DNA of 64,000 bases, taken from the NCBI GenBank assembly GCA_026390035.1, contig JAPLGT010000035.1, positions 3,330 to 67,329 of the forward strand, in the 5' to 3' direction. The position numbers were made by a program, and so were the translations under genes. This DNA is from Chloroflexota bacterium. GTDB taxonomy: Bacteria > Chloroflexota > Anaerolineae > Anaerolineales > Villigracilaceae. This document shows positions 1-64,000 of this stretch, in pieces. Numbering within the stretch: position 1 is the stretch's first letter; each line of letters starts with the position of its first letter. Below the pieces are notes generated by a model. The model had not been told where the DNA came from. It made no database searches and saw only the letters and a list, made by a program, of their open reading frames with translations.

Positions 1-511
1 AGCAGCTTTGGAATGGCGATCTGCCCGACGAAACGGGACAATCAGGAACCTGGAATCAATATTTTTAATAAATTACGAGAACCATGTCTGTCTTGATTTG
101 TAAATATAAATTTCCGCGCGGCACCTCCTGAATTAGAAAGACAGCCATAGCACCAAGCACATGGCAGTTATGGATCTGTTCCACAGATCCATGACTTTAC
201 GCCCCCACCTCACGATGGGTTTGCCTTCTTGGGGTTGGTTCGACCGAGTGGATACCCGGAAAACCTGTTAATCAACAGTATAGCCAGACCTTGCAAAACT
301 GCAAGTATTAGAAAAGTATGATTTTTAGGTAAAAATCGCCTGCAATCTACCCTGGCAGATGGGAATTATTGCTCCAATAGCCACAGGAAACTCACCAACC
401 ACACATCTCAACAATAATCTAAAATGTAATCATTGCTTCAACTTATCAACATCCCAACTTCATGGTTTAATCGGATTGTCCCGTTCGCTCAAAACGGGCA
501 AGGAGCCCAGC

Positions 512-1411
512 ATGTCCCATATTTCCTTCGCCACCAGTACTCGCGGACTAAACCGCGACCTACCGCCCATGCGACTGTACGAAAAAGCCAAGAAACTGGG
601 CGTCTGGAATCCATCCGACCTTGATTTTTCCAAAGATCGCGAGGATTGGGCTCACCTGAGCAGTACTGAACAGGATTTGATCTGGCGCCTGACCGGCATG
701 TTTGTATCCGGCGAGGAAGCTGTGACACTTGACCTGTTGCCGCTGATCAGTGTGATCGCCGCCGAAGGCCGCCTTGAAGAAGAAATGTATTTGACTACCT
801 TCCTGTTCGAGGAGGCCAAGCACACCGATTTCTTCCGGCGTTTTATCGATGAAGTAGCCGGTGCACCGCAGGATTTGGCGCGTTATCACACCCAAAACTA
901 TCGTTTCATTTTTTATGAAGCCCTGCCCGCCGCTCTGCAGGCCCTTAAAGAAGACTCTTCCCCCGCCGCACAAATTGGCGCTTCTGTCACCTATAACATG
1001 GTGGTTGAAGGCGTTCTGGCCGAAACCGGTTACCATGCATTTTTTAGCATGCTGGAGCGCAGCAACCTGCTGCCAGGGCTAAGAAAAGGCATCACACTGC
1101 TCAAACAGGATGAATCGCGCCACATTGCTTACGGTGTCTACCTACTTTCGCGCCTGATCTGCGCAAACCCTGAATTGTGGGAACACTTGCAAAACCAGAT
1201 GAATGCTCTGCTGCCCGCTGCAATTGGCGTGATCGGAGACACGTTTGGTGCTTACGAGCTGGTACCCTTTGGGCTTGTTGAAGATGACTTCATCAATTAC
1301 GCCATGGATCAGTTTTCCAAACGCTCTGAACGACTCGAAAAAGCGCGCGGTTCCAGCCTGGATGAGATCAACCGCGTCACAAAATCGATCATCGAAAGTG
1401 GGGATGCCTGA
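512..1411 (+). CDS. Ferritin-like di-metal carboxylate protein, R2-like ligand-binding oxidase / RNR beta-like
   Basis: The ORF spans 359..1411. An internal ATG at 512 is preceded by AAGGAG (500-505). Two ExxH metal motifs are present (FEEAKHTDFF and KQDESRHIAYG), plus upstream carboxylates (GEEAV, VVEGVLAE), as in the RNR-R2/R2lox fold. Confidence 0.72.
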   Translation: MSHISFATSTRGLNRDLPPMRLYEKAKKLGVWNPSDLDFSKDREDWAHLSSTEQDLIWRLTGMFVSGEEAVTLDLLPLISVIAAEGRLEEEMYLTTFLFEEAKHTDFFRRFIDEVAGAPQDLARYHTQNYRFIFYEALPAALQALKEDSSPAAQIGASVTYNMVVEGVLAETGYHAFFSMLERSNLLPGLRKGITLLKQDESRHIAYGVYLLSRLICANPELWEHLQNQMNALLPAAIGVIGDTFGAYELVPFGLVEDDFINYAMDQFSKRSERLEKARGSSLDEINRVTKSIIESGDA

Positions 1412-1952
1412 AACCATGCCCATCAAACCCTGGAAGGTCATCGAATCCAGCCGGCCGCGTAAGAACCTGCGCGTCGACAAGTGCGAACTACCAAACGGAA
1501 GTATTATCGAAACGATGATCCTGGAATATGGCACCTGGGCCACAATAGTCGGCATTACAAAACAACAGGAAGTCATTTTGATCCAACAGTATCGTCACGG
1601 CGCCGGAAGAGTGATTTGGGAATTTCCTGGTGGCGTTGTTGACCAGGATGAAAGCCCATTACAGGCGGCAAAACGAGAACTTCTGGAAGAGAGCGGCTAT
1701 AGCAGCGCCACCTGGATCGAAACCGGCATGGTTTCTGCAAACCCTGATACCCATACAAACCTGATTCATACTTTCCTGGCACTGGATATCGAAAAAGTGG
1801 CCGCCCAAAATCTGGATGACACCGAAGAAATCGATGTGTTCCCAACCCCTTTAGACGAAGTGATCCAGATGGCAATTAAGGGTGAACTGTTACAATCCAT
1901 GCAAGTCAGTGCTCTTTTCTTCGCGCTGGCGGAATTAAGGCGAATCAAATAA
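1404..1952 (+). CDS. NUDIX hydrolase (ADP-ribose pyrophosphatase-like)
   Basis: The Nudix box GGVVDQDESPLQAAKRELLEESGY fits Gx5Ex7REUxEExGU. The ATG at 1404 overlaps the upstream stop (ATGCCTGA). An alternative ATG lies at 1416. Confidence 0.85.
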   Translation: MPETMPIKPWKVIESSRPRKNLRVDKCELPNGSIIETMILEYGTWATIVGITKQQEVILIQQYRHGAGRVIWEFPGGVVDQDESPLQAAKRELLEESGYSSATWIETGMVSANPDTHTNLIHTFLALDIEKVAAQNLDDTEEIDVFPTPLDEVIQMAIKGELLQSMQVSALFFALAELRRIK

Positions 1953-1954
1953 CG

Positions 1955-3940
1955 ATGCAGAATTCACGAATTAAAACCGCCACAAAAGCACTGCGCCAGC
2001 TGGGTTTCACGCAGGTAGCCCTGAATCTGCTCTATAAACTGGGTCTTGCCAGCGGACATTACCAACGCTCCATCCGCCCACCCGCGCCAATTGATTCCCT
2101 GCGGCTCAAGCCGGGCATGCCAATGCCAGATCCGGAAATTTTGCGCCTGTGCCTGGGCGAGAACGGCATACGCGATTTACTGGCCGAAGCCGGTGAGATC
2201 ACTGCCGGCAATTTTCGCCAATTTGGCGCAGCGCCTATCGTGCTAAATCTAATTCCCGAGGGCCCTTTGGCACATTGGACGGCCTATGAAACCGGGAAAG
2301 TTAGGCCTAAGCCGGCAACCGATATCAAAATGATCTGGGAACCAGCGCGTTTTGGGTGGGCCTTTGTGCTGGGGCGCGCGTATCACGTCAGCCGCGACGA
2401 ACAATACGCGGCTGCCTTCTGGCGTCTTTTTGAGATATTCAACAGCGCCAACCCCGCTTACCTGGGACCGAACTGGACCTCCGGGCAGGAGGTCGGGCTG
2501 CGCTTAATGGCCTGGGTCTGGGCTGCGCAAATATTTGCCCAATCGCAACATTCCCACCCGGCGCGTCTGACGGCCCTGGCAAATGCGATAGCTGTCCACG
2601 CTGCGCGCATTCCCGCCACCCTGCTATATGCGCGCTCACAAAATAATAATCACCTGTTGACCGAAGCCGCCACTTTGTACACTTCCGGGCTGGCCCTACC
2701 AGATCACCCGCATGCCTCGCAGTGGCTAAAGACCGGTCGAAGCTGGCTGGCATGGTGCTTCACTCACCAGATCGATCCTGACGGTGAATACGTCCAACAT
2801 TCCATGAATTACCAGCGCCTGATGCTGCAGACCGCCCTGTGGGTCTATGCGGTTTCAAATCCTGAAACAACCCGGGAATTAAAAGCCCCACTAGACGCTG
2901 CTGAGCGGAAAAATCTCGGCCAGGCCGCGAGCTGGCTGAGCTCGCGACTGGACCCGGTTTCAGGCCAGGCACCCAACTTGGGAGCAAACGACGGCGCGCT
3001 AATTTTTCCGCTTTCCAACTGCAGTTTTACAGATTACCGCCCAGTGACTCAAGCCGCCATCCAGGCTTTTCTGCCCACAGCAGGTCACCTGGCGCCAGGT
3101 ATATGGGACGAAATGTCAATCTGGTATGGCCTCCAGCAAGAAAATGGAGCTAACCCAACCCGACCTGCCGAAAGCGGACAAATCTACGTAAAAGATTCCT
3201 GGGGCTCCTTGCGAGCCGTTCATTACACTTCGCGTCCATCCCACGCCGACCAATTGCATATCGATTTATGGTGGCGAGGCCTGAACATCGCCCAGGATGC
3301 CGGGACATATCGCTATAACGCTGAGCCACCCTGGGATAACCAGCTGACATCAACGCTGGTACACAACACCGTCAGCGTGAATGGCGAGGAACAGATGACT
3401 CGCGCCGGTCGCTTTTTGTACCTGGATTGGGCCGAGGCTGCCTTCACTGAACAGGCATGGGAAAACAACACGCAACACGTCTCAGCCCAAACCACAGCCT
3501 ATGCACGCTTCCACGTTCTTCACAAGCGCAAATTGAGTTCTTTCGCAGATGGACGCTGGTTGGTAGAAGATGAACTGATGCGGACCGCACCAGTAAACAT
3601 ACGGCAAGTTGCACCAGTCTACCGGTTGCATTGGCTGCTGCCCGATTGGCAATGGCAATTGGATGAATTAGAAGCACGCACACGCCTGCAAATCCTTTCA
3701 CCACATGGTTGGATCAGCCTGGTCATCTCTGCCGACCAGACCTTGCAGCGGGTCGGCTTGCTGCGCGCAGGCAAACTCCTGCAAGGGCAGGCTTTGCTTT
3801 CACCCGTTTTTGGCTGGTCGGCACCTACATATGATGTTAAAATTCCTGCGCTCTCCCTGTCAGTTGAGGTGCAAGCCTCACAAAATTTCCAATTCAATAG
3901 TGAATTTATTTTTCCAACGGTAAGCGAAGCGAGCGCATAG
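1955..3940 (+). CDS. Heparinase II/III-like (alginate-lyase-fold) protein
   Basis: 661-aa uninterrupted ORF. The C-terminal half carries heparinase II/III-like blocks (SHADQLHIDLWW, LVHNTVSVNGEEQM). It sits directly upstream of a WbuB-like GT4, a pairing I recall from capsule loci. The family call is from memory of motifs, not a search. Confidence 0.7.
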   Translation: MQNSRIKTATKALRQLGFTQVALNLLYKLGLASGHYQRSIRPPAPIDSLRLKPGMPMPDPEILRLCLGENGIRDLLAEAGEITAGNFRQFGAAPIVLNLIPEGPLAHWTAYETGKVRPKPATDIKMIWEPARFGWAFVLGRAYHVSRDEQYAAAFWRLFEIFNSANPAYLGPNWTSGQEVGLRLMAWVWAAQIFAQSQHSHPARLTALANAIAVHAARIPATLLYARSQNNNHLLTEAATLYTSGLALPDHPHASQWLKTGRSWLAWCFTHQIDPDGEYVQHSMNYQRLMLQTALWVYAVSNPETTRELKAPLDAAERKNLGQAASWLSSRLDPVSGQAPNLGANDGALIFPLSNCSFTDYRPVTQAAIQAFLPTAGHLAPGIWDEMSIWYGLQQENGANPTRPAESGQIYVKDSWGSLRAVHYTSRPSHADQLHIDLWWRGLNIAQDAGTYRYNAEPPWDNQLTSTLVHNTVSVNGEEQMTRAGRFLYLDWAEAAFTEQAWENNTQHVSAQTTAYARFHVLHKRKLSSFADGRWLVEDELMRTAPVNIRQVAPVYRLHWLLPDWQWQLDELEARTRLQILSPHGWISLVISADQTLQRVGLLRAGKLLQGQALLSPVFGWSAPTYDVKIPALSLSVEVQASQNFQFNSEFIFPTVSEASA

Positions 3941-3945
3941 ACTTA

Positions 3946-5196
3946 ATGAATATTCTCCTGATCCACCAGGCATTTGCAGCTCTGGACGAAGCCGGCGGGA
4001 CCCGCCACCATGAATTGGCGCGTTTCCTCGTTCAAAATGGCCACAAAGTCACTGTAATCGCCAGTCCGGTCAGCTACCTGACCGGGACATCTTCCCATAA
4101 GCACAAAGAAGTCATCGAAGGTGTCACCATCCTGCGCGCCTACACCTACAATGCCTTGCACAAATCCTTCGTACACCGAGTTTTTTCCTTTTTATCCTTT
4201 ATGATTTCATCGTTTTTTATCGGGCTGGGAGTCAGGAATGTGGATGTTGTCTGGGGTACTTCACCGCCAATTTTCCAGGGCCTGACCGCCTGGGTACTGG
4301 CGCGCTTAAAGAGAGCCAGATTCCTGTTTGAAGTGCGCGACTTGTGGCCTGATTTTGCCATCGCGGTAGGTGTGTTAAAAAGCCCAGCCTTGATAAAAAT
4401 GTCACTCTGGCTGGAAAAGTTTCTCTACCAACATGCCGACCACATGCTGGTGAACAGCCCTGGCTATGTGGATCACGTCAGGAACCGCGGAGCCAGATCT
4501 GTAGATCTTGTACCCAACGGCGCCGATCCGACAATGTTCCAACCCGAGGATCAGGGTGCTGATTTCCGGCAGGCCCACAACTTAGGTGATCATTTTGTGG
4601 TGCTGTATGCCGGGGCGCATGGCATCTCGAATGACCTTGAAATTGTGCTGGAATGTGCCGAGATATTATCGCAGAACCCGGCTTTCCGGTTTGTTTTCTT
4701 GGGCGATGGCAAAGAGAAATCGGCACTGCAAGCACGCGCTGTCGAAATGGGCTTAAAAAATGTCCTATTCCTGCCATCCGTGCCCAAAAACGAGATGGCC
4801 GCAGCCTTGGCTGGGGCCCAGGCCTGCATCGCGATTTTAAAACCCCTGGAAGAATATAAAACAACCTACCCCAACAAAGTCTTTGATTACATGGCGGCAG
4901 GTCGCCCGGTGGTGCTGGCAATTGAGGGCGTTATTCGCGATGTAGTTGAGCAAGCCGATTGTGGCGTTTTTCCACGCCCAGGCGACGCGCAGGATATGGC
5001 CAATGCCATCCAATTTCTTGAAGCAGATCGGTACCACGCCAAAGTACTGGGGATGCATGGCCGGGAATACCTGGAAGAACATTTCAGCCGCGAGCATATT
5101 GCTGAAATGTTATCTGCAATATTTACAAAGATGCTGACCAGAGTATCTTCCACTCAAAACGGGAACCCTGGGAGCAAAGATGACAATGTTGGATGA
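3946..5196 (+). CDS. Glycosyltransferase family 4 (WbuB-like)
   Basis: The N-terminus MNILLIHQAF..GGTRHHELARFLVQNGHKVTVIAS is typical of GT4/GT-B enzymes. The C-terminal half has a GT1-type nucleotide-sugar-binding region (FLGDGKEK..., ...KVFDYMAAGRPVV). Confidence 0.85.
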   Translation: MNILLIHQAFAALDEAGGTRHHELARFLVQNGHKVTVIASPVSYLTGTSSHKHKEVIEGVTILRAYTYNALHKSFVHRVFSFLSFMISSFFIGLGVRNVDVVWGTSPPIFQGLTAWVLARLKRARFLFEVRDLWPDFAIAVGVLKSPALIKMSLWLEKFLYQHADHMLVNSPGYVDHVRNRGARSVDLVPNGADPTMFQPEDQGADFRQAHNLGDHFVVLYAGAHGISNDLEIVLECAEILSQNPAFRFVFLGDGKEKSALQARAVEMGLKNVLFLPSVPKNEMAAALAGAQACIAILKPLEEYKTTYPNKVFDYMAAGRPVVLAIEGVIRDVVEQADCGVFPRPGDAQDMANAIQFLEADRYHAKVLGMHGREYLEEHFSREHIAEMLSAIFTKMLTRVSSTQNGNPGSKDDNVG

Positions 5197-5521
5197 TTTC
5201 AGCGCAGTAAAACTTGAAATATATATTCCCGTCGACCATCTGGAAGCCCTGCAAAAGGCGCTGGCAGAGGTCGGTGCCGGGCAAGTCGGAAATTACGATC
5301 AATGCTGCGCAGTCATGGATGTTCGCGGGTATTGGCGTCCGCTTGAGGGCGCAAACCCTTTCCAGGGAGAAATCGGTCGGGTCGAAACCGGGCAGGAATG
5401 CAAGCTGGAAGTTAACTGCAAACGCGAAAGGGTCGCAGAAACCCTGCAAGCCATCCGGGCTGTACACCCGTATGAAGAACCTTTCATCAATATCATTCCA
5501 CTTGCCAACCATCTCTTTTAA
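5180..5521 (+). CDS. Small NIF3/YqfO insert-domain-like (PII-like fold) protein
   Basis: 113 aa. The blocks KLEIYIP...AGQVGNYDQC...GANPFQGEIG...HPYEEP match my recollection of the NIF3 insertion domain. The start overlaps the GT4 stop by 17 nt. Confidence 0.55.
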   Translation: MTMLDDFSAVKLEIYIPVDHLEALQKALAEVGAGQVGNYDQCCAVMDVRGYWRPLEGANPFQGEIGRVETGQECKLEVNCKRERVAETLQAIRAVHPYEEPFINIIPLANHLF

Positions 5522-5596
5522 TAAAATAATTTTGAAACTTTCCGGCAATTCAAACATCTAAAATGGTATATTTCTGCAAAAAATAGGAGCGCAAGA

Positions 5597-5920
5597 ATGG
5601 CACAAGCTGACATTATGGCCGGAAACTGCGGTTTCTCGACACAGGTCGAAACGAAGATGGACGGAACAGTATGCAAAGTGCGCATCACCAGTGAATGCGC
5701 GGCCATCCGGCGCATGGCAGATGAGTTGACCGAAGTGGATCCCTATAAAGAAATTTCGTTCAGACGAACCATGCCAAAGACGCATGAAATGGGTGTCAAG
5801 TACTGCACTCACGCCGCCTGTCCGGTACCAGTGGGCATTATCAAAGCTATCGAAATTGAGGCCGGGCTGGCCTTACCAACAGATGTGATCATTAAGCTTT
5901 CAAAAACAAAACAGGAATAA
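5597..5920 (+). CDS. Small cysteine-containing conserved hypothetical protein
   Basis: 107-aa ORF with 5 Cys (C11, C26, C34, C70, C75). GGAG lies upstream of the ATG. The next gene follows after 2 nt. No family is securely recognised. Confidence 0.5.
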   Translation: MAQADIMAGNCGFSTQVETKMDGTVCKVRITSECAAIRRMADELTEVDPYKEISFRRTMPKTHEMGVKYCTHAACPVPVGIIKAIEIEAGLALPTDVIIKLSKTKQE

Positions 5921-5922
5921 GC

Positions 5923-6333
5923 TTGCGCCTGTGGTTTGCCCGCATCCTGATTGGAGTGGTCATCGCCTGGAATTTGCAGGCTGCGCTGGCTTTTTTCCTA
6001 TCTCCAGGAACTTTTGCGACTGGTTTTGAATTATCTGGCATACCCGGCCTGGCTGCCATGCGCGGGATCGCGGTCTTATTCGTCATGTGGAATGTGCCGT
6101 ATGTCATGGCAGCCTGGCAACCGCAGCGACACAGCCTGTCACTGCTGGAAGCGCTTGTGATGCAATTCATCGGAGTGAGCGGTGAGACAGTCATCCTGCT
6201 GACGCTACCCCCCGGGCATGCCGTGCTGCAAGGCTCAATCCAGCGCTTCCTTACTTTCGACGCCTGCGGACTGGCCGTTTTGGCGCTGGCGATGTGGCTG
6301 GCAAGAAAGCAAAACCAGGATGTCTCTCAATAA
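5923..6333 (+). CDS. Integral membrane protein, unknown function (TTG start)
   Basis: 136 aa with about four hydrophobic helices (ILIGVVIAWNLQAALAFF, GIAVLFVMWNVPYVMAAW, ...). The first codon is TTG at 5923. A hairpin follows the gene. Confidence 0.5.
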   Translation: MRLWFARILIGVVIAWNLQAALAFFLSPGTFATGFELSGIPGLAAMRGIAVLFVMWNVPYVMAAWQPQRHSLSLLEALVMQFIGVSGETVILLTLPPGHAVLQGSIQRFLTFDACGLAVLALAMWLARKQNQDVSQ

Positions 6334-6335
6334 TT

Positions 6336-6362
6336 ACAGCCCTGTTACCTGCACAGGGCTGT
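6336..6362 (+). terminator. Hairpin after the membrane-protein gene (weak intrinsic terminator)
   Basis: ACAGCCCTG (6336-6344) pairs with CAGGGCTGT (6354-6362). The trailing sequence ATAATTTA is only weakly T-rich. Confidence 0.4.
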
Positions 6363-6748
6363 ATAATTTAATCGTACATCTTAAATTTTTTGTGCGCTCA
6401 ATATTCAAATCCAGGGAGCAGCGTCCACGCCAAAAATTAAATTTGACCGGTTCTATCGCTACAATGACCTGACCCATCTACTGCAAACCTTTGCCGATGA
6501 ATACCCCCTCAACTCGTGAAAATCATATTGGGGTTGATGGTGCTGCCAGATATGCCTGCCTGGTACAGCACAGCGCCTACCGGTCTGATTGTCCTGCAGT
6601 TAGCGGGCTTGATTGGGGTTTTGAGCCTGGTAGGGCTCTGGCTGGAAAGGAAAAGTGTGATCCTGGTTTTGTAAACGCTGGAACAAAAACGAGATGGCGC
6701 GCGTCTATCATACAGTACAGCCACCCGCCAAATTTATCGGAGGATCAC

Positions 6749-7783
6749 ATGAAATCACAGTTCCGGATTGCTTTATTAATAACCATATTGACAGCGCTGC
6801 TTCTAGCAGGCTGCGCACCAGCTTCCGCACCCACCACCGCGCCCTATGTAGAAGCCCCGGCAGCCCCGGCTGGAGCCGACCTATATTCCGCACAGGCTCC
6901 TGAGATGCCAGCACCACCTGCCCAGAAATCTGGCGCAGAGCCAGTTAGTGCGCCTGATGCAAACTCGGCAGCATCAGCGCCGGGAGCAAATAGCTTGCCC
7001 GAGAATGCCACCATTCAAACCGGCACAGAAGCGCTGATCAGTGCACAGACCGATCGCATGATCATTAAAAACGCCGAGGTCAAACTGCTGGTGATAAATA
7101 CGGATAATGCTATCGACCGCAGTATGCAAGTGGTCAGTGACGTTGGCGGCTATATCATCTCTTCGCGTGTCTGGTATCAAGAAGCCAACGGAGAAAACTA
7201 CAAATTCGGCACGCTCAGTATCGGTGTGCCAGTCGTTCAGTTCGAACCAGCGCTGCGCCGTCTGCGCGGGCTGGCCATGCGTGTGCTCGACGAAAATGCA
7301 TCCGGGCAGGATGTCACCAGCGAATATGTGGATCTGCAATCACAACTCGGGAACCTCGAAGCCACCCGTGACCGTATCCGCAGTTTTTTAGCAGATGCCA
7401 AAACCATCGAAGAATCGCTGCGCATCAACCAGGAATTAACCAACATAGAGGGACAGATCGAACAGGTTAAGGGGCGCATGAACTTCATTTCGAACCGCTC
7501 AGCGTTTTCCACGATCACGGTTAATTTTGAACCTGATATTCCCGCCCTGACCCCCACTCCCACCCCAACTGCCTTACCCACCGCCACACCCAAAGTCTGG
7601 AACCCCGGTGAAACCATGCAGCAGGCCACAGGCGCTGTTACAAACATTTACCAGGGATTCGTGGAACTGGCAATCTGGTTATTTGTGGTCATCATCCCAC
7701 TGCTTGCTCCACCCGCGGTGATCATGTGGGGCATCTATAAGCTGGTAACGCGCAAGAGCAAGAAACCTGAAACAACCAAGTAA
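6749..7783 (+). CDS. DUF4349-like secreted lipoprotein with C-terminal TM anchor
   Basis: The ATG at 6749 is preceded by GGAGGA. Signal peptide plus lipobox: MKSQFRIALLITILTALLLAGC. The central region IIKNAEVKLLV...VSDVGGYIISS resembles DUF4349. The C-terminus has TPTPTPT linkers and a hydrophobic helix. Confidence 0.72.
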   Translation: MKSQFRIALLITILTALLLAGCAPASAPTTAPYVEAPAAPAGADLYSAQAPEMPAPPAQKSGAEPVSAPDANSAASAPGANSLPENATIQTGTEALISAQTDRMIIKNAEVKLLVINTDNAIDRSMQVVSDVGGYIISSRVWYQEANGENYKFGTLSIGVPVVQFEPALRRLRGLAMRVLDENASGQDVTSEYVDLQSQLGNLEATRDRIRSFLADAKTIEESLRINQELTNIEGQIEQVKGRMNFISNRSAFSTITVNFEPDIPALTPTPTPTALPTATPKVWNPGETMQQATGAVTNIYQGFVELAIWLFVVIIPLLAPPAVIMWGIYKLVTRKSKKPETTK

Positions 7784-7800
7784 AAACCATCTACCAAATA

Positions 7801-7838
7801 AAAAGCCGGACCCCCCCATGGGTTCCGGCTTTTTATTT
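7801..7838 (+). terminator. Rho-independent terminator
   Basis: AAAAGCCGGACC...GGTTCCGGCTTTTTATTT: a GC-rich stem followed by a T-run, 18 nt after the stop. Confidence 0.75.
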
Positions 7839-7984
7839 GGATCAATCCACCACCAAAATTCACTCAACCAGCCGTGAAATATTAAAAATAAATGAGAAAT
7901 TGAAACTGGTCGTAACCTTTTGATGTTGAATGCGACAAATATGTATCAAACAGATCAACAGCAATATTCAAAAATGGAGTAAAC

Positions 7985-8497
7985 ATGAACCCAAAAAATG
8001 CACTTTTTCTCTCCGCTTCACTGACAGCTTTTGTGTTATCAGTCCTCTTCGGAGTAGTAACCAAAATATCCAATGACACCACGCAGACAGCCGCGGCTGC
8101 CCCGCTAGTTCAAGCAACCGCTGTAATTACGAATACAGCGGTTCCCACCCTGGAACAACCAACCGACCTGCCAGTGCCAACCGCAATATTGCCTCCCACT
8201 CCAGATGAAGCTGCGCTGCTGGCCGCTGAAGCCATTAATCGGCAAGATGTCTACAGTGTGGAAACAACCACCTATCAGGGCGCCGAGGCGTACAAAGTCG
8301 TTTTTAGTTCCGGCGATATAGTTTACATCGGGCTGAATAAACAGGTGCTCACCAAAACCAAACTTCAGGCAGCCGTCGTTAGTGTCGATCCAACCCAAGC
8401 ACCAAAGAAAAAGAACAAAGCCAACAATAATTCACAACCTGCTGCCAACCAATCCAGCGGCGAAGGTGATCATCAAGAAGCTGAACACGAAGATTAG
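7985..8497 (+). CDS. Membrane-anchored PepSY-like domain protein
   Basis: An N-terminal TM helix (LFLSASLTAFVLSVLFGVV) is followed by a PepSY-like block: EAALLAAEAINRQDVYSVETTTYQGAEAYKVVFSSGDIVYIGLNKQVL. Confidence 0.6.
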   Translation: MNPKNALFLSASLTAFVLSVLFGVVTKISNDTTQTAAAAPLVQATAVITNTAVPTLEQPTDLPVPTAILPPTPDEAALLAAEAINRQDVYSVETTTYQGAEAYKVVFSSGDIVYIGLNKQVLTKTKLQAAVVSVDPTQAPKKKNKANNNSQPAANQSSGEGDHQEAEHED

Positions 8498-8532
8498 TAA
8501 AAAGCATATCTTGATAACAAAGGAGACTCATT

Positions 8533-8943
8533 ATGGCTAACAAACCACAAGGTAAAAGCTGGAGCGAAATTCAGATGGCAATCACGGCCGTCGCAATCAC
8601 AGCCACACTGGCATTCTGGAACATCTTCTCTGCACCCGATAAATCCCTGGCGGCAGCCAAGATGGCAGAAACATCAACCCCACCCGCGCCTCCCACACCC
8701 ACGGAAACAGAACTACCCACTGAAACAGCCGTTTCAGCGCCAACAGCGTCACTGGGATTACGCCCGATAAAAATCATTTACGGCGGTAAAGCACCGGTAC
8801 AACAGGTCGTTCAGGTGGCAGCAGCACCCGCTAAAAAACGCAAAAGCGGTGGTGGTGGTGGTGGTGGTGATAGTGGTGGCGGTGGTGGTGGCTCAGCACC
8901 GGCAGCTTCTCAACCCGCCAGCACCGGCTCATCCAAACCATGA
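8533..8943 (+). CDS. Membrane-anchored Pro/Thr- and Gly-rich protein, unknown function
   Basis: AGGAG lies upstream of the ATG. There is one TM helix (MAITAVAITATLAFWNIF) and a tail of G7-DS-G6. The stop overlaps the apbE start (ATGA). Confidence 0.5.
   Translation: MANKPQGKSWSEIQMAITAVAITATLAFWNIFSAPDKSLAAAKMAETSTPPAPPTPTETELPTETAVSAPTASLGLRPIKIIYGGKAPVQQVVQVAAAPAKKRKSGGGGGGGDSGGGGGGSAPAASQPASTGSSKP
8848..8892 (+). repeat. (GGT)7 GAT AGT (GGY)6 trinucleotide microsatellite inside a CDS
   Basis: Read directly from the sequence: ggtggtggtggtggtggtggtgatagtggtggcggtggtggtggc, encoding GGGGGGGDSGGGGGG. Confidence 0.95.
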
Positions 8944-9866
8944 TCTATCGAATCGACTTCAGAGCGATGGGTTGCCAGATGATCGCAATGATCGATAGCC
9001 CATCACCCGAAGCGCCTGAACTTTTAGCCCAGGTCCCCAACTGGTTTGAAGAATGGGAACAGATACTCAGCCGCTTTCGCGCAGATAGTGAACTAACCCA
9101 ACTAAACAACTCGGCTGGTTGGCCCATGCAAGTAAGTCAGATCCTTTGGGATGTATTTCAATCCGCACAGGATGCCGAAAAAGCCAGCGATGGACTGGTT
9201 AGAGCCACCATCCTGCAAGCCCTGGTCAACGCCGGATATGATCGTAGCTTTGACCAGATGCAGCCTGAAAACAAGCAGCTAACGATCAGCACCTGGAATA
9301 TGGTATCTTCACTGGCCGAAGTAAGCAGCGATGAAACCAACCGGTCGATCTGCCTACCCGCAGATGTGCATCTGGATTTCGGCGGTGTAGCCAAGGGCTG
9401 GGCTGCCCAACAAGCCGCAAAACGATTATCAGAATATGGGGCTGTCCTAGTCAGCGCCGGCGGCGACATTGCCATCAGTGCAGAACTTCTGACCGGCGAA
9501 TTATGGCCTGTAACCATCGATGATCCACTCAAAACCGGCGATATTATCGCCACCTTGATGTTAGGCCCCTGTGGCGTGGCCACTTCTGGAACCGATTACA
9601 GACGCTGGAAAAATGGCGGGCATTGGAATCACCACATAATCGACCCGCGCAGCGGCAGACCCGCCCAAACAGACTTGATTTCCGCGACTGTGGTTGCTCC
9701 CACCGCCCTACAGGCTGAGATGGCAGCGAAAACGGTCATGATCCTGGGTAGCAAGAACGGCATGGATTGGATTGAAGCAAGGCCTGAATTTTCAGCCTTG
9801 TTAGTAAGAGAAACCGGTGAAATTTTTTGCAGCAATTATATGGAACACCTTTTTTGGAGATCTTGA
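8940..9866 (+). CDS. apbE: FAD:protein FMN transferase (ApbE family)
   Basis: ApbE-like blocks are present: FRAMGC, SELTQLN, DFGGVAKGWAA, SAGGDI, VATSGTDYR, HHIIDPRSGRP. Confidence 0.85.
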   Translation: MIYRIDFRAMGCQMIAMIDSPSPEAPELLAQVPNWFEEWEQILSRFRADSELTQLNNSAGWPMQVSQILWDVFQSAQDAEKASDGLVRATILQALVNAGYDRSFDQMQPENKQLTISTWNMVSSLAEVSSDETNRSICLPADVHLDFGGVAKGWAAQQAAKRLSEYGAVLVSAGGDIAISAELLTGELWPVTIDDPLKTGDIIATLMLGPCGVATSGTDYRRWKNGGHWNHHIIDPRSGRPAQTDLISATVVAPTALQAEMAAKTVMILGSKNGMDWIEARPEFSALLVRETGEIFCSNYMEHLFWRS

Positions 9867-10630
9867 TGAACGCGAGAATGCCCGAACAAACAGAATTTGA
9901 ATCAACCATAGGCGCACAAACCTTTGTACTCGTGCTTCTGGGTATCTCGGTTGGCACCCTGGCAGCAGTGGTCATCCTGCCAACCTGGATGCCCAACCTG
10001 GCAACATCTCTGCTCGGCAGAGACCCAAAAGCATTTTGGTACCTTTCGAGAGGCAGTTCCTTTGTGGCGATGAGTCTGCTTTGGCTTTCTATGGCGTTGG
10101 GATTATCAATCACCAATAAAATGGCGCGCGTTTGGCCAGGCGCCCCGGCTGCCTTTGCCATTCATGAATACGTCAGCCTGCTTGGGTTAGCCTTTGCCAT
10201 CTTCCACGCGCTCGTACTGATGGGTGACCATTACATCAAGTTCACACTGGCGCAAATCATGGTCCCGTTTTCCGCAGTTGGTTTCAAGCCATTTTTGGTT
10301 GGCTTGGGACAGGTGGGTTTCTACGTCTGGTTGTTGGTAGCGCTCAGCTTTTATGTGCGCGCAAAAATTGGTCCCAAAACATGGCGCGCCATCCATTACA
10401 TCAGCTTTTTAAGTTACTGCATAGCGCTCTATCATGGCATCAGCAGTGGCACCGATACCAAACTGGTCTGGGCTCAGGCCTATTACTGGGTATCTGGTGC
10501 AAGCCTGACATTTATGTTGATGTACCGAATCATCGTAACCATTGCTGCCAAATTTAGCAAACCAACCCCGCGCCCCATGCCTGCGCCTGCACCATCGGCC
10601 CCGACGCGCGAAAGTACGCCCACGGCATAG
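9866..10630 (+). CDS. Ferric-reductase-like transmembrane (heme-b, MsrQ/YedZ-like) protein
   Basis: The ATG at 9866 overlaps the apbE stop by 1 nt. There are about six TM helices with conserved His residues (AIHEYVSLL, AIFHALVLMGDH, AIHYISF, ALYHGIS). No FAD/NAD domain is present. Confidence 0.62.
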   Translation: MNARMPEQTEFESTIGAQTFVLVLLGISVGTLAAVVILPTWMPNLATSLLGRDPKAFWYLSRGSSFVAMSLLWLSMALGLSITNKMARVWPGAPAAFAIHEYVSLLGLAFAIFHALVLMGDHYIKFTLAQIMVPFSAVGFKPFLVGLGQVGFYVWLLVALSFYVRAKIGPKTWRAIHYISFLSYCIALYHGISSGTDTKLVWAQAYYWVSGASLTFMLMYRIIVTIAAKFSKPTPRPMPAPAPSAPTRESTPTA

Positions 10631-10650
10631 TCATTTCATGGTTTATTCAA

Positions 10651-10683
10651 AAGCCGTCCTGTTGTTTAGGGCGGCTTTTTTTT
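10651..10683 (+). terminator. Rho-independent terminator
   Basis: AAGCCGTCCT-GTTGTTT-AGGGCGGCTT followed by T8. Confidence 0.8.
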
Positions 10684-10801
10684 AGGCAAACAGACCAAAT
10701 CGAGCCAGACCACTCCCAGGGTACAGCTATTTTGGCAGATTTAACAAATCATTAACAGCCATTTTTAAGTTTATGGTATAGTAATTTTATACAGGATACC
10801 C

Positions 10802-11515
10802 ATGCCAGAAACCATTCTCGTTGTTGAAGACGAACCATCGCTGCAAGAAACACTCGCGTATAATCTGCAAAAACAAGGTTATACAGTGGAAAGTGCCGGG
10901 GACGGACGTATCGCGCTTGATATTGCGCGGCGGCTAAAACCCGATCTGATCCTGCTGGACATCATGCTGCCCGGTCTCAACGGGGTCGATGTTTGCAAAA
11001 CACTGCGCCGCGAAAACTTCCAGGCTCCCATTATCATGCTGACTGCCCGAGATGACGAAATTGACCGTGTCGTTGGGCTCGAAATCGGCGCAGACGACTA
11101 TGTAACCAAACCTTTTTCGATGCGTGAACTTATGGCGCGCGTCAAGGCACAACTACGGCGAACTGATAGCATCCGCGACGAACTCGAAAAAATCAAGACC
11201 AGCGTCCCAGTTCAAGACACCCTGGTTTTCGAAAACCTGACCATAAATCGTACCCGTCGCGAGGTAACGATGGACGGGCTGGCTTTGGCCTTCAAACCTC
11301 AGGAATATGATCTGATGTTATTCTTCGGCGAGCACAAGGGCCAGATGCTTTCACGCGAATTCGTTCTGGAGCGAGTGTGGGGCTGGGATTATATTGGCGA
11401 CAGCCGCACCGTCGATGTGCATGTGCGCTGGTTGCGCCAAAAAATTGAAAAGGACCCCGCCAACCCAATTCGCATTGTGACTGTCAGGGGCGGTGGTTAC
11501 CGTTTTGAAGGATGA
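10802..11515 (+). CDS. OmpR/PhoB-family response regulator
   Basis: Receiver domain ([27 protein letters not shown]) plus a winged-helix output domain (...[13 protein letters not shown]...RGGGYRF). Confidence 0.92.
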
Positions 11516-12762
11516 CCAGCCTCCTGCTGGCTCTACTAGGTACAACAATACTGATACTGGGGTGGTTTTCCTGGCGCTATTTCAGGTTGCGCCGCAAGCT
11601 GGATGAATACACACGTACAATTCAACAGGCTACCAGGGTTGAATTTTCGCCAGAAAATCTGCCGGCAGATTTCGAGGACATCGAGCCGCTCTCAGATGCC
11701 GTTCACGCACTCGTCAGGAGCATGGCTACCCGTCTCTCAAACCTTGAAGCTGAAAGAGCCCGGCTTGAAGCAACCCTGACACAGATGACAGATGGCGTCC
11801 TGATTGTTGATACTCAGGGGCGCATCCAAATGACCAACCCGGCAGCAGAAAAAATGTTTGGCGATGGCGAATCACTTATTGGGAAAACCGTTAGTGTGGC
11901 TCTGCGCCACCACCTATTGATCGAAACCTGGCGCAAATGCCAGCAAAGCAATGAAATGCAGAGCGATTCTGTAGAGCTTGGGGTTATGCGCAAATTTCTA
12001 CAAATTATCGCCATTCCCGACAAACATGCAAATGGCGCAATTTTGCTGGTTCAAGATCTGACGCGCATCCGCCGGCTTGAAACCGTTCGACGCGATTTTA
12101 TTTCGAATGTCTCGCATGAATTACGCACCCCACTGGCCTCTTTGAGAGCACTTACCGAAACTCTGCAAGAAGGCGCGTTGGAAGATCCGCCCGCAGCACG
12201 CCGCTTCTTGGGGCGCATCCAAACCGAAGTTGACGCCCTTACACAAATGGCCACCGAACTGCTTGAACTATCGCGGATCGAATCCGGGCAGGTTCCGCTT
12301 GCGCGCAAGCCGATTCTGCCCACCGATCTGCTGCATTCCGCCGCAGACCGCATGAAAGTGCAAGCCGAGCGCGCCGGACATAGCTTGCAGGTTGTGTGCG
12401 CAAAAGATCTGCCATACATCAACGCTGACCTGCCCCGCCTGGAGCAGGTGTTGGTAAACCTGATCCACAACGCTGTAAAGTTCACCCAACCCGGTGGCGA
12501 AATAATCCTGACCGCAGTTCCTAACGAGCGCTACATTCTTTTTTCGGTGCAAGATCATGGTGCCGGCATCCCATCAGACGACCTGCCGCGCATCTTTGAG
12601 CGTTTCTATCGCGTAGATCGCTCCCGCACAGGCGGAGGCACCGGACTGGGGCTTTCGATCGCAAAGCATCTGGTAGAGGTTCATGATGGCAAGATCTGGG
12701 CCGAAAGCCGCGAAGGGGAAGGCAGTACGTTCTTTTTCACTATTCCAACCAGCCAGGCCTGA
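11512..12762 (+). CDS. Sensor histidine kinase (PhoR-like: TM, PAS, HisKA, HATPase_c)
   Basis: ATGA overlap with the response regulator gene. H-box [13 protein letters not shown]; N-box LIHNAVKF; G-boxes QDHGAGI and GTGLGLSI. Confidence 0.92.
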
Positions 12763-12795
12763 TAGAAAAAACCACCCACACTATATTCGTATTTA

Positions 12796-12827
12796 ATCCC
12801 AGATAGTTCCCATCTATCTGGGATTTT
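12796..12827 (+). terminator. Rho-independent terminator after the kinase gene
   Basis: ATCCCAGATAG-TTCCC-ATCTATCTGGGAT followed by TTTT. Confidence 0.7.
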
Positions 12828-13112
12828 CGCATCCAGCAGCCGCATGGTCTCACGCGGCCTGCCACGTTAGACAGAGTTAGCCCCTCCGAAGGGAAGAAGA
12901 TGTTCTCGTGGACACTTTTGATTAACATTCGCCTCGCAACAAATATCAGCATTGTAAAAAGCAAAACCAGGGCAGCCGTAAGTAAATACCTATATTCATT
13001 GGCAAAATCGGTATAAAATACCCAAATAATGATACTTAGGTCACAGATCATTTCTACCCTATGGTGATAAACTGAAACTGAGTTTCTACTAACCACAGGA
13101 GTCGTACATTTT

Positions 13113-14366
13113 ATGGAATCAAAACCAACATTATGGGTTGAGGTCGACCAACAGGGTCGGCTGGTTATGCCTGCCGAAGTTGTGGACCAATTCGGTCTGA
13201 AACCGGGCGCAAAAATGCGGGTTGAATCAAACGGGCATGGTTTCAAGATGCACCGCCCAGTGACACAACTAACAAAGATTTACATCGAGCCGACGGTAGA
13301 TTGTAATCTGGACTGCATCACCTGTTTTCGGAATGCCTGGGACCAACCAATCGGCAAGATGAGCGACGATACCTTTGCCCACATTCTGGATGGTTTGAAA
13401 GCCATGGACCCGATCCCCCATGTATACTTTGGTGGAATTGGTGAACCACTTTTTCATCCGCGCACCATTGAATGGATCCGGCAAATAAAAGCCCTCGGCA
13501 CACGGGTGGAATTGATCACCAATGGCACGACCCTGGTGGAAAAGAAAGCGCGCGAACTAATCGATACCGGGCTGGATGTTCTCTGGGTCTCGCTGGATGG
13601 AGCCACACCCGAAAGTTACTCGGATGTGCGCCTGGGTGCAGAGCTGCCTCAAGTGGTGGAAAACATTCGCAGGTTTTCAAAAATGCGGAAAGGCGGGCAC
13701 TACCCACGGCCAGAGATTGGTGTGGCCTTTGTAGGCATGAAGCGCAATATCGACCAGCTGCCACAAGTAATCAAACTGGGTAAATCGATGGGTGCCAGGC
13801 ATTTTTCAGTCAGCAATGTACAACCCGCCACAAAAGAAATGCAGGCCGAGCGTCTTTACACACGCACCATGACCAATATCGCCTACCTGCCTTCCAGCAC
13901 CAACCCTTACCTGAGCCTGCCTAAGATGGATTTTAACGAAGATACCCGCGAAGCCCTGTTTGCAGCCTTTAACAGCGGATGCAATGTCAGTTTTGCGGGT
14001 AATAATTGGGGCGGCTCAAACGACGTCTGTAACTTCATCGAAAGTGGCACCATGACGATTGCATGGAACGGCGATGCCAGTCCATGCTGGCCTCTGATGC
14101 ATAACCACACCAGCTTCTTGCACGGGAAGCCGCGAAAAATCAACAAACACGTGATTGGCAGTGTACAGTCGCATAGCATCGAAGAATTGTGGTTAGACCC
14201 GGCTTATGTCGGCTACCGTGAAAAGGTGCAGCGCTTTGCCTTCGCACCCTGTACGTTTTGTGGCGGTTGTGAATTATCCGAAGAAAATAAAGAAGACTGC
14301 CTTGGCAACGAAGCTCCCGCCTGCGGAGGCTGTCTTTGGGCACAAGGCGTCATTCAATGCCCATAA
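13113..14366 (+). CDS. Radical SAM/SPASM-domain enzyme with N-terminal AbrB/SpoVT-like domain
   Basis: N-terminus: VEVDQQGRLVMPAEVVDQFGLKPGAKMRVE, resembling an AbrB/MazE swapped-hairpin. Radical SAM motif CNLDCITC (CX3CX2C) plus a GGIGEPL glycine motif. Cys-rich SPASM-like tail: CWPL..., APCTFCGGC...CGGCLWAQGVIQCP. Confidence 0.85.
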   Translation: MESKPTLWVEVDQQGRLVMPAEVVDQFGLKPGAKMRVESNGHGFKMHRPVTQLTKIYIEPTVDCNLDCITCFRNAWDQPIGKMSDDTFAHILDGLKAMDPIPHVYFGGIGEPLFHPRTIEWIRQIKALGTRVELITNGTTLVEKKARELIDTGLDVLWVSLDGATPESYSDVRLGAELPQVVENIRRFSKMRKGGHYPRPEIGVAFVGMKRNIDQLPQVIKLGKSMGARHFSVSNVQPATKEMQAERLYTRTMTNIAYLPSSTNPYLSLPKMDFNEDTREALFAAFNSGCNVSFAGNNWGGSNDVCNFIESGTMTIAWNGDASPCWPLMHNHTSFLHGKPRKINKHVIGSVQSHSIEELWLDPAYVGYREKVQRFAFAPCTFCGGCELSEENKEDCLGNEAPACGGCLWAQGVIQCP

Positions 14367-14450
14367 AGCCTAAAAACAACACAAACAACCTTGATATTTA
14401 GCTTCTACCTATGGGGCTGCGTGGCAATAGAATTGCTTCCAAACCCTGAA

Positions 14451-14498
14451 AACGAAATCGAGCGGGTCTAAAACCACCCGCTCGATTTCGTTTTTTTT
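14451..14498 (+). terminator. Rho-independent terminator
   Basis: AACGAAATCGAGCGGGT / ACCCGCTCGATTTCGTT, a 17-bp stem, followed by T8. Confidence 0.85.
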
Positions 14499-14671
14499 AG
14501 ACTCTGCTACCAAAAACGGTCACCAGCAATTACGAAAGTTACCCTGTTGTGACCCAACGAATCATTTTAATCTCAATCTTAAAATAAGGATATCAAGTGA
14601 ACAGACTGGAGAATCATTTGAATGGAATTAAGAATAACAATATTTTCACACACACTTTGTTACAAAAGGTC

Positions 14672-14714
14672 TTGACAATCTTACATGGAAACCGTACAAT
14701 GGTATCGTTACCAT
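14672..14714 (+). promoter_or_regulatory. Sigma70-type promoter (TTGACA-17 nt-TACAAT) with overlapping LacI-type operator ATGGTATCGTTACCAT
   Basis: The -35 TTGACA is at 14672-14677 and the -10 TACAAT at 14695-14700. The operator at 14699-14714 fits TGnnAnCGnTnnCA. The site is ~70 nt upstream of the ABC operon ATG. Confidence 0.6.
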
Positions 14715-14783
14715 GAGTTAATTATTAATATCATATTTAAGACTTTCGTCTAACCAAACAAGCATACTAAGGAACGCTCGCTA

Positions 14784-16298
14784 ATGAATAGTCCTCTGGT
14801 TTTGATGGAAGGCATCGAAAAGTCATTTACAGGCGTTCATGCGCTCAGCCAATGCAGGTTTGAACTCCAGGCTGGTGAAGTTATGGCGTTGGTTGGGGAA
14901 AACGGCGCTGGAAAGTCCACTTTAATGAAGATTTTGACCGGAGTCTATAAAAAAGATGCCGGTCATATTTTTTACAAGGGACAAGAGGTTGAAGTCCCGA
15001 ACCCGGCTGCGGCCCAACACCTGGGCATCAGCATTATTCACCAGGAACTCAACTTGATGCCGCATCTCAGTGTGGCTCAGAATATATTTATCGGGCGAGA
15101 ACCTCGCAAAGCAAAAATTTTTCTAAACGACGACGAAATTAATTTAAAAACAACCCAGCTGTTGGACATGATGCACCTCAAGCTTGATCCACGTGTAAAA
15201 GTGGCTGATCTAACCGTTGCGAAGCAGCAGATGGTAGAAATTGCCAAAGCGCTCTCGTACAATGCTGAAGTTTTGATCATGGATGAACCGACTGCTGCGT
15301 TGACCGAATCTGAAATTGATGAGCTTTTTATCATAATTCGACGTCTGCGCGAAAAAGGCGTCGGGATTGTGCATATTTCACATCGCCTGGAAGAATTAAA
15401 ACAAATCTCCGACCGCGTGACAGTCATGCGTGACGGTCAATACATCGATACGGTCAACACCAAAGAAACCTCCATCGACAAGATTATCAGTATGATGGTC
15501 GGCCGAACGATATTTGAATCCTCCCCCGAAATTCCAGAAAACCCATCCAGCGAGATCGTGCTGGATGTAAAAAATCTCAACCGCGGGAATGTCATCAAGA
15601 ATGTCAGCTTTTGCCTGAATAAAGGAGAAATCCTCGGGTTTGCCGGGTTGATGGGCGCCGGGCGGACAGAGGTGGCACGCGCAATTTTTGGCGCCGACCC
15701 TTATGAACAGGGCGAAGTATATATTCGAGGTAAAAAGACCGACATCAAAAGTCCAAACGACGCGGTCCAACATGGTATTGGATATTTATCCGAAGATCGA
15801 AAAAGATATGGTCTCACGCTTGGAATGGATGTAGAGACAAATGTTGTTTTGGCAGCCTACAACAAATTCCTGGGATTTTTGGGGATCGTAAAGAATGAAA
15901 AAACAGCGGAAACAGCCGAGCATTATGTGCAGGCTCTGTCCATCAAAACGCCAAGTATTCAACAGAGCACAAAGAATCTTTCAGGCGGAAACCAGCAAAA
16001 GGTGATCATAGCAAAATGGTTGACCGCCAACACCGAAATCTTGATCTTTGATGAACCTACTCGTGGTATTGACGTTGGAGCAAAGAGCGAAATTTACAAA
16101 CTGCTCAACGATCTGGCTCGCCAGGGCAAATCAATCATCATGATCTCTTCTGAGCTGCCAGAAATCTTGCGTATGAGTCACCGGATTATCGTAATGTGTG
16201 AAGGTCGCATTACTGGCGAGCTGGATGGAGCAACCGCCACACAAGAGAAAATCATGAAATATGCCACCCAGCGCACAGAATCATTGATCGTTAATTAA
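14784..16298 (+). CDS. Sugar ABC transporter ATP-binding protein (RbsA/MglA-type, duplicated ABC domains)
   Basis: Two Walker A motifs ([18 protein letters not shown]), an LSGGNQQK signature and two Walker B motifs (LIMDEPT, LIFDEPT). Confidence 0.92.
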
Positions 16299-16366
16299 GA
16301 TTAACCGCATTTTACAATCTGCTTCCTGACTCACACGCACACCCAATAACGAATTTCGGAAGGTGA

Positions 16367-17359
16367 ATGATGTCCATTATAAATGCTCAGAAACAATCTT
16401 TCCTGCGCTCAGATGCAACCCAAAAACTGCTGGCATTTGCAGCCCTGATTGTGCTCTTCGTGGGCTTTTCTCTGGCATCGCCTAACTTTTTTTCTTTCTC
16501 AAATATCACCGGTATATTACTGGCCACGGCCGTAAACGGTGTGTTGGCGCTGGGGGTCACATTTGTCATCATCACGGCCGGGATCGATCTTTCGATTGGC
16601 ACAGTTATGACATTTTCAGCCGTCATGACCGGTGTTTTTATCACAATGTGGAAGCTGCCGGTTTCAGTGGGTGTTGTAGGTGGTTTGCTCGCCGGGGGTG
16701 CCTGCGGATTGGTAAGCGGTATCCTTATCGCCAAGATGAAAATTCCACCTTTCATTGCCACACTCGGCATGATGATGGTCACTAAGGGTCTTTCTCTGGT
16801 GATTTCAGGTTTGAAACCAATTTATTTTACCGACACTCCAGTCTTCAATCAGATTGCAATGGGATCAGTCCTGGGAAAAATCATCCCAGGCTTTGAAATT
16901 CCCAATGCAGTCTTAATCCTGTTCGCGGCTGCAATTATAGCCAGCCTGGTTCTGACGAAAACAATCTTGGGACGCTATGATTGCGCGATTGGCTCTAATG
17001 AAGAAGCTACACGGCTTTCTGGTGTCAACGTGGATCGTTGGAAAATTGCGATCTATAGCCTGTGCGGTTTGTTCGCCGGGTTGGCAGGCGTATTGATGGC
17101 CTCGCGCTTGAATTCAGCCCAACCCGCGCTAGGTGCTGGGTATGAGTTGGATGCAATCGCTGCAGCAGTGATCGGCGGCACTTCTTTGAGCGGTGGAGAA
17201 GGTACCATCGTCGGAACCATTATTGGCGCATTCATCATGAGCGTTTTAACCAATGGTTTACGCATTCTCTCAGTGCCGCAAGAATGGCAAATGGTGGTTA
17301 CCGGCGGGATCGTGATTGCCGCCGTATATGCAGATATCCTGCGCCGTCGCCAAAAATAA
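16367..17359 (+). CDS. Sugar ABC transporter permease (RbsC/AraH family)
   Basis: 330 aa, multi-TM, with characteristic blocks (GIDLSIG, GGTSLSGGEGT). Confidence 0.9.
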   Translation: MMSIINAQKQSFLRSDATQKLLAFAALIVLFVGFSLASPNFFSFSNITGILLATAVNGVLALGVTFVIITAGIDLSIGTVMTFSAVMTGVFITMWKLPVSVGVVGGLLAGGACGLVSGILIAKMKIPPFIATLGMMMVTKGLSLVISGLKPIYFTDTPVFNQIAMGSVLGKIIPGFEIPNAVLILFAAAIIASLVLTKTILGRYDCAIGSNEEATRLSGVNVDRWKIAIYSLCGLFAGLAGVLMASRLNSAQPALGAGYELDAIAAAVIGGTSLSGGEGTIVGTIIGAFIMSVLTNGLRILSVPQEWQMVVTGGIVIAAVYADILRRRQK

Positions 17360-17466
17360 CGGCAAATTTCAAAGATGAAAGGAGCAGAGAAAATAAAAAG
17401 AAATCTATGCTCGAAAAGAAGTCTGTTCAATTTTTCAACCCTAACACTCTAAGAGGAGAAATAGAA

Positions 17467-18453
17467 ATGAAGGCTCAAAAACTGTTTTCTTTATTCGTGA
17501 CCCTCGTGGTCATCTCCATGCTGGTCGCTGCTTGCGCTCCCGCTGCCGCCCCCGCCGCCCCGGCCGCTCCCGCTGCCGCCACCAAACTGTATATCCCTGT
17601 TATTTCCAAGGGTTTCCAGCACCAGTTCTGGCAAGCCGTCAAGATTGGTTCCGAGAAGGCTGCAAAAGATTTGAATGTTGACATCTCCTTTGAAGGCCCT
17701 GAAGGCGAAAATCAAGTTGACAAACAAGTTGAAATGTTCCAGACCGCCCTCGACAAGAAACCAGCCGCCATCTGCCTGGCCGCAGTAGACTCCAAGGCTT
17801 TCATTCCGCTGCTTGAGAAGGCCAAGGCTGCCAAGATCCCCGTGATCGGCTTTGACTCCGGCGTCGACAGTGACATCCCGGTCACAACCGCTTCCACTGA
17901 CAATATTGCCGCCGCCGCTATGGCTGCTGACAAAATGGCCGAACTTGTCGGTGGCGAAGGCGAAGTTGCCGTTATCGCTCACGACCAGACCAGCCGCACC
18001 GGCATCGATCGCGTCAAAGGCTTCACTGATCAGATGACCAATAAGTACCCCAAGATCAAGATCGTCGAAACCCAGTATGGTGGCGGCGACCAACTCAAAT
18101 CCACCGACCTGGCCAAGACCATCATCCAGGCCCACCCCAACCTGAAGGGCTTCTTCGGCGCGAACGAAGGCTCGATCATCGGCGTGCTGAACGGCGTCAA
18201 AGAAATGAACATGATCGGTAAGATTGTAGTCATCGGCTACGACTCCGGCCAACAGCAGATGGACGCTGTCCGCAGTGGCGCCGAAGCCGGCGCGATCACC
18301 CAGGACCCGATCGGTATTGGTTACAAATGCGTTGAAGCTGCCGTGAAGGCTGTCAACGGCGAAACCCTGCCCAAGAACATCGACACTGGCTTCAAATGGT
18401 ACGACAAGACCAACATCGACGACCCGGCCATCCAGGCTGTGCTGTACAAGTAA
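17467..18453 (+). CDS. Sugar ABC transporter substrate-binding lipoprotein (PBP type I, RbsB-like)
   Basis: The ATG at 17467 follows GAGGAG. Signal peptide plus lipobox LVAACAP. A PBP-I fold is suggested by IPVISKGFQHQFWQ and VIGFDSG. By eye this gene is notably more GC-rich than its operon partners. Confidence 0.85.
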   Translation: MKAQKLFSLFVTLVVISMLVAACAPAAAPAAPAAPAAATKLYIPVISKGFQHQFWQAVKIGSEKAAKDLNVDISFEGPEGENQVDKQVEMFQTALDKKPAAICLAAVDSKAFIPLLEKAKAAKIPVIGFDSGVDSDIPVTTASTDNIAAAAMAADKMAELVGGEGEVAVIAHDQTSRTGIDRVKGFTDQMTNKYPKIKIVETQYGGGDQLKSTDLAKTIIQAHPNLKGFFGANEGSIIGVLNGVKEMNMIGKIVVIGYDSGQQQMDAVRSGAEAGAITQDPIGIGYKCVEAAVKAVNGETLPKNIDTGFKWYDKTNIDDPAIQAVLYK

Positions 18454-18471
18454 TTTGATCGGTTATGAAGT

Positions 18472-18503
18472 GGGCTGCTGGTTCTCCAGCAGCCCTTTTT
18501 TTA
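18472..18503 (+). terminator. Rho-independent terminator/attenuator after the SBP gene
   Basis: GGGCTGCTGG-TTCTC-CCAGCAGCCC followed by T7. Confidence 0.8.
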
Positions 18504-18577
18504 TCCTTTTGCCCGGAGAACTGGTCTTGTCCCGGTTCTTAAATAAGGTTCCCAGTGGTATTACGAAAGCCGGAATA

Positions 18578-18613
18578 TTGACAGATAATTGGTATCATCT
18601 GATAATACCAATT
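18578..18613 (+). promoter_or_regulatory. Promoter (TTGACA-17 nt-GATAAT) overlapped by inverted repeat AATTGGTAT-N9-ATACCAATT
   Basis: The -35 is at 18578-18583 and the -10 at 18601-18606. The inverted-repeat arms lie at 18587-18595 and 18605-18613. The site is 27 nt upstream of the GRE activase ATG. Confidence 0.5.
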
Positions 18614-18639
18614 ATCAAATATGATTTGAGAAATGATGT

Positions 18640-19509
18640 ATGCAAATTAAGATTTTCCAAAAAGGCTTTAATTATTCTCAAGACGGTACCGGCAACCGTC
18701 TGGTCTACCATCTGCAAGGGTGTAATTTGCATTGCCCTTGGTGCGCCAATCCTGAAGGGATTGCCATCAAAGGGGCTCTCTGGGTATCCAACGAATTTCT
18801 AATTGACTCAATTTGTCCGTATGGTGCCATCGACTCAAAACAAATTAATCGATTGCTGTGTGATGCTTGCAACACCAGAGAATGCATTACCCGCCACAGA
18901 ACCAGGGGGATCCGGCTTTCTTATCAAGAATACGAAATCGATGCCATTATTGAAGAAGTTAAACGAAGCTCTGCTCTTTTTTATGATGGAGGCGGTGTAA
19001 CTTTAAGCGGTGGAGAACCAACCCTCCAATTTGAACCCGTCAAACTATTATTGAGTGAATTAAAAAATCTGGGTATCCACACAGCCATTGAGACCAATGC
19101 CAGTCACCCCAGGCTTGAAACTCTTTTTCCATTTATTGATTTACTCATCATGGATTTCAAACATTACGACGATGCTCTTTGCGCCAGTGTGACCGGTGTA
19201 AACAATGCGATAGTCAAAGAAAATATCCTAAAAGCAGCTGCCTTGCACAACAGGGTCCTGATACGCGTCCCAGTTATCAAGAGTTTTAATGATTCAGTGA
19301 CCGATATCTGGAATTATGTTGGTTTTTTCAAACAGCATAATATTTCAAATGCAACTTTTGAATTTTTACCTTTCCATGAATACGGTCGGACAAAATGGCA
19401 GCAGTGTGGAATGTCATACATCATGCAAGATGGTTATGTTAATCCAGAAATAATCGCTTTATATGAAAAAATATTCATGGATAGCAATTTCAAGTTGGCC
19501 CATACATAA
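18640..19509 (+). CDS. Glycyl-radical enzyme activating protein (radical SAM, PflA family with ferredoxin-like insert)
   Basis: An N-terminal CNLHCPWC (CX3CX2C) lies after GxGxR-like FNYSQDGTGNRLV. Extra Cys residues are present (CPYGAI...CDACNTREC). It sits immediately upstream of a GRE. Confidence 0.9.
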   Translation: MQIKIFQKGFNYSQDGTGNRLVYHLQGCNLHCPWCANPEGIAIKGALWVSNEFLIDSICPYGAIDSKQINRLLCDACNTRECITRHRTRGIRLSYQEYEIDAIIEEVKRSSALFYDGGGVTLSGGEPTLQFEPVKLLLSELKNLGIHTAIETNASHPRLETLFPFIDLLIMDFKHYDDALCASVTGVNNAIVKENILKAAALHNRVLIRVPVIKSFNDSVTDIWNYVGFFKQHNISNATFEFLPFHEYGRTKWQQCGMSYIMQDGYVNPEIIALYEKIFMDSNFKLAHT

Positions 19510-19520
19510 GGAGATATTGG

Positions 19521-21959
19521 ATGTCCATTGAAAAAATTTATGCCACAGAAGCATTGAATCAAATGGCCCGCAAACTCTTTGAAGAAGAACGGAAGCGGAA
19601 CCGCCTGGATGGCTGGTTTATTGCGAAAGAAATTGCGCGTGGGTGCGACGAAAAGTATCGCGAGCTTCCGTCTCCTTTGAAAGCAGCCGAAACCCTGCGA
19701 GAAATCCTTAAACAAATTCCGCTTGAGATCAGCGAGCATGCAATTTTTGCAGGTACACAAAAAGATGCCTTTGCGAGGTCTTATGCGTTGATCAACCCTG
19801 CTTTTAGGGTCGACTCTTTCAACGGATATTGTGATCCTGCGGCTGTATTTAAGGACATCCAACCCGATGAAATATTTAGCGAAGCACGGATCCAAGCGCT
19901 CCGTGCTTATACCCTGGAAACGCCCTTTGTGAAGAATCTAAAAGATGCCTATAAAAAGGCGGAGAATGACACATCCGAGGCCGTTTATTTTATTGAACAG
20001 GTGACCGGACATCTCATCCCAGACATTAAACCGGTTCTTTCGATGGGCATTGAAGGGCTCTTGCAAGCAATTGATCAAAACAACCTTATCACCACAGATC
20101 CATCCCAAAAAACCTATTTTGAAGCGATCAAGATAACGCTGGATGGAGTAGCCATACTGGCAGGTCGCTATGCAGAATGTGCCAGACAGTTGCTCCAAAA
20201 TGAGACCAACCCTGAGCGCAGGGATTTGCTAAAGCTGATGGAAGACACTCTGAGAAAGGTTCCATTCCGGGCAGCTGAAAACCTGTATGAAGCCATCCAA
20301 TCTTTTATATTGATCTGGCAGGCCATGTGTCTGGAACAAGCACCCAACCCGTTTGCCTTTTCTGTCGGGAATGCTGACCGCATTTTTGAGCCCTACCGCG
20401 CAGCCGGCGCATCAGACAGCCAAACCACTTCGGCACTCTTTAAACATCTGTTGGTTTTCTTCAACGTCGGTGACCGAAGTTGGGCTATTTCACAAAACCT
20501 GATCGTGGGCGGCAAATCAGCTGCAGGGACAGATCTCACAAACGAATCAACCTATGCGCTTCTGGATGCTTATTATGAAATGAACCTGCCCCAGCCAATC
20601 CTTTCAGTGAAGCTGCACAAAAATACTCCGGATGATTTTTACCGAAGCCTGGGACGGTTTTTATTCACGCCGGGGCTCCTGACCCCATCGTTTTTCAATG
20701 ATGATGCCCTTTTCCCCATACTTTCAAATTCTGGTGTGGAAAAGATCGACCTTGAAAATTACTCAATTGCCGGATGTCAGGAACCTCTGATCATGGGAAA
20801 GGATAACGGCAATACAACCAACAGCTGGCTTAACTTAGGAAAAATACTTGAGCTAACCATCCACGGCGGGGTTTCGTCGATTACTGGAAACCAAATCGGC
20901 CCTGGCTATGCCCAAATCGGCATTGATTCCATGGATGCACAAACGATCCTTTCCGATATCAGGTTGGCCTTTTATCGGAATGTAGAATTTTTTGTGCGCA
21001 GAATGGTTAATGCCGCCAATGAGCTATCAGGGGTGCTGGCTTTGTTACCCGTTCCGTTTACTTCCGCTTTGATGGGAGGCATCGATTCAGGTGTGGACCT
21101 GAGAGATACTCATCAGCAAGGCACAAAATATAACGGCAGTGGCTGCCTGATCCATGGGCTTTCTACCATTGCAGACTCATTTACAGCCATTGATTTATTC
21201 CTGCTGGAAAGACCGCAAGATTCGGCCCGACTTATCGCAGGCCTGCAATCAAATTTCGATCAGGACGAAGAACTACGACAATATTTGCTGACCTGTCCCA
21301 AATTCGGCAACAACAGCGCTGAGGTAGACAGAGAAGCACGTGAAGTTGTCATCAAGATCAGTGACCTGGTTGCAAGCCAGAAAAACTATTTGGGGAATCC
21401 ATTCCGCCCCGATTGGAGCACGCCATCCACCCACCTACTCTATGGCTATTGGGTCGGAGCCACGCCCGATGGTAGAAAATCGAGGGAAATGCTGGGGTAT
21501 GGCATCGACCCCTTATATGGAGAAGCCCAGTCAGGCCTGGGCTTCCGGGTCTTATCCAATTTAAGCCTACCCTTTGAGCGCATGAACGGTGGTTACGCCT
21601 CCCATTTTGGGATCGACCCCAATCATTTTTCTGGAACAAGCTTTGAAGAGCGAGGCCTGGAATTCAGAGACAAGATCATAATGCCACTTTTTTTTAATCG
21701 ACTGAATAAAAACATCGCCCCATTTTATCTATACGTGAATGTGACCACCCCGGAGATACTGCGCCAGGTTTTAGAAAATCCTCAAAAATATGCTCCGAGC
21801 GGAATCTACATTGTGCGCATCCACGGCACGTTTGTAAATTTCCTGGACCTATCCCCTGATATTCAGGAAGATATCATCAAACGGCTTGATTTAAAATCCA
21901 CGAATATCTCCCAGGCACCATCCACCCTAAAGGAAGCTCAAGTCATCCTGACCGCTTAG
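19521..21959 (+). CDS. Glycyl radical enzyme, PFL2/glycerol-dehydratase-like clade, substrate unknown
   Basis: 812 aa, with AAGGAG as RBS. The thiyl loop is IAGCQEP (Cys419, codon at 20775-20777). The glycyl-radical motif is IVRIHGTFVNFLDLSPDIQEDII (Gly769, codon at 21825-21827). Confidence 0.9.
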   Translation: MSIEKIYATEALNQMARKLFEEERKRNRLDGWFIAKEIARGCDEKYRELPSPLKAAETLREILKQIPLEISEHAIFAGTQKDAFARSYALINPAFRVDSFNGYCDPAAVFKDIQPDEIFSEARIQALRAYTLETPFVKNLKDAYKKAENDTSEAVYFIEQVTGHLIPDIKPVLSMGIEGLLQAIDQNNLITTDPSQKTYFEAIKITLDGVAILAGRYAECARQLLQNETNPERRDLLKLMEDTLRKVPFRAAENLYEAIQSFILIWQAMCLEQAPNPFAFSVGNADRIFEPYRAAGASDSQTTSALFKHLLVFFNVGDRSWAISQNLIVGGKSAAGTDLTNESTYALLDAYYEMNLPQPILSVKLHKNTPDDFYRSLGRFLFTPGLLTPSFFNDDALFPILSNSGVEKIDLENYSIAGCQEPLIMGKDNGNTTNSWLNLGKILELTIHGGVSSITGNQIGPGYAQIGIDSMDAQTILSDIRLAFYRNVEFFVRRMVNAANELSGVLALLPVPFTSALMGGIDSGVDLRDTHQQGTKYNGSGCLIHGLSTIADSFTAIDLFLLERPQDSARLIAGLQSNFDQDEELRQYLLTCPKFGNNSAEVDREAREVVIKISDLVASQKNYLGNPFRPDWSTPSTHLLYGYWVGATPDGRKSREMLGYGIDPLYGEAQSGLGFRVLSNLSLPFERMNGGYASHFGIDPNHFSGTSFEERGLEFRDKIIMPLFFNRLNKNIAPFYLYVNVTTPEILRQVLENPQKYAPSGIYIVRIHGTFVNFLDLSPDIQEDIIKRLDLKSTNISQAPSTLKEAQVILTA

Positions 21960-22053
21960 GTTTCGCACAATGGATCGGGGTCAGATAACCTGAACCCGGG
22001 TTGCCATAAGCAGTCTTTTTTTTGCGAAGAGATCGCTGAATATCAACAAAACA

Positions 22054-23085
22054 ATGGAAAATGACCTTCTGTATTTGTCTCTGAAAAACAAGATTTGTGA
22101 AAAGATATTCTCCGGAGTCTATAAAGAAGGCGAAAATCTTCCGCCTGAACGCGTCTTATCCGAATATTACAATATGAGCCGCGTCACAGTCAGGAAATCT
22201 CTTGCGCTGCTGGAAAAAGAAGGCATTCTTGAGAGGCTGCAAGGCAGCGGCACCAGAGTGAAATTTCGAGAAACAGGATACAAAGGCACACTGGACATCA
22301 TTGCCCTGCTTGCCCCCGCCCAAAACCCTTTTTTCTCCACGTTTATTGAACATTTCCAGAGAAATGCCGAGAAAAACGATTCTCTGGTACTTTTCAAACA
22401 GAACATCTCACATGAAAGAGTGGAAGACAGTCTTTTTAAACTGCTTCAAAAAAATATCCACAATGTTGTCATCTGGTTGGAAGATCTAAAACTGGAGAGA
22501 GAATCTGTGCGCAAACTTCGCGCACTGGGAATGAATATGGTCCTTTTTGACATCATCGTGCCCACACCGTATGCCGATTGTGTCTTACTTGATAATCGCG
22601 ATGCGGTTACTTGCCTTTACAATTTTTTATACTCCAAGGGCATTCATGATATCGCCTACATCGGCTGGGATAATTTCGAATTATCAAGTATTCGTGAACG
22701 TGAAAATATTTACCTGGAGCTCCGCGGATCCAAGGATTTACTCTTCCATATCCCGTGGACGGAAAAGGCCAACCTGGCATATGTGCTGGAGAGATTTTTT
22801 AACAACTCCATAAAAATTCATCCTTTGCCTGTGGGCATAATCTGCGCAGATGGCGAACTGGGTGTGGCCTTGAAAAAGACCCTGGCGGAACACGGGATAA
22901 ATAATGAAACCATCGTCGCGATCGATGACTTTCCCACTGCAGAGGCTCTAGCGCTGAGCGTATATGCGCAGCCGTTTGATGCTCTGGCACAGCAGGTATA
23001 CCAATGCCTTTTGGAACAAAACCTGCAATCAGATCAATGGAAGGCTTCGGTCAGGGTTGTAAAAGGAAAAATCATAACGCGCTGA
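22054..23085 (+). CDS. AraR-like chimeric regulator (GntR wHTH N-terminus + LacI/PBP-I sugar-binding C-terminus)
   Basis: The N-terminus LPPERVLSEYYNMSRVTVRKSLALLEKEGILERLQGSGTRV is a GntR-type wHTH. The remaining ~270 aa look like a periplasmic-binding-protein-I fold. Confidence 0.8.
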   Translation: MENDLLYLSLKNKICEKIFSGVYKEGENLPPERVLSEYYNMSRVTVRKSLALLEKEGILERLQGSGTRVKFRETGYKGTLDIIALLAPAQNPFFSTFIEHFQRNAEKNDSLVLFKQNISHERVEDSLFKLLQKNIHNVVIWLEDLKLERESVRKLRALGMNMVLFDIIVPTPYADCVLLDNRDAVTCLYNFLYSKGIHDIAYIGWDNFELSSIRERENIYLELRGSKDLLFHIPWTEKANLAYVLERFFNNSIKIHPLPVGIICADGELGVALKKTLAEHGINNETIVAIDDFPTAEALALSVYAQPFDALAQQVYQCLLEQNLQSDQWKASVRVVKGKIITR

Positions 23086-23094
23086 AATGAGGAT

Positions 23095-24474
23095 ATGATC
23101 AAGATGAGAAAGGTGCGCTCGATTGGTTTGGATATCGGCACCACCACGCTTTGCGCAGTGGTCTTGGATGGCGAAAACGGAGAAATGGTGGATACGCTTA
23201 CCATACCGAATAATTCGTCATTGGAAAGCGAACAACCATGGGCTCGATTGCAGGATCCACGGGTGATCGTTGCAAATATTAAACAGATTGTCGCAGAATT
23301 AGAAATGAAACATGCCCCGATTTCATGTATAGGGCTGACCGGCCAGATGCACGGCATTGTCTATCTGGATGATATTGGCAATCCAGTCAGCCCATTCTAC
23401 ACCTGGCAGGATGGCAGGGGAAATCTCGAATACCGGGATGGGCTCAGTTATGCCGAATACCTTTCGCAGGTTTCTGGAACTAAACTCGCCACCGGATTCG
23501 GCGCGGTGACCCATTTTTATAATCTGGTGAATGGCCTGGTTCCGGCTTCTGCAAGGGTTATCAGTACGATCTATGATTATGCTGGGCTGCAGCTTGCCTG
23601 CGTTACCAGACCAGTGCTCCATCCCAGCAGCGCAGCCAGTTTGGGCTTCTTTAACATCGAAACCAATTGCTTTGATCGCAATGCCTTACAGGCTGCGCAC
23701 ATCAACGAAACCTTTTTCCCTGAGACTACCCCGAAAATTGAAATTATCGGGAAAACCGAGTCCAACATTCCAGTGGCTGTCGCCATTGGTGATAATCAGG
23801 CCAGCTTTATAGGGTCGGTCAATCACAGCACAGAATATTTGCTGGTAAATATTGGCACATCAGGACAGATATCCCTTTTTATCAATGATTATATTAAAAA
23901 CTCTCCGATTGAGATCCGGCCATTCTCAAGTGATGGTTTTCTGATGGTAGGCGCTTCGCTTTGTGGGGGCCGAGCCTACGCCCTGCTTGAAAATTTCTTT
24001 CGCTCAGTTGTACAAATGGCAACAGGCGCAACCTGCCCACCTTTATACGAGATCATGAATGAACTAGCCAGTCATTATCCTACACTGGAACACAAACTTG
24101 AGATCTCCACCCAATTTTGCGGCACCCGTGAGAATCCCTGGCAGCAAGCAGCAATTAACAACCTTGGGGTCGATAATTTCAGCCCTGCTCACTTCATTGT
24201 TGGAACACTGGAAGGGATTGCCAGGGAACTCTATGACCTGTATGAAATTATGAGTACCCAGGGTTCCGTCAAACCCACAAAACTGGTCTGCTCGGGTAAT
24301 GCGCTGCGTCTAAACCTACCTTTGCAAAGACTGGTTTCAGACATATTCGGTATGCCGATCAGCATTCCCCGCTACAAGGAAGAAGCCGCCTGCGGCGCGG
24401 CGCTCTTTGCACTTGTCGCGGCTGGACATCAAAAAAGCTTGGCCGCGGCACAAGCACTGCTGCAATACGAATAA
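23095..24474 (+). CDS. FGGY-family carbohydrate kinase (sedoheptulokinase-like)
   Basis: IGLDIGTTTLCAVVLD phosphate-1 motif, plus GLTGQMHGIVYLD, YTWQDGRG, and the C-terminal GNALR...EEAACGAALFA. Confidence 0.85.
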   Translation: MIKMRKVRSIGLDIGTTTLCAVVLDGENGEMVDTLTIPNNSSLESEQPWARLQDPRVIVANIKQIVAELEMKHAPISCIGLTGQMHGIVYLDDIGNPVSPFYTWQDGRGNLEYRDGLSYAEYLSQVSGTKLATGFGAVTHFYNLVNGLVPASARVISTIYDYAGLQLACVTRPVLHPSSAASLGFFNIETNCFDRNALQAAHINETFFPETTPKIEIIGKTESNIPVAVAIGDNQASFIGSVNHSTEYLLVNIGTSGQISLFINDYIKNSPIEIRPFSSDGFLMVGASLCGGRAYALLENFFRSVVQMATGATCPPLYEIMNELASHYPTLEHKLEISTQFCGTRENPWQQAAINNLGVDNFSPAHFIVGTLEGIARELYDLYEIMSTQGSVKPTKLVCSGNALRLNLPLQRLVSDIFGMPISIPRYKEEAACGAALFALVAAGHQKSLAAAQALLQYE

Positions 24475-24779
24475 AGCACAAGTACCGGCCTAACATGAAC
24501 CCGCCAGGAGTTTGCAGATCCTAGCGGCTGCTTGTCGGAAACATAGTTGAATTAAGCACTACGCGCAAAACTGGCGGGTAAGACATTACAGATTGCAAAG
24601 AAAGTGGCTGTATTTCCTGGGTAAAACCCAATTCACACAGGAAATATAGCCATGAGTATTTTAAGCCAAAAAATGCAGGCTGACTTGTTTTCCAAATGTT
24701 AACATGCCCTTCCTCTACTATTAACAGAAATTGGTTACACTAGTATTAATTGAAAAGTTAGCAATGAGAACAATTACCT

Positions 24780-25844
24780 ATGATCAATTATCCGCCTTAC
24801 GAATATAAACTTCCGGTCAGTATTGCAGATTTGCCAGGGCATGTTTTTTCAGTAACCCCGGAGACGCTTGCTGAAAAAGTCGTGGCAGAGTTACAAAATC
24901 AGCCAGCCCGGCCCGGTGTCATGATTATTGAAAATGGAAAATTGGTGGGGGTTGTAACGCGATTGAAGCTTTTTGAACGAGTCGGACATCGTTTTGATAT
25001 AGAGTTGTTTCTACAAAAACCCATTAGTCAATTAAAAGATCTGATTCGTACCAACACTCAGGCTATGCCAGGGTATGCTCGCATCGATGAAGCCATTCAA
25101 TATGCCCTCAGCAGAGCTGCTCCAGATATATTTGATCCTATTGTTGTGCTGCGTGATGATGGCACACTGCAATTACTGGACATAAACATACTATTGTCGG
25201 CTCAGTCACATGCAATGGCCAGCCTGAGCAATATCGGAGGAAATTTGGAGCAAATAGACAGCCTGATTCATTCAACCCATGACGTGAATGAAATCCTTTA
25301 TATCATCCTGCGGCTTTTGTGCCATGTGGTTCCCTATCATCAGTCAGCAATTCTTGCCATTGATGAAATGGGTCTGGGCTTCGTAGCCCATTCTGGATAT
25401 CGCCCGGATCCAAATCGAGCTGATGATGTCATGAAAAGCGGTACATATGCGCTCATTATGAAATATCGCCTGGCCATTTATATACCCAATGCATGTAATG
25501 CGACTGCCTGGAGGGGTATGGACGTTCTGGGCACACCGATTGCCTGGTTGGGCGTGCCGCTCCTGCTGAACCACCAACCGCTTGGTCTGCTTTCAATCAG
25601 TCGCAATGTGGAAAGGGCTTTCGATAGCGATGAACGTAAAACTGCTCTGGCATTCGCCCAACGGATAACCGAATTGCTCAAATGTGGACAACCAGCTGCC
25701 AGTAATTTAAACGAATTACAAAAATCATTAGATGCCAGGTTTCCACGGGCAGGAGAATCAGTACTGGAGCAAATGTATCGAGGGAATAAGTCTTTAGATA
25801 TAGTGATTAAATCTGCTTTGGGGGAATGGCAGAAATATGGGTAA
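24780..25844 (+). CDS. Sensor-like protein with CBS-like N-terminus and GAF-like C-terminus, no output domain
   Basis: 354-aa ORF. The segments PGVMIIENGKLVGVVTRLKLFE and DPIVVLRDDGTLQLLDINILL look like a CBS pair. The later segment (ILYIILRLL...AILAIDE...LGVPLLLNHQPLGLLSISR) looks like GAF. The domain calls are tentative. Confidence 0.5.
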   Translation: MINYPPYEYKLPVSIADLPGHVFSVTPETLAEKVVAELQNQPARPGVMIIENGKLVGVVTRLKLFERVGHRFDIELFLQKPISQLKDLIRTNTQAMPGYARIDEAIQYALSRAAPDIFDPIVVLRDDGTLQLLDINILLSAQSHAMASLSNIGGNLEQIDSLIHSTHDVNEILYIILRLLCHVVPYHQSAILAIDEMGLGFVAHSGYRPDPNRADDVMKSGTYALIMKYRLAIYIPNACNATAWRGMDVLGTPIAWLGVPLLLNHQPLGLLSISRNVERAFDSDERKTALAFAQRITELLKCGQPAASNLNELQKSLDARFPRAGESVLEQMYRGNKSLDIVIKSALGEWQKYG

Positions 25845-25964
25845 TATCATTTTTGTTCTGGTATTAGTGTTTTTAGTAGTAACGATGTTGGCGCTTGTAT
25901 CCATCGTTTTGCTCGTCACGGTGGATGAAGGTGGTAAAAATATATTTCAGAGGAAGATGGATAA

Positions 25965-26750
25965 ATGAGTAAACATATTTTAGTAACCAATGATGATGGT
26001 GTGACCGCCCCCGGATTGCTCGCACTGGCCCAGGCGATGCAAGCAATCCCAGATACAAAAGTAAGCATACTTGCCCCGGATCGCAACTGGTCTGGCAGCG
26101 GGCATGTCAAAACCCTGGATCGTCCGCTACGCATCAAAGAAGTGGTACTTGCCGATGGTTCAACCGCCTTTGCCAGTGATGGCGCGCCCTCTGATTGTGT
26201 GGCGTTGGCGCTGCTCGGTTTCTTCGAAGAGAAGATTGACCTTGTCGTTTCAGGCATCAACCCTATGGCCAACCTTGGGCACGACGTTACCTATTCCGGA
26301 ACCGTCACTGCTGCAATGGAAGCGCTGATTTGGGATATACCCGGAATTGCTTTTTCACTCGGTTCGCTGGAAAACCACCTGGGAACGCTTGATTACACCA
26401 CTGCAGCTGTCATTACCCGACGAGTGGTGGAAACAGCGCTGGCGCATCGTTTTACCCCTGGGATGCTGCTCAATGTAAATATTCCATACCTGCCAGCCGA
26501 CCAGATCAAAGGGTTCCATATTACCCGCCAGGGATTACGAGTTTATCGCGACCGGTTAGATAAACGTGTTGACCCGCGCGGGCGTCCTTACTACTGGATT
26601 GGGGGTGATTCACCCACCGGTACGCCCGAGGAAGGCACGGATGTCGGCGCGCTATCAGCCGGGTATGTTTCCATTACCCCCATCCAGCTCGATTTGACCA
26701 TGTATACATCCATTCCGACCCTGGGGGATTGGGGCTGGGAAAATAAATAA
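25965..26750 (+). CDS. surE: 5'/3'-nucleotidase SurE
   Basis: The canonical N-terminus ILVTNDDGVTAPGL is present, along with SGINPMANLG and YSGTVTAAMEA. Confidence 0.92.
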   Translation: MSKHILVTNDDGVTAPGLLALAQAMQAIPDTKVSILAPDRNWSGSGHVKTLDRPLRIKEVVLADGSTAFASDGAPSDCVALALLGFFEEKIDLVVSGINPMANLGHDVTYSGTVTAAMEALIWDIPGIAFSLGSLENHLGTLDYTTAAVITRRVVETALAHRFTPGMLLNVNIPYLPADQIKGFHITRQGLRVYRDRLDKRVDPRGRPYYWIGGDSPTGTPEEGTDVGALSAGYVSITPIQLDLTMYTSIPTLGDWGWENK

Positions 26751-26805
26751 AACCCTGGTTTCTCTGCCTTAAATTGGCTTACGCTGAGAAGCGGAGAGCT
26801 TGAGC

Positions 26806-27473
26806 TTGCGGAATATCGCCGCGATTGATGTTGGTCCAACGCCATCCGCATGGTTGTCAGCCGTTTGAATGCTGACAACCATGCGGAGACTCTGGGAAAT
26901 TTGCGCCTGAATGTACGCCTGGGTCAGGATGCTTTCACGTCAGGGCTGTTCAGCGAACCCACAATGCAAATGGCGGTGGACGCTTTCCTACGTTTCCGAA
27001 ATGTGGCCGATGTTTTTGAAGTAACCCAGACTCGCGTTGTTGCCACCAGCGCCATGCGTGAAACTGCCAACAGTGATTTGCTAATAGAACGCATTGCCCG
27101 CGAAACAGGCTTTAATATCGAACTCATCAGCGGCGAAGAGGAAGCCCGTCTCATTCATCTTGCGGTTACAAACACTGTGAATCTCAAGGGGAAACGCGTT
27201 GTGTTGATCGATATCGGCGGCGGCAGTGTAGAAGTGACACTTTCAGATAGCGAAAACAGCCTGTCCACAAAGAGTTATGGCTTGGGCACGGTGCGTCTAC
27301 TGAAAAAACTTGAATCCGCAGATGAGAAAGTGGAAATCTGCCTGGGCACCGGCGGTAACATCGAGGGAATGGGCAAGCTTCGCAAGCACCTGTTCAAGCG
27401 TGATCAAGAAGATATGATCAGCTTGGATGACATCGAACGGCCCGTACTTGTCAGTTCATATTTTTTCCGCTGA
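26806..27473 (+). pseudogene. Decayed exopolyphosphatase/GppA (Ppx-GppA family) gene: frameshifted, internally shortened and truncated
   Basis: Frame A reads LRNIAAIDVG, then the frame breaks. Frame B continues SNAIRMVVSRL. The DNA gatgttggtccaac lacks one base relative to the expected gat gtt ggt tcc aac (DVGSN). The remaining ORF keeps VATSAMRE and LIDIGGGSVE, but jumps to LGTGGNIE and stops at 207 aa. Confidence 0.7.
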
Positions 27474-27892
27474 TTTAACGCTCAGCGTAGGTGCTAACAA
27501 TGTCTTTTCGATGAACAATTATCGTGTTAGCGGCGGATGTGGGTTTTCGCTGAGCAATTTAGCCATGGCCAATTGGCATTACTGCTTACGCAGCACAATG
27601 TAAATTCCAAATGCCTGGCGGGTTAGGGTCCCGGCGTGCGGCTTAGTTCAACTTGGATTGATGCGGCGGCACATAGTTGCCTCTTTTTTGACTTTCGTTA
27701 TTTCCGCCGCGTCAATCCTTAATTCGTTAAGTTGGAAACTGGCGATTATTCATTCTGGGTGGATGCACAGATGGCAAAAGCTTCAGCACATCAAATAATG
27801 TTAAAACAGCTCCACATCAACCCGGCCTGTAAGGCATATTTTCTGTATAATAGGCTCGTACTAAACTTTGAATTTTTTGGAGGATAATTCGT

Positions 27893-29035
27893 ATGCCCAA
27901 AAAGGTCTTTGTCAGTGGATGCTTCGATTTACTGCACAGCGGTCATGTGGCTTTTTTTCAGGAAGCCGCCAGGTATGGCGACCTGTACGTTGCGATCGGT
28001 TCGGACCGCACAGTTTTTGAACTCAAGAATCGCTCCACAGTTAACAATGAAAATGAACGCAAGTATATGATCAAAGCCCTGGCCAACGTCAAAGACGTAC
28101 TGATCGCAAAAGGCTCGGGCATGCTGGATTTTGTTGATGAATTGAAAGAAGTCCAACCTGATTTTTTTGTAGTCAACGAAGATGGCAACCTGTTGGAAAA
28201 AAAGAAACTGTGCGATGAATTGGGCATCGAATATGTTGTTCTAAAGCGTGACCCTCACCCAGGCCTGACCCCGCGCTCAACTACTGCGCTGCGCGGAATG
28301 AGCAATATCCCCTACCGCATTGACATCGCGGGAGGCTGGCTGGACCAACCATTTGTCTCCCAATACCATTCCGGACCGGTGCTGACGATTTCAATCCACC
28401 CAACTATTGAATTTAATCAACGCAGCGGCATGGCTTCCAGTACCAGGGCTTCGGCGGTGCAAATGTGGGGTGCAAGGTTGCCTTCGGATAACGTTGAAAA
28501 ACTAGCAAAAATGCTATTTGCATACGACAACCCCCCGGGGACAAAAGAAATCTCAGGCTCCCAGGATTCGATCGGCATCATTTATCCTGGCCTGGCTAAA
28601 GCAGACTATGATGGCAAATACTGGCCAACCCAGATTACAGCAATGCAAGATGAACATATTCTGACATTTATTGAGGAAGCCCTTTACCTGATACCACTCA
28701 GCCCACGACCCTCCGGTTTCCATGTGCTCGAGAATACGAATATCACACCTGAAGGAGCCAAGGCTCTGGCCGACGCAGCTATTTCTTGTTGGGAAGCCAT
28801 CCTTGCCAGAAACGTGATCGAATTTGGTCGCAGCGTGCGCGCCAGCTTCGACGCCCAGGTGGCAATGTTCCCGCACATGTTGACTGACACGATGCTAGAG
28901 TTGATTGATATTTACCATGAACGCGCCCTGGGTTGGAAGGTCTCTGGTGCAGGCGGCGGCGGTTATTTGATCCTGGTCTCCGATAAGCCCATCGAAAATG
29001 CTGTGCGAATTAGCGTAAGACGCCAGAGCGATTAG
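27893..29035 (+). CDS. Bifunctional cytidylyltransferase-fold nucleotidyltransferase / fucokinase-like GHMP sugar-1-kinase
   Basis: The N-terminus VFVSGCFDLLHSGHVAFF carries the HxGH motif of the TagD/RfaE-II family. The C-terminus has RIDIAGGWLDQPF, SGMASST, SGSQDS and WKVSGAGGGGYLILV, which are GHMP/fucokinase-like motifs. TATAAT lies at ~27845 and GGAGGA serves as RBS. Confidence 0.8.
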   Translation: MPKKVFVSGCFDLLHSGHVAFFQEAARYGDLYVAIGSDRTVFELKNRSTVNNENERKYMIKALANVKDVLIAKGSGMLDFVDELKEVQPDFFVVNEDGNLLEKKKLCDELGIEYVVLKRDPHPGLTPRSTTALRGMSNIPYRIDIAGGWLDQPFVSQYHSGPVLTISIHPTIEFNQRSGMASSTRASAVQMWGARLPSDNVEKLAKMLFAYDNPPGTKEISGSQDSIGIIYPGLAKADYDGKYWPTQITAMQDEHILTFIEEALYLIPLSPRPSGFHVLENTNITPEGAKALADAAISCWEAILARNVIEFGRSVRASFDAQVAMFPHMLTDTMLELIDIYHERALGWKVSGAGGGGYLILVSDKPIENAVRISVRRQSD

Positions 29036-29160
29036 AAATTTACCCAGCACTAGCTAAAACCCAGGCCGGCCGCCATTCAAGCACGCTTTCCTACGGAATT
29101 CCCCCGATCATTTTGCGCAGATGAAAACAAGACACATCGGAACCATACACGGCTAATCTC

Positions 29161-29205
29161 AAAATCCATCAACGATAAAATAATATTTCGTCGTTGATGG
29201 ATTTT
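29161..29205. terminator. Bidirectional intrinsic terminator between convergent genes
   Basis: A perfect 15-bp stem, AAAATCCATCAACGA (29161-29175) / TCGTTGATGGATTTT (29191-29205). It has an A-tract on one side and a T-tract on the other. Confidence 0.7.
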
Positions 29206-29222
29206 GGGCGATACCAGAACAC

Positions 29223-31094
29223 TTATTCAAATGTTGTGATTTGAATGATCTTCCGAGATAGGTCAGTATAACTGCCGCATGCACGAATAATTTTCCCAGA
29301 TACTCCCAATATTTCTGGTGGAGCCAAAAGCCAAACATCTTCATTTTTTGCAAAATTGATTGTCGATGTAAATATTGTAGGGGGGACAATTGCGTGGCGC
29401 AGATCATTGATAAAAATGGTGTAATCTCCAGGAAAATTCTTCAAACTCCTTCTCACATCTTTGTCTGGCACAATGGGAAAATCTGTCGTTTGCCTAATTT
29501 CATTTTTCACTATCATAAGATACGAACCAGTTGGGGCATAAAAAGCAACCGGAACAAGTCCTTCTGGACAGGTTATTGCTTGAAAAACTGGTTTTCTATT
29601 ATTAGCCTTTATCAAAACCACGCTCAAAGACATGACAATCATTAGCGAGCCAAAGAGTACCGCGCTGGTACCATTTGTTAATAACATGTTTTTCTGGCTG
29701 GGCAAAAGAATCGGTTTTTTGGCAATAACACCCACGCCAAATGCGGCAAACAAACACGGGATAACAATTGTAACTGCGTAAAGACGCATCCCAGTTGCAT
29801 CACCTGGAGGTACAAATGGAATCGAAAGAAAAATTCCCACAGCGAAAGCCAGCATAAGTGCGCAAACCAAACTAGATCTTTCTAACCAGCACTTTGTTAA
29901 ACCGATAACCATGAGTATTAGAAAGCTAATTTGGAGAATTTGATCAAAAATATCATTACCGAAACGGATATACCCAAAGACCGAATTTAATCCGGGGAAA
30001 ATAAAGTCGCGATAAGATTTTAATATCCCCTTCATAAGTCCGATTGGATGATTGTAAATTTCAGCCAACGCAGCATTATAGGCAGCTGTAGGCAGATCAG
30101 CACTGGATTTCGATTCTTGGTTGGGGTAATCGATAAAGAATTGTTGCCACCCAGCGCCTCCTTTTGCCTGACCATATAGTGTATACGAAAAAATACCAAG
30201 TGGCATTGAATTAGGCCCCGATGAAAATTGACTCACCTTTAAATTTAACTGCCAAGTAGCTAATACAATAATAATTATCAGAATAGCATTTCGGAACATT
30301 CTTTGCCGATCTTCTGAAAACGTAAACAGTCCAAGTAAGATTATTGTAGGGATGATAAATAAGGCGCCTGGACGAACAAACATCGCAAATACTGAGAAGA
30401 ACAATCCTACACAAAAATACCTGAAATCTTTTGCTCGAAATGCAATCACCAAGGTAAGAAACGCTATCTCACCAGCTGCCATTCCCAACTGCTCCGACAT
30501 CGTTGAACCAGCAAACTGCCGATAGTATATTTGGAGTAGAAAAAGAGTAATTATTCCAACCAGCGGTCCGAAAATATTAGAGAGCTCCTTCGCTAACAAA
30601 AAAGCTGCAATTGCATTGATGATGACAAAAATGATTAAAACAATTTGCAAATTTTGCTGGGTAATAGCCAAAAGAACCGTTAGCAAACAACCAAATAAAG
30701 GTCTGTAACCTGAAAACGTTCCAAATAGACCACCATGCAACAATTCCAACGCATCCATATAATAATTTGAAGCATCAGACCAGGGAAGTATTCCTAAAAC
30801 AGTATTGAAATTGCTGACCACATTTCCCCATATTCTCAATAGCGGCAGATAAAAAATGCACATAGTCAGAAACAAGGACAAGAATTTCCATAGCCAGGAT
30901 GTCTTGGAAAAAGAAATATAAATTACCACGCAGGAAAATATTATTAAGAATTCGTCAATTATTTGGATTCCATTTCTTTCTATTTCCGGCAAGCGCGGCA
31001 GAAAAAATAATAAACCAAACATGGCAAATGAAAAAAAGAACCATGAACCTGATCGAACCCTGGTTATTATTTTCGACAAGATTACCTCCACCAA
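29223..31094 (-). CDS. Large polytopic membrane protein, GT-C-fold (ArnT/PMT-like) glycosyltransferase candidate
   Basis: 623-aa ORF, AT-rich by eye. It has more than 10 hydrophobic helices followed by a ~130-aa soluble C-terminal domain. The first-loop motif WSDASNYY...SGYRPLFG resembles the DxxxY/PPL region of GT39/GT83 enzymes. The start is uncertain: TTG 31094, TTG 31079 after GGAGG, or ATG 31022. Confidence 0.5.
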   Translation of the reverse strand: MVEVILSKIITRVRSGSWFFFSFAMFGLLFFLPRLPEIERNGIQIIDEFLIIFSCVVIYISFSKTSWLWKFLSLFLTMCIFYLPLLRIWGNVVSNFNTVLGILPWSDASNYYMDALELLHGGLFGTFSGYRPLFGCLLTVLLAITQQNLQIVLIIFVIINAIAAFLLAKELSNIFGPLVGIITLFLLQIYYRQFAGSTMSEQLGMAAGEIAFLTLVIAFRAKDFRYFCVGLFFSVFAMFVRPGALFIIPTIILLGLFTFSEDRQRMFRNAILIIIIVLATWQLNLKVSQFSSGPNSMPLGIFSYTLYGQAKGGAGWQQFFIDYPNQESKSSADLPTAAYNAALAEIYNHPIGLMKGILKSYRDFIFPGLNSVFGYIRFGNDIFDQILQISFLILMVIGLTKCWLERSSLVCALMLAFAVGIFLSIPFVPPGDATGMRLYAVTIVIPCLFAAFGVGVIAKKPILLPSQKNMLLTNGTSAVLFGSLMIVMSLSVVLIKANNRKPVFQAITCPEGLVPVAFYAPTGSYLMIVKNEIRQTTDFPIVPDKDVRRSLKNFPGDYTIFINDLRHAIVPPTIFTSTINFAKNEDVWLLAPPEILGVSGKIIRACGSYTDLSRKIIQITTFE

Positions 31095-31649
31095 TTCAGC
31101 GCAGCAAGAAACGCAGGTACCATTTTAACCTCTTTGATATAACGCCAACCCACACGAGCCAAAAAATTTATCTATCCTGTTCTATTTCAAACATCACAAA
31201 TTGTTACCCCTGAAATATCCAGAAGAAAAAAATCAATGCTTGTTAATTCAGTGCAAACCGGTCCACAGCACGGTGGGCTAACGGTTGTCCGATTGGCGCG
31301 TACATTATACATCTTCCTATTGGATAAATTCCTTCGTACCCAATTATCCAATTATCGCACAAGTTACAGAGATATACAAAAATTCTCAGTTACGCAAGAT
31401 GTCCCGTACAGGTATCAATTCTATCAGTGATATATGCCCAAATTTTGAATCTTTTATTAAAACAAGCTACTTATCCCTTTCAGTCTGTTTCCCGAGACTG
31501 TCTTATATATTTTCATATTTGGATACCAGCTTTAATTCACATCTAGGAAAACCTAAAAAATGGTATTTCAAATATAAAGAGCCCGACTTTATTGTATCCA
31601 AAACCTTAATATCGCACGGCACCATTCTTACATATTTTGTGGTATCATA

Positions 31650-31679
31650 TTGACAACGTATGGTATCGATACCATACGT
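31650..31679 (+). promoter_or_regulatory. TTGACA -35 box followed by a perfect 24-bp palindrome (LacI-type operator)
   Basis: TTGACA is at 31650-31655. ACGTATGGTATC|GATACCATACGT at 31656-31679 is its own reverse complement. The core ATGGTATCGATACCAT (31660-31675) fits TGnnAnCGnTnnCA. The site is 24 nt upstream of the LacI-family ATG. Confidence 0.65.
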
Positions 31680-31702
31680 CCAAAGACACAAGCGAGCACC
31701 CA

Positions 31703-32737
31703 ATGACAACCATCCATGATGTGGCCAAACGAGCCGGAGTTGCCTCAATCACTGCTTCACGGGTGATCAACAATTCCGGCTATGCCAGCGAAGCTGTGCG
31801 CAAACGCGTGCAGGATGCTGCCAGAGAAATGGGATATGTACCCAACCGCCTGGCCAGCAGCTTGCGCTCACGGCGCACGAATGTGCTGGCGCTGGTACTG
31901 ACCGATATCACCAATCCTTTTTTTACGGTAGCAGCTCGCGGCGTGGAAGATGTTGCCAACCAGGCAGGTTACACTGTAATTTTCTGTAATACAGATGAAG
32001 ACAAAACCAAAGAACAGAAATATGTCGAGATATTAATGCAAAATCGGGTCGATGGGGTCATCCTGGTACCAAGCGATTCTGATTCTGGATCAGTTGAGAC
32101 TTTGCAACAAAACGGCGTTCCCGTGGTGGTCATCGACCGGCACGTACCGAGCAAAACTGTCGACCAGGTACGTTGCGATTCGATCGGCGGCGCCCACGAT
32201 CTGACCCGGCTCTTAACCTCGCTCGGACACCAGCACATCGCACTCTTGAACGGACCGCAAAATGTATCCACCGCAGCTGACCGCCTGACCGGGTTTCAAC
32301 TGGCAATGCAGGAGGCTGGCAACCCGGCCCGGGCAAATCAAGTGATCATCTCTGGATCTTTCAACCGTGCCAGCGGCTATGAGATGGCCCGACAGGTGCT
32401 TTCGATGTCACCTCGCCCAACCGCCCTGCTGGCAGGTAACAACTTCATTGCCTTGGGCGCTTTGCAGGCCCTGGAAGAAGCCCGCGTGCGCGTGCCGGAA
32501 GACATGGCCGTGGTGGCCTTTGACGACCTGCCGGAATCCCTGGTAGTTTCGCCCTTTTTGACAGCCGCTGCCCAGCCCGTCTATGAAATGGCGACCAGGG
32601 CCACTGAAATTTTGATTCGACGCCTGGGAAACAACACTGAAAAAGAGTTTAGCGAAGTCATTTTCCCCACCCGGCTTATATTACGAAAATCGAGCGGCGC
32701 AGCCATCCATCCTGAGACTTCTTCGCTGCCCAGCTGA
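31703..32737 (+). CDS. LacI-family transcriptional regulator
   Basis: The ATG at 31703 opens MTTIHDVAKRAGVASITASRVINNSGYASEAVRKRVQDAAREMGYVPNRLASSLRS, a canonical LacI HTH plus hinge. A PBP-I effector domain follows. Confidence 0.92.
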   Translation: MTTIHDVAKRAGVASITASRVINNSGYASEAVRKRVQDAAREMGYVPNRLASSLRSRRTNVLALVLTDITNPFFTVAARGVEDVANQAGYTVIFCNTDEDKTKEQKYVEILMQNRVDGVILVPSDSDSGSVETLQQNGVPVVVIDRHVPSKTVDQVRCDSIGGAHDLTRLLTSLGHQHIALLNGPQNVSTAADRLTGFQLAMQEAGNPARANQVIISGSFNRASGYEMARQVLSMSPRPTALLAGNNFIALGALQALEEARVRVPEDMAVVAFDDLPESLVVSPFLTAAAQPVYEMATRATEILIRRLGNNTEKEFSEVIFPTRLILRKSSGAAIHPETSSLPS

Positions 32738-32779
32738 CCCGTCACACAACCAGAAACACAAATCAAGGAGACTATAAAA

Positions 32780-33823
32780 ATGACAAACATGATTGCAGCA
32801 ACCGATCCCAACCTCAAAAAAGACGACCTGATCGTAATAACCGGTGCAGGCGGCTTTATTGGAGGTTCGCTAGTGCGCTACTTCCAGGAACAGGGCTTTA
32901 CCAATTTGCGCGCCGTGGATAAAAAACCACTGCCCACATGGTACCAGCGTGTACCAGGTGTGGAATGCCTGAGCATGGACTTGAGCCAGGAAGAAAACTG
33001 CATCCGCGCCGTGGAGGGCGCAAAAGAAGTTTACAACCTGGCAGCGGATATGGGCGGCATGGGCTTTATTGAGCGCTTTCGCGTCGAATGCATGCGCAGT
33101 ATTCTGATCAACACCCACATGCTCGAATCGGCCTACCGGGCCGGGGTGGAACGCTATTTCTTCTCGTCATCCGCCTGTGCCTATAATATCTCGCTGCAAC
33201 AAGACCCCAACGTGAGCGCGCTCAAAGAAAGCGATGCCTACCCGGCCAATGCCGAGCGTGGTTACGGTTGGGAAAAATTAATGTCTGAAATGTTCTGCCA
33301 GGAATATACATCCGAGCGCGGCATGAAAACCTTCATTGCGCGCTTCCACAACGTCTACGGGCCCAACGGCACCTGGGACGGCGGACGTGAAAAAGCCCCT
33401 GCAGCTATCAGCCGCAAAGTTATTACCGCCAAACAAAGCGGCAAACATGAAATCATGATCTGGGGCGACGGCAGCCAGACCCGCAGTTATATGTTTATAG
33501 AAGACTGCGTACGCGGAATCGACATGATTACGCACTGCGACGCACTGACAGCCACCCCCATCAACCTGGGCTCGAGTGAACTAGTATCGGTTAACGAATT
33601 GGTCAGTATCGCAGAGCAGATCGCCGGCGTAAAACTGGAACGCAAGTATGATCTCACCGCGCCACGCGGGGTAGCCGGGCGCAACAGCGACAACACCTTC
33701 ATCCAAAAAATGCTAAACTGGGAACCATCCACATCTTTCCGCGCCGGACTGGCAAAGACCTACGCCTGGATTGAACAGCAATATATCGACCGACAGGCCG
33801 GCAAGCGGGTCGTCACCGAATAA
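32780..33823 (+). CDS. GDP-mannose 3,5-epimerase (GME)-like extended SDR
   Basis: AAGGAG serves as RBS. Blocks ITGAGGFIG, NLAADMGGMGFI, SSACAY, ESDAYPA, YGWEK, FHNVYGPNGTWDGGREKAPAA, WGDGSQTRS and GVAGRNSDN are nearly co-linear with the plant GME blocks I recall (NLAADMGGMGFI, GTWKGGREKAPAA, GVRGRNSDN). Confidence 0.85.
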   Translation: MTNMIAATDPNLKKDDLIVITGAGGFIGGSLVRYFQEQGFTNLRAVDKKPLPTWYQRVPGVECLSMDLSQEENCIRAVEGAKEVYNLAADMGGMGFIERFRVECMRSILINTHMLESAYRAGVERYFFSSSACAYNISLQQDPNVSALKESDAYPANAERGYGWEKLMSEMFCQEYTSERGMKTFIARFHNVYGPNGTWDGGREKAPAAISRKVITAKQSGKHEIMIWGDGSQTRSYMFIEDCVRGIDMITHCDALTATPINLGSSELVSVNELVSIAEQIAGVKLERKYDLTAPRGVAGRNSDNTFIQKMLNWEPSTSFRAGLAKTYAWIEQQYIDRQAGKRVVTE

Positions 33824-34691
33824 ATCCGCCTGGCAGATCTCTGCCAGGCTACAAGACCCATGCCACCTGGATGTTTTTCACCCAGGTGGCGCAAGATGGA
33901 ACGCCAAAATTGTCGATATCACCCAGATCATCAACAAAATTCCGTACCGGCTCGCGCTTTCAGGCGGTTGGATTGATCAACCATTCGTATCTCGAAACAA
34001 CCCTAGCCCACCCGGCTCAATGGTCGTGGTAGGCGTGCAGCCCGATTTTCGCTTCATGGATCGCTGTGGGATGGGCACCAGCACACGCCAGGTAGCTGCC
34101 CGGCTTTGGAATGGAACACTGCCGCAACGCGACCCCGCCGAAATGGTCCAGGAGTTATATGCTGCCGAAAATGAAGGCCTGGCCGAGCCATCCGGCTCTC
34201 AAGACATGGCCGGATTGATTTATCCCGGTGTCAACCGCCTGGATTACGACCACAATTATTCTGGCGGAATTTTTCCTGTTCGGATCGAATCGAATACAGA
34301 CTCACAGACCGCCGCCTGGTTGGAAAACGTCATGCACATCTTACCTGTTGCGCCACGCCCGGCAGGATACAACCCCTTTGGCAATGAAAACCTGGCCCCA
34401 GAATGGGTTCAACGCCTGGGCCAGAGCGGGAAGGCTTGCTACACAGCCATTGAACAACGTGACAGCAGCGCCTTGGGCGAAGCCATGAATGAATGCATGC
34501 GCTGCTGGGAAGCCATCCTACCGCGAACCGTGCGCCATCCTTTACTGACCCTTGACCTGATGGAACTGCTGGCGTTTTATCAACACCGTTACGCCGGAGC
34601 CATGTATTCAGGCTGTGGTGGTGGATATCTTTACATCGTTTCAGAACAACCCGTACCCGGATCCTTCCAGATCAGGGTACGTTTGGAGTAA
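33771..34691 (+). CDS. Stand-alone fucokinase-like GHMP kinase-domain protein (start uncertain)
   Basis: RLALSGGWIDQPF, CGMGTST, SGSQDM and YSGCGGGYLYIV parallel the kinase half of the 27893 gene. The only canonical in-frame start is TTG 33771, which overlaps the GME gene by 53 nt. Confidence 0.7.
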   Translation: MNSNISTDRPASGSSPNKSAWQISARLQDPCHLDVFHPGGARWNAKIVDITQIINKIPYRLALSGGWIDQPFVSRNNPSPPGSMVVVGVQPDFRFMDRCGMGTSTRQVAARLWNGTLPQRDPAEMVQELYAAENEGLAEPSGSQDMAGLIYPGVNRLDYDHNYSGGIFPVRIESNTDSQTAAWLENVMHILPVAPRPAGYNPFGNENLAPEWVQRLGQSGKACYTAIEQRDSSALGEAMNECMRCWEAILPRTVRHPLLTLDLMELLAFYQHRYAGAMYSGCGGGYLYIVSEQPVPGSFQIRVRLE

Positions 34692-34692
34692 T

Positions 34693-35781
34693 ATGCCCGA
34701 CACTGGAAGCCCGTTTTCATCCGAAAGTCAGTTCCGCGCCAGGTATCGAGACAAATTATCCGCCATGCTGCGAGCCAACACTACCGCCCACGATTTTGGG
34801 CTGAGCACGTTTGTCCTGGTGTGCGCCAATGCCTATTTTGACCGCGATATTCTGAACGAGCTGGACAATGACCTGCGACGGGCCTTTATCAACATCCGCG
34901 AGAAATACTTTCGGCTTTTTGCAGAAGGACAGATCCTGGATGAGCGCCATGCCGAAGATCTACTGGTGTTTTTGAAAATTGCGCTGGTTGGGCTGGAACA
35001 ACTGCGAGTAACAGAACACCGGCCCCTGGGTGAATGGACGCTCCAGTTTAACCACATTCGCTCATTCAGACCACAGAGAACCGCAGCCAGGTCGGTGCCA
35101 TCCATCGATATCCCTTTTAACGAAAATTCCTTTCACTACGACGCGGCACTGTGCGAGCGGGAAAGCTTCTGGTCTGGCAGCCTGGCAGGCAAAAACGTTT
35201 CCTTGCTGTATAACAAATACCCTTTCGCTCGCCTACACGCACTTCTAATTCCGGAACCAGAAAGAAAACAACGGCAATTCCTGGATCGCGAAAACCATGA
35301 CTGGGCCTGGAATGCGGCTCAATCTCTGGCGCAAGACCTGCCAGGATTTGGCCTGGGTTATAACTCGTTGGGAACCTTCGCTTCAGTGAATCACCTGCAC
35401 TTTCAAACCTTTATCGAACCAAACGGCATGCCTGTCATGCAAAACAGCTGGAAACACAATGGTGGCAGCCAGGAATACCCGCTGCCATGCATTGTATTTG
35501 ACTCAGTAGAAGCTTCGTGGAAATGGATGGAAAGGATCTACACCCAAAACAGCACTTCCTTTAATTTGCTATACACACCCGGGAAGATCTTTTGCTTCGA
35601 GCGTAAACGCCAGGGCACCTACCGGCATGCGCGCTGGACAAGCGGTTTTGCATGGTATGAACTGGCCGGGAACATCATCACCTTCAGCCGTGAAGACTAC
35701 AGCGCCCTGACACCCGACCGGATCGAAAAAGAGTTTAAAAAACTAAAAATCCAGCAGAAACAGAAGAACTCGGATGCCTAA
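34693..35781 (+). CDS. GDP-L-galactose / GDP-hexose phosphorylase-like HIT protein (VTC2/GDPGP1 family, HxHxQ)
   Basis: The ATG at 34693 comes 2 nt after the upstream stop, with GGAG upstream. LGYNSLGTFASVNHLHFQTF compares with Arabidopsis VTC2 LGYNSLGAFATINHLHFQAYY (from memory). Co-linear blocks also occur at HALLIPE, FNLLYTPGKIF and WYELAGNIITFSREDY. Confidence 0.8.
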   Translation: MPDTGSPFSSESQFRARYRDKLSAMLRANTTAHDFGLSTFVLVCANAYFDRDILNELDNDLRRAFINIREKYFRLFAEGQILDERHAEDLLVFLKIALVGLEQLRVTEHRPLGEWTLQFNHIRSFRPQRTAARSVPSIDIPFNENSFHYDAALCERESFWSGSLAGKNVSLLYNKYPFARLHALLIPEPERKQRQFLDRENHDWAWNAAQSLAQDLPGFGLGYNSLGTFASVNHLHFQTFIEPNGMPVMQNSWKHNGGSQEYPLPCIVFDSVEASWKWMERIYTQNSTSFNLLYTPGKIFCFERKRQGTYRHARWTSGFAWYELAGNIITFSREDYSALTPDRIEKEFKKLKIQQKQKNSDA

Positions 35782-36871
35782 AAAAGCCTTCGTCAGCGGT
35801 TGTTTTGATTTGCTCCACAGTGGTCATGTGGCCTTCTTTGAAGAAGCCGCCCGCTATGGCGAGCTATATGTCGCGATTGGTTCTGATCGCAACGTCTTTG
35901 AACTCAAACGACGCCCCACCATCAACAGCGAAGCCGAACGCCTGTATATGATCAAATCTTTGGCGTATGTAAAGGATGTATTTGTAGCCAAAGGTTCAGG
36001 GGTTTTGGATTTTGTGCAGGAACTGGCTGTGATCAAGCCTGACTATTTTGTGGTCAACGAGGACGGAAGCACGCCAGCAAAGAAAAATCTGTGCGAGGAA
36101 TTGGGAATCGAGTACGTTATCTTAAAACGCGAACCCCACAGCGGTCTGGCTGCACGCTCAACCACCGCCCTGAGAGGCGCGAGCCTGATCCCCGATTACA
36201 TCGGGCTGGCAGGCGGCTGTCTGGACCTGCCGGAAATTTCAAGGCTTGCTCCCGGCCCAGCCATCACCATCTCGATCCAGCCACTCCCGGAGCATTCATC
36301 CAGCACACGCAGGGCCGCGATCGAATTATGGGATGCGCGCCTGCCGGCGGACAAGCCCGAAAAGCTGGCCAAAGTTCTTTTTGGATATACAAACCTGCCT
36401 GGCACTGCTGAAATCCGCGGCTCAAAAGCCGCGCTCGGCATCTGCTTACCAGGCGTATCCAGGACAGATTACAGCGGACAATACTGGCCGGAACGTTTAA
36501 CCAATCAGCAAGATGAAGCTATCCTGAAATTCATCGAAGACTCGCTTATCGTGATTCCGTTTGATTTACAAACGACCTCATCGTACCCACACAAAATGAC
36601 TGCCCGTGCAACAGAAGCCCACTGCCGAGCCGCTGAAGCCTGCTGGCAGGCCATCCTAAAGCAGGATAAGCTGGCTTTTGGGCAGAGCCTGACGGCAAGT
36701 TTTGAATCCCAAACCGCCATGCTCCCACCAGACAAAACCACCCAGGAACTGATCGCCACCTATCGGGAACAGGTCCTGGGATGGAATATCTGCGACCTGG
36801 GACTGTTACTTGTGACTGACAAACCGTTGGAAAACGCCACCCGCATCAGCCTACGGCATGCGAACGATTAA
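35774..36871 (+). CDS. Cytidylyltransferase-fold nucleotidyltransferase fused to a degenerate (pseudo-)GHMP kinase domain
   Basis: The start overlaps the upstream stop (ATGCCTAA). The N-terminus [18 protein letters not shown] is intact. The kinase motifs are eroded relative to the 27893 paralog: [30 protein letters not shown]. Confidence 0.75.
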   Translation: [365 protein letters not shown]

Positions 36872-37290
36872 AGCCGCTGATTAAATTCGACCTTCTCGCC
36901 ATCTGGGCCACGGACAGTGAAAAACCTGACCCCTTTCGACCAGAAAGGCAGAAACACCGGGGCATCCGGCTCAAGGATCTCAAAACCAGCAGCCTTGAGC
37001 TCGGTAAAAGCGCCATCAATATCCAGGACGTCCAGGGCAATATGATCAATATGGCCATCCTGGCGCGAGGCCACTTCATCACGCCGCGCACCCGGCAGCT
37101 GGTACAGCTCAATCGTCAGGCCAGCCTTCTCCAACATCGCCACAAACACCGTACCATCCGCCTCGGCCAGATCGGTACGCAGTGCAGTCACAAAACCAAG
37201 CTGCGCATAAAAAGCCTGGGAACGCTGTAAATCCGTGACCGGCAGACCCAAATGCTGCAGCCCCTGCAAATTACCCTGTAAATATGGCAT
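36868..37290 (-). CDS. VOC-family (glyoxalase/bleomycin-resistance/dioxygenase fold) protein
   Basis: The ATG at 37290 follows AAGGAG. LQHLGLPVTDLQRSQAFY...IELYQ...HIALDV...FTVRGPDGEKVEF is typical of the VOC fold. The stop overlaps the convergent upstream gene (TTAA). Confidence 0.8.
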   Translation of the reverse strand: MPYLQGNLQGLQHLGLPVTDLQRSQAFYAQLGFVTALRTDLAEADGTVFVAMLEKAGLTIELYQLPGARRDEVASRQDGHIDHIALDVLDIDGAFTELKAAGFEILEPDAPVFLPFWSKGVRFFTVRGPDGEKVEFNQRL

Positions 37291-37434
37291 GTTAAATACT
37301 CCTTTCAGTGAAGTATAGCAAAAGGTTGTGTTTTTAGGGTGGAATATCCAGGAATATCCAGCACACAAAAATACATGGCATTTCTGAAATCCATGGCTCG
37401 CTTATGAACAATAACTACCCATAAGCTCCGCAAC

Positions 37435-38337
37435 TTAGATTCCCTGATAACAAACGAAGGTAAACCCATTTATACTCTGCAACCTGGGGTGTCGCCTGTG
37501 AACCCGTCTGCCGGGCCCGGGAAGTTGGTTAAAATATTTGGTCTCTCCATCAGCCGAACCAAAGAAATAGTCCGGCTGTCCTGCCTGAGCGCGGGCATGT
37601 AGTTGGTCTGCTAGCTGCCAGCCATTCAGGGCCTTGCCCTGATAAGTCCACTTGAATGGTTTGGCCATTGTCAGGTTGTAATATTCGATGAAAGCCAGAA
37701 CTTTGCGTTTTAGATCATCCACTGATGTGAAATTGCCTCGTTTCAGAGCTTTTCGAACCAGGATACTGAACCAAATATCGATTTGGTTCATCCAAGAAGC
37801 ATGCTTGGGCGTGTAATGAAAAACGATGCGATGTGTTGGATCACTCAAAAAGGCGGCGCGCGAAGCTTTCGATTTCAAAATACCGGATTTACCTTTCTCG
37901 CCTAAATCAGAAGTAATGTCTGACTCTTCCGCAACATATCGAACCAGCGATTCTGACATGTGCGTGTTGAGATTATCGCAAACAAAGCCATATTTCACGA
38001 CCAATGGGTCAGAAACAACGCGCTCTTTGATATGCGCCAGGAAATCTTTTTCGTTGCGAGTCTTCTTTGCTGTGCAGGCAACCAGTTTTCCAAGCACAAT
38101 ATCAAAGTTGCAGGTAAAAGACAAAGTACCATGCCGTTTGTATTCGAACTCAATACGCCTTACCTTGCCAGGCTGCATGGGTAGATCCGGATGTTTACGC
38201 TCTAATGCTTGAACACCTGTCATTTCATCGATACTTTCCAGCTGTTCTCCCTGTTTGGCCAGTTCAGGAGCTTGTTTGCAAGCCTCGTTAATAGCAGCAA
38301 CCTTGTCGTCAAAACCTGCTTCACACGCTGGTGTCAA
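37435..38337 (-). CDS. IS630-family transposase, DDE catalytic part (orfB)
   Basis: [24 protein letters not shown] and [16 protein letters not shown] form the DD(E/D) triad region. The frame is +1 relative to orfA. Confidence 0.8.
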
Positions 38338-38365
38338 CCAATAACGGCTCAGATGCGGCTTGATA

Positions 38366-38830
38366 TCACCGTCTTTTTAAAAGCTTTGCTGCATGTCTGG
38401 CTGAAATATTATCAACAATCTTGCGTTTCATTACTTCATCGGCGATTTCTCGTGCTGTCCACTCGGTAATGGGTATTTCGGAGTCTTCCGGTAATTCACA
38501 AGCCAGCGATTCAATCCTACAACGCTGGTCAGTAGTAATGCGGCTAGGCGCGCCAGGACGAGGCTCATCTTGTAAGCGATCTTCAAGGCTCAAATCGTCG
38601 TAAGAAATAGTTTGTGCTTTTGCAAAACGATTTCTCCAGCGCTGAATAGTGTTGATGCTTATCTCGTACTCTATAGCGATCGCATGATTGGTTTTTCCTT
38701 GTCCTGCCGCCAAGACGATTCGCGCTCGTAAAGCGATTTGTTGGCCGACATTGTGCCGACGAACTAACTGCTCAAGTCCGGTTTGCTCGTTTTCCTGCAA
38801 GTTCACATCTGTTGCTTTTGGAAATGACAT
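38366..38830 (-). CDS. IS630-family transposase, N-terminal HTH part (orfA)
   Basis: [35 protein letters not shown] is an HTH, followed by a second HTH-like region. The ORF ends in ...AKLLKRR*, inside a T4A5 run. Confidence 0.8.
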
Positions 38831-39002
38831 TCTGATTTACCTGTTTTCAGTTTTCAACATAGTTTACCGAGTGCCAACACTTGCGGCAACCTCCTTTTGC
38901 GTTATATTTATTATTTACGCCCAAGTGTACTAGCCATCCCAGGCGGCAAGTCAGCAATTCTATTTTGAAATAAAATAAAAGTAAGGGGAGAATTTGGGCA
39001 GA

Positions 39003-40142
39003 CTAATTTCCGGGGCCTGGCAGATCCGAATTATGTTGCTTGATTAGAAGTTGTAGCTCAGGGTGATTCTTTAAACTCTGTGGTGCAACACAGCTGCTTT
39101 TGGCACATTGGATTCCCCAGGTATAAGCAATATCAAAAACAGGATTCGGCACCAAGGATTTCCAAAGATCGAGCATATCCTGGAATTCCGTCGTTGTGGG
39201 CGTCCGGTAGTAAATACTCTTGCCATCCAACCTACCTTCTTGTCCAAACGCCTGGTAAACAGGAATGATGGCAGAACCAGGAATTCCATTTGCGATAGCC
39301 GACTGCACTCGGTCTGAAATCTTACTGATATCGCATGGTACAGGCAGTCCGGCACTATCGAAATGACAGGGGTATGGATCAAGGCCAATCAGATCAACAT
39401 GGGTGTTTTCCGGTCTTAATGCACGGTATTCACAGCCCTCGCCTTCTGGACACATATTGCTCCCGTCCAGAATCGTGATATATGTTTTCTGCCCTGGCGC
39501 ATTTGTATGGACATAGTCAGACCGGGCCCTGATGGCGCTGGCAGCATCTGGGCACACGGACGGGTGGGGTTCATCCGACAGATTGTAGCCAAAAACTTTG
39601 GGGTTGTTGGACAGGATATCTACTATAGCCTTAAACTCGGCATCACTAAAACCTGGAGCGGGACAGCTTTGACCTTTGGCGGCATTACCCAAATTTCCCA
39701 ACCAAACCAGCGCCTGGGTTCCTTCTGGCAAGGCATTAACGAGCGCAAGTGTACTGGCTGGATTGGTTTTACTGCCAGTGATGTCGAATATGTTAAAACC
39801 TAAAGCGATTAGATCAGCTATGCCTGCCTGGGTGTTGAATGCATAATGGTACGTAACAGTGGGTGCTATCAATGCTGTCGGCGCCACTGCAGTTTCACTG
39901 TTCGTTATTATAGGAGAAGGGGTTGCCTGGGGCTCTACAGCGGTTACATTTTCAATTATCGTCCGGGAAGGGGTTGCCTGGGGAACAGCCGTGGTCTGAA
40001 ACACAATTGGTGTTGGATGGGCGGTTGCTATTGTCGTTAGAACACCACTGCCCGTGTTACCTTCACTTCCACAGGCGACGAGAAAAAATGAGATTAAAAG
40101 ACAAATAATGTACGCTTTTGAAGTTGCGGTCATGAACATCAT
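39003..40142 (-). CDS. Secreted lipoprotein with TIM-barrel glycoside-hydrolase-like domain (tentative)
   Basis: Signal peptide plus lipobox: CLLISFFLVACGS. A Pro/Thr linker carries repeated PQATPS. The C-terminal domain has GYNLSDEP (reminiscent of the clan GH-A NEP acid/base motif) and LIGLDPYP. The functional call is weak. Confidence 0.45.
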   Translation of the reverse strand: MMFMTATSKAYIICLLISFFLVACGSEGNTGSGVLTTIATAHPTPIVFQTTAVPQATPSRTIIENVTAVEPQATPSPIITNSETAVAPTALIAPTVTYHYAFNTQAGIADLIALGFNIFDITGSKTNPASTLALVNALPEGTQALVWLGNLGNAAKGQSCPAPGFSDAEFKAIVDILSNNPKVFGYNLSDEPHPSVCPDAASAIRARSDYVHTNAPGQKTYITILDGSNMCPEGEGCEYRALRPENTHVDLIGLDPYPCHFDSAGLPVPCDISKISDRVQSAIANGIPGSAIIPVYQAFGQEGRLDGKSIYYRTPTTTEFQDMLDLWKSLVPNPVFDIAYTWGIQCAKSSCVAPQSLKNHPELQLLIKQHNSDLPGPGN

Positions 40143-40240
40143 CCATAGTGTAGCTAATTATCACTGACATTCACCAGCGATAAATAGATTTAATATCGGT
40201 GAAAACGAATCGACCAAGGTTGGGGTTTCCATGTGGAATA

Positions 40241-40274
40241 AAGAATGGGGTTAGCATTTGCCAGCCCCATTCTT
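40241..40274 (-). terminator. Hairpin downstream of the giant gene (possible partial terminator)
   Basis: AAGAATGGGG (40241-40250) pairs with CCCCATTCTT (40265-40274). On the minus strand it is followed by TTATT. Confidence 0.45.
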
Positions 40275-40294
40275 GTTGATGAAAAGATTGGTCA

Positions 40295-43200
40295 TTATGG
40301 AACGCTGAAAGTCCGCCAAGTTCTTACTGAGCCAAAACCGCTGCTGCCTACCGAATTAACCGCTGCCACACTGAATGAGTAACTACCCGACGGCAGGACC
40401 ACAGATGTTTTATAACTGCAGATACCACCAACACATGTTGCGGCTATGGATTGGTTGTTCACCGGATATGTGCGCGTGCGAGTATTGTAAACGGACAACT
40501 GATAGGATATGGCCCCGGTGGATTGATTCCAGGTGAATGTCGGGGAGGCTGCCGTGCTACCATTCGGCGAAATCGTAATCGGGATCGTTGGGATGGCGAT
40601 AGCCGTAGTGAAACTCACATCGCTACCATACGATGTGCCGGAAGAGTTTGTAGCGTAGGCACGAACATGGTAAAGCGTTCCAGATGTTAGGCCTGTGATG
40701 GAGCTTGTGAAAGCGCCGGTTACATTTCTCGTGCCTTGCGCTGTCTTGGTCGTCAACGCAATGGTGGGATTGGCTGCCGTACCCCAGACGACACCATACT
40801 GAGTCGGATTAGGCACACCGAGAGACGTGATGTTGCCATTGCCGGTAGCTGTGGTAGTTCCGATGGCAGTGACTGCCTGCGTGGTGACAGTTGGAGGCCC
40901 AGGAACGGTAAAGGTAACATCTGCACCGTAGGCTGTGCCAGCCGTGTTAGTGGCGTAGGCGCGAACATGGTAGATGGTACCGGGTATCAGACCTGTGATG
41001 GAGCTTGTGAAAGCGCCGGTTACATTTCTCGTGCCTTGCGCTGTCTTGGTCGCCAACGCAATGGTGGGATTGGCTGCCGTACCCCAGACAACACCATACT
41101 GAGTCGGAGTAGGCACACCGAGAGACGTGATGTTTCCATTGCCGGTAGTGGTAAATGTAGTGTCGGCACCGTAGGATGTGCCAGCCGTGTTAGTAGCGTA
41201 GGCGCGAACGTGGTAGGTGGTGTTGGGGGCAAGACCTGTGATGGAACTTGTGAAAGCGCCGGTTACATTTCTCGTGCCTTGCGCTGTCTTGGTCGCCAAC
41301 GCAATCGTGGGATTAACTGCCGTATCCCAGGCGACACCGTACTGGGTTGGGTTGGGTACACCAAGAGATGTAATGTTACCGTTCCCAGTGGCTGTGGTAG
41401 TCCCGATAGTAGTAACTGCTTGAGTTGTAACGGTTGGAACTGTAGAAGACGCCAGAATCGTATACGTTACAGTGATCTGGATGTAATCCACTGAGGCTGT
41501 TCTGCTGTTGGAACTCCTTGCCGATAAAGCCACACCGAAGTTGCTGGCATTGATATCGGCAGGGGTCCATGTGGTTCCCCAAAGATCAGATATTGAACCG
41601 TAAGTTGCGGCGACTGGCGAGCCGGTCGGCCATTCTGTTGAGGTTGCTGCCTTATTGGTGCCAGTCAGTGTACCGCCTTTGATCAAACTGACAATATTAT
41701 CCTGCACATCCTTACCTGCGCCGGTAGCGCTTTCAAAACGTCCAATGGCAACAGCGATCCCATTGATCGTTGCATTAGCAGGAATGGCAAAGCCATAATT
41801 GGTGCCTTGCAGATAACGCGAGATGGCGTTACTAAGCGTGGCAGTTGTATAACTGGTATCGTCAGCAATGATGTTGCCCGGGTTCGTCCATGAGACTGTT
41901 CCGATACCTATTACGTTAGTGCCTGTTCCTGTGTTCGTGGCTGAAGTGGTAGTAGTAACTGCGTAGTAGGTAGTAAAAGTGACATCTTCACCATAGGCTG
42001 TGCCGAGTGCGTTGGTAGCATAGGCTCGGACGTGATAGAGCGTACCCGAGGTTAGACCTGTGATAGTGCTTGTAAACGCACCAGTGGCTGCAGGAATGCC
42101 CTGTGCAGTCTTGGTAGTCAACGCGATGGTGGGATTGGCTGCGGTATCCCAGACGACACCGTACTGTGTGGGGGTGGGAGAACCAAGAGAAGTAATATTA
42201 CCGTTCCCCATGGCAGTGGTAGACCCGATAGCTGTGACCGCCTGAGTGGTAATTGTCGGTAATGATGCGGTAGCTCCCAGTTGAAATTCATAGGCGCCCC
42301 GATCATCATAGGTGCGTGTGCCAACACCGCTATTCACCGTGAGCAGATCATCCACACGCGCATTACCATCTAGATCCAGGGTTGGTTCGTTGGAAACATT
42401 CGAGTTGGCACTGTCAATAGCCGGAGAGCCATAGTTCAGATGATAGTCACCGACGTTCACCGCGACATTATAAGGGGCGGTCGCCGGACGTTGAGCGACC
42501 GGGGCTGGCGCGATGAAAAGCGGGGTCATTTGCAGGCCATGCACTTCCTGACCGGGCACGGCCGCCTGGAAGGCCACCAGCGTCACGTAGTTGATACCAT
42601 TCCATTGGATCTCGGCTGTACCACTGTTCAAATAAAAGATATTGTAATCAAAGGTATCACCGACCAGGGAAGTCGCATCAAAGCGGAGGTTACTTGGCTG
42701 TCCGGAGGAGGTTCCGCCGCCAACCAGTTGGAGTAACCCGTTGTCGACCAGGATATTGTTCATCACCGTTGCGCCACCTGAACCGGGTGCAGCGGTGCCT
42801 TCAAAATTGATCCCGGCAGTCACATTACCATGGACGGTGTTGCCAATGACTGTGTTGTTCGGCGAATTCAAGTTATCCACGCCGTGGTCGCCATTCCCGT
42901 AAAGGAGATTGCCGATGATGAAATTACCGCTGGCACCGGTGTAGTTGGTCACCCCGGAGTCTTCATTGCCATAGCTGGTATTATGCAGGATCGTATTGTT
43001 GGTGGTTCCACTCCCATCGAGCCGGATGCCGCTGGCATCCCGGATATATCCCTGGGCGTTGCCGAACGTGAGGTTGTTGCTGACCAGATTACCGTTGGAG
43101 CCATTCGTAAGGTAAATACCATGCGAGCTGTTGTGATCGGTGGTGTTCCCACTGATCGTGGAATTGGTGGTGCTATTGATGTAGATACCGCCATGGGTGG

Positions 43201-46200
43201 AGCCAGAGACCGGTTGGCCAGAGTAACTGACGTGGTTGTTTGAGATCGTGATGTTGTTTGAACCGGAAACGTAAATGCCATAATCAGCAGTGCCGGTGAC
43301 AGTGAAACCATTGACCACGATGTAGCTCTTGCCCGACAGCTGGAAGGCATTGCCGCCGCTGGCCAAGCCATTACCTGAGACCGTAACACCCGTCGCGGCA
43401 GTATAGGTGATAGGCAGGCCAGCCGAGCCCGAATTCGTCCCGCTCACCGTCTCGGCGTAGGTGCCGGCTAATGCATACACAGTGTCACCGGCAGCGACTA
43501 AACTAGCGGCTTTGCCAATCGTGCAGAACGGCAGGGCGGTTGTCGCACCAGAACCCGTATCGCTGCAAGCCAGATTTGTGTTATCCACGTAATAGGTGGC
43601 GTGGGGAGTTGTGAAGGTGAGATCCGCGCCATAAGATGGGCCTGCAGAATTCCAGGCATAAGCCCGAACATGGTAAAGTGTATTGGAAGTCAAGCTCGTG
43701 ATATTGCTCGTGAAGGCCCCCGTAGCGCTGACCGGTCCATCCATGGTTATGTTATCTTGAATGGTAGGATTGGCCAGGGTACTCCAGACAACACCATGCT
43801 GAATTGGGGTGAGTACGCCGAGAGAAGTGACCGTGCCATTTCCGGTGACAAATGATTGCGTAATATTGGTAACCGCCTCCGTGGTCACGCTAGGAAGTTG
43901 CGCTCCAGCTAGTGGTTGAAACTCATACGCGCCACGATCATCATAGGTGCGCGTGCCAACACCGCTATCCACTGTGAACGGATTATTAACCCGGGCATTG
44001 CCCTCGATATCCAGGGTTGGCTGGTTGGAAGCATTAGAGTTGGCGCTGTCAATGGCTGGTGAGCCGGACATCAGATGGTAGTCGCCCACATTTACAGTGA
44101 CGTTGAAGGGTGCTACCGGCGGGTGCTGAGCGATCGGGGCAGGCGCAACGAAGAACGGGTTGGCCTGTAATCCGTGTGTTTCTTGTCCAACCACCGCATC
44201 TTGGAAGGCTGCTAAAGTCGGATAGTTGATGCCACTCCATTGAATCTCGGTGCCAGAACCGGTTAGATAATAAATGTTGTAATCGAGGGCGTTACCGATC
44301 GCAGAAGCAACATCAAATCGCAGGTTACCTGGCATTCCACTGGGTGGTGTTCCGCCGCCAACCTGTTGTAGTAGCCCGTTGTCAACCATGATATTGTTGG
44401 CAACCGTTGCGCCGCCTGACCCAGGGGCTACTGCGCCTTCAAAATTGATCCCGGTGGTCACATTACCTTGTACAGTGTTGCCGATGACCATGTTATTTGG
44501 CGCAGCATTGAAATCAAGGCCATGATCGCCGTTCCCGTAGGCGAGATTACCGATGAAGGAATTCCCACTGGAACCATAGTAACTGGTCACCCCAGAGTCT
44601 TCATTAGCATAGGTAATATTATGCAGGATCGTATTGTTGTTACTCGCGTCGAGGCGAATTCCGCTTGCATCCCGTAGAAATTGTCGGGCATTGGCGAACG
44701 TGATATTGTTACTGACCAGGTTATTGTTGGAACCATTGGTAAGTAGAATACCATGATAGCTGTTGTGATCAGATGTATTCCCGCTGATCGTGGAACCGGT
44801 GGTGCTGTTGATGTAGATGCCCATCCGAACGGTTAATGTATCCACCGGGCTGCCAGAGTAGCTGACCTGGTTGTTTGAGATGGTGATGTTGGTCGAGCCC
44901 CAAACATATATCCCATAATCCGCAGTGCCGGTAACCGTGAAACCGTCTACCACGATGTAGCTTTTGCTAGTGATACGGAAGGCGCCGCCCGGGCTGGTTG
45001 AACCGTTGCCGCTCACCGTGACACCCGGCACAGCAGAATAGGTGATGGGCGAATCAACGGAACCGGATTTTGGCACGTTCACCGTTTCGGCGTAAGTGCC
45101 AGCCAACACCCGCACGGTGTCACCGGCAATGGCTATACTGGCAGCTTTGCCAATCGTACAGAACGGCAGGACGATTGTTGTACCAGAACTTGTATCGCTG
45201 CATGCTGGATTCGTTTTATCCACGTAGTAGATGGCGTGAGGAGTTGTGAAAGTAACATCCTCGCCATAGGCCACGCCTGCAGAATTCCAGGCATATGCCC
45301 GAACGTGGAAAAGCGTACCAGGGATAAGACCCGTGATATTGCTCGTGAAGCTACCTATTGCACTGACCGGTCCTTCCGCGGTTTTGTTATCCTGAACGGT
45401 AGGATTAGCCAGGGTACTCCAGACAACACCATGCTGAGTTGGGTTGAGTACACCGAGAGTAGTGACAGTGCCATGCCCGGTAGCTGATGATTGTGTAATA
45501 TTGGTAACAGCTTGCGTAGTCACGCTGGAAAGTTGCGCTCCAGCCACGGGTTGATATTCATACGAGCCGCGATCATCATAGCTGCGAGTGCCAGCACCCG
45601 TGTCTGTAGTGAATGGTTCATCCACCCGGGCATTGCCCGCGAGATCCAGGGCCGGTTCGTTGGATGCGTTGGAGTTGGCGCTGTCAATGGCTGGAGAGCC
45701 ATTGTTCAGATGGTAGTCTCCGCTATTTACCGCCACATTATAAGGGGCGCCAGACGGTCTTTGAGCGACCGAGGCAGGTGTGATAAAGAACGGGTTCGCC
45801 TGTACTCCGTGGGTTTCCACTCCAACCACCGCGCTCTGGAAGGCTGCCAGCGTCGTATAGCTTGTGGTGCCCCAGATGATCTGGACGGACCCGCTATTCA
45901 GATAGTAGAGATTGTAGTCGATGCTATCGTTGGCTAACGAAAAGGCATCAAAGCGCAGGTTGCCTGCATTTCCACTCGCCGTTCCACCGCCAACCTGTTG
46001 GAGTAACCCATTGTCGACCAGGACATTGTTGGCGACAATCGCGCCGCCTGAACCAGGGGCTGCGGTCCCTTCAAAATTGATACCTGATGTGACGTTGCCC
46101 TGCACGGTGTTACCGACGATTATATTGTTCGGCGCGGTGCTGAAATCAATGCCGTGGTCACCGTTTCCATAACTCAGGTTGCCAACTACAAAATTGTTAT

Positions 46201-48946
46201 TGGCGCCAGCCAGGAATTGCAAGCCAGTGTCTTCATTAGCGTACGTGATGTTGTGGATGATGTTGTTATTGGCACTGGTTGCGCCATTCACCTGGATGCC
46301 GTTCGCATTGCGCTGCCAACCTTCAGCATTGGCGAACGCGATGTTGTTGCTAACCAGATTATTGTTGGAAGCACTTGTAAGTAGAATACCATGCGAGCTG
46401 TTGTGATCGGTGGTGTTCCCGCTGATGGTGGAACTGGTGGTGCTGTTGATGTAGATGCCTGCACGCGTAGAGCCAGATACAGGGCTGCCGGAATTGCTAA
46501 CCTGGTTGTTCGAGATCGTGATGTTGTTCGAGCCGGAAACGTAAATGCCATAGTCTGCGGTGCCGGTGATTGTGAAACCGTTGACCACAATGTAACTTTT
46601 GGAGGTCAGGCGGAAGGCATTACCAGTAGCCGAGCCGTTACCGGTCACGCTGACGTCTGGCGCTGCCGAATAAGTGATGGGCAGGCCGGCCTGGCCGGAA
46701 TTCACAACATTCACGGTCTCGGCGTAGATGCCTGCCAGCACCTGCACGGTGTTACCGGCGACGGCCAGACCGGCGGCTTTGCCGAGCGTACAGAACGGTG
46801 CGGCAACAGTTAAGCCCGCTCCTGAATCCGAACAGGCAGCGTTCGTCTTGTCGACGTAATAAGTGATGTTAACTGGCAGAGCACTGGTGAAAGTGACATC
46901 AGTGCCGTAAGAAGTGTTCACAGAATTCGTAGCATACGCCCTGACATGATAGAGCGTTCCGGCGGTAAGCCCAGTGATATTGCTGGTGAAGGCGCCTGTG
47001 GCGCTGACCGGTCCATCTGTGGTTTTGTTATCTACCAGGGTGGGATTGGCCAGCGTACTCCAGACAAGACCGTGATCAGTTGGATTGGGTACGCCGAGAA
47101 CGGTGATATTGCCATTCCCGGTTGCTGAGGTTTGGGTAATATTTGTAACAGCTTGGGTGGTAACAGTAGGTGCGATAGGTGTCGAGAGAGTCGTGAAGGT
47201 GACATCCTGGCCATAAGCCGTACCTGCAGAATTTGTGGCATAAGCACGAACATGGTAGAGTGTTGCCGCAGCAAGACCTGCGATATTGCTGGTAAATGCA
47301 CCTGTGGCTGCAAGATCGCCCTGTGTAGTCTTGGTAGCTAACGCAATGGTAGGATTGGCTGCGGTGTCCCAGGCAACACCATACTGGGTCGGATTAGGTA
47401 CGCCGAGATCAGCAAGGTTTCCATTTCCTGTGGCTGCCGAATCTGTAATATTGGTAACTGCCTGGGTGGTCACGGTTGGTAATGTTGATCCAGCCACAGG
47501 TTGAAATTCATACGAGCCGCGATCATCATAGCTGCGAGTGCCAGCACCCGTGTCCGTAGTGACTGGATCATCCACCCGGGCATTGCCCTCTATATCCTGG
47601 GTTGGCTCGTTGGGCGCATCGGAGTTGGCGCTGTCAATGGCTGGAGAGCCATTGTTCAGATGGTAGTCTCCGCTATTTACCGCCACATTATAAGGGGCGC
47701 CAGACGGTCTTTGAGCGACCGGGGCCGGCGCTATGAAGAGTGGATTGGCTTGCAAACCGTGCACTTCCTGACCAGACACGGCTGCCTTGAATGCCGTCAG
47801 CGTTGTATAGCTTGTGCTGCCCCAGGTGATCTGGATGGACCCGCTATTCAGATAAAAGATGTTGTAGTCGATGCTGGTGTTTGCTAACGAAAAGGCATCA
47901 AAACGCAGATTGCCTGCATTACCACTTGCCGTTCCGCCGCCAACCTGCAGACGTAACCCGTTATCGACCATGATATTGTTGGCGACCGTTGCGCCGCCTG
48001 AACCAGGGGTTGCGATCCCTTCAAAATTGATCCCTGATGTGACGTTGCCCTGCACAGTATTACCAACGACTATGTTATTCGGCGCGGTGCTGAAATCAAT
48101 GCCGTGATCGCCGTTTCCATAACTCAGGTTACCAACCACATTATTTTTATTGGCGTTGTTAAGGAATTGTATGCCAGTGTCTTCATTGGCGTACGTGCTG
48201 TTTTGGATGATGTTGTTGTTGACACTGGCAGCGCCATTCACCTGGATACCGTTCGCATTGCGCTGCCACTGTTCAGCGTTAGCAAATGCGAGGTTGTTGC
48301 TGACCAGGTTATTGTTGGCACCATTGGTCAGCAGAATACCGTGCGAGCTGTTGTGATCGATGGTGTTCCCGCTGATCGTTGAACTGGTGGAGCTGTTGAT
48401 GTAGACGCCTGCACGCGTAGAGCCAGATACAGGGCTGCCGGAATTGCTGACATGGTTGTTCGAGATCGTGATGTTGTTCGAGCCGGAGACGTAAATACCA
48501 TAGTCTGCGGTGCCAGTGATCGTGAAACCGTTGACCACGATGTAGCTTTTGGAGGTCATGCGGAAGGCGCTGCCGCCGGTTGCCAAGCCGTTACCAGACA
48601 CGCTGACGCCTGGCGCGGCGGTATAAGTGATGGGTAGGCCGGCCTGGCCGGAATTCACACCGTTGACGGTCTCGGCGTAGGTGCCTGCCAGTATCTGCAC
48701 AGTATCGCCTGCCGCTGCTAGACCGGCGGCTTTGCCAATCGTGCAGAACGGTGCATCAGGTGATATGCCAGTTCCTGAATCAGAACATGGTCCTGATGTG
48801 TTCAAGTTATCGACATAGAAGATCGAACCTGCCGCATTGGCCGACTTAAATCCCACCAGGGAAAACAGTAAGACCAAAATTAAAATAGAACTCTTAATCC
48901 GTAAATAATAATTCAGGACAATTTTAGAATTAATTTTGATCTGCAT
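40295..48946 (-). CDS. Giant secreted repeat protein: 4x right-handed parallel beta-helix (CASH/NosD-like) modules interleaved with Fn3-like domains
   Basis: 8.7-kb uninterrupted ORF. The ATG at 48946 follows AGGGAG; the ORF track starts at TTG 48982. The signal peptide ends ...LVGFKSANA. Four modules each begin (F/Y)YVD(K/N)(T/L)N..CSD...PFCT(I/L)GKAA and run through NNITISNN.VS.SG-type PbH1 turns to GDYHL..GSPAIDSAN...GNARV. Fn3-like units carry the YHVRAYATN..G..YG.DVTFTT signature. Confidence 0.9.
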   Translation of the reverse strand: MQIKINSKIVLNYYLRIKSSILILVLLFSLVGFKSANAAGSIFYVDNLNTSGPCSDSGTGISPDAPFCTIGKAAGLAAAGDTVQILAGTYAETVNGVNSGQAGLPITYTAAPGVSVSGNGLATGGSAFRMTSKSYIVVNGFTITGTADYGIYVSGSNNITISNNHVSNSGSPVSGSTRAGVYINSSTSSTISGNTIDHNSSHGILLTNGANNNLVSNNLAFANAEQWQRNANGIQVNGAASVNNNIIQNSTYANEDTGIQFLNNANKNNVVGNLSYGNGDHGIDFSTAPNNIVVGNTVQGNVTSGINFEGIATPGSGGATVANNIMVDNGLRLQVGGGTASGNAGNLRFDAFSLANTSIDYNIFYLNSGSIQITWGSTSYTTLTAFKAAVSGQEVHGLQANPLFIAPAPVAQRPSGAPYNVAVNSGDYHLNNGSPAIDSANSDAPNEPTQDIEGNARVDDPVTTDTGAGTRSYDDRGSYEFQPVAGSTLPTVTTQAVTNITDSAATGNGNLADLGVPNPTQYGVAWDTAANPTIALATKTTQGDLAATGAFTSNIAGLAAATLYHVRAYATNSAGTAYGQDVTFTTLSTPIAPTVTTQAVTNITQTSATGNGNITVLGVPNPTDHGLVWSTLANPTLVDNKTTDGPVSATGAFTSNITGLTAGTLYHVRAYATNSVNTSYGTDVTFTSALPVNITYYVDKTNAACSDSGAGLTVAAPFCTLGKAAGLAVAGNTVQVLAGIYAETVNVVNSGQAGLPITYSAAPDVSVTGNGSATGNAFRLTSKSYIVVNGFTITGTADYGIYVSGSNNITISNNQVSNSGSPVSGSTRAGIYINSTTSSTISGNTTDHNSSHGILLTSASNNNLVSNNIAFANAEGWQRNANGIQVNGATSANNNIIHNITYANEDTGLQFLAGANNNFVVGNLSYGNGDHGIDFSTAPNNIIVGNTVQGNVTSGINFEGTAAPGSGGAIVANNVLVDNGLLQQVGGGTASGNAGNLRFDAFSLANDSIDYNLYYLNSGSVQIIWGTTSYTTLAAFQSAVVGVETHGVQANPFFITPASVAQRPSGAPYNVAVNSGDYHLNNGSPAIDSANSNASNEPALDLAGNARVDEPFTTDTGAGTRSYDDRGSYEYQPVAGAQLSSVTTQAVTNITQSSATGHGTVTTLGVLNPTQHGVVWSTLANPTVQDNKTAEGPVSAIGSFTSNITGLIPGTLFHVRAYAWNSAGVAYGEDVTFTTPHAIYYVDKTNPACSDTSSGTTIVLPFCTIGKAASIAIAGDTVRVLAGTYAETVNVPKSGSVDSPITYSAVPGVTVSGNGSTSPGGAFRITSKSYIVVDGFTVTGTADYGIYVWGSTNITISNNQVSYSGSPVDTLTVRMGIYINSTTGSTISGNTSDHNSYHGILLTNGSNNNLVSNNITFANARQFLRDASGIRLDASNNNTILHNITYANEDSGVTSYYGSSGNSFIGNLAYGNGDHGLDFNAAPNNMVIGNTVQGNVTTGINFEGAVAPGSGGATVANNIMVDNGLLQQVGGGTPPSGMPGNLRFDVASAIGNALDYNIYYLTGSGTEIQWSGINYPTLAAFQDAVVGQETHGLQANPFFVAPAPIAQHPPVAPFNVTVNVGDYHLMSGSPAIDSANSNASNQPTLDIEGNARVNNPFTVDSGVGTRTYDDRGAYEFQPLAGAQLPSVTTEAVTNITQSFVTGNGTVTSLGVLTPIQHGVVWSTLANPTIQDNITMDGPVSATGAFTSNITSLTSNTLYHVRAYAWNSAGPSYGADLTFTTPHATYYVDNTNLACSDTGSGATTALPFCTIGKAASLVAAGDTVYALAGTYAETVSGTNSGSAGLPITYTAATGVTVSGNGLASGGNAFQLSGKSYIVVNGFTVTGTADYGIYVSGSNNITISNNHVSYSGQPVSGSTHGGIYINSTTNSTISGNTTDHNSSHGIYLTNGSNGNLVSNNLTFGNAQGYIRDASGIRLDGSGTTNNTILHNTSYGNEDSGVTNYTGASGNFIIGNLLYGNGDHGVDNLNSPNNTVIGNTVHGNVTAGINFEGTAAPGSGGATVMNNILVDNGLLQLVGGGTSSGQPSNLRFDATSLVGDTFDYNIFYLNSGTAEIQWNGINYVTLVAFQAAVPGQEVHGLQMTPLFIAPAPVAQRPATAPYNVAVNVGDYHLNYGSPAIDSANSNVSNEPTLDLDGNARVDDLLTVNSGVGTRTYDDRGAYEFQLGATASLPTITTQAVTAIGSTTAMGNGNITSLGSPTPTQYGVVWDTAANPTIALTTKTAQGIPAATGAFTSTITGLTSGTLYHVRAYATNALGTAYGEDVTFTTYYAVTTTTSATNTGTGTNVIGIGTVSWTNPGNIIADDTSYTTATLSNAISRYLQGTNYGFAIPANATINGIAVAIGRFESATGAGKDVQDNIVSLIKGGTLTGTNKAATSTEWPTGSPVAATYGSISDLWGTTWTPADINASNFGVALSARSSNSRTASVDYIQITVTYTILASSTVPTVTTQAVTTIGTTTATGNGNITSLGVPNPTQYGVAWDTAVNPTIALATKTAQGTRNVTGAFTSSITGLAPNTTYHVRAYATNTAGTSYGADTTFTTTGNGNITSLGVPTPTQYGVVWGTAANPTIALATKTAQGTRNVTGAFTSSITGLIPGTIYHVRAYATNTAGTAYGADVTFTVPGPPTVTTQAVTAIGTTTATGNGNITSLGVPNPTQYGVVWGTAANPTIALTTKTAQGTRNVTGAFTSSITGLTSGTLYHVRAYATNSSGTSYGSDVSFTTAIAIPTIPITISPNGSTAASPTFTWNQSTGAISYQLSVYNTRTRTYPVNNQSIAATCVGGICSYKTSVVLPSGSYSFSVAAVNSVGSSGFGSVRTWRTFSVP
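40605..41450 (-). repeat. Near-identical tandem DNA repeats (300, 243 and ~300 bp) encoding C-terminal Fn3-like units
   Basis: cctgtgatggagcttgtgaaagcgccggttacatttctcgtgccttgcgctgtcttggtcg recurs at 40692 and 40992, and with small changes at 41235. The middle unit is 57 nt shorter. Confidence 0.85.
41960..48830 (-). repeat. Four long direct repeats (approx. 1.64, 1.63, 1.63 and 1.96 kb), each a beta-helix module plus Fn3-like unit(s)
   Basis: The landmark string tcatccac(c/a)cg(g/c)gcatt(g/a)cc...ccagggttgg recurs at ~42348, 43984, 45618 and 47568. The YYVD module starts lie at ~43597, 45228, 46865 and 48830. By eye, long stretches are roughly 85-90 percent identical (e.g. 46380-46620 vs 48340-48580). 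Confidence 0.85.
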
Positions 48947-49179
48947 AATGTTGCTCCCTGGCTTTCGATATAGAAACGACAAAGATACTTCTGATAATAT
49001 TGGCTACGGTCAACCAAGATAAAATAGTAGAGTTAATAATGTTGCCTATCATGACTGCAAAGCAAAACATGCTCGAAGAAATTAGATCAATATTCGTTTC
49101 AAAATTTCAGAATAGATATTGTTTGAGAAAAAATTCAATCAACATAGAATTTGTATCTAAAGATCTCATTTCAAACGAT

Positions 49180-49217
49180 TAAAAATAGCGAAACCGAATT
49201 GTGGCCGGTTTCGCTAT
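49180..49217 (-). terminator. Rho-independent terminator on the minus strand
   Basis: ATAGCGAAACCG (49185-49196) pairs with CGGTTTCGCTAT (49206-49217). On the minus strand the stem is followed by TTTTTAAT. Confidence 0.7.
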
Positions 49218-49713
49218 TCGCTATCCAGAGAAAACGCCTCGTTCAGAAATTCAAGAAGGCGTAGCGACCAAAATATCCCTGGGTCATTGCTTCCAATTAT
49301 TACCAATATTCAGTTGTCACTGATTGCCGCTAAAGCAATCGCTCAAACCACTTTATTTTTAATGTAGCATACACTTCACTCAAAAACAAGTACAAATTAA
49401 ATTTTTCCATTTATATATTAAAAATCTAACCTGCTTTCAATGGTGCTGTACAAATCCTATTTTGTATATCACAGGTTTGTAAGGATCCGCTTTCTGTATA
49501 AAATAAAACGAATCCTTACAAAATGACATCTTTTTCACGCAGCTTGTTGTTTTTAAGAAAAACGCACTTCAATTGTTTAGTCATTGCGGAAATCCAATGG
49601 ATCAGTCCAGGAGCCAATATCGGTGTGGTGGTGGAAAACGGTAAAGTTCTTGGCAAAATAAACCGCCAGCCTGATCTTGCTTGAAAACAATTTCCGTACC
49701 ATGGCTGCTGCCA

Positions 49714-51528
49714 TTACCGAACAAAATTTAGACGAAAGGACTCGAAATTCTTGGAATGCCAGCGCTGATAACGAATACTCCGGTAATAGTAGACTAAATC
49801 GTGCGGAATTCGATAGAGCACAACGCCCATTATATTTGCGCCGGCCAGATTAAGTTGTTCCATCGAATTAATCGCAGAAGCCTTGTGAGTGCTATTGGAG
49901 TGAATAGCTAACAAGACCCCATCCACTTTGGATGCCAGCACCCACGAAGCTGCATCACTGCTCGAAGGAGCATCGATGATAATCAGATCTGCCTGCGGTT
50001 TCAATATTTCAAAGATCGGACCGATTTTGTCGGGTCTAAGCAAGCCATTCGTTACCGGAGACGCATTTCCACCAGTAATCACAGTCATCCCATTCAGGTC
50101 TTCGATTTTTTGGCCGGCAGCCAAAATCTTCGAGCTATCCGCTAAAATATCGCTAAAGCCATTTTCATTGGCCAATCCAAAATAGCTATGGACGCCAGGA
50201 TTCCGCAAATCAGCATCCAGGAGAACCACCCTGCTGCCCGATTGAGCAAAGCTGACGGCAAGATCAGCTGCCATATTTGTCTTACCTTTACCAGGCTCGG
50301 CAAGGTTAAGTAATAGCAAGGTTTTCAGTGGAGAGTGGGTAGCCGCCAATTCCAGATTTGTACGCAGCGCATAAAGCGCATCAGAAGGCTGGGAATATAA
50401 CTGCCCTTCAACGGGTAGCCCTTTTTCAGTTTTTGAGGCAGGCTTCATATTTGTAATAAAGCCAAGAACGGGGGTGCCCAGCGTCTTTTGAACATCCTGG
50501 GGGGTTTTCAAAGTATCATCCAGATATTCAATGATAAAAATCATACCAAGTGCGAAAATCAAGCCCACGATGCCTCCCAAAATAATATATATGGTTGGCT
50601 GGGGGCGAACAGGTTGTGCCACTGGTATCGCCTTTTCAATTTGATCGATAGTAGGTGTATTCCGAAAATGCGCAAGTTGAACTACTTGTAAGTTTTCTAA
50701 TAGAGAAAGATATGTTTTCTGAAAGCGATCCAGCGTTGATTGCAATTGTTGCAGGCGAAAATCGCTTCCCTGGTCATTGGAATTCAAAGCAGGTTTTCCG
50801 ACAAGATCCAGGCTAAGGCGAATTTGTTGATATTGAGAAAGCTGAGACTGTAATTGCGCCAGGTGGGCCTGTTTTTCAGCAAGCAGGCTGCTTTGTTCAG
50901 CGCTCATTCTAATCAAAGAAGCAAGTGGTCCGATCTCTGAAGTAAGTTTTACAATCCCGGCCTGCGCGATTGTAATCTGATCATTTATTTGCTTCAATTG
51001 GCTTTGAAGTTTCTCATCAGAAATCTGTATATACTGGGTTTGAAGAGCGGTAATTTGGCCTTCAAGCTGGGTAATCTTATTTTTAATATTTTCTTCGGTC
51101 GCAACATAGCCACTCGCCTGCACATTTTGATCCATCAGGACTTCGACCAACATATTTGCGATTGCCGCGACTCGTTGAGGGTCACTATCTTCCATCATTA
51201 CTTCAATCACATTTGTCGACCGCACTTGTTGGACCGAACCCAATTCTTTCAAATTAATCTCGTAGTTTAGCCGGCGTGAGGCTTCGTCGATCACACTGGA
51301 TGAGGTCAGCAATTGTACATACGCGTCGATAAGCTGCTGATTATTCATGGCAGCGAACTGCGAATTCTGGTCTAATATGTCTTTACTGATTAAAATTTTA
51401 GTGCTTGCCTGGTACGTTGGTTGTTGAAGCCGGCTGGCTAAGTAACCGCTGCCTATTCCCAAGAGCGCACATAAGACCAAAAGCCAAAACCAACGAAACA
51501 TGATCTGAAGATAATTTTTGAGTTCCAT
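49714..51528 (-). CDS. Polysaccharide co-polymerase (Wzz domain) fused to BY-kinase (CpsD/Wzc-like tyrosine autokinase)
   Basis: N-terminal TM helix plus Wzz-like region with long coiled-coil segments, then a second TM helix. The C-terminus has a P-loop (EPGKGKT), Walker A'/B (VLLDADLRNP, LIIIDAPS) and a Tyr-rich tail (DLVYYYRSIRY). Confidence 0.85.
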   Translation of the reverse strand: MELKNYLQIMFRWFWLLVLCALLGIGSGYLASRLQQPTYQASTKILISKDILDQNSQFAAMNNQQLIDAYVQLLTSSSVIDEASRRLNYEINLKELGSVQQVRSTNVIEVMMEDSDPQRVAAIANMLVEVLMDQNVQASGYVATEENIKNKITQLEGQITALQTQYIQISDEKLQSQLKQINDQITIAQAGIVKLTSEIGPLASLIRMSAEQSSLLAEKQAHLAQLQSQLSQYQQIRLSLDLVGKPALNSNDQGSDFRLQQLQSTLDRFQKTYLSLLENLQVVQLAHFRNTPTIDQIEKAIPVAQPVRPQPTIYIILGGIVGLIFALGMIFIIEYLDDTLKTPQDVQKTLGTPVLGFITNMKPASKTEKGLPVEGQLYSQPSDALYALRTNLELAATHSPLKTLLLLNLAEPGKGKTNMAADLAVSFAQSGSRVVLLDADLRNPGVHSYFGLANENGFSDILADSSKILAAGQKIEDLNGMTVITGGNASPVTNGLLRPDKIGPIFEILKPQADLIIIDAPSSSDAASWVLASKVDGVLLAIHSNSTHKASAINSMEQLNLAGANIMGVVLYRIPHDLVYYYRSIRYQRWHSKNFESFRLNFVR

Positions 51529-51848
51529 GATATCCCTTTCATCCGCTTGCAGCTACTACTGCAAACTCCATCTGATGGAGCAATCGCTTCTGTTCACGAA
51601 TTGCCCTGATTTTATGCATATGAGCTATGAATGACGAAAAAAACGCCATTGATGCTTTCGTTGAATACACCTCAATTCGATCGACCATTTTTGCCAATAA
51701 TCACAGTGGCAGAAAACTTACTTCTGGACCGGGTAAAACGGTGGCTGATCCTGATGGATTTTGTAAAAAGTTCATCTATACTCCTCTTTTTATCTTAGAA
51801 AATCAAACAAACAACACCAAAAGCGCCAAAAATCATCCAGCTCATTAT

Positions 51849-52598
51849 TTACCACAAGCTGTGTCCGTTGGCTCGAAAACGCTTAACTGCTTCTTTATCA
51901 GGCCAGGAATAATAAGAGCCATCAGCCAGATTCAGATGGGAACGTGTAATCGTTCCGTCTTTAATTTTCCCAAGAACTTCAATCAATAAGTCTGCTGCAA
52001 TTGCTTTCGAGCGTGAAATAAAATTATCGAGCGATTCGCCAGGTAAAATCTCGAAAATATGTTGGGCGCACAGTTCACCCGCATCAATCTTTTCATTGAC
52101 ATAGTAGATTGAGACACCCGCATTTTTCTCATTATTTGCGATCATCCAGAAGCTCGGTAAGACTCCTCGGTAATGAGGAAGAATCGCACCATGAATATTC
52201 AAACATCCTAATTGGGGTAGATCAATTAAGGGTTTTTTAAAGATTTGTGGACAGCTGACAGATATTAGCAAGTCAGTACCAGCCTCGCTGAGGCGCTGTC
52301 TAAATGACTCTGCGTTGACATCCGTCACTAACTCATACATTACCCCATGTTTTTTACATACAGAAGCAATGGACTGCCCGCGCGCTGTGAGCATGCCAAT
52401 TCGTGCCCCAAGGCCAAAAGAATCTGCCAGTCCGAAAGTTTTATAATAGCGTAACGCGGCTTGCAAAGCAGTTTGATTCTTATAGAGTGGTGGCACACTA
52501 TACACTGCTAGCGTCTCTTTGCCATATTTTCCCAGCACATTATCATAAAAAGCAGGCAGGTAGATAGGATCGTCGGTTGTAAGAAATGCGATTTTCAT
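51849..52598 (-). CDS. Formyltransferase (Fmt/ArnA-N/sugar N-formyltransferase-like)
   Basis: The ATG at 52598 forms an ATGA overlap with the upstream gene. MKIAFLTTDD..., CLNIHGAILPHYRGVLPSFWMI (the HxSLLPxxRG-type motif) and IDAGEL are present. Confidence 0.8.
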   Translation of the reverse strand: MKIAFLTTDDPIYLPAFYDNVLGKYGKETLAVYSVPPLYKNQTALQAALRYYKTFGLADSFGLGARIGMLTARGQSIASVCKKHGVMYELVTDVNAESFRQRLSEAGTDLLISVSCPQIFKKPLIDLPQLGCLNIHGAILPHYRGVLPSFWMIANNEKNAGVSIYYVNEKIDAGELCAQHIFEILPGESLDNFISRSKAIAADLLIEVLGKIKDGTITRSHLNLADGSYYSWPDKEAVKRFRANGHSLW

Positions 52599-53497
52599 TT
52601 TATCCTCCAAGTCTCCAATACTTGATCAAAACGTCCAAAGGGTATTCTTTCTAATAAACCGTCTATTTTCTTTCCGTATAATGGTCGTCCAAGTCCTTGC
52701 ATGAACAAAAAGGCTTTTGATACATTCATTCGGTAGTATTCATCCAAATCGTGGGCGTTAAACTCATAGGGATGGCAATATATGATTACAGGTTGCCTGG
52801 TCATCATTGAAGTAAAAAACCGTTCCAGGATAATGCCCGGGATCAGGCGAAAATAGCCTCCACCCGCCACGGGAAGCCGAATATTGCCCGATGACCAAAT
52901 TGCAACAGGAACCTCCATGATGCTTGCGCCACTCGGCAATTGAACCCAGTGGGGAACCGTGGGATACCCAGAAATACCATAACGATGCGTTCGCATTGGA
53001 AAGATTGACGAATCAACTTTGAAACCTGTTTCAACCAATACTTCCAATGCCCAAATATTTTCACGGTCTATCGTGAAGTCAGGAGCCCGGAATGCTGTTA
53101 CCTGCACACCGCAAGCATCATTAACTGTTTTTCGCGCCAGCTCCAATTCAACCTTTAACTCTTTCCGATTCATTTTATTTATAGGACGGTGGCTGTAGCC
53201 GTGGGATTGTATTTCATGGCCCTCAGCGACAAGAAGTTGTAATAAATGCGGGAAAGTTTCAGCAACCCGCCCTTGCACGAAAAATGTTGCCTTGACATTA
53301 CGGCGATCGAGGATTGCCAATATTCTTTCTGTATTTCTGACAACACGTTCTGTAATTGGTGCATCAAAATCAACACTGGATTGGTACCAATCTTCGACAT
53401 CAACAGTAAATGCACACAATGGGTATCCGCCTACTCGCTCCGCGGTCAAATCTTCTGATTGGTGAACAGTATCTTGATTGCTCTGCATGTTTTTCAT
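52595..53497 (-). CDS. Polysaccharide deacetylase (NodB-fold, EPS-locus/DUF3473-type)
   Basis: FTVDVEDWYQ, KATFFVQG, GHEIQSHGYSHRP and LPVAGGGYFRL are present. Confidence 0.85.
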   Translation of the reverse strand: MKNMQSNQDTVHQSEDLTAERVGGYPLCAFTVDVEDWYQSSVDFDAPITERVVRNTERILAILDRRNVKATFFVQGRVAETFPHLLQLLVAEGHEIQSHGYSHRPINKMNRKELKVELELARKTVNDACGVQVTAFRAPDFTIDRENIWALEVLVETGFKVDSSIFPMRTHRYGISGYPTVPHWVQLPSGASIMEVPVAIWSSGNIRLPVAGGGYFRLIPGIILERFFTSMMTRQPVIIYCHPYEFNAHDLDEYYRMNVSKAFLFMQGLGRPLYGKKIDGLLERIPFGRFDQVLETWRIK

Positions 53498-53602
53498 ATC
53501 TCGTGACTTTCTCTAAACTATTATTAAGGGTAAATGACCAAAGTATCAATGTGAAGCATGCCATAAATTGGGTAACGATGTTAATTGTGCCTGACTAAAA
53601 AT

Positions 53603-54916
53603 TCATCCGTAATATTCTTTTAATAGGTCAAAATAAAGAGATTCAATTTGTTTAATCATTCCCTCGCTTGAAAACTGCTCAGAAATCAACTTTGCGCTAA
53701 CGCCCATCTGGAGGCATAATTCTTCATTATTTAGTAAAGATAGAATTCGATCAGCCATTTCCTGGGGTTGGCGAAGTGTCACCAAATAACCTGTTTTCCC
53801 ATCGGTAATCACATCGCGGGCACCATCAACATTGTTCGCTACGATTGGTTTGCCGGCAGTCATGGACTCTTGAAACACAACAGGCAAACCCTCCCATAAA
53901 GAGCTCAATGCAGTCAGGGCAAGGATTGGATAAATTTTGTTAATATCATTCCGATAACCTAAGAGGAAGAATTTCCCAGAAAGATTAAGTTCTTTTATCA
54001 AACTTTCACATTCTTGGCGCAATGGACCGTCGCCAGCAATTACGAATTGAACTTTGGGATAGTTTGCTGCCACAATTGCCGCTGCCCGAATAAAATCCAA
54101 AGGGTTTTTTTGCTTATCCAGACGCCCAATCATGCCAACCAGCTTGCATTCTGGGTCCAATCCTAATTCCAAACAAACCGCCCGTTTATCAACTTGTTGC
54201 TGAAATTTTTCTAATGGGATCCCGTTATAGATCAACGCAAATTTGTCTTCTCGGCAGATCTTATAAGCCAGGCCCTTTTCTATATTTGGCCTGGATACGG
54301 CAATCAAACGATTCGAAAATGTTGCAAAAAATCGCTCCACACCGACGTATAGCATTTTCATCATTTTTGACATATCATCCTGCAATCCCCATCCATGCAC
54401 ATGGTGGATGATCACCGGCACTCGAGCAAAGATAGCTGCCAATCGTCCAACTGCACCTGCTATCGCGTTGTTCGTATGAACAATATCGTATTTTTCCTGC
54501 CGGATATGGGCATAAAGTTCTGCGCTTGATTGCAAGTTGCGCCACGGACTTATATAGGTCACCATACGCGGAATTTTCACGAAGGGAATACCTCGCTCGT
54601 GTGCCAGATAAGTCAAATCAACTTCCTGAGCTGGAACAGGACCTGCAGCCAAATGCACCTCAAAAAGCGGGTTACTTTTCAAATAGCTGGCAATATCCAG
54701 GATTACATTCGTGTCGCCACCAATTGTCAAACGAGTAGCCACCAATAACACTCGAATTTTTCTGTTTAGTTTTGATAAGCCAGCAAAAGAATCCGATTGC
54801 TGGTTGCGTTCTACAACCGGCATACGGGCAGCAACCGGGCTGGACAGGGTATTGCCTGGCGTATCCCGATCCAGGGCCGGGATTAACTCAATCGAAGGCT
54901 GTTGAAGGGTTGTCAT
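53603..54916 (-). CDS. Glycosyltransferase family 4
   Basis: The ATG at 54916 follows GGAGG. IRVLLVATRLTIGGDTNV... is a GT4 N-terminal domain. The C-terminal motif is WEGLPVVFQESMTAGKPIVANNVDGARDVI (the EX7E region). Confidence 0.85.
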   Translation of the reverse strand: MTTLQQPSIELIPALDRDTPGNTLSSPVAARMPVVERNQQSDSFAGLSKLNRKIRVLLVATRLTIGGDTNVILDIASYLKSNPLFEVHLAAGPVPAQEVDLTYLAHERGIPFVKIPRMVTYISPWRNLQSSAELYAHIRQEKYDIVHTNNAIAGAVGRLAAIFARVPVIIHHVHGWGLQDDMSKMMKMLYVGVERFFATFSNRLIAVSRPNIEKGLAYKICREDKFALIYNGIPLEKFQQQVDKRAVCLELGLDPECKLVGMIGRLDKQKNPLDFIRAAAIVAANYPKVQFVIAGDGPLRQECESLIKELNLSGKFFLLGYRNDINKIYPILALTALSSLWEGLPVVFQESMTAGKPIVANNVDGARDVITDGKTGYLVTLRQPQEMADRILSLLNNEELCLQMGVSAKLISEQFSSEGMIKQIESLYFDLLKEYYG

Positions 54917-54918
54917 GG

Positions 54919-56394
54919 TTATAAATTCCTCCAAATATTTTTTTTAACTTCGAGTACAGTCCTATCAAGAGGTTGATCAGTGTTGATTTTATTGACTGGG
55001 GCATTCCTATATTCCAGATTGGAAGCCAGCGAGTGTCGAAAGCGTACATAATCTTCAGGCTCTTCTTTGCCACGATTCTTATTTCGAAGCAGCGCAACTT
55101 CAACGGGAACATGTAAAGAGATGACCATGTCCGGTGCGGGTATCTCCTGGTATAAACGTTTCTCAGTACGAGCAAGCCAGGCTTGAATTGGATAGCGTTT
55201 TGGGTCGATCACAAATTGTTGCAGTTGCGGCCCATCTGGAGCCCCTTTCGACATGGATGGATACCGATCACACAAGACAATATTTCCATTGGCAGCCCGG
55301 GCAAAAGCCCAACTCAGCAAGACCCGACGGTCGTAGGCCAGAAAAACTGACCGAATCGCAGAAATAAGCGGGTAGACTTGATGAGATTTTTGATTTTTCT
55401 CAGCTGAGGTCTGGATGGTATTGATCTTGCTCGGTCGATAGGTTGGCAGAGTGTTGCGCAATAATGGTAAAAACATATTGGGCAGCATGGTCAACAGAGT
55501 CGATTTAGGCTTGCCTGAATGGATTTGCTCGATAACAAAATGTTCGCCCAGCCAGTGCCTGGTCGCGGTGAGAAGTGTGGATTTCCCGGTTGCCTCTGGG
55601 CCGACAAAGGCGATGACAGCCCCGCCAGACTGAAGAATCATGCCTCTTTTGGAATGCGTGAGCCGGCCATACGCCATCAGAGAGAATTTTTGTATTCCGC
55701 TTATCCAGGCTTGAATCCGGGAATTTCTGGCATAAATACTGAGTTGGGAGCGCAGTTGAAGACCCAGACTGATGCGGCGATGCAGTGGGGATGGTTTCTT
55801 TAGAGCATCAATACATTCAGAAAACAATCTGGTATCGACGCAAGGCAACCAGGTTTCCACCAGCTTAAGCGTTTCGTCCGTTGGGTTAGCTTCCATGAGC
55901 CATTCGATTTCTCGACTGACCGCTTCCCAATCTCTGGAAAGCATGAGCAGTTCGACGACTGAAGTATGTTTCAACATCATCCGAATGGTGAAAACCACTA
56001 ATTCAGCACTTTTGACAGGAACCGGGATCGAAGCTTCCTGACGAAGGTTTTGTAATAACATCTCTTCGATCGGCAAGTGCAGGTTTTTTGACAAACTTTC
56101 ACCGGTGATGACCCGGTAATAAGCGTGCACATGAACAAAAATCCCGGTTCCATCATCCATGGCAAAATAATGCTCGACAGCCGGGAAAGGCGCGTCGCCC
56201 TGAATACCGGCAGGACGAAACTTCAACTCAGCCATTACCAATCTAAATGAATCACAATCCATTCGATGAATGAGCAAATCGACATCCGTATCACCGGTCA
56301 GAACCTGGGAAAGCGCTGAATTGCTCTTCCAGTGACAGTAACTGATTTCATTTGCGCTGAGTTTTTCAATGAGTTGTTGAAGTTTTGTTAACAT
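54919..56394 (-). CDS. Fusion of a pol-beta-type nucleotidyltransferase-like domain with a P-loop (dNK/TMPK-fold) kinase-like domain; unknown function
   Basis: N-terminus: CHWKSNSALSQVLTGDTDVDLLI, a GDxDxD-like NTase signature. C-terminus: VIAFVGPEATGKSTL (Walker A), LCDRYP, and a LID-like RNKNRGKEEPED. Confidence 0.5.
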   Translation of the reverse strand: MLTKLQQLIEKLSANEISYCHWKSNSALSQVLTGDTDVDLLIHRMDCDSFRLVMAELKFRPAGIQGDAPFPAVEHYFAMDDGTGIFVHVHAYYRVITGESLSKNLHLPIEEMLLQNLRQEASIPVPVKSAELVVFTIRMMLKHTSVVELLMLSRDWEAVSREIEWLMEANPTDETLKLVETWLPCVDTRLFSECIDALKKPSPLHRRISLGLQLRSQLSIYARNSRIQAWISGIQKFSLMAYGRLTHSKRGMILQSGGAVIAFVGPEATGKSTLLTATRHWLGEHFVIEQIHSGKPKSTLLTMLPNMFLPLLRNTLPTYRPSKINTIQTSAEKNQKSHQVYPLISAIRSVFLAYDRRVLLSWAFARAANGNIVLCDRYPSMSKGAPDGPQLQQFVIDPKRYPIQAWLARTEKRLYQEIPAPDMVISLHVPVEVALLRNKNRGKEEPEDYVRFRHSLASNLEYRNAPVNKINTDQPLDRTVLEVKKNIWRNL

Positions 56395-56423
56395 TTTGGT
56401 TCCAAGGGTCTTTCCACTTTGAG

Positions 56424-57170
56424 TTATAGGGGCTTATTCGGTAAAAACGTTGCCCTGGATAGGATGGCTTGCTGGACATGATCTCCAACCTGATCAAATC
56501 CCGGCCCAGCAATATCGTGGCTTTCCACAACCAGAATCCGGTCACGAATATTTCTTGCCTGCGAGAGTTGATCAAACATGGAAACCGCATTTTTAAAATA
56601 TGCATCCATTTGAGCCGGATTTTTTAAATCAACCTCGCGCGGCGGATCTGCGCGTCGAACAGTACGTTCAATGAGGGTCTCAACCGAGGCCCGGATATAA
56701 ATGACGAGGTCGGGCAGCGGGAGCAAATCGGTGAACCGGGCAATCTCTTCAAGAGTACAGGTGTTTTTAGCCGAGACAAACATGTGCAAAGCCAAAATCG
56801 GGCCTTCGTCGACGAGCATGATCTGGTCGCACCCATAATATTTTGTAATTTCGTACATACCGATCTTGCGTTCGAGACTCCGCAGGTTATGGATCGTTTG
56901 CATCGAAACCCCGGAATTGCGCCAATATAGCTTAATGGTGTGGCGCAGGTACTCATGATATTTGGACAGTGTGCCAATAAAAATTGGGAGACTGATCAAC
57001 TCCTGCTCGAGGTTTTGTAAAGTAAGGTTTGTTACATTTTTGAAGCCAAGCAGGCTGGTCGCCAGGTCGACGGATGTCGTAACTCGACTTGTCTTCTCCA
57101 GCCGAGACCGCAGAGCGTTGATTAACGTTGTTTTCCCGGCGCCGGTAACACCAATGAATTCCACAATCAT
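56424..57170 (-). CDS. P-loop kinase-fold protein, unknown function
   Basis: MIVEFIGVTGAGKTTL (Walker A), MLVDEGP (Walker B-like) and ERTVRRADPPRE (LID-like). ATGA overlap with the upstream Wzy-like gene. Confidence 0.5.
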   Translation of the reverse strand: MIVEFIGVTGAGKTTLINALRSRLEKTSRVTTSVDLATSLLGFKNVTNLTLQNLEQELISLPIFIGTLSKYHEYLRHTIKLYWRNSGVSMQTIHNLRSLERKIGMYEITKYYGCDQIMLVDEGPILALHMFVSAKNTCTLEEIARFTDLLPLPDLVIYIRASVETLIERTVRRADPPREVDLKNPAQMDAYFKNAVSMFDQLSQARNIRDRILVVESHDIAGPGFDQVGDHVQQAILSRATFLPNKPL

Positions 57171-58573
57171 TCTGCCTCCACGCTTGGAAGATCGCGGCGA
57201 TCCGATAATGGCGCTGATATTTTTGGCAACTGGAGCTTTTCACCCCAACGCGTTACCCGGCTGGATGCCACCTCGATTGTTGGGGATATCATTCCAAAGT
57301 AAGTGGCTTCTAGCAGCGCCATCCCTAACCATACAGTACGAAAATGAAAAATTTGATGGGCGTTTGATTCGAGCATAATTCCGAAAAGCATAGCCAGGAA
57401 AATGACACCACTTAGCTGGACTCTATTTCCAGATTTAATTTGGTTCAACAATATTTTGACTGCACTGTTCAACGCTTCACCAGCCAGTAGCAGCAGGCCT
57501 AACAACCCGATCACGCCGCGCTCCACGCCAAATTCGAGAATGTCATTGTGCAGTGTTTTATTTTCCAGGAAATCCCGGTAGTTATTTGGGCCGACTCCCA
57601 AAATGGATTGCGGGGAAAACAGGACCTGGGTGCCGCCGCCCCACAGAAAAAGCCGCTCACCCACTGTGTGCGCGGCCCGCTCAGTAGTAAGATTCTGAAG
57701 GCTGGACAGAACAACAGGAAATTGATTGATGGTGAATAAGAACAACCCGGCCGCGAGCGACAAGACGACAGCCAACCAGACAAAGAATTTCAGATGACCA
57801 CCCATCAATAGAAGCAGAAGCACTCCAACAATTGAGGCACCCAGCAGCGCGGTAAGCGAGCCGAGCGATGCGGTCGCAAGAATGCTTAACAACAGTACCA
57901 TTCCAAGCAGCAAAGACAATTCACGCCGCAGTCCCAACAACAGCAGGGGCACAAATCCCATCAGCTCAAATAGGGCAGCCCAAACCGGATTCTGGAACAA
58001 TCCTGATGACCGGGGTAAGTACCGTGTATCTATCGTTCCAAAACGCCCTAAAAAGGAGCTCACGAACACATAAAAGTTAGGTGAGACGAACTCAGCTACC
58101 AGCAGGATTCCATGGAGCACAGCAACCACAGTCCAGACGAACAAAATACGGCGCATGAGGCCAGGTTCCAGGCTGGTAAAAACCGCAGTTACGGTAACGA
58201 ACCAAACATAGAGATAGACCTCTTTGGTGATAAAGATAATGCTGACCAGCGGGTTAGTGGAGATGAATGTGCCGAGAAAACTCCCCAGCAAGATAAGCCA
58301 CATGCCCAGAGCTAAGGGAAAGCGTATGGCCTGCCGGATACGGATAAGATACAACCAGCAGACCGGGATAAAGAGCATATTCCAAAAGTCAACCAGACCC
58401 AAATTCTGGGGTAGTGTAAGAAACTGTTCCACAGAAAAAATTACCATACCCAATAAATATGTAACCACGATGAATTTCAGCACCGAAGATAGGCGGCTGG
58501 GTGGCTGCGGCTGCGCAGCGGTGCTGGCAGCAGTCGGAAGATGAACATTTGAGAGGTATTGTGGCTTATTCAT
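57167..58573 (-). CDS. O-antigen ligase/polymerase-like (Wzy_C) membrane protein
   Basis: About 11 TM helices, and the large-loop motif TLHNDILEFGVERGVIGLLGLLLL typical of the Wzy_C/O-antigen ligase family. Confidence 0.75.
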   Translation of the reverse strand: MNKPQYLSNVHLPTAASTAAQPQPPSRLSSVLKFIVVTYLLGMVIFSVEQFLTLPQNLGLVDFWNMLFIPVCWLYLIRIRQAIRFPLALGMWLILLGSFLGTFISTNPLVSIIFITKEVYLYVWFVTVTAVFTSLEPGLMRRILFVWTVVAVLHGILLVAEFVSPNFYVFVSSFLGRFGTIDTRYLPRSSGLFQNPVWAALFELMGFVPLLLLGLRRELSLLLGMVLLLSILATASLGSLTALLGASIVGVLLLLLMGGHLKFFVWLAVVLSLAAGLFLFTINQFPVVLSSLQNLTTERAAHTVGERLFLWGGGTQVLFSPQSILGVGPNNYRDFLENKTLHNDILEFGVERGVIGLLGLLLLAGEALNSAVKILLNQIKSGNRVQLSGVIFLAMLFGIMLESNAHQIFHFRTVWLGMALLEATYFGMISPTIEVASSRVTRWGEKLQLPKISAPLSDRRDLPSVEAE

Positions 58574-58575
58574 AG

Positions 58576-60012
58576 TTACCTATTTATGGCGATCTGACGA
58601 AAGATCTCAATACTGGAACGATCCATCCAAACAACGATCAAACAGTAAAGCAGCACTGACATTCCGCCCAACAGCCAGATATTGACGGTATTAACCAGCA
58701 GCGAGGCGATCAATATTGTTGCCGCACCCAAGCCAGGGCCAATAAAACCCTGCCACGCTAACATTTCGTGTGCTTCCGTGCGCAATATCCAGACATACAT
58801 GGCGCACATCACGACCTCTGTGAGCACTGTGGCATACACTGCACCCATCATCCGATAAGGTGGGATTAGAATGAAATTGAGCAGCAAATTTGTCAGAGCT
58901 GCGACGAGAACCGCCTTCGCCCGCTTGGCTTCTCGGTTACTGGCGCTCAAGGCTACCTCCAGCGATGTATCGATGAACCGCAGGGGAATAATCAGCGCCA
59001 TCCATTTCACAGCCTGAATGGCGTCAACAAACTTACTGCCATACACAAATACAACGATTTGTTCACTGAACGCCCACAGTACAACGGCTATCAAGGTACC
59101 CAATATGACAAGCAAACGAATCGTTTTGCCGGTGTAGCGTTGAAGCGATTTTTCATCTTTTGCAAACTCGGAAGCTAAAAATGGATAAAGGGCGATATTC
59201 ACCGTTCTCGCCACAATATTGAGCCGCATGGTCAGGTTATTCGCAGCCTCATATAGCCCAACGATCGAACTGGAAGCCAAATAGGATAAAAACACAACGT
59301 CAATCCGCACATACACAGTCGACAAACCATTCGTGATCGCAAAAGGAAGGCTCGTCTTGAATAAAGCTGACCACAGCTTCTTATCTAATGTCGGTCGCAA
59401 CTTGCCAAATCGTGCCTGATAAATCCAGATGCCGGCTACCAGTGCGATAATCCGGGAGGCCAGATAAGCGACCATGAGCCAGTCAATGGCGGCCTGGAAC
59501 GGAACTGTCACGAGAGCCAACAGCAAGAACGCGCCCTCCATAACGGCGATCACTACCGCACTCCATTCCATCATTTCTCGGCCGCGAAACGAGGCCTCTA
59601 ACATATAGGTGATGGCTTCGACTCCTAAGGCTAACCCAGCCAACATGCAAGCCCGAAACAAAACCTCTGGATAGTTCAGTAAGACACTCGTGATTAGCAT
59701 CAAAACGATGGCAATAGTTGAAAGAACTGTGGTCAAGCCTATAGCGGCATTCACCAGACTGTCCACTTTCTCTGGATCCTCCCGGCTTCGGGCAATCTCG
59801 CGGATCAGTAACGACGGCAGGCCGAATTTCGCAATTGCCGCAAATAACCCGGTCAGGGCGATCGTCGTGGCATACTGGCCAAGCAACTCAGCGTTGGCCA
59901 GGCGAGCCAGATAGACAGGGATAAAGAACGCTGTCAAGCTTTGGATCCCATAAGCCACAGTCTGAAAAACCGAGTTTTTCGCAATCCGCTTAATATGATT
60001 CATAACAGGCAT
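58576..60012 (-). CDS. Wzx-type flippase (MOP superfamily polysaccharide biosynthesis protein)
   Basis: 478 aa with about 12-14 TM helices. The N-terminus KRIAKNSVFQTVAYGIQSLTAFFIPVYLARL is typical of Wzx. An alternative ATG lies at 60003. Confidence 0.85.
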   Translation of the reverse strand: MPVMNHIKRIAKNSVFQTVAYGIQSLTAFFIPVYLARLANAELLGQYATTIALTGLFAAIAKFGLPSLLIREIARSREDPEKVDSLVNAAIGLTTVLSTIAIVLMLITSVLLNYPEVLFRACMLAGLALGVEAITYMLEASFRGREMMEWSAVVIAVMEGAFLLLALVTVPFQAAIDWLMVAYLASRIIALVAGIWIYQARFGKLRPTLDKKLWSALFKTSLPFAITNGLSTVYVRIDVVFLSYLASSSIVGLYEAANNLTMRLNIVARTVNIALYPFLASEFAKDEKSLQRYTGKTIRLLVILGTLIAVVLWAFSEQIVVFVYGSKFVDAIQAVKWMALIIPLRFIDTSLEVALSASNREAKRAKAVLVAALTNLLLNFILIPPYRMMGAVYATVLTEVVMCAMYVWILRTEAHEMLAWQGFIGPGLGAATILIASLLVNTVNIWLLGGMSVLLYCLIVVWMDRSSIEIFRQIAINR

Positions 60013-60158
60013 TTTCTAGTCTTGTCCCATCCGTCGATTGGCGAAACTTTGTACCAGGATTACCTCATGACCAGACCCAGCCTCTTTTTTGGCCAGGGTG
60101 GCCGAAATCATCTTATAGAGGCGGCTGGTTATCTCCGCCAGGATCATCGCTGATGTAA

Positions 60159-61313
60159 TCAATTTGACTTATTAGGCACAGGAGCGGATATGGCTTCTCG
60201 AATAGCTTTCGCGACAAAAATAACGTCTTCATCACGCATTGCAGGAAATAGAGGCAGAGTAACTTCACGCTCTGCCACATCTTCTGTAACAGGCAGCTTT
60301 GAAGTTTCAAAATCCTTGAATGCAGTAAAGTGATGAATAGGTGGATAGTGAATACTGGTCTGGATCCCTTGCGCTTTCATATTTTCCATAAAACTGGTAC
60401 GATCTGTGCCAGCTGGAAGCAGGATCGGCATGATGTGCGCGGCACTCAGCCCAGGGTGGTTTTCAAAGGGGATGGTGATTTCAGGCACCAGGTCGTGGAT
60501 GACCTGGCAATAATTTTGAGTCAACAACCGGCGTCTGGCGTTGTTGGCTTCCAATTTACCCAGTTGCACCCGTCCAAGAGCGGCGCGAATCTCATCAATG
60601 CGATAATTAAAGCCCAATTCGACGACATCGTAGCTCCAGGCATGACCCTTGTGGCGATCCCAGGTCATGCTGGTCATGCCGTGTGAGCGCAGCAGACGCA
60701 GCTTTTCAGCCAGAGCGGGGTCGTTAGTGGTCAGCATTCCGCCTTCACCGGTGGTCATATTTTTGTTGGAGAAAAAGCTAAAACAACCAATATCACCCCA
60801 ACTGCCAAGCGACAGACCGTGCAGTTCTCCACCTACGGCGTGCGCATCGTCTTCAATGACGCGCAGGTTATATTTTTTGGCGATCAAAAGGATGGCCGGC
60901 ATATCGCAGGCATACCCGGCGTAATGGACCGGAATGATGGCACGAGTACGGGGGGTGATATTTCGTTCAATACTTTCTGGCGAGATATTAAGGTTCTGTT
61001 CACTGATCAGGTCGGCAAAGACGGGGGTGGCGCCGGTGTAGCGCACAGCGTTGGCGGTGGCCACAAAGGTCAGGGAAGGCAGAATAACCTCATCCCCGGG
61101 ACCAAGTCCGATGGCCAGGCAAGCCATGTGGAGTGCAGCGGTACAATTGGTGACTGCCAGGGCATATTTGGTGTTGACAAAAGCCGCAAACTCGTTTTCA
61201 AAAGCCTGGGTGACACCGCCCATGGTCAACCAGCGGCTCTCGAGGACTTCCTGTACAGCCAGGGTCTCTTCATACCCAAAATCGATATCAGATAAAGGAA
61301 TTGTCCAGCTCAT
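60159..61313 (-). CDS. DegT/DnrJ/EryC1/StrS-family PLP-dependent sugar aminotransferase
   Basis: AAGGAG serves as RBS. The PLP lysine context is CFSFFSNKNMTTGEGGML. The N-terminus has EETLAVQEVLESRWLTMG. Confidence 0.9.
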   Translation of the reverse strand: MSWTIPLSDIDFGYEETLAVQEVLESRWLTMGGVTQAFENEFAAFVNTKYALAVTNCTAALHMACLAIGLGPGDEVILPSLTFVATANAVRYTGATPVFADLISEQNLNISPESIERNITPRTRAIIPVHYAGYACDMPAILLIAKKYNLRVIEDDAHAVGGELHGLSLGSWGDIGCFSFFSNKNMTTGEGGMLTTNDPALAEKLRLLRSHGMTSMTWDRHKGHAWSYDVVELGFNYRIDEIRAALGRVQLGKLEANNARRRLLTQNYCQVIHDLVPEITIPFENHPGLSAAHIMPILLPAGTDRTSFMENMKAQGIQTSIHYPPIHHFTAFKDFETSKLPVTEDVAEREVTLPLFPAMRDEDVIFVAKAIREAISAPVPNKSN

Positions 61314-61427
61314 AGCTTATCTCCTTGTCGCTTCATTTAAAAACCGTTCTAAAAATATGTTTGAATGCATGGCTCCGACTGGAACCAGCCCAAGGCTGGG
61401 GTGAAGGAGCCCGAGATGTGGCATGGT

Positions 61428-62231
61428 TCAGTGACGCACCTGTACACCCAACAACGCATCAAGCGAGGTTGATGGCTCTGACACTTGCATGCGCAAACCC
61501 GACAAACCTGTGGAGCCGATAGGGACGGTGGGCAGGAATTGGTCGCGCATGGATTCGAAATCATGCATGGCGTTTTCGTAATCATCAGGACGTCCCAGGT
61601 CTTGCCAGTACCCCTCAAACGGATACCCGACCACTTTCTCGCCGGCATTGATCAGGATCCGAACCAGATCCGGGAAATCAAGGTATTCATGTTTTGGTAT
61701 ATATTCGATCACCCGCGGGTCAAAGACATAAATGCCCATGCTGACGCAGTACTCATAACTTGGTTTCTCGATGTATCCGTTTATGACAGGTTTGGTATCC
61801 CACTGGATGACGCCCAGGTCAATTTTTACCTGGCGATGATGGGCTGCAATGGTGGCGATAGCCTGCTGCTCCTTGTGAAAGCGCAACAGGTCTCCGAAAG
61901 GCAGGGTGGTGAGCACGTCGCCGTTGGTTACCATAAAAGTGTCTTCAAGGCCATCCACGAGCGCAATTGGGCCGGCAGTGCCGAGCGGCTTGTCCTCGTA
62001 GCTATAGGAGATATTCATACCGAGCTGATGACCGTCCTGGAAAAAGGCGCGCATCAATTCGGATAGATGACCGACGGTCAGAACAACATCATCGATGCCC
62101 GCCAACTTCATCTGACGCAAGATCAATTCCAAAATGGGCATGTCACCAATTGGCATCAATGGTTTGGGAAGGATTTTGGTATAAGGGGCGAGGCGTGTGC
62201 CTTTTCCGCCCGCCAGAACAACTGCTTTCAT
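61428..62231 (-). CDS. Sugar-1-phosphate nucleotidylyltransferase
   Basis: MKAVVLAGGKGTRLAPYTKILPKPLMPI is the canonical GxGTRL motif. GGAGG serves as RBS. The nucleotide and sugar specificities cannot be read from the sequence. Confidence 0.85.
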   Translation of the reverse strand: MKAVVLAGGKGTRLAPYTKILPKPLMPIGDMPILELILRQMKLAGIDDVVLTVGHLSELMRAFFQDGHQLGMNISYSYEDKPLGTAGPIALVDGLEDTFMVTNGDVLTTLPFGDLLRFHKEQQAIATIAAHHRQVKIDLGVIQWDTKPVINGYIEKPSYEYCVSMGIYVFDPRVIEYIPKHEYLDFPDLVRILINAGEKVVGYPFEGYWQDLGRPDDYENAMHDFESMRDQFLPTVPIGSTGLSGLRMQVSEPSTSLDALLGVQVRH

Positions 62232-62300
62232 ATTGCCTCCTGGGGTTGAGAAGGAAAGGGTATTGAATTTGAGGGCAGGTCGTAGATCCGCAGGAAAGGG

Positions 62301-63353
62301 TTAAAACTCATAAGAGCCAACTCGATAAAGGGATAGATTTTCTTTGATCCAGTCTACGGTTTGTTTCAAGCCATCATCCAGACTGGTGCGAGGTTCCCAG
62401 CCGAGGATGCTGCGCGCCAGCGTATTATTGGAGAGCAGGCGTTGAACTTCTGAATCGGTCGGTCTCAAGCGGGCGGGTTCGACCTCGATGCGGGCTGAAC
62501 TACCGGTGATTTGAATAATTTTTTCGACCAGGGCACCAATCTTGATCTCCGAGCCTGTGCCCAGGTTGATGGTCTGACCTTCCACGCCTGGTACTTCAGC
62601 CGCCTTGATGAAGCCATCGACTGTATCTTCGACGTAGGTAAAATCACGGGTGGTTTCAAGGTTGCCGAGGCGGATGACGGGTTGGGCCAGGGCCTGGGTG
62701 ATGGTGGCGGGAATGACTGCACGGGCCGATTGTCGCGGGCCGAAGGTGTTAAAAGGACGCACCGTCACAACTGGCAGGTTGTAGGCGCAGTGGAAACTTT
62801 CGGCCAGCTTATCGGCGCCAATTTTGCTGGCAGAGTAAGGCGACTGTCCCTGAAGTGGGTGGGTTTCATCGATCGGGACGCGCAGGGCGGTGCCATAAAC
62901 TTCACTTGTAGATGTATGGATCACGCGAGTCACTTTATGCTGCCGGCAGGCGTTGAAGACGTTCAGGCTGCCCATCAAATTGACCTCGGCCACTTCGTGT
63001 GGGTGCAGGTAGGAATACGGAATGGAAATGAGAGCGCCAAGGTGGAAAACGATCTGCTGTCCTTCGACAGCCTCGCGAATGGCCTCTGGGTCGCGGATGT
63101 CGCCGGCAACAATCTGGATTTTTTGCAAGGTCTCCTTTGGAACCAGGCGCAACAAGCCGGCCTCACCGCGTGAGTTGTAGCGCACAAAGGCGCGCACTTT
63201 GGCACCCTCAGCCACCAGTCGCTCGACAAGACAGCTTCCAATAAAACCACCGGCGCCAGTCACCAATACCGATTTCCCCGGCCAGTACCCTGAGCGCAGA
63301 TGGTTGGCGGTTGGAAGTTGGGAAGAAGGAATATGCCATTCTGATTTGTTCAT
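62301..63353 (-). CDS. Extended SDR, NDP-sugar 4,6-dehydratase/epimerase-like
   Basis: VLVTGAGGFIGS (Rossmann fold), STSEVYG and the SPYSASK (YxxxK) catalytic triad region. Confidence 0.85.
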   Translation of the reverse strand: MNKSEWHIPSSQLPTANHLRSGYWPGKSVLVTGAGGFIGSCLVERLVAEGAKVRAFVRYNSRGEAGLLRLVPKETLQKIQIVAGDIRDPEAIREAVEGQQIVFHLGALISIPYSYLHPHEVAEVNLMGSLNVFNACRQHKVTRVIHTSTSEVYGTALRVPIDETHPLQGQSPYSASKIGADKLAESFHCAYNLPVVTVRPFNTFGPRQSARAVIPATITQALAQPVIRLGNLETTRDFTYVEDTVDGFIKAAEVPGVEGQTINLGTGSEIKIGALVEKIIQITGSSARIEVEPARLRPTDSEVQRLLSNNTLARSILGWEPRTSLDDGLKQTVDWIKENLSLYRVGSYEF

Positions 63354-63368
63354 TGATAGTCTCTTGAT

Positions 63369-63974
63369 TTATTCTTCAATAGTGGCGGTCTGAAGGGCAG
63401 GTTTTCGATCAGACCAGATTGGGTCGGAATGGACACAACGGTTGCACTGTTGGATATTCATCCAAGTCGGGTTTTGAGCCGCTTCGCATCCACCTTTACA
63501 AATTCCCATATGAATCAGAGGTTTAACTTTGATTTCCTGTCCTTTGATTTCAAAAGGTTGGGAAAAGGCGTCCGAGACTCTTTGGATGACAAGGTCGATC
63601 TGGGGTCTTTCGGGGATGTTTTCAATCAGCAAGGCAAAACTGTGCTCGGAAAAGCGGGCCAGACTGTCAACCTCACGCTTGGTGCGGTTCAGGCGCAGGG
63701 CAACCTCTTTGAGCAGGGCGTTGCGCGCAATATCATCCTTTACTTGATGAAGGCCTTCCAATTCCACAAACATGAAACCGCGCTGGGCCTGGTTTCTTTT
63801 TGAAAGCGCCAGAGAGTGTCGCAGACGGTCTTGAAAAAGCGTCCAGTTAGGGAGCTCAGTCAGGTTATCGTGCAGGGCGTTGAATGCCAGCCTTTCCTCC
63901 AACCAGATAGGGAAATCACTGCTGCCAATTGGTTTAGTAACCTGTTGGTCGACGATTTGCATTAATTCCTTCAA
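63369..63974 (-). CDS. Degenerate GGDEF-domain protein (A-site SEHSF, I-site RxxD retained) with Cys-rich C-terminal tail
   Basis: DNLTELPNWTLFQDRL marks the GGDEF domain start. REVDSLARFSEHSFALL aligns with RxxD-x5-GGDEF. The tail is CKGGCEAAQ...CNRCVH. Confidence 0.7.
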   Translation of the reverse strand: MKELMQIVDQQVTKPIGSSDFPIWLEERLAFNALHDNLTELPNWTLFQDRLRHSLALSKRNQAQRGFMFVELEGLHQVKDDIARNALLKEVALRLNRTKREVDSLARFSEHSFALLIENIPERPQIDLVIQRVSDAFSQPFEIKGQEIKVKPLIHMGICKGGCEAAQNPTWMNIQQCNRCVHSDPIWSDRKPALQTATIEE

Positions 63975-64000
63975 GAAAATAATGCGGAAGGGGATATTCT

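Follow-up and report, generated by a model that had tools for sequence, protein, structure and literature searches.

Closest described systems

The closest characterised relatives of the glycyl radical enzyme (GRE) described here are the B12-independent glycerol dehydratase DhaB1 from C. butyricum (PDB 1R8W) and the GRE 1,2-propanediol dehydratases (9RCO, 5I2A), which are its best matches (E 9e-63 and 4e-57); their folds align to the GRE model with TM-scores of about 0.77−0.80 at 23−25% identity. All of them have the barrel, the Cys-x-Glu loop, the Gly loop, a counterpart of His164 and a radical-SAM activase as a separate protein; the substrate-contacting positions of the dehydratases are occupied by smaller polar residues in the GRE, while the equivalents of His164 and Glu435 are kept. 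Unlike these dehydratases, the clade of the GRE has Gln after the Cys and His before the Gly, and its loci carry genes for a sugar kinase and a sugar-type regulator rather than microcompartment or 1,3-propanediol genes.

YbiW and PflD from E. coli are GREs described as sugar-acting, being C-O lyases of 1,5-anhydroglucitol-6-P and 1,5-anhydromannitol-6-P (PMC13450708). Both have the Cys-x-Glu and His apparatus of the GRE, and a fructose-6-phosphate aldolase gene lies beside the GRE in nine relatives, as in the E. coli arrangements ybiW-ybiY-fsaA and fsaB...pflD-pflC; however, their identity to the GRE is 22−26%, and the PRK09983 model scores 176 bits against a cut-off of 1109. The substrates of YbiW and PflD are phosphorylated by the PTS on entry, whereas the GRE cassette features an FGGY kinase and sometimes an ABC importer, and no fructose-type PTS genes are found in 87 loci.

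AraR-type regulators display the same two-domain architecture (GntR HTH and LacI/PBP) as the regulator of the GRE operon. As with AraR, a palindromic operator overlaps the promoter of the operon that includes the regulator's own gene; what sets the GRE-linked regulator family apart is its own operator, TTGGTAT-N9-ATACCAA, and its own effector.

The locus and its gene content

The window analysed is a 64,000-nucleotide stretch of a Chloroflexota bacterium (Villigracilaceae; contig JAPLGT010000035.1). Its relevant features are the following:

14672..14713, + strand: promoter-like site of the ABC operon, TTGACA-17-TACAAT, with the 14-bp palindrome TGGTATCGTTACCA (14700-14713)
14784..18453, + strand: whole CUT2 (ribose-type) ABC importer, neighbour of the GRE operon
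14784-16298, + strand: ABC ATPase (RbsA model 601 bits, under its cut-off of 745)
16367-17359, + strand: ABC permease
17467-18453, + strand: lipoprotein binding protein (true start 17467, MKAQKLF...LVAAC with lipobox)
18472..18505, + strand: intrinsic terminator closing the ABC operon (10-pair stem with 8 G-C pairs, then TTTTTTT)
18578..18606, + strand: promoter-like site of the GRE operon, TTGACA-17-GATAAT (11/12 consensus matches), overlapping the operator
18589..18611, no strand: GRE-operon operator TTGGTATCATCTGATAATACCAA, core of a 33-nt palindrome (18584-18616) and predicted site of the GntR/PBP regulator
18640..19509, + strand: GRE-activating radical SAM enzyme, 289 aa (TIGR02494 200.6 bits, cut-off 174)
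19521..21959, + strand: GRE, 812 aa (PF02901, E 3e-110)
21998..22026, + strand: weak terminator-like hairpin with T-run between the GRE and regulator genes (7 pairs, 3 G-C)
22054..23085, + strand: regulator with GntR HTH and Peripla_BP_3 (LacI-type sugar-binding) domains (PF00392 5e-17, PF13377 1e-7)
23095..24474, + strand: FGGY kinase, FGGY_A (PF00370 and PF02782)

The initial annotation had placed all seven genes correctly, as well as both GRE motifs, IAGCQEP around Cys419 and VRIHGTFVNF around Gly769; its statement that microcompartment shell, sulfite, proline-pathway and small-subunit genes are absent also holds throughout the window, which contains no FSA-type aldolase either. The activase displays the motif CNLHCPWC (C28-x3-C32-x2-C35) and is the cognate CX3CX2C radical-SAM activase, encoded beside the GRE; it also contains one four-Cys insert (C59, C74, C77, C82). 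FGGY_A shares the FGGY N and C domains with the sedoheptulokinase (SHPK) branch, and the earlier label 'sedoheptulokinase-like' equals the automatic name of its orthologues at JGI, NCBI and UniRef; no curated model passes its cut-off, however, and the score against the XylB model is 126 bits (cut-off 380).

Catalytic residues, fold and family of the GRE

The 812 aa protein is predicted to be a functional GRE from its sequence and structural model, as its barrel fold is complete, its Gly769, Cys419, Glu421 and His164 are invariant, and the gene of its cognate activase lies next to its own. The AF2 model (pLDDT 81, pTM 0.87) features a PFL-like 10-stranded β/α barrel, and aligns to all of the eliminase and isomerase structures with TM-scores of 0.75−0.80. 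Translation and alignments give the loop as A417-G418-C419-Q420-E421-P422, where C419 and E421 align with Cys433 and Glu435 of glycerol dehydratase, and Cys419 also with the corresponding Cys of YbiW and PflD; His164 aligns with His164 of glycerol dehydratase and likewise with YbiW and PflD, and G769 in V765-R-I-H768-G769-T-F-V-N-F aligns with the radical Gly. Across 77 aligned members of the family these motifs show no variation, and they are not due to chance. The CxE motif of GRE 1,2-eliminases and isomerases is present as C419-Q420-E421, and with His164 the eliminase/isomerase catalytic set is retained; in GRE eliminases, for which the roles of Cys, Glu and His are described, the Glu of CxE acts on the substrate hydroxyl (PMC13450708). 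The catalytic residues thereby fit C-O cleavage or dehydration of a sugar-like molecule, as was suggested at the outset.

The C-terminal fingerprint of GREs is RVxG[FWY]x6-8[FL]x4Qx2[IV]x2R (PMC13450708). In the GRE this region reads R766-I-H-G769-T-FVNFLD-L777-SPDI-Q782-ED-I785-IK-R788 and is invariant within the family; Gly, Leu, Gln, Ile and Arg fit the fingerprint, while Val is replaced by Ile and the aromatic residue after Gly by Thr. Pfam PF01228 does not match the GRE at E 0.001.

The GRE lies outside every characterised GRE family, and the tight clustering within a known family that would have made its function trivial is not seen. Its best solved relative, glycerol dehydratase, is ~25% identical, and the GRE falls far under all curated family cut-offs; it misses every NCBIfam equivalog cut-off, including those of HypD (184 of 1100 bits), CutC (148 of 1050), HpsG/HpfG (181 of 1000) and IslA (170 of 1000), and the PDB entry of IslA matches at 129 bits. 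The family itself is tight (63−82% identity), is found in at least 511 species genomes, and is under strong constraint; its hosts include many gut Lachnospiraceae, Oscillospiraceae and Acutalibacteraceae of humans and animals, as well as digester Anaerolineae and Propionivibrio. It is nested in a deeper clade whose hallmarks are Cys-Gln-Glu and a His that precedes the radical Gly. This clade also has insertions of 2 residues (EQxPNP) and, ahead of the Gly loop, of 3 residues, and lacks 11 residues ahead of AISQN; a sister clade (37% identity) likewise adjoins an FGGY kinase. No functional study of the family, and no characterised member, was found in the literature.

The conserved cassette and its regulation

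The conserved unit consists of the activase, the GRE, the GntR/PBP regulator and the FGGY kinase; the ABC importer is excluded. Of 86 loci, at least 71 have the activase gene directly 5' of the GRE gene, 39 have the regulator at +1/+2 and 46 have FGGY_A, at +1/+2 in every case; independently chosen FGGY_A orthologues again adjoin an activase-GRE pair, and this kinase is dedicated to the GRE. As proposed in the initial annotation, both the kinase and the AraR-like regulator are real, conserved GRE partners. In 17 other loci FGGY_A is replaced by a non-orthologous xylulokinase-class FGGY protein (465 bits, cut-off 380), which lies directly beside the GRE or activase and is about 21% identical to FGGY_A.

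Perfect TTGGTAT-N9-ATACCAA half-sites are found in 29 loci, each directly 5' of the first gene of the GRE operon; the site is almost confined to loci with the GntR regulator gene, and the two travel together across phyla. The GntR/PBP regulator, of AraR architecture, is predicted to repress the operon at this site, and the four-gene unit appears to be a self-regulated catabolic cassette with its own dedicated repressor. The cassette has moved between phyla. The hairpin at 21998..22026 is a possible attenuation point.

Further neighbours recur in subsets of loci. An FSA-type aldolase gene is adjacent in nine of the 86 loci; the protein carries the Gln/Tyr signature, is 36% identical to FsaA and scores 312 bits with NF009299 (cut-off 214). 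DeoC adjoins the activase in four loci, for example in Merdimonas. Hexitol-type neighbours include GatD-like, GatYZ-like, PfkB and DeoR genes; a mannose-6-phosphate-isomerase-like cupin is found in 20 loci, mostly of one bacterial family, and an N-acylglucosamine-2-epimerase-family protein, aldose epimerases and rhamnose genes (5 loci) also recur. CUT2 ABC importers are present in about 11−15 loci; in L052 and L063 they lie co-directionally downstream of the kinase gene. BMC shell genes are absent from the 86 related loci, except for an unrelated eut cluster in L006.

Proposed mechanism and alternatives

The GRE most likely splits a C-O bond in a sugar-like compound through radical chemistry. 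Known substrates of sedoheptulokinase and xylulokinase are open-chain 2-ketoses of D-threo configuration, which receive the phosphate on their terminal carbon, and E. coli XylB also accepts 1-deoxy-D-xylulose. The favoured scheme, to which a probability of roughly 40% is assigned, is that the GRE cleaves a C-O bond of a neutral anhydro-sugar or polyol by radical chemistry to give a deoxy-ketose that passes to the kinase, with FSA-type cleavage in some relatives. The activase would place the radical on Gly769, and the Cys419 thiyl radical would take hydrogen from a carbinol carbon of the substrate, a neutral sugar alcohol or anhydro-sugar that bears no phosphate; candidates are a 1,5-anhydrohexitol or a hexitol. 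Glu421 would deprotonate the hydroxyl of that carbon and His164 protonate the neighbouring oxygen; a C-O bond would then be broken, either with 1,2-elimination of water or with opening of an ether ring, giving an open-chain D-threo deoxy-ketose such as 1-deoxy-D-fructose. The sedoheptulokinase-like kinase, or the xylulokinase-class kinase in other genomes, would phosphorylate its terminal hydroxyl, and in a subset of genomes the adjacent fructose-6-phosphate aldolase may yield hydroxyacetone and glyceraldehyde-3-phosphate; the route would be a PTS-independent counterpart of the 'anhydroglycolysis' of YbiW/PflD. In its favour are the catalytic residues and fold shared with eliminases and isomerases, the coupling to two kinase lineages, the FSA-type aldolase of nine loci, the hexitol-type neighbours, the presence of CUT2 importers but of no fructose-type PTS, and the pocket positions where small residues bring in no Arg or Lys.

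Several observations speak against this scheme. The order of GRE and kinase is an assumption, and the aldolase adjoins only nine of 86 loci; the closest solved relatives, 1,2-diol dehydratases, abstract hydrogen at C1 and form aldehydes, not 1-deoxy-ketoses. YbiW and PflD are farther in sequence (E 2.5e-35 and 4.1e-42) than glycerol dehydratase (9e-63), and the cupin, the N-acylglucosamine-2-epimerase-family protein, the aldose epimerases and the rhamnose genes are left unexplained.

The kinase may instead act before the GRE: an alditol such as a pentitol would be phosphorylated, and the GRE, as a 1,2-diol dehydratase on the free terminal diol, would form a 2-deoxy-aldose phosphate (e.g., 2-deoxyribose-5-phosphate) that DeoC cleaves to acetaldehyde and glyceraldehyde-3-phosphate. 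Some FGGY kinases act on polyols, and xylitol is a substrate of E. coli XylB; this order, though unlikely, also draws on the glycerol and propanediol dehydratases as closest solved relatives, on the four loci where DeoC adjoins the activase and on the phosphorylated substrates of YbiW/PflD. Yet DeoC is rarer than the FSA-type aldolase, both kinase lineages carry names of ketose rather than alditol substrates, and no obvious Arg/Lys phosphate clamp is seen at mappable pocket positions: by counting on alignments, the bulky Tyr339 and Tyr640 of glycerol dehydratase are Ser324 and Ser633 in the GRE, with no Arg or Lys instead, and two Glu residues near strand 1, Glu153 and Glu159, do not vary. A more radical view, slightly less probable again, is that the His-Gly/Cys-Gln-Glu clade is a new sugar-active GRE class with chemistry unseen in the superfamily, for example removing a kinase-installed phosphate or converting common sugars to deoxy-sugars, in which the His beside the radical Gly alters radical storage or installation. 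It is doubtful that the GRE expels another leaving group (a kinase-installed phosphate, an amine, or the methanol of an O-methyl sugar) and forms a new bond-cleavage subclass; a single Cys/Glu apparatus already serves GRE eliminases in cleaving C-O, C-N and C-S bonds (PMC13450708), the GRE-kinase pairing is near-obligatory, and with Gln420 and His768 the clade differs from every studied member in its active site and Gly loop. The argument is one of chemistry alone, however; ATP spent on making a leaving group is costly for fermenters, and no phosphate-, amine- or methanol-handling genes recur near GRE loci. Very improbable is an ordinary B12-independent glycerol or 1,2-propanediol dehydratase with a function trivial from homology: these enzymes are the top PDB matches by sequence and fold, but at ~23−25% identity they score 216 and 197 bits, compared to more than 1170 bits inside the GRE family, and TIGR01774 gives 247.7 bits against a cut-off of 678.2. 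The glycerol-contacting Ser282, Tyr339, Asp447 and Tyr640 of glycerol dehydratase are Ala279, Ser324, Thr433 and Ser633 in the GRE; its loci, moreover, hold a sugar kinase and a sugar-type regulator in place of 1,3-propanediol dehydrogenase, shell and aldehyde dehydrogenase genes.

The initial annotation pointed to an L-fucose- or L-galactose-related substrate imported by the adjacent ABC system, which is likewise doubtful. The importer does adjoin the GRE operon, and a related Anaerolinea MAG (L009) has the same arrangement with a 96% identical permease; among solved structures, the binding protein best matches 4kqc, 4rxt, 4wut and 5dkv, presumably pyranose-type binders, and rhamnose, whose genes lie near the GRE in the 5 loci above, is a 6-deoxy-hexose. 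In the window, however, the importer is a separate transcription unit with its own promoter and, at 18472-18495, a strong terminator, rather than one cluster with the GRE; the closest GRE relatives (L001-L003, L007) are without it, and the ABC systems adjoining Blautia GRE loci are only distantly related (binding protein 28−34% identical). The importer-GRE link is lineage-specific. The 'shared operator' said to tie the GRE to these sugars is a palindrome common to the ABC promoter and a LacI-family gene at 31.7 kb; TGGTATCGTTACCA has its counterpart, one base different, at 31661-31674 before that gene, which heads a nucleotide-sugar-type cluster, and is predicted to be a LacI-type operator, not that of the GRE operon. 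As the GRE operon has a different, family-wide operator, the L-fucose/L-galactose hint is not transferable to the GRE; fucose and rhamnose are already served by complete non-radical pathways.

Significance

GREs drive several of the most consequential reactions of anaerobic gut microbes, such as the formation of trimethylamine, p-cresol and H2S. According to a 2026 review, whole GRE clades are still without validation; the present family is widespread, with hundreds of anaerobic species including gut bacteria. The GRE cassette does not amount to a new kind of system but lends itself well to experiments; the kinase and the repressor, whose operator is defined, offer ready handles on function, as do the aldolase and the importer of some genomes. 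Identification of the substrate would reveal a fermentation route for a carbohydrate or polyol that is now annotated as 'pyruvate formate-lyase', and would test whether radical sugar ring-opening or dehydration extends past YbiW/PflD of E. coli.

Gene content and family placement

Seven genes occupy the + strand from 14.7 to 24.5 kb, and they match the list in the initial annotation:

14784–18453, + strand: ribose-type (CUT2) ABC ATPase, permease and lipoprotein binding protein (the last at 17467–18453)
18640–19509, + strand: activase, a radical-SAM enzyme activating the glycyl radical enzyme (GRE)
19521–21959, + strand: GRE, an 812-aa PFL-like protein
22054–23085, + strand: GntR-HTH/PBP regulator
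23095–24474, + strand: FGGY kinase

The GRE motifs quoted there are exact, with Cys419 within IAGCQEP and Gly769 within VRIHGTFVNF; by alignment, Cys419 and Glu421 match the catalytic Cys433 and Glu435 of glycerol dehydratase, and Gly769 its radical Gly. Microcompartment, sulfite, proline-pathway and small-subunit genes, said to be missing around the GRE, are also absent from the remainder of the window.

Curated models score the GRE at 248 bits for PFL2/glycerol dehydratase (cut-off 678), 184 for HypD (1100), 181 for HpsG (1000), 176 for the PflD type (1109) and 148 for CutC (1050); it misses every model widely and, by these scores, fails membership of each characterised family. Among solved structures the GRE comes closest to glycerol dehydratase (216 bits) and to a propanediol dehydratase (197 bits; identified through PMC12756279), at ~23–25% identity, while scores within the GRE's own family exceed 1170 bits at 63–82% identity. 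No characterisation of this family was found in the literature search; a June 2026 review, which describes whole GRE clades as lacking validation, does not mention it (PMC13450708).

Relatives occur in at least 511 species genomes, as found with family-specific peptides. Identity among Anaerolineae, Bacillota and Propionivibrio copies is ~62–72% (~70% at the protein level to Bacillota copies), and the G+C content of the ABC/GRE region (14001–26000) is 0.45–0.49 against 0.51–0.52 in the left flank, 3–6 points lower; together these suggest horizontal spread and acquisition.

On representatives clustered at 50% identity, a His before the radical Gly combined with Cys-Gln-Glu is found only in the seven best full-length hits of ~95 full-length representatives. 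These seven also have in common a 2-residue insertion (EQxPNP), an 11-residue deletion and an STPSTH strand. The core family is further set apart by a 3-residue insertion and by Thr following the Gly, two features that explain its escape from the Pfam Gly_radical model. Sister clades at 33–39% identity likewise have sugar-related surroundings: either an FGGY kinase, activase and ABC system, or DeoR regulator, class II aldolase, FGGY kinase, RuBisCO-like protein, SIS, PfkB and lyxose-isomerase genes. A nucleoside hydrolase is an alternative neighbour among the sister-clade loci (L089–L096).

The activase was compared with those of two related loci (L004 and L074), and the family has two forms: 289 aa, as in the window, and 247–254 aa. 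The longer carries a single four-Cys insert (C59, C74, C77, C82), predicted to be enough for one auxiliary cluster; the shorter has no insert, like PflA. Eliminase-class activases usually have two ferredoxin-like motifs.

Transcription units and operators

The regulatory features of the window are as follows:

14672–14700: promoter-like site of the ABC genes
14700–14713: 14-bp palindrome TGGTATCGTTACCA at the ABC promoter
18472–18495: strong terminator ending the ABC genes
18578–18606: promoter-like site ahead of the activase
18589–18611: TTGGTAT-N9-ATACCAA, core of a 33-nt palindrome overlapping the activase promoter-like site
31656–31679: perfect 24-nt palindrome ACGTATGGTATC-GATACCATACGT ahead of a LacI-family gene
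31661–31674: core of the 24-nt palindrome, TGGTATCGATACCA, a near-twin of the ABC palindrome with one base changed
31704–32737: LacI-family regulator gene

As read from these sites, the ABC importer and the GRE operon are two transcription units with two different operators. The N9 motif was scanned for in 87 loci (1.6 Mb); perfect half-sites occur in 29, one site each, directly ahead of whichever gene opens the GRE operon, and are almost confined to loci with a GntR/PBP gene, the carriers including Anaerolineae, Lachnospiraceae, Oscillospiraceae and Propionivibrio. This placement marks the motif as the predicted operator of the GntR/PBP regulator.

The initial annotation had taken a shared operator as a hint that the GRE substrate is related to L-galactose or L-fucose. 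The palindrome at the ABC promoter recurs ahead of the LacI gene, so this operator ties the importer to the LacI-led cluster and not to the GRE; an operator-based link between importer and GRE was rejected, as the spacing is N2 in one and N9 in the other, and it is the GntR regulator that the N9 form accompanies. The LacI-led cluster (genes 32780–36871) encodes an NAD-dependent epimerase (GDP-fucose-synthase-like), a cytidylyltransferase-like protein and two proteins without family match, which suggests that cluster and importer form an import-and-activate regulon for nucleotide-sugar salvage. Another gene annotated along the same lines, cytidylyltransferase-like and with a fucokinase-like C-terminus, is found at 27893–29035.

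Other genes in the window

A radical SAM/SPASM protein is encoded just upstream of the ABC operon (13113–14366); its best match is a tungsten-cofactor oxidoreductase maturase model (287 bits, cut-off 380), and the window showed no gene for an aldehyde:ferredoxin oxidoreductase. The − strand carries an ORF of 2895 aa (40295–48982) in which right-handed beta-helix/NosD repeats and fibronectin type III domains are numerous; it adjoins an IS630-type transposase (37435–38337) and a polysaccharide-synthesis locus (49.7–63.4 kb).

Conserved neighbours

Neighbours of the GRE in 86 related loci (number of loci)

Activase: at least 71
Window-type 'sedoheptulokinase-like' FGGY kinase: 46, always the next or next-but-one gene
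Non-orthologous xylulokinase-class FGGY kinase in the same place: 17 (~21% identical; TIGR01312, 465 bits)
GntR/PBP regulator: 39
Mannose-6-phosphate-isomerase-like cupin: 20, mostly Acutalibacteraceae
Zn-dependent polyol dehydrogenases: 14
CUT2 ABC systems: ~11–15
FSA-type fructose-6-phosphate aldolase: 9, usually with a third FGGY lineage
GatD/GatYZ/PfkB/DeoR hexitol-type set: 8
Rhamnose genes: 5
Psicose epimerase: 5
DeoC: 4

Two kinase orthologues picked independently of the GRE again adjoin activase and GRE; this reciprocal check and the recurrence of a kinase argue that the kinase step is integral to the GRE pathway. A fructose-type PTS is absent from all 87 loci, as are shell genes apart from an unrelated eut cluster in one locus (L006). 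Solved relatives gave no verified ligand for the ABC binding protein, and Blautia binding proteins beside the GRE are only 28–34% identical to it.

Large Oscillospiraceae neighbours (c27, c61–c63) were considered as alpha-glucan lyases, which would point to anhydrofructose; by eye, they resemble secreted or surface proteins. One Oscillospiraceae-type locus (L097–L099) continues from activase, GRE, kinase and cupin into a GlpA-like FAD dehydrogenase, a pyridine-nucleotide-disulfide oxidoreductase, DUF1667 and an alpha-L-fucosidase; the first three of these are associated with anaerobic glycerol-3-phosphate oxidation.

Proposed reaction and alternatives

The eliminase/isomerase catalytic set (Cys419, Glu421 and the His164 equivalent) is present and invariant in the GRE family, with roles as given in PMC13450708; YbiW and PflD share the His164 equivalent. 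A pseudo-enzyme reading of the family was rejected on this invariance. One distant paralogue (P0129; 746 aa, 39% identical) does look degenerate: its catalytic Cys is replaced by Asp and its His164 equivalent by Arg, the Gly motif reads RVPGA, and it is probably non-catalytic. An AF2 model from a 12-sequence alignment was too poor for use (pLDDT 65, core <50); a usable model from 77 sequences (pLDDT 81) superposes equally well on all eliminases and isomerases (TM 0.75–0.80), and the fold search gave no discrimination among eliminases. Pocket residues were mapped by alignment alone, in which Tyr positions of the glycerol dehydratase pocket become Ser, consistent with a larger, neutral ligand. 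The GRE is probably a functional sugar- or polyol-directed C-O-cleaving enzyme coupled to a kinase, a broader claim that is much safer than the pathway proposed next.

In the proposed pathway, the GRE would abstract hydrogen from a carbinol carbon with subsequent loss of the neighbouring oxygen substituent, turning an anhydro-alditol or alditol into a 1-deoxy-ketose; the kinase would phosphorylate this ketose, and cleavage of the phosphorylated product would yield hydroxyacetone and glyceraldehyde-3-phosphate. Sedoheptulokinase and xylulokinase, namesakes of the two kinase lineages, act on open-chain D-threo 2-ketoses, which they phosphorylate at the terminal carbon; FSA aldolases show specificity for the D-threo configuration, and in E. 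coli fsaA and fsaB adjoin its two sugar GREs. Taken in combination, these points favour a 1-deoxy-ketose as the most economical product. The window has no FSA-type aldolase, a misfit for this scheme, which as a whole is held tentatively, at a probability of roughly 0.4. The reverse order, rated as unlikely, in which the kinase acts first and the GRE converts an alditol phosphate into a 2-deoxy-aldose phosphate, is favoured by the nearest solved GRE relatives, which make aldehydes from terminal diols. The cupin, a weak match to mannose-6-phosphate isomerase 1QWR (E 1e-18), fits none of these schemes; with an N-acylglucosamine-2-epimerase-family protein and aldose epimerases it hints at mannose/fructose-type interconversions, which no proposed scheme uses.

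The module would work like the eliminase/isomerase GREs, and its logic is similar to that of YbiW/PflD with FSA in E. coli. It is a well-defined, widespread orphan family rather than a new kind of system, and one that offers clear experimental handles.

Follow-up and report, generated by a model that had tools for sequence, protein, structure and literature searches.

A predicted LacI-family operator shared by a sugar ABC transporter operon and a GDP-mannose 3,5-epimerase operon in a Chloroflexota genome, beside a glycyl-radical-enzyme cassette with its own predicted operator

The 64-kb window analysed here, meaning the whole 64,000-nucleotide stretch of a Chloroflexota contig, carries two copies of a 16-bp palindrome that are predicted to be operators of a LacI-family repressor, one in front of the repressor's own operon of GDP-mannose 3,5-epimerase (GME) and VTC2-like genes and one at the promoter of a sugar ABC transporter operon. 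An intrinsic terminator, a separate promoter, a distinct operator and the occurrence of the glycyl-radical-enzyme (GRE) cassette elsewhere without the LacI gene argue for two regulons rather than one. We consider it very probable that the LacI-family protein acts at the uptake and GME operons and that a GntR/LacI chimera acts at the GRE and kinase genes, each through its own operator; the binding of the repressors, the sign of the control (repression or activation) and the identity of the effector are the parts of this model that we infer. A first-pass annotation of the same DNA had drawn a single regulon that took in sugar uptake and the GRE together with the FGGY kinase and GME/VTC2-like genes. 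Its union of uptake with the GME/VTC2-like genes stands, whereas the GRE and FGGY kinase genes, which have their own cassette and operator, appear not to belong to the LacI regulon.

The two operator sites and their promoters

Operator 1 (31660-31675) is ATGGTATCGATACCAT, the 16-bp core of a perfect 24-bp palindrome, ACGTATGGTATCGATACCATACGT (31656-31679), and operator 2 (14699-14714) is ATGGTATCGTTACCAT, with one central mismatch to the palindrome; the coordinates and sequences first given for both were confirmed. Both are even 16-bp palindromes with a central CG, of the general form ATGGTAT-CG-ATACCAT, centred 35.5 bp (LacI gene) and 77.5 bp (ABC gene) 5' of the ATG codons, a form and position that bear out their original description as LacI-type operators. 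Operators of this family are even palindromes of 16-22 nt with a central CG (PMC4052901). Allowing up to three mismatches, the 16-mer occurs at only these two places in the 64-kb window. A position matrix derived solely from the sites that precede LacI orthologues in other genomes, the window sites being left out, placed the same two sites at the top of a scan of the window (28.3 and 26.5 bits; next match 12.9 bits), and simulated 64-kb sequences yielded 0.013 expected matches at 18 bits or more.

The palindrome is kept in other Chloroflexota MAGs. We compared ten distinct orthologous loci (L001, L002/3, L004, L005, L006, L007, L008/9, L010, L012 and L057; LacI identity 44-87%), covering about 10 kb around each, and found one to three copies of the palindrome 20-60 bp 5' of the LacI gene in all ten, the site of L007 having a GC centre instead of CG and scoring 15.2 bits. 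The second target is conserved as well: the palindrome stands at the orthologous ABC transporter promoter in three of the ten loci, as an identical 16-mer in L004, as a related site in L002 and within the divergent ABC/LacI intergenic region in L057, and the ABC orthologues adjoin the LacI-GME locus in L002 and L004. The proposed tie between the ABC transporter and the LacI-GME/VTC2-like operon through a shared operator is thus retained in other genomes. Across the alignments the promoter hexamers and the operator form invariant blocks and the flanks are not conserved.

The ABC operon (14784-18453, + strand) encodes an ATPase (14784-16298), a permease (16367-17359) and a lipoprotein-type binding protein (17467-18453), whose probable start at 17467 has an AGGAG ribosome-binding site and whose best NCBIfam matches, rhamnose and allose binding proteins, both fall under the cutoff. 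Its sigma-70-type promoter (14672-14700, + strand) consists of TTGACA (14672-14677), a 17-nt spacer and TACAAT (14695-14700); it matches 11 of 12 consensus positions, and both boxes are invariant in L004 and L002. Operator 2 begins within the -10 box, of which it shares the final two bases, and extends over the region where transcription starts, in agreement with the initial report of a promoter overlapped by the second site. The same geometry recurs at six of the orthologous loci (L005, L006, L008, L010, L012 and L057), where a -10 box follows TTGACA by 17-18 nt and shares its last 2 nt with the beginning of the operator, as at the ABC promoter of the window.

At the LacI-GME operon the element TGGTATCAT (31640-31648, + strand), read as TG-G-TATCAT, is probably an extended -10 box, an assignment made on consensus and conservation. 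The block TTTTGTGrTATsAT is kept in the window, L001, L004 and L002, where its distance to the operator varies from 5 to 11 bp, and the element retains the form TGnTAnnAT across the genomes compared; in the same alignment 15 consecutive columns are invariant at operator 1. This assignment would probably place operator 1 at about +4 to +20, that is, in the start region. The TTGACA at 31650, noted earlier beside the palindrome, has no usable -10 box at a spacing of 16-18 nt, is missing from the three closest orthologous promoters and sits within a 4-5-bp insertion specific to the window, and we rejected it as the -35 box on these grounds.

Additional half-sites had been noted at 31640, 18556, 18590 and 18605. 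The hexamers do exist, but they are not auxiliary sites of the LacI operator: the window has 41 copies of TGGTAT, and a half-site standing alone therefore carries no meaning. The copy at 31640 is accounted for by the probable extended -10 box, and its hexamer-to-hexamer distance to the operator varies (17 or 21 bp); the copy at 18556 is not kept in one of the loci that carry the GRE cassette (L061); and those at 18590 and 18605 are the two arms of a separate 33-bp near-perfect palindrome at 18584-18616, which belongs to the cassette.

The glycyl-radical-enzyme cassette

The GRE cassette comprises, on the + strand, the genes for an activase (18640-19509), the GRE (19521-21959), the GntR/LacI chimera (22054-23085; residues 6-69 match PF00392 at 61.7 bits and residues 191-343 match Peripla_BP_3 at 32.6 bits) and an FGGY kinase (23095-24474). 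It had been described as one operon with the ABC genes. Between the two gene sets lie an intrinsic terminator (18472-18495, + strand; a 10-bp stem with 8 GC pairs, then a run of 7 T), whose hairpin is also found 3' of the orthologous binding-protein gene in L004, and a separate cassette promoter (18578-18606, + strand; TTGACA at 18578, a 17-nt spacer and GATAAT at 18606; 11 of 12 consensus positions), and the single-operon description is therefore withdrawn. The -10 box of this promoter is straddled by the 33-bp palindrome, GATAATTGGTAT-N9-ATACCAATTATC, which we predict to be the operator of the chimera.

Comparison with other genomes suggests that the cassette is a separate, horizontally mobile unit with a repressor of its own. 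Comparison with a close relative shows an insertion of 9.3 kb in the window (18501-27832) that holds the GRE genes, and in L002 and L004 no cassette stands between the ABC genes and the LacI locus. Activase, GRE, chimera and FGGY kinase genes recur together in Clostridia, in a spirochaete MAG and in Chloroflexota-like contigs without the LacI and GME genes. In these cassette loci (L061-L067 and L069, of which L061 and L062 are the same place; five or six different sequences), TTGGTAT-N9-ATACCA(A/T) stands directly 5' of the activase gene in seven of seven, and a variant lies 5' of a solitary chimera paralogue (L068); the 16-bp LacI motif is absent from the cassette loci and from L068. The spacing of the two LacI operators, 17 kb in the window, is best read as an artefact of rearrangement, since the GRE cassette and other genes have been inserted between units that are adjacent in relatives.

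A single regulon, in which one regulator working through TGGTAT-containing sites would control uptake, GRE, FGGY kinase and GME/VTC2-like genes, either by read-through from the ABC promoter or by recognition of both site types by LacI or the chimera, is the strongest of the rivals, and it is nonetheless unlikely. TGGTAT/ATACCA is indeed found in both operators, in the window, and probably also in L001, the cassette has a LacI-controlled unit on either side, and in L063 and L065 it follows sugar ABC transporter genes, which makes a functional link between uptake and GRE plausible. Yet the arms are 2 bp apart in one operator and 9 bp apart in the other, LacI-family proteins require their hinge helices at a central CG in order to bind (PMC4052901), the LacI matrix has no match of at least 12 bits in the GRE promoter, and a strong terminator and an 11/12 promoter part the ABC genes from the GRE genes. 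Moreover, the N9 operator and cassette occur in Clostridia and Spirochaetota contigs that have neither a LacI orthologue nor the 16-bp motif, and both LacI operators are kept in L002 and L004, where the cassette is missing. We read the hexamer common to the two operators as a coincidence.

A LacI-SBP fusion gene and ABC genes precede the GRE cassette in L065/L066; the helix-turn-helix (HTH) of the fusion is different and the 16-bp motif is absent, so these loci do not replicate the arrangement of the window. The paralogous nucleotidyltransferase/GHMP gene at 27893 has no LacI-type site in front of it and has its own TGTATAAT element at 27844-27851. A metagenome scan with the chimera protein returned three irrelevant GntR HTH matches and nothing else, and a literature search gave nothing relevant on a GRE associated with an FGGY kinase.

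The regulator of the 16-bp palindrome

The LacI-family gene (31703-32737, + strand) encodes a protein of 344 aa with a PF00356 HTH (63 bits against a cutoff of 27; residues 3-48) followed by Peripla_BP_1, _3 and _4 matches over residues 60-331. It aligns full-length with the structures of RbsR, CcpA and PurR, CcpA being the second-best PDB match (E about 1e-53), and no NCBIfam equivalog reaches its cutoff. In the headpiece, residues 2-58 align to residues 4-60 of lac repressor, which makes L54 the counterpart of hinge Leu56; in LacI-family operators the central CpG is where the hinge Leu inserts.

Which protein reads the palindrome had been left undecided between this LacI-family protein and the chimera. 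The motif tracks the LacI orthologues: among the loci compared, sites of at least 18 bits are confined to LacI-orthologue loci, with none in 44 loci (about 776 kb) that hold more distant LacI homologues. The recognition helix GV(A/S)(S/P)(I/V)T(A/V)SRV(I/V)N is kept exactly in the motif-bearing loci and differs in L011, L013, L016 and L054, all four of which lack the motif. Nine motif-bearing LacI loci have no chimera homologue within about 10 kb, and the eight loci of chimera homologues (41-75% identity) lack the 16-bp motif at a 15-bit threshold. The presence of the motif with LacI orthologues where no chimera is found, together with its absence from chimera loci, points to the LacI-family protein as the binder.

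The chimera itself is a very improbable reader of the 16-bp palindrome. Bacillus subtilis AraR, which has the same architecture, does recognise a CG-centred palindrome of 16 bp, ATTTGTACGTACAAAT (PMC1950556), and the window site fits the loose GntR signature GT-N(0-15)-AC (PMC1950556). On the other hand, the best 16-bp match in the chimera loci, at 15.0 bits, is distant from the cassette, and those loci instead carry the N9 palindrome either at the promoter of the cassette or 5' of the chimera gene. The chimera also has no close similarity to AraR structures, its matches being to generic GntR winged HTH domains.

About as improbable is a global CcpA-like regulator acting at cre-type sites, or a LacI paralogue encoded elsewhere. 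Like cre sites, the site conforms to the broad LacI/GalR pattern TGnnAnCGnTnnCA, and CcpA ranks high among the structures matched by the adjacent LacI protein; but the motif follows a single narrow group of orthologues together with their recognition helix, is not found in the 44 other LacI-family loci, Anaerolineae loci among them, and occurs only twice in 64 kb rich in sugar genes. By inspection, three defined positions also deviate from the cre consensus, TGWAANCGNTNWCA. Least probable of all is that the palindromes are chance sequence (expectation about 0.01) or RNA/DNA hairpins such as a leader attenuator: the LacI leader can form a 10-bp stem (-12.9 kcal/mol, z = -3.1), but no U-run follows it, half of the ABC site lies upstream of the expected start and would thus be untranscribed, the sequence itself is conserved down to asymmetric variants that would break the stem, and Rfam has no family match near any of the operator or promoter sites.

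In the mechanism that we propose, a dimer of the LacI-family repressor without sugar effector would bind two sites, one in its own promoter region and one at the ABC promoter 17 kb upstream. At the ABC promoter, operator 2 would cover the start site from the last two -10 bases onward and thereby exclude RNA polymerase; at the LacI promoter, operator 1 would lie just downstream of the extended -10 element. An operator that overlaps a -10 box and start site implies repression. The effector, which we would guess to be a sugar of the L-fucose/L-galactose type, or else its phosphorylated or GDP form, would free the repressor, so that uptake and metabolism would be induced together. The metabolic side would be an autoregulated five-gene operon encoding LacI, GME, a GHMP-like protein, a HIT-type phosphorylase and a nucleotidyltransferase/GHMP fusion. 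The chimera would control the GRE cassette through the different operator TTGGTAT-N9-ATACCAA.

Operon content, known systems and a possible pathway

The structural genes 3' of LacI (32780-36871, + strand) are probably co-transcribed with it, as their short gaps or overlaps, their conserved order in L004 and the lack of a convincing + strand terminator within the LacI-GME gene run suggest. The first encodes GME (32780-33823; PDB 8sg0 and 2c59, E about 1e-76 to 1e-78), followed by a GHMP/fucokinase-like protein of 306 aa (ORF 33771-34691, whose true start is uncertain). Next come a protein of the HIT superfamily that resembles NDP-sugar phosphorylases (34693-35781) and a cytidylyltransferase-like/GHMP-like fusion with a CTP_transf_like domain (35774-36871); all are on the + strand. 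The label "VTC2-like" for the third protein could be followed to the level of the fold, where a HIT-superfamily, Ap4A-phosphorylase-like assignment seems appropriate: its HLHFQ motif is invariant across 20 homologues, it is assigned to PF26217 beside a weak HIT match in Pfam (E 0.1), and its AF2 model (pLDDT 78.5) best matches yeast Apa2 (E 1.7e-8, TM 0.46-0.56). Pfam and PDB sequence searches gave no significant match for this protein or for the 306-aa GHMP-like protein; the fold search alone was informative.

The regulation itself is textbook and will not surprise specialists: a local LacI-family repressor that would regulate its own gene through a palindromic operator centred on CG. We take the TGGTAT half-site to differ from those of RbsR, GalR, PurR and cre. 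In the recognition helix, S/P and I/V stand at the positions of Y17 and Q18 of lac repressor. Like the sugar repressors RbsR and GalR/GalS (Ravcheev et al. 2014, PMC4052901), the window protein combines an HTH, a hinge helix and a type-I periplasmic-binding-protein core, and like local repressors of the LacI/GalR family it would act on a small regulon of transporter and metabolic genes, including its own, through CG-centred sites near start codons and over a -10 box or start; 72% of LacI-family transcription factors are autoregulated (PMC4052901). The window system departs from the classical ones in that it would control GME, a HIT-type phosphorylase and fucokinase-like proteins rather than a classical catabolic operon, and from local repressors in the distance that insertions have put between its operators. 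With CcpA/cre of Firmicutes it shares a LacI-family protein and a site of the same broad pattern, whereas its motif is limited to a single local group of orthologues and the genes beside them, and the window system shows no sign of a global role or of an HPr-Ser-P corepressor.

The chimera resembles AraR in joining a GntR winged HTH to a LacI/GalR-type effector domain, in the probable repression of a sugar-related operon and in a palindromic operator that overlaps the promoter. It differs in that its arms, TTGGTAT and ATACCAA, stand 9 bp apart (GT-N13-AC) instead of forming the 16-bp AraR box, in that the -10 hexamer lies inside the operator spacer, in its lack of close sequence similarity and in its predicted targets, the GRE, activase and FGGY kinase genes. 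The presence of the N9 operator, and not an AraR box, in the chimera clade suggests a protein that shares the AraR architecture and is not an AraR orthologue.

In its logic of kinase, nucleotidyl transfer and epimerase the operon recalls the Smirnoff-Wheeler (GME, VTC2) and Leloir (GalK, GalT, GalE) pathways, with which it shares a GME homologue, a candidate phosphorylase with HxHxQ that probably falls in the GalT/Apa branch of HIT proteins, and GHMP-kinase-like proteins. In contrast to the plant pathway, its genes lie in a repressor-controlled operon whose predicted co-regulation with an importer speaks for salvage or catabolism, not for the making of ascorbate; L-fucose isomerase, which adjoins more distant orthologues of the LacI regulator, leans the same way when taken with the local repressor and the importer. 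A literature search found no bacterial counterpart of the GME/GDP-L-galactose-phosphorylase pathway.

We tentatively suggest, as a possibility we would put at well short of even, that the operator pair marks an inducible regulon in which an imported L-galactose- or L-fucose-like sugar is metabolised through nucleotide-sugar intermediates. After ABC import, a fucokinase-like GHMP protein might phosphorylate C1, the cytidylyltransferase-like domain might make a GDP-sugar, GME might epimerise it to GDP-mannose, and the HIT-type VTC2-like enzyme might phosphorolyse this to hexose-1-phosphate. If true, this would be a bacterial Leloir-like catabolic route, with the plant L-galactose pathway operating in the opposite direction. 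The shared operator indicates that the ABC importer and the GME/HIT-phosphorylase/fucokinase-like operon make up one functional unit in several Anaerolineae, and it offers a handle on an uncharacterised GDP-sugar pathway: a repressor with its two operators, and L-sugars as candidate inducers. For the GRE and FGGY kinase, which lie in a separate cassette, the GME genes should not be taken as a guide to function. The chimera and its N9 operator form a clean, previously unannotated regulator-operator pair, predicted for the GRE, in which arms 9 bp apart around the -10 box are conserved across three phyla.

The LacI-type operator pair and its predicted regulator

The window carries two related CG-centred palindromes, both found where the first-pass annotation had placed them. 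One is a perfect 24-bp palindrome, ACGTATGGTATCGATACCATACGT (31656-31679), ahead of the LacI-family regulator gene (LacI; 31703-32737, HTH plus PBP core), and its core is ATGGTATCGATACCAT at 31660-31675. The other, ATGGTATCGTTACCAT at 14699-14714, lies at the promoter of the ABC transporter genes (ATPase, permease and binding protein; 14784-18453). These are the only two places in the 64 kb that match the 16-mer with at most three mismatches. A position matrix derived exclusively from sites of other genomes, with the window left out, scored them at 28.3 and 26.5 bits against 12.9 bits for the next match, while simulated windows gave 0.013 matches of at least 18 bits; the site pair is far beyond chance. 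The third-best matrix match, GTGGCACCGATACCAA at 10446-10461 (12.4-12.9 bits), falls within the coding sequence of an ORF for a membrane protein (9827-10630) and is probably a chance occurrence. Single TGGTAT "half-sites" are without weight because the hexamer on its own occurs 41 times in the window.

A search of the LacI protein against one genome per species returned 57 loci, including LacI orthologues (44-87% identity) from Anaerolineae and other Chloroflexota MAGs, with Anaerolineae MAGs as the closest relatives of the window. The palindrome is present in all orthologue loci (L001, L002/L003, L004, L005, L006, L007, L008/L009, L010, L012 and L057), in one to three copies 20-60 bp ahead of the LacI start, and the other 44 loci (~776 kb), which hold more distant LacI homologues, gave no site scoring 18 bits or more. 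The recognition helix GV(A/S)(S/P)(I/V)T(A/V)SRV(I/V)N is kept in exactly the motif-bearing loci and is different in L011, L013, L016 and L054. Alignment of the four closest LacI promoters revealed two conserved islands amid diverged sequence, namely the operator (15 invariant columns) and TTTTGTGrTATsAT. The properties of the window LacI match the description of its family, in which operators are even palindromes with a central CG and 72% of LacI-TFs are autoregulated (Ravcheev et al. 2014, PMC4052901), and the hinge Leu is retained (L54, corresponding to lac repressor L56 in alignment coordinates). In L008 (993-3191) and L009 the LacI orthologue makes up the N-terminus of a larger, 732-aa ORF that continues C-terminally for some 390 uncharacterised residues, and in L008 this ORF is preceded by two operators, at 657 and 943.

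A rival and unlikely reading is that the palindrome acts as an RNA hairpin. In its favour, the LacI leader folds at -12.9 kcal/mol. Against it, the hairpin has no U-run behind it, transcription would include just half of the ABC site, asymmetric variants of the site are also conserved, and no Rfam family matches near the sites.

A distinct N9 operator at the glycyl radical enzyme cassette

The cassette of glycyl radical enzyme (GRE) activase, GRE, GntR/PBP chimera (22054-23085) and FGGY kinase (18640-24474) appears to form a regulon separate from the LacI-controlled units. The first-pass annotation had joined sugar uptake, the GRE, the FGGY kinase and the GDP-mannose 3,5-epimerase (GME)/VTC2-like genes in a single regulon; against including the GRE and kinase speak a strong intrinsic terminator after the binding-protein gene (18472-18495; 10-bp stem, 8 GC pairs, run of seven T), a separate promoter downstream of it (TTGACA-17-GATAAT, 18578-18606) and a different operator. 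This operator is a 33-bp near-perfect palindrome, GATAATTGGTAT-N9-ATACCAATTATC (18584-18616), which spans the -10 box, and the supposed half-sites at 18590 and 18605 are in fact its arms.

Chimera homologues are common in protein-database searches, and contigs with homologues of 41-75% identity contain the four-gene cassette in unrelated neighbourhoods, including Clostridia, a Spirochaetes MAG and Chloroflexota-like contigs, without LacI and GME. Directly upstream of the activase gene every cassette carries TTGAC(A/G/T) followed by (A)ATTGGTAT-N9-ATACCA(A/T), the arms (A)ATTGGTAT and ATACCAAT(T) standing 9 bp apart and the spacer usually enclosing the -10 box. Beyond the window site, this N9 operator lies at L061 6628-6650, L063 6661-6683, L064 6663-6685, L065 6620-6642, L067 6659-6681, L069 4731-4753 and L068 7928-7950, where a solitary paralogue has GTGGTAC-N9-ATACCAC upstream of its own gene. 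No comparable 16-bp LacI-type site was found in the chimera-homologue loci (best match 15.0 bits, far from the cassette), and no N9 element in LacI-orthologue loci that lack the cassette. By this double dissociation across loci, LacI is the predicted binder of the CG palindrome, and the chimera that of the N9 palindrome. Of the two binders considered earlier for the 16-bp palindrome, LacI is thus retained and the chimera, whose loci have the N9 element, is not. Recognition of both operators by one protein is unlikely given arm spacings of 2 versus 9 bp, and confinement of the motif to one orthologous group argues against global, cre-like control.

The chimera shares the architecture of AraR but differs in its operator, the AraR box being ATTTGTACGTACAAAT (PMC1950556), and no close similarity to AraR was found. 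Directly before the GRE cassette, L065/L066 (1-6415) carry a FucU/RbsD-like gene, a 768-aa LacI-SBP fusion and sugar ABC genes; after the cassette come, in L069, genes for an MPI-cupin protein plus a GH130 enzyme and, in L064/L067, DUF4432. These neighbours hint at a sugar derivative as the substrate of the GRE.

Promoter geometry and the predicted conserved ABC target

The second site runs into the -10 hexamer of a TTGACA-17-TACAAT promoter (14672-14700; 11/12 consensus), as the first-pass annotation described; the overlap consists of the final two bases of TACAAT. The more distant orthologues in L005, L006, L008, L010, L012 and L057 show the same arrangement as this ABC promoter, their operators starting at the last two -10 bases, 17-18 nt after TTGACA. 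A bound LacI dimer would block the -10 box along with the start region; LacI would thereby act as a repressor that an effector releases, and the five LacI-operon genes are presumably co-transcribed. For LacI itself, the promoter element in the window and the three relatives closest to it is probably an extended -10, TG-G-TATCAT (31640-31648 in the window), 5-11 bp upstream of the operator. The TTGACA at 31650, previously noted as a box before the 24-bp palindrome, is window-specific and lacks a matching -10 box. In some orthologous promoters two or three operators abut or overlap, with centres 14-16 bp apart (tandem sites at L005 8889-8918, L006 9959-9990 and L012 9937-9968), and L002 has an auxiliary operator (4263-4278) about 310 bp upstream of its ABC-promoter operator.

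L002/L003 and L004 share one gene order: ABC ATPase, permease, binding protein, nucleotidyltransferase/GHMP fusion, LacI, GME and GHMP-like protein, followed on the longer L004 contig by a HIT-like gene and a second fusion gene. The ABC promoter operator is an identical 16-mer in L004 and a close variant in L002, with -35 and -10 boxes invariant across the window, L004 and L002; in L057 the site lies within the divergent ABC/LacI intergenic region. Relative to L004, blastn delimits an insertion at 18501-27832, flanked by the ABC terminator and the fusion gene and comprising the GRE cassette along with GAF, SurE and a Ppx fragment; a second insertion, at 29045-31632, has a minus-strand gene for a 623-aa membrane protein. 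A third block missing from the otherwise collinear L004, about 10847-14667, holds a two-component system and a radical-SAM gene. L001 likewise has chimera and FGGY genes at this position but not 24476-27816, and so shares no more of the first block than its cassette part. From these comparisons it follows that the operators once lay a few kb apart in one locus; the 17-kb distance is secondary, and the ABC promoter is the predicted conserved second target. The stretch separating the radical-SAM gene from the ABC promoter contains, at 14449-14494, a perfect inverted repeat (19 nt, 8-nt loop, A/T runs on either side) that looks like a bidirectional terminator insulating this promoter.

Gene content and likely effector

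The LacI regulon is solid, ordinary and local; less ordinary are the genes under LacI, along with the neat second pairing of regulator and operator at the cassette of an orphan GRE. Literature searches found no bacterial GME/HIT-phosphorylase pathway and no GRE associated with an FGGY kinase. Following LacI are GME (32780-33823; PDB 8sg0 and 2c59 matches, E about 1e-76 to 1e-78), a GHMP-like ORF (33771-34691), a HIT-like protein (34693-35781) and a cytidylyltransferase-like/GHMP-like fusion (35774-36871). The HIT-like protein, in precomputed family PF26217, carries HLHFQ as an invariant motif, and its AF2 model (pLDDT 78.5) best matches the fold of yeast Ap4A phosphorylase Apa2 (E 1.7e-8). A fusion paralogue (27893-29035; 56% identical) stands outside the LacI operon with its own TGTATAAT element at 27844-27851, and no LacI site was found at this gene. 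Together, GME, the GHMP/fucokinase-like proteins, the Apa2-like HIT phosphorylase and the two fusions suggest a Leloir-like nucleotide-sugar route for an L-sugar. The nearest solved relative of the GRE is B12-independent glycerol dehydratase (9e-63), with matches of about 1e-35 to 1e-42 to the sugar-phosphate C-O lyases PflD and YbiW (PMC13450708).

Several observations point to a LacI effector of the L-fucose/L-galactose type, none of them proof. After LacI orthologues of 44-51% identity with the same operator, L010 (7778-9583) and L057 (11156-12961) encode L-fucose isomerase instead of GME, and in L057 there is also a divergent operon of ABC and FGGY kinase genes. The C-terminal half of the 27893 fusion is similar to the kinase portion of bifunctional fucokinase/fucose-1-P guanylyltransferase (3e-12, below cutoff), and the best match of the ABC binding protein is a rhamnose-binding protein (also below cutoff).

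The LacI-GME operon is directly followed by a 300-aa ORF (37435-38337, minus strand), transposase-like by appearance, and further on by a 2895-aa ORF (40295-48982, minus strand). At the other end of the window, 160-235 on the minus strand matches the c-di-GMP-I riboswitch aptamer RF01051 at 36.9 bits against a gathering score of 35.

What the first reader, a model, noticed from the sequence alone, without database searches (positions are those of the whole stretch)
40295..48946. ~2,880-aa secreted protein made of four tandem beta-helix 'catalytic-looking' modules inside an EPS locus
Each module is ~440-480 aa. It starts YYVD.TN..CSD...PFCT(I/L)GKAA..AGDTV..LAGTYAE and runs through many PbH1-type turns (NNITISNN.VS.SG, GN.T.HNSSHGI, GNGDHGIDF). 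It ends with GDYHL..GSPAIDSAN...(I/L).GNARV.

That architecture is seen in CASH/NosD-like carbohydrate-binding or carbohydrate-modifying beta-helices, such as lyases, C5-epimerases and depolymerases. Four such modules in one chain is striking. They are separated by Fn3-like units, with an unrelated ~165-aa beta-rich insert (approx. 41470-41960) and a distinct C-terminal domain (40295-40600).

The gene lies directly downstream of the Wzz/BY-kinase gene and upstream of a hydrolase-like lipoprotein. The modules have diverged unevenly: modules 1 and 2 are closest, and modules 3 and 4 carry different loop sequences. This could reflect different specificities. The protein could also simply be a structural sheath, S-layer or adhesin component.
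Basis: partly seen in the sequence, partly recalled or inferred. Interest (0 to 1): 0.62.

Follow-up and report, generated by a model that had tools for sequence, protein, structure and literature searches.

The report
Four-module secreted beta-helix EPS protein
An uncultured Anaerolineae bacterium encodes, at the end of an exopolysaccharide gene cluster, a 290-kDa secreted protein with four diverged copies of an enzyme-like beta-helix module; it most likely cuts or remodels the cell's own slime polymer, but that activity is untested.

Summary
Window 40295-48946 (-) encodes a 2,883-aa protein: signal peptide, four ~440-aa right-handed beta-helix modules (67-83% identical), nine Fn3-like units, an unassigned 172-aa domain and no C-terminal anchor.

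The array is not an assembly artefact. The longest internal exact repeat is 101 nt. Two orthologues (84% and 76% identical) and a fourth species-level genome (locus L006) have the same four modules. Every module is under purifying selection (dN/dS 0.13-0.25).

The module defines a family of at least 391 clusters spanning several phyla. An acidic/His constellation (N-E-D, G-D-H-G-I-D, N-x-E) is 93-100% conserved. It lies on the T3/PB1 edge of three adjacent coils, where beta-helix lyases, hydrolases and epimerases have their active sites. Relatives fuse the module to CBM96.

32-35 of 77 family loci lie within 10 kb of Wzx/Wzy/Wzz genes, against about 6% background. A conserved neighbour is a lipoprotein with a GH-A-like TIM barrel from an undescribed family.

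Best reading (0.5): a multi-catalytic, EPS-acting secreted enzyme, analogous to two-A-module AlgE1. Main rival (0.28): a non-catalytic multivalent matrix scaffold. It is not an AlgG/AlgE epimerase, because the DPHD motif is absent. Four modules is the maximum I found.

The parts
40295..48946 (-). Coding sequence of the 2,883-aa secreted four-module beta-helix protein (stop codon at 40295-40297)
   Evidence: ORF list, translation, ATG and RBS
48954..48959 (-). Shine-Dalgarno-like AGGGAG, 8 nt upstream of the ATG
   Evidence: Read directly from the sequence
48830..48946 (-). Sec-type signal peptide (MQIKINSK...LVGFKSANA|AG)
   Evidence: Translation. It is the only hydrophobic segment and is present in both orthologues.
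47492..48820 (-). Beta-helix module 1 (N-cap, 10 coils, choice-of-anchor-Q C-cap); a recent copy of module 2
   Evidence: AF2 pLDDT 96; tree
46871..47482 (-). Fn3-like units F1 and F2
45542..46861 (-). Beta-helix module 2
45230..45535 (-). Fn3-like unit F3
43907..45229 (-). Beta-helix module 3 (positional orthologues 81-90% identical)
43595..43900 (-). Fn3-like unit F4
42272..43594 (-). Beta-helix module 4 (positional orthologues 83-91% identical)
41957..42265 (-). Fn3-like unit F5
41441..41956 (-). INS: 172-aa unassigned beta-rich domain that recurs in giant single-module relatives
   Evidence: No Pfam or PDB match and not CBM96; found in 22 relatives
40592..41440 (-). Fn3-like units F6, F7 (lacking 20 aa) and F8
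40298..40591 (-). Divergent C-terminal Fn3-like domain; no membrane anchor or sorting signal
   Evidence: Pfam fn3 E=0.0027; hydropathy
49176..49219 (-). Intrinsic terminator (15-bp stem plus U-run) between the Wzz/BY-kinase gene and the giant gene
   Evidence: Fold -22.7 kcal/mol, z -4.65, 0 of 200 shuffles as stable
49714..51528 (-). Wzz/BY-kinase (chain-length determinant fused to a tyrosine autokinase), last gene of the upstream EPS operon
   Evidence: Pfam Wzz, GNVR and ParA-like; NCBIfam eps_fam
39003..40142 (-). Conserved partner: lipoprotein with a GH-A-like (beta/alpha)8 barrel from an undescribed family
   Evidence: Lipobox LVAC; AF2 model; Foldseek hits to GH2, GH10, GH5 and GH158 barrels; CBM fusions in relatives; co-occurrence

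Best explanation
The gene encodes a Sec-secreted, unanchored, ~290-kDa acidic protein. It strings four paralogous, individually conserved beta-helix modules along Fn3-like spacers. Each module is most likely a carbohydrate-active catalytic unit. Its active centre would be the near-invariant acidic/His cluster at the T3/PB1 edge of coils 5-8: E213-D214, D238-H239, D242, N265 and E267 in module numbering. The substrate would be the heteropolysaccharide made by the adjacent Wzx/Wzy/Wzz locus.

The protein would cut or remodel that polymer outside the cell, controlling chain length, release or matrix remodelling. It probably works together with the neighbouring membrane-tethered TIM-barrel glycosidase-like lipoprotein. 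Several modules on one chain would act on the same polymer, cooperatively or with different sub-site preferences, as the two A-modules of AlgE1 do.

Shown: the architecture, secretion signal, fold, conserved residue cluster, purifying selection, locus association and CBM fusions in relatives.

Inferred: catalysis, the substrate, the reaction type (hydrolase or lyase more likely than epimerase) and cooperation between modules.
For: 1. Fold. The AF2 model has pLDDT 96. The best PDB matches are all carbohydrate-active beta-helix enzymes: GH136, GH120, PL9 Pel9A (TM 0.57/0.63), AlgE4, PL6, chondroitinase B, AlgG, RbmB and tailspikes. Phage depolymerases match in BFVD.
2. Sequence-level homology. 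The family profile matches the N-cap of GH120 XylC (4e-16) and PL9 BT4170 (1e-6), and the coils of AlgG (4e-13).
3. Conserved site. In 129 full-length modules from clusters at <=50% identity (37-74% identical to BH1), E213, D214, D238, H239 and D242 are 98-100% conserved, and N265 and E267 are 93% conserved. They sit in T3 loops and PB1 strands of consecutive coils. All four modules keep them.
4. Selection. Every module has dN/dS 0.13-0.25 against two orthologues. Modules 3 and 4 are ancient lineages conserved by position.
5. Fusions. Single-module relatives 60-66% identical to BH1 carry CBM96, an alginate-binding CBM family (PMC9971899). These proteins nest among the four module lineages.
6. 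Context. The gene follows the Wzz/BY-kinase gene of the same EPS locus in three genomes. Relatives sit inside or beside such loci. 35 of 77 family loci have a core EPS marker within 10 kb, and 26 of 77 have two or more. Random 21-kb windows of the own genome give 6.1% and 0.4%.
7. Partner. The GH-A-like TIM-barrel lipoprotein co-occurs across phyla and is itself fused to CBM96 or ricin domains in relatives.
8. Precedent. AlgE1 has two catalytic beta-helix A-modules that work collaboratively on one chain (PMC12269086). WceF is an EPS-locus beta-helix glycanase (PMC7949094).
Against: - No member of this family has been assayed, and I found no paper on it.
- Fold matches are generic: TM 0.4-0.6 and 12-19% identity.
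- A conserved acidic/His cluster could equally be a Ca2+-dependent sugar-binding site.
- Coordinates of the model were not available, so the residue cluster is inferred from helix register, not measured.
- The locus shows no uronic-acid gene, so lyase or epimerase chemistry has no specific support.
- The neighbouring TIM-barrel protein could already supply the glycanase function of the locus.
- A terminator separates the gene from the EPS operon.
- Giant size, Fn3 arrays, and cadherin-like and VCBS domains in relatives are typical of adhesins.
- The context statistics use related genomes, which are not independent, and a background from one genome only.
Confidence: 0.5

Rival explanations
1. 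Non-catalytic multivalent matrix scaffold or adhesin. Each beta-helix module is a lectin-like EPS-binding unit, with the acidic/His cluster acting as a Ca2+/sugar-binding site. Four modules on Fn3 spacers would cross-link polysaccharide chains or tie them to the filament surface, as CdrA does with Psl or RbmC/Bap1 with VPS (comparison from general knowledge).
For: - The protein is ~290 kDa and acidic, rich in T/G/A/N/S, with Fn3 spacers and no anchor.
- Module number increased independently in several lineages (P0008, P0022, P0009, P0049, P0081), which fits selection for avidity.
- Relatives combine the module with cadherin-like, Big_9, FG-GAP/VCBS and sorting-signal domains.
- The C-cap is a 'choice-of-anchor' domain, typical of surface proteins.
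- EPS-locus linkage fits a matrix partner as well as an enzyme.
- The locus already has a separate glycosidase-like protein.
Against: - Near-absolute conservation of five charged residues over 37-74% identity is tighter than is usual for lectin sites.
- Binding modules are rarely given an extra CBM96.
- All close structural neighbours are enzymes. No beta-helix adhesin appears among the top 50 PDB matches.
Confidence: 0.28
2. Nutritional depolymerase. The protein is a secreted multi-catalytic enzyme, but it degrades foreign polysaccharides (other organisms' EPS or plant/algal glycans) for food. Its position next to the EPS locus would be incidental or due to mobility.
For: - The gene has its own transcription unit behind a terminator.
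- An IS630-type transposase lies 1.3 kb downstream.
- It is the only copy in the genome.
- The pairing with a TIM-barrel glycosidase-like protein resembles degradative endo/exo pairs.
- CBM fusions are typical of degradative CAZymes.
Against: - Linkage to Wzx/Wzy/Wzz loci recurs in Chloroflexota and Actinomycetota at different positions within the loci. That is hard to explain by chance.
- No transporter or sugar-catabolic genes are attached to the pair.
Confidence: 0.12
3. Structural S-layer or sheath protein of the filament, with no specific relation to the polysaccharide.
For: - The protein is large, acidic, secreted and repetitive.
- The organism belongs to filamentous Anaerolineae, judged from the names of its nearest relatives.
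Against: - There is no S-layer or cell-wall-binding domain.
- Most family members are ~450-750-aa single modules, often with CBM96.
- The conserved charged cluster and the EPS-locus enrichment are unexplained by this reading.
Confidence: 0.07
4. Assembly artefact: the four-module array arises from mis-joined or duplicated repeats.
For: - The assembly is a fragmented MAG of 339 contigs.
- One Fn3 unit shows a 20-aa gap that a 98%-identical sequence from another assembly lacks.
- Reads could not be examined.
Against: - Modules are only 71-86% identical in DNA. The longest exact repeat is 101 nt, and the others are <=61 nt.
- The same BH-F-F-BH-F-BH-F-BH order is found in P0002, in P0003 (on a 1.75-Mb contig) and in L006.
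- The reading frame is intact with dN/dS <0.3 throughout.
Confidence: 0.02

Closest known systems
AlgE1/AlgE3 secreted mannuronan C5-epimerases of Azotobacter vinelandii (A- and R-modules)
   Same: These are secreted, elongated, modular proteins. More than one catalytic right-handed beta-helix module (~385 aa) is separated by beta-rich non-catalytic modules, and the A-modules act collaboratively on one exopolysaccharide chain (PMC12269086). AlgE4 and AlgE6 A-modules are among the fold matches.
   Different: - AlgE1/AlgE3 have two A-modules at most; this protein has four modules.
- The spacers here are Fn3-like, not RTX-type R-modules.
- Secretion here is by a Sec signal peptide, not type I.
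- The YG(F/I)DPH(D/E) motif is absent.
- There is no alginate locus.
AlgG periplasmic alginate C5-epimerase
   Same: It gives the best sequence-level match over the helix coils (profile E=4e-13). It is a PbH1/CASH-type helix encoded within an EPS operon.
   Different: - The DPHD catalytic motif aligns to GILLTN in this family.
- The NCBIfam AlgG score is 35 against a cutoff of 700.
- AlgG has a single module.
PL9 pectate/rhamnogalacturonan lyases (Pel9A 1ru4, BT4170 5olq)
   Same: - Highest TM-scores in the fold search (0.57/0.63).
- Homologous N-terminal cap (1e-6).
- Orthologues carry a precomputed Pfam Pel9A-like_beta_helix hit.
- A cluster of Asp residues on adjacent coils resembles, from memory only, the PL9 Ca2+ site.
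   Different: - There is no conserved Lys at a base position.
- A His is invariant here.
- The local Pfam scan gives no PF22842 hit for the window modules.
- There is no evidence for a uronic-acid substrate.
EPS-locus-encoded beta-helix glycanases: WceF/AmsF (stewartan/amylovoran) and RbmB (Vibrio VPS lyase)
   Same: These are beta-helix enzymes encoded in the biosynthetic cluster of the polymer they trim (PMC7949094). RbmB (9ozl) is among the fold matches.
   Different: - They are single-module, tailspike-like (trimeric in WceF) and proteobacterial.
- No sequence similarity was detected.
- Their activity has been shown experimentally; here it has not.
NosD (N2O reductase maturation)
   Same: It gives its name to the Pfam family that matches every module, and 7osf/7o0y appear among the matches.
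   Different: TIGR04247 scores 59.6 against a cutoff of 300. There are no nos genes nearby, and NosD is a single periplasmic module docked on an ABC transporter.

Membership tests
Right-handed parallel beta-helix, PbH1/CASH type (Pfam Beta_helix PF13229, NosD PF05048) | HMM match above the gathering threshold in each module | tested here: met
   Each module scores 70-81 bits against Beta_helix (cutoff 25.9) and 60-66 bits against NosD (cutoff 23.6). The whole protein gives 4e-79 and 2e-61.
Right-handed parallel beta-helix, PbH1/CASH type (Pfam Beta_helix PF13229, NosD PF05048) | Three-stranded coils with stacked Asn ladder | tested here: met
   The AF2 model (pLDDT 96) has 10 coils of PB1/PB2/PB3. 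Invariant Asn residues lie in every T2 turn: N176, N207, N231, N254 and N282.
choice-of-anchor Q domain (NCBIfam NF041518) | HMM match above the cutoff at the C-terminal cap of the helix | tested here: met
   79.5 bits against a cutoff of 25, in four stretches, one per module. The motif is GDYHL..GSPAIDSAN...GNARV.
Mannuronan C5-epimerase (AlgG / AlgE A-module) | Catalytic DPHD / YG(F/I)DPH(D/E) motif | tested here: not met
   In the profile-to-AlgG alignment, GIDPHD aligns with GI(r/L)LTN. No DPH motif occurs anywhere in the modules.
Mannuronan C5-epimerase (AlgG / AlgE A-module) | Equivalog-level HMM score and an alginate (alg) gene context | tested here: not met
   NF038177 scores 35.3 bits against a cutoff of 700. 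The neighbours form a Wzx/Wzy heteropolysaccharide locus with amino-sugar genes.
PL9 polysaccharide lyase (Pel9A-like) | Family HMM match over the catalytic coils | tested here: inconclusive
   PF22842 is listed in precomputed hits for the orthologues. It is absent from the local Pfam scan of the four window modules at E<=1. The profile matches PL9 only over the N-cap (5olq 1e-6, 1ru4 0.02).
PL9 polysaccharide lyase (Pel9A-like) | Ca2+-binding Asp cluster plus a catalytic Lys base | not testable with these tools
   An invariant E/D/D/D cluster exists, but no residue-level structural alignment or model coordinates were available. No invariant Lys was seen in the coils.
NosD (nitrous oxide reductase maturation) | Subfamily HMM above the cutoff and nos gene neighbourhood | tested here: not met
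   TIGR04247 scores 59.6 against a cutoff of 300. There are no nos genes in the window.
Fibronectin type III-like spacer | fn3-type HMM match per unit | tested here: inconclusive
   The whole protein scores 57.7 bits (cutoff 25), but no single stretch passes. A single unit gives E=4e-4, with parallel weak hits to other Fn3/Ig-like families.
EPS-locus beta-helix glycanase (WceF/AmsF, RbmB type) | Demonstrated depolymerase activity on the cognate EPS | not testable with these tools
   Only genomic linkage and a generic fold match to RbmB are available.

The most novel reading that the evidence does not exclude
The beta-helix module (signature N-E-D / G-D-H-G-I-D / N-x-E) and the neighbouring TIM-barrel lipoprotein would be founding members of two undescribed carbohydrate-active enzyme families. 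Together they would form a conserved extracellular processing pair for Wzx/Wzy exopolysaccharides in Chloroflexota, Actinomycetota and Acidobacteriota. In this Anaerolineae clade, four anciently diverged module lineages would have been fused into one chain. That chain would act as an assembly line on a heteropolysaccharide, each module recognising a different linkage or modification.
Probability: 0.25. Interest if true: 0.72.

Novelty: new variant of a known kind. Interest (0 to 1): 0.5.

Why it matters
- EPS processing. Extracellular processing of exopolysaccharides is well understood only in a few proteobacterial systems (alginate, VPS, stewartan). Filamentous Anaerolineae are abundant in activated sludge, digesters and soils, where their matrix matters for floc structure, yet their EPS enzymology is unknown.
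- A testable residue cluster. This locus offers a defined family with a sharply conserved residue cluster to test.
- Two candidate enzyme families. The modules and the TIM-barrel partner are both found fused to CBM96.
- Multi-module enzymes. This is the most extreme natural case found here of tandem beta-helix modules. If the modules are catalytic, it would extend the AlgE1 principle, in which several catalytic helices cooperate on one chain, from two modules to four, and to a different phylum and secretion route.
- If non-catalytic. It would then be a new type of multivalent matrix cross-linker.

Tried and rejected
- Assembly artefact: rejected on repeat divergence and independent assemblies.
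- AlgG/AlgE epimerase membership: rejected because the DPHD motif is not aligned and the score is far below the cutoff.
- NosD function: rejected (no nos genes).
- INS domain:
  - no Pfam hit at E<=5;
  - no PDB sequence hit;
  - hhalign against the CBM96 tails of relatives gave probability 0.4%.
- Sequence search of the partner lipoprotein against PDB, Pfam and NCBIfam gave nothing. Only the fold search was informative.
- The sigma-70 promoter scan was no better than shuffles, and the built-in terminator scan missed the hairpin because of its 7-nt loop/stem rule. The hairpin was confirmed by folding.
- Paralogues elsewhere in the genome: none.
- Test for module-specific specificity sites. 19 of 23 fixed m3-versus-m4 differences in the helix body lie in PB1/T1/T3 and none in PB2/T2. 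Loops vary more anyway, so this is only suggestive.
- Literature searches for this family, for DUF1565 and for choice-of-anchor Q gave no characterised member.
- Earlier-scan look-up by sequence found no look-alike.
Full report
**1. Observation**

A single ORF spans window 40295-48982 on the minus strand. The first in-frame ATG is at 48946 and is preceded by AGGGAG at the right distance.

The N-terminus is a Sec-type signal peptide ending ANA|AG. A hydropathy scan finds no other hydrophobic segment, so there is no membrane anchor or C-terminal sorting signal. The mature protein is about 290 kDa with pI 4.7, and is rich in Thr, Gly, Ala, Asn and Ser.

Motif and HMM analysis gives this architecture:
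- SP - BH1 - F - F - BH2 - F - BH3 - F - BH4 - F - INS - F - F(short) - F - CT.
- Each BH module is ~440 aa. It matches Pfam Beta_helix and NosD above threshold.
- Each module begins with a DUF1565-like cap carrying a conserved Cys pair.
- Each module ends in an NCBIfam choice-of-anchor Q domain (four stretches, 79.5 bits against a cutoff of 25).
- The spacer units give only weak Fn3-type matches.
- INS (172 aa) matches nothing in Pfam or the PDB.

**2. Is the array real?**

- The modules are 67-83% identical in protein and 71-86% in DNA.
- The longest exact repeat inside the gene is 101 nt; the rest are <=61 nt.
- The same order of four modules occurs in P0002 (84% identical, 2,868 aa), in P0003 (76%, 2,946 aa, on a 1.75-Mb contig) and in a fourth species-level genome, L006.
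- Codon alignments with the two orthologues give dN/dS of 0.13-0.25 for every module and 0.07-0.32 for the other domains.
- An assembly artefact is therefore very unlikely.
- The gene is single-copy in the 6.3-Mb assembly.

**3. History of the modules**

A maximum-likelihood tree of 99 modules and the identity matrix show the following:
- Modules 3 and 4 are old, separate lineages kept at the same position in all three orthologues (81-91% identical).
- The window's module 1 is a recent copy of module 2 (83% identical, and 81% to the orthologue's module 2). The orthologues keep a distinct module-1 type.
- Single-module proteins, several fused to CBM96, nest between these lineages.
- Other proteins (P0008, P0022, P0009, P0049, P0081) multiplied their module independently.

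Among 1.84 billion cluster representatives, 391 match at E<=1e-30. The only entries with three or more full modules are this protein's own cluster and P0022. Among 77 genome loci, 71 ORFs have one module, four have two, one has three and two have four. Four modules is thus the maximum I found, confined to a small Anaerolineae clade.

**4. Structure and conserved site**

AlphaFold2 with a 60-sequence alignment gives a right-handed three-stranded beta-helix of ten coils, with pLDDT 96 and pTM 0.94.

Foldseek against the PDB returns carbohydrate-active helices:
- GH136 lacto-N-biosidases and GH120 XylC;
- PL9 Pel9A (best TM, 0.57/0.63) and a PL9 rhamnogalacturonan lyase;
- AlgE4/AlgE6, PL6 lyases, chondroitinase B and AlgG;
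- RbmB, tailspikes and NosD.

All of these are at 12-19% identity. BFVD returns phage beta-helix proteins, including capsule depolymerases. These matches are generic.

At the sequence level, the family profile matches three things:
- the N-cap of XylC (4e-16);
- the N-cap of PL9 BT4170 (1e-6);
- the coils of AlgG (4e-13).

AlgG's catalytic GIDPHD aligns with GI-L-L-T-N, so the epimerase motif is absent.

The family does have its own signature. I took 129 full-length modules from representatives that are <=50% identical to one another (37-74% identical to BH1). In these, E213, D214, D238, H239 and D242 are 98-100% conserved, and N265 and E267 are 93% conserved.

By the DSSP register of the model, the residues fall as follows:
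- E213/D214 and D238/H239 occupy the same positions of the T3 turns of consecutive coils.
- D242, N265 and E267 face outward on the next PB1 strands.

This is the edge of the helix where pectate lyases, PL6 and PL9 lyases, GH28 enzymes and AlgE/AlgG carry their catalytic and Ca2+-binding residues (established knowledge). All four modules keep the whole set.

**5. Genomic context**

Upstream on the same strand lies a Wzx/Wzy-type EPS locus:
- a priming transferase with a degenerate GGDEF domain;
- an NDP-sugar dehydratase, a nucleotidyltransferase and a DegT aminotransferase;
- Wzx and Wzy;
- two P-loop kinase-like proteins and a GT4;
- an XrtA-type deacetylase and a formyltransferase;
- Wzz/BY-kinase.

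A 15-bp-stem terminator (-22.7 kcal/mol, z -4.65) lies between the Wzz gene and the giant gene. The gene probably has its own promoter in the AT-rich 230 bp upstream.

The same locus precedes the gene in both orthologues. Relatives with one to three modules lie inside or beside similar loci.

In 77 family loci from species-representative genomes:
- The genomes span Chloroflexota, Acidobacteriota, Actinomycetota and Dormibacterota.
- 35 loci have at least one of Wzx, Wzy, Wzz/BYK or the priming transferase within 10 kb.
- 26 loci have two or more of these markers.
- 32 remain if the transferase query is ignored (my count), because its GGDEF part gives false hits.
- Random 21.3-kb windows of the own genome give 6.1% and 0.4%.

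The loci are phylogenetically related and the background comes from one genome. The enrichment is therefore clear but not calibrated.

**6. The partner**

The downstream 379-aa protein has three parts:
- a lipobox (LVAC);
- a ~70-aa disordered linker;
- a domain that folds as a (beta/alpha)8 barrel.

The barrel matches GH2 beta-glucuronidase barrels and GH10, GH5, GH158 and GH18 enzymes. An invariant D-E-P sits at the end of strand 4, which is the acid/base position of clan GH-A. The protein has no Pfam or NCBIfam family. In relatives it is fused to CBM96, ricin, cohesin or TIG domains. It accompanies the beta-helix gene in six of the 77 loci, including Gaiellaceae and Dormibacterota. Two different putative catalytic folds, both found fused to CBM96, thus travel together with EPS loci.

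**7. Interpretation**

The best-supported reading (0.5) is a secreted multi-catalytic enzyme acting on the locus's own EPS. It is analogous in design to AlgE1, whose two beta-helix A-modules cooperate on one alginate chain (PMC12269086). It is analogous in genomic logic to WceF and RbmB (PMC7949094). Reaction type is open. Hydrolase or lyase is more likely than epimerase, and no uronic-acid gene supports a lyase.

The main rival (0.28) is a non-catalytic, multivalent EPS-binding scaffold. This rival fits the size, the Fn3 spacers, the repeated independent multiplication of modules and the adhesin-type domains of relatives. The presence of a separate glycosidase-like neighbour weakens the need for a second glycanase.

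Lesser rivals are:
- a nutritional depolymerase for foreign glycans (0.12);
- an S-layer or sheath protein (0.07);
- an artefact (0.02).

19 of 23 fixed differences between module lineages 3 and 4 in the helix body lie in PB1/T1/T3 and none in PB2/T2.

**8. Novelty**

The fold, the domain families and the idea of EPS-locus beta-helix enzymes are known. The following appear undescribed:
- the specific family signature;
- the cross-phylum linkage to Wzx/Wzy loci;
- the pairing with an unclassified TIM-barrel family;
- the four-module fusion.

I rate it a new variant of a known kind, with interest 0.5.

Noticed in passing
window 39003-40142 (-): Lipoprotein (lipobox LVAC, ~70-aa disordered linker) whose domain is predicted as a (beta/alpha)8 barrel. 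It matches GH2, GH10, GH5 and GH158 barrels and has an invariant D-E-P at the end of strand 4. It has no Pfam or NCBIfam family. Relatives are fused to CBM96, ricin, cohesin or TIG domains. It looks like a candidate new glycoside-hydrolase family.
   Followed up: partly
window 40892-41134 (-), Fn3 unit F7: This unit lacks 20 residues (LPMAPTVTTQAV...TTA). They are present in both orthologues and in a 98%-identical partial protein (P0004) from another assembly. The gap lies between 59-61-nt direct repeats. It is either a strain-specific recombination or a local assembly collapse, and reads could not be checked.
   Followed up: partly
window 47492-48820 vs 45542-46861 (-): Module 1 of this genome is a recent intragenic copy of module 2 (83% aa identity, with a 101-nt exact repeat). 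The orthologues keep a different, older module-1 type. This shows ongoing module replacement at the N-terminal end of the array.
   Followed up: yes
window 41441-41956 (-): The 172-aa INS domain has no Pfam, PDB or CBM96 relationship. It recurs, highly conserved, in 22 giant single-module relatives, and forms the C-terminus of orthologue P0003. Its function is unknown.
   Followed up: partly
window 49176-49219 (-): A strong intrinsic terminator (15-bp stem, U-run) follows the Wzz/BY-kinase gene. It is followed by an AT-rich 230-bp leader, so the giant gene is probably transcribed separately from the EPS operon.
   Followed up: yes
window 37435-38830 (-): IS630-type transposase (HTH plus DDE_3, in two ORFs) immediately downstream of the lipoprotein gene. 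The orthologous locus L002 has DegV and other genes there instead.
   Followed up: no
L005 10001-17778: In a related Chloroflexota MAG, the beta-helix region inside the EPS locus is split into five short ORFs (693, 298, 617, 242 and 728 aa, the last with CBM96). The gene is either pseudogenised or the long-read assembly has frameshifts.
   Followed up: no
window 54919-57170 (-) and loci L001, L002, L005, L009, L011, L060, L078: The two P-loop kinase-like proteins of the EPS operon (248 and 491 aa) are conserved as a pair in many related EPS loci that also carry the beta-helix gene.
   Followed up: no
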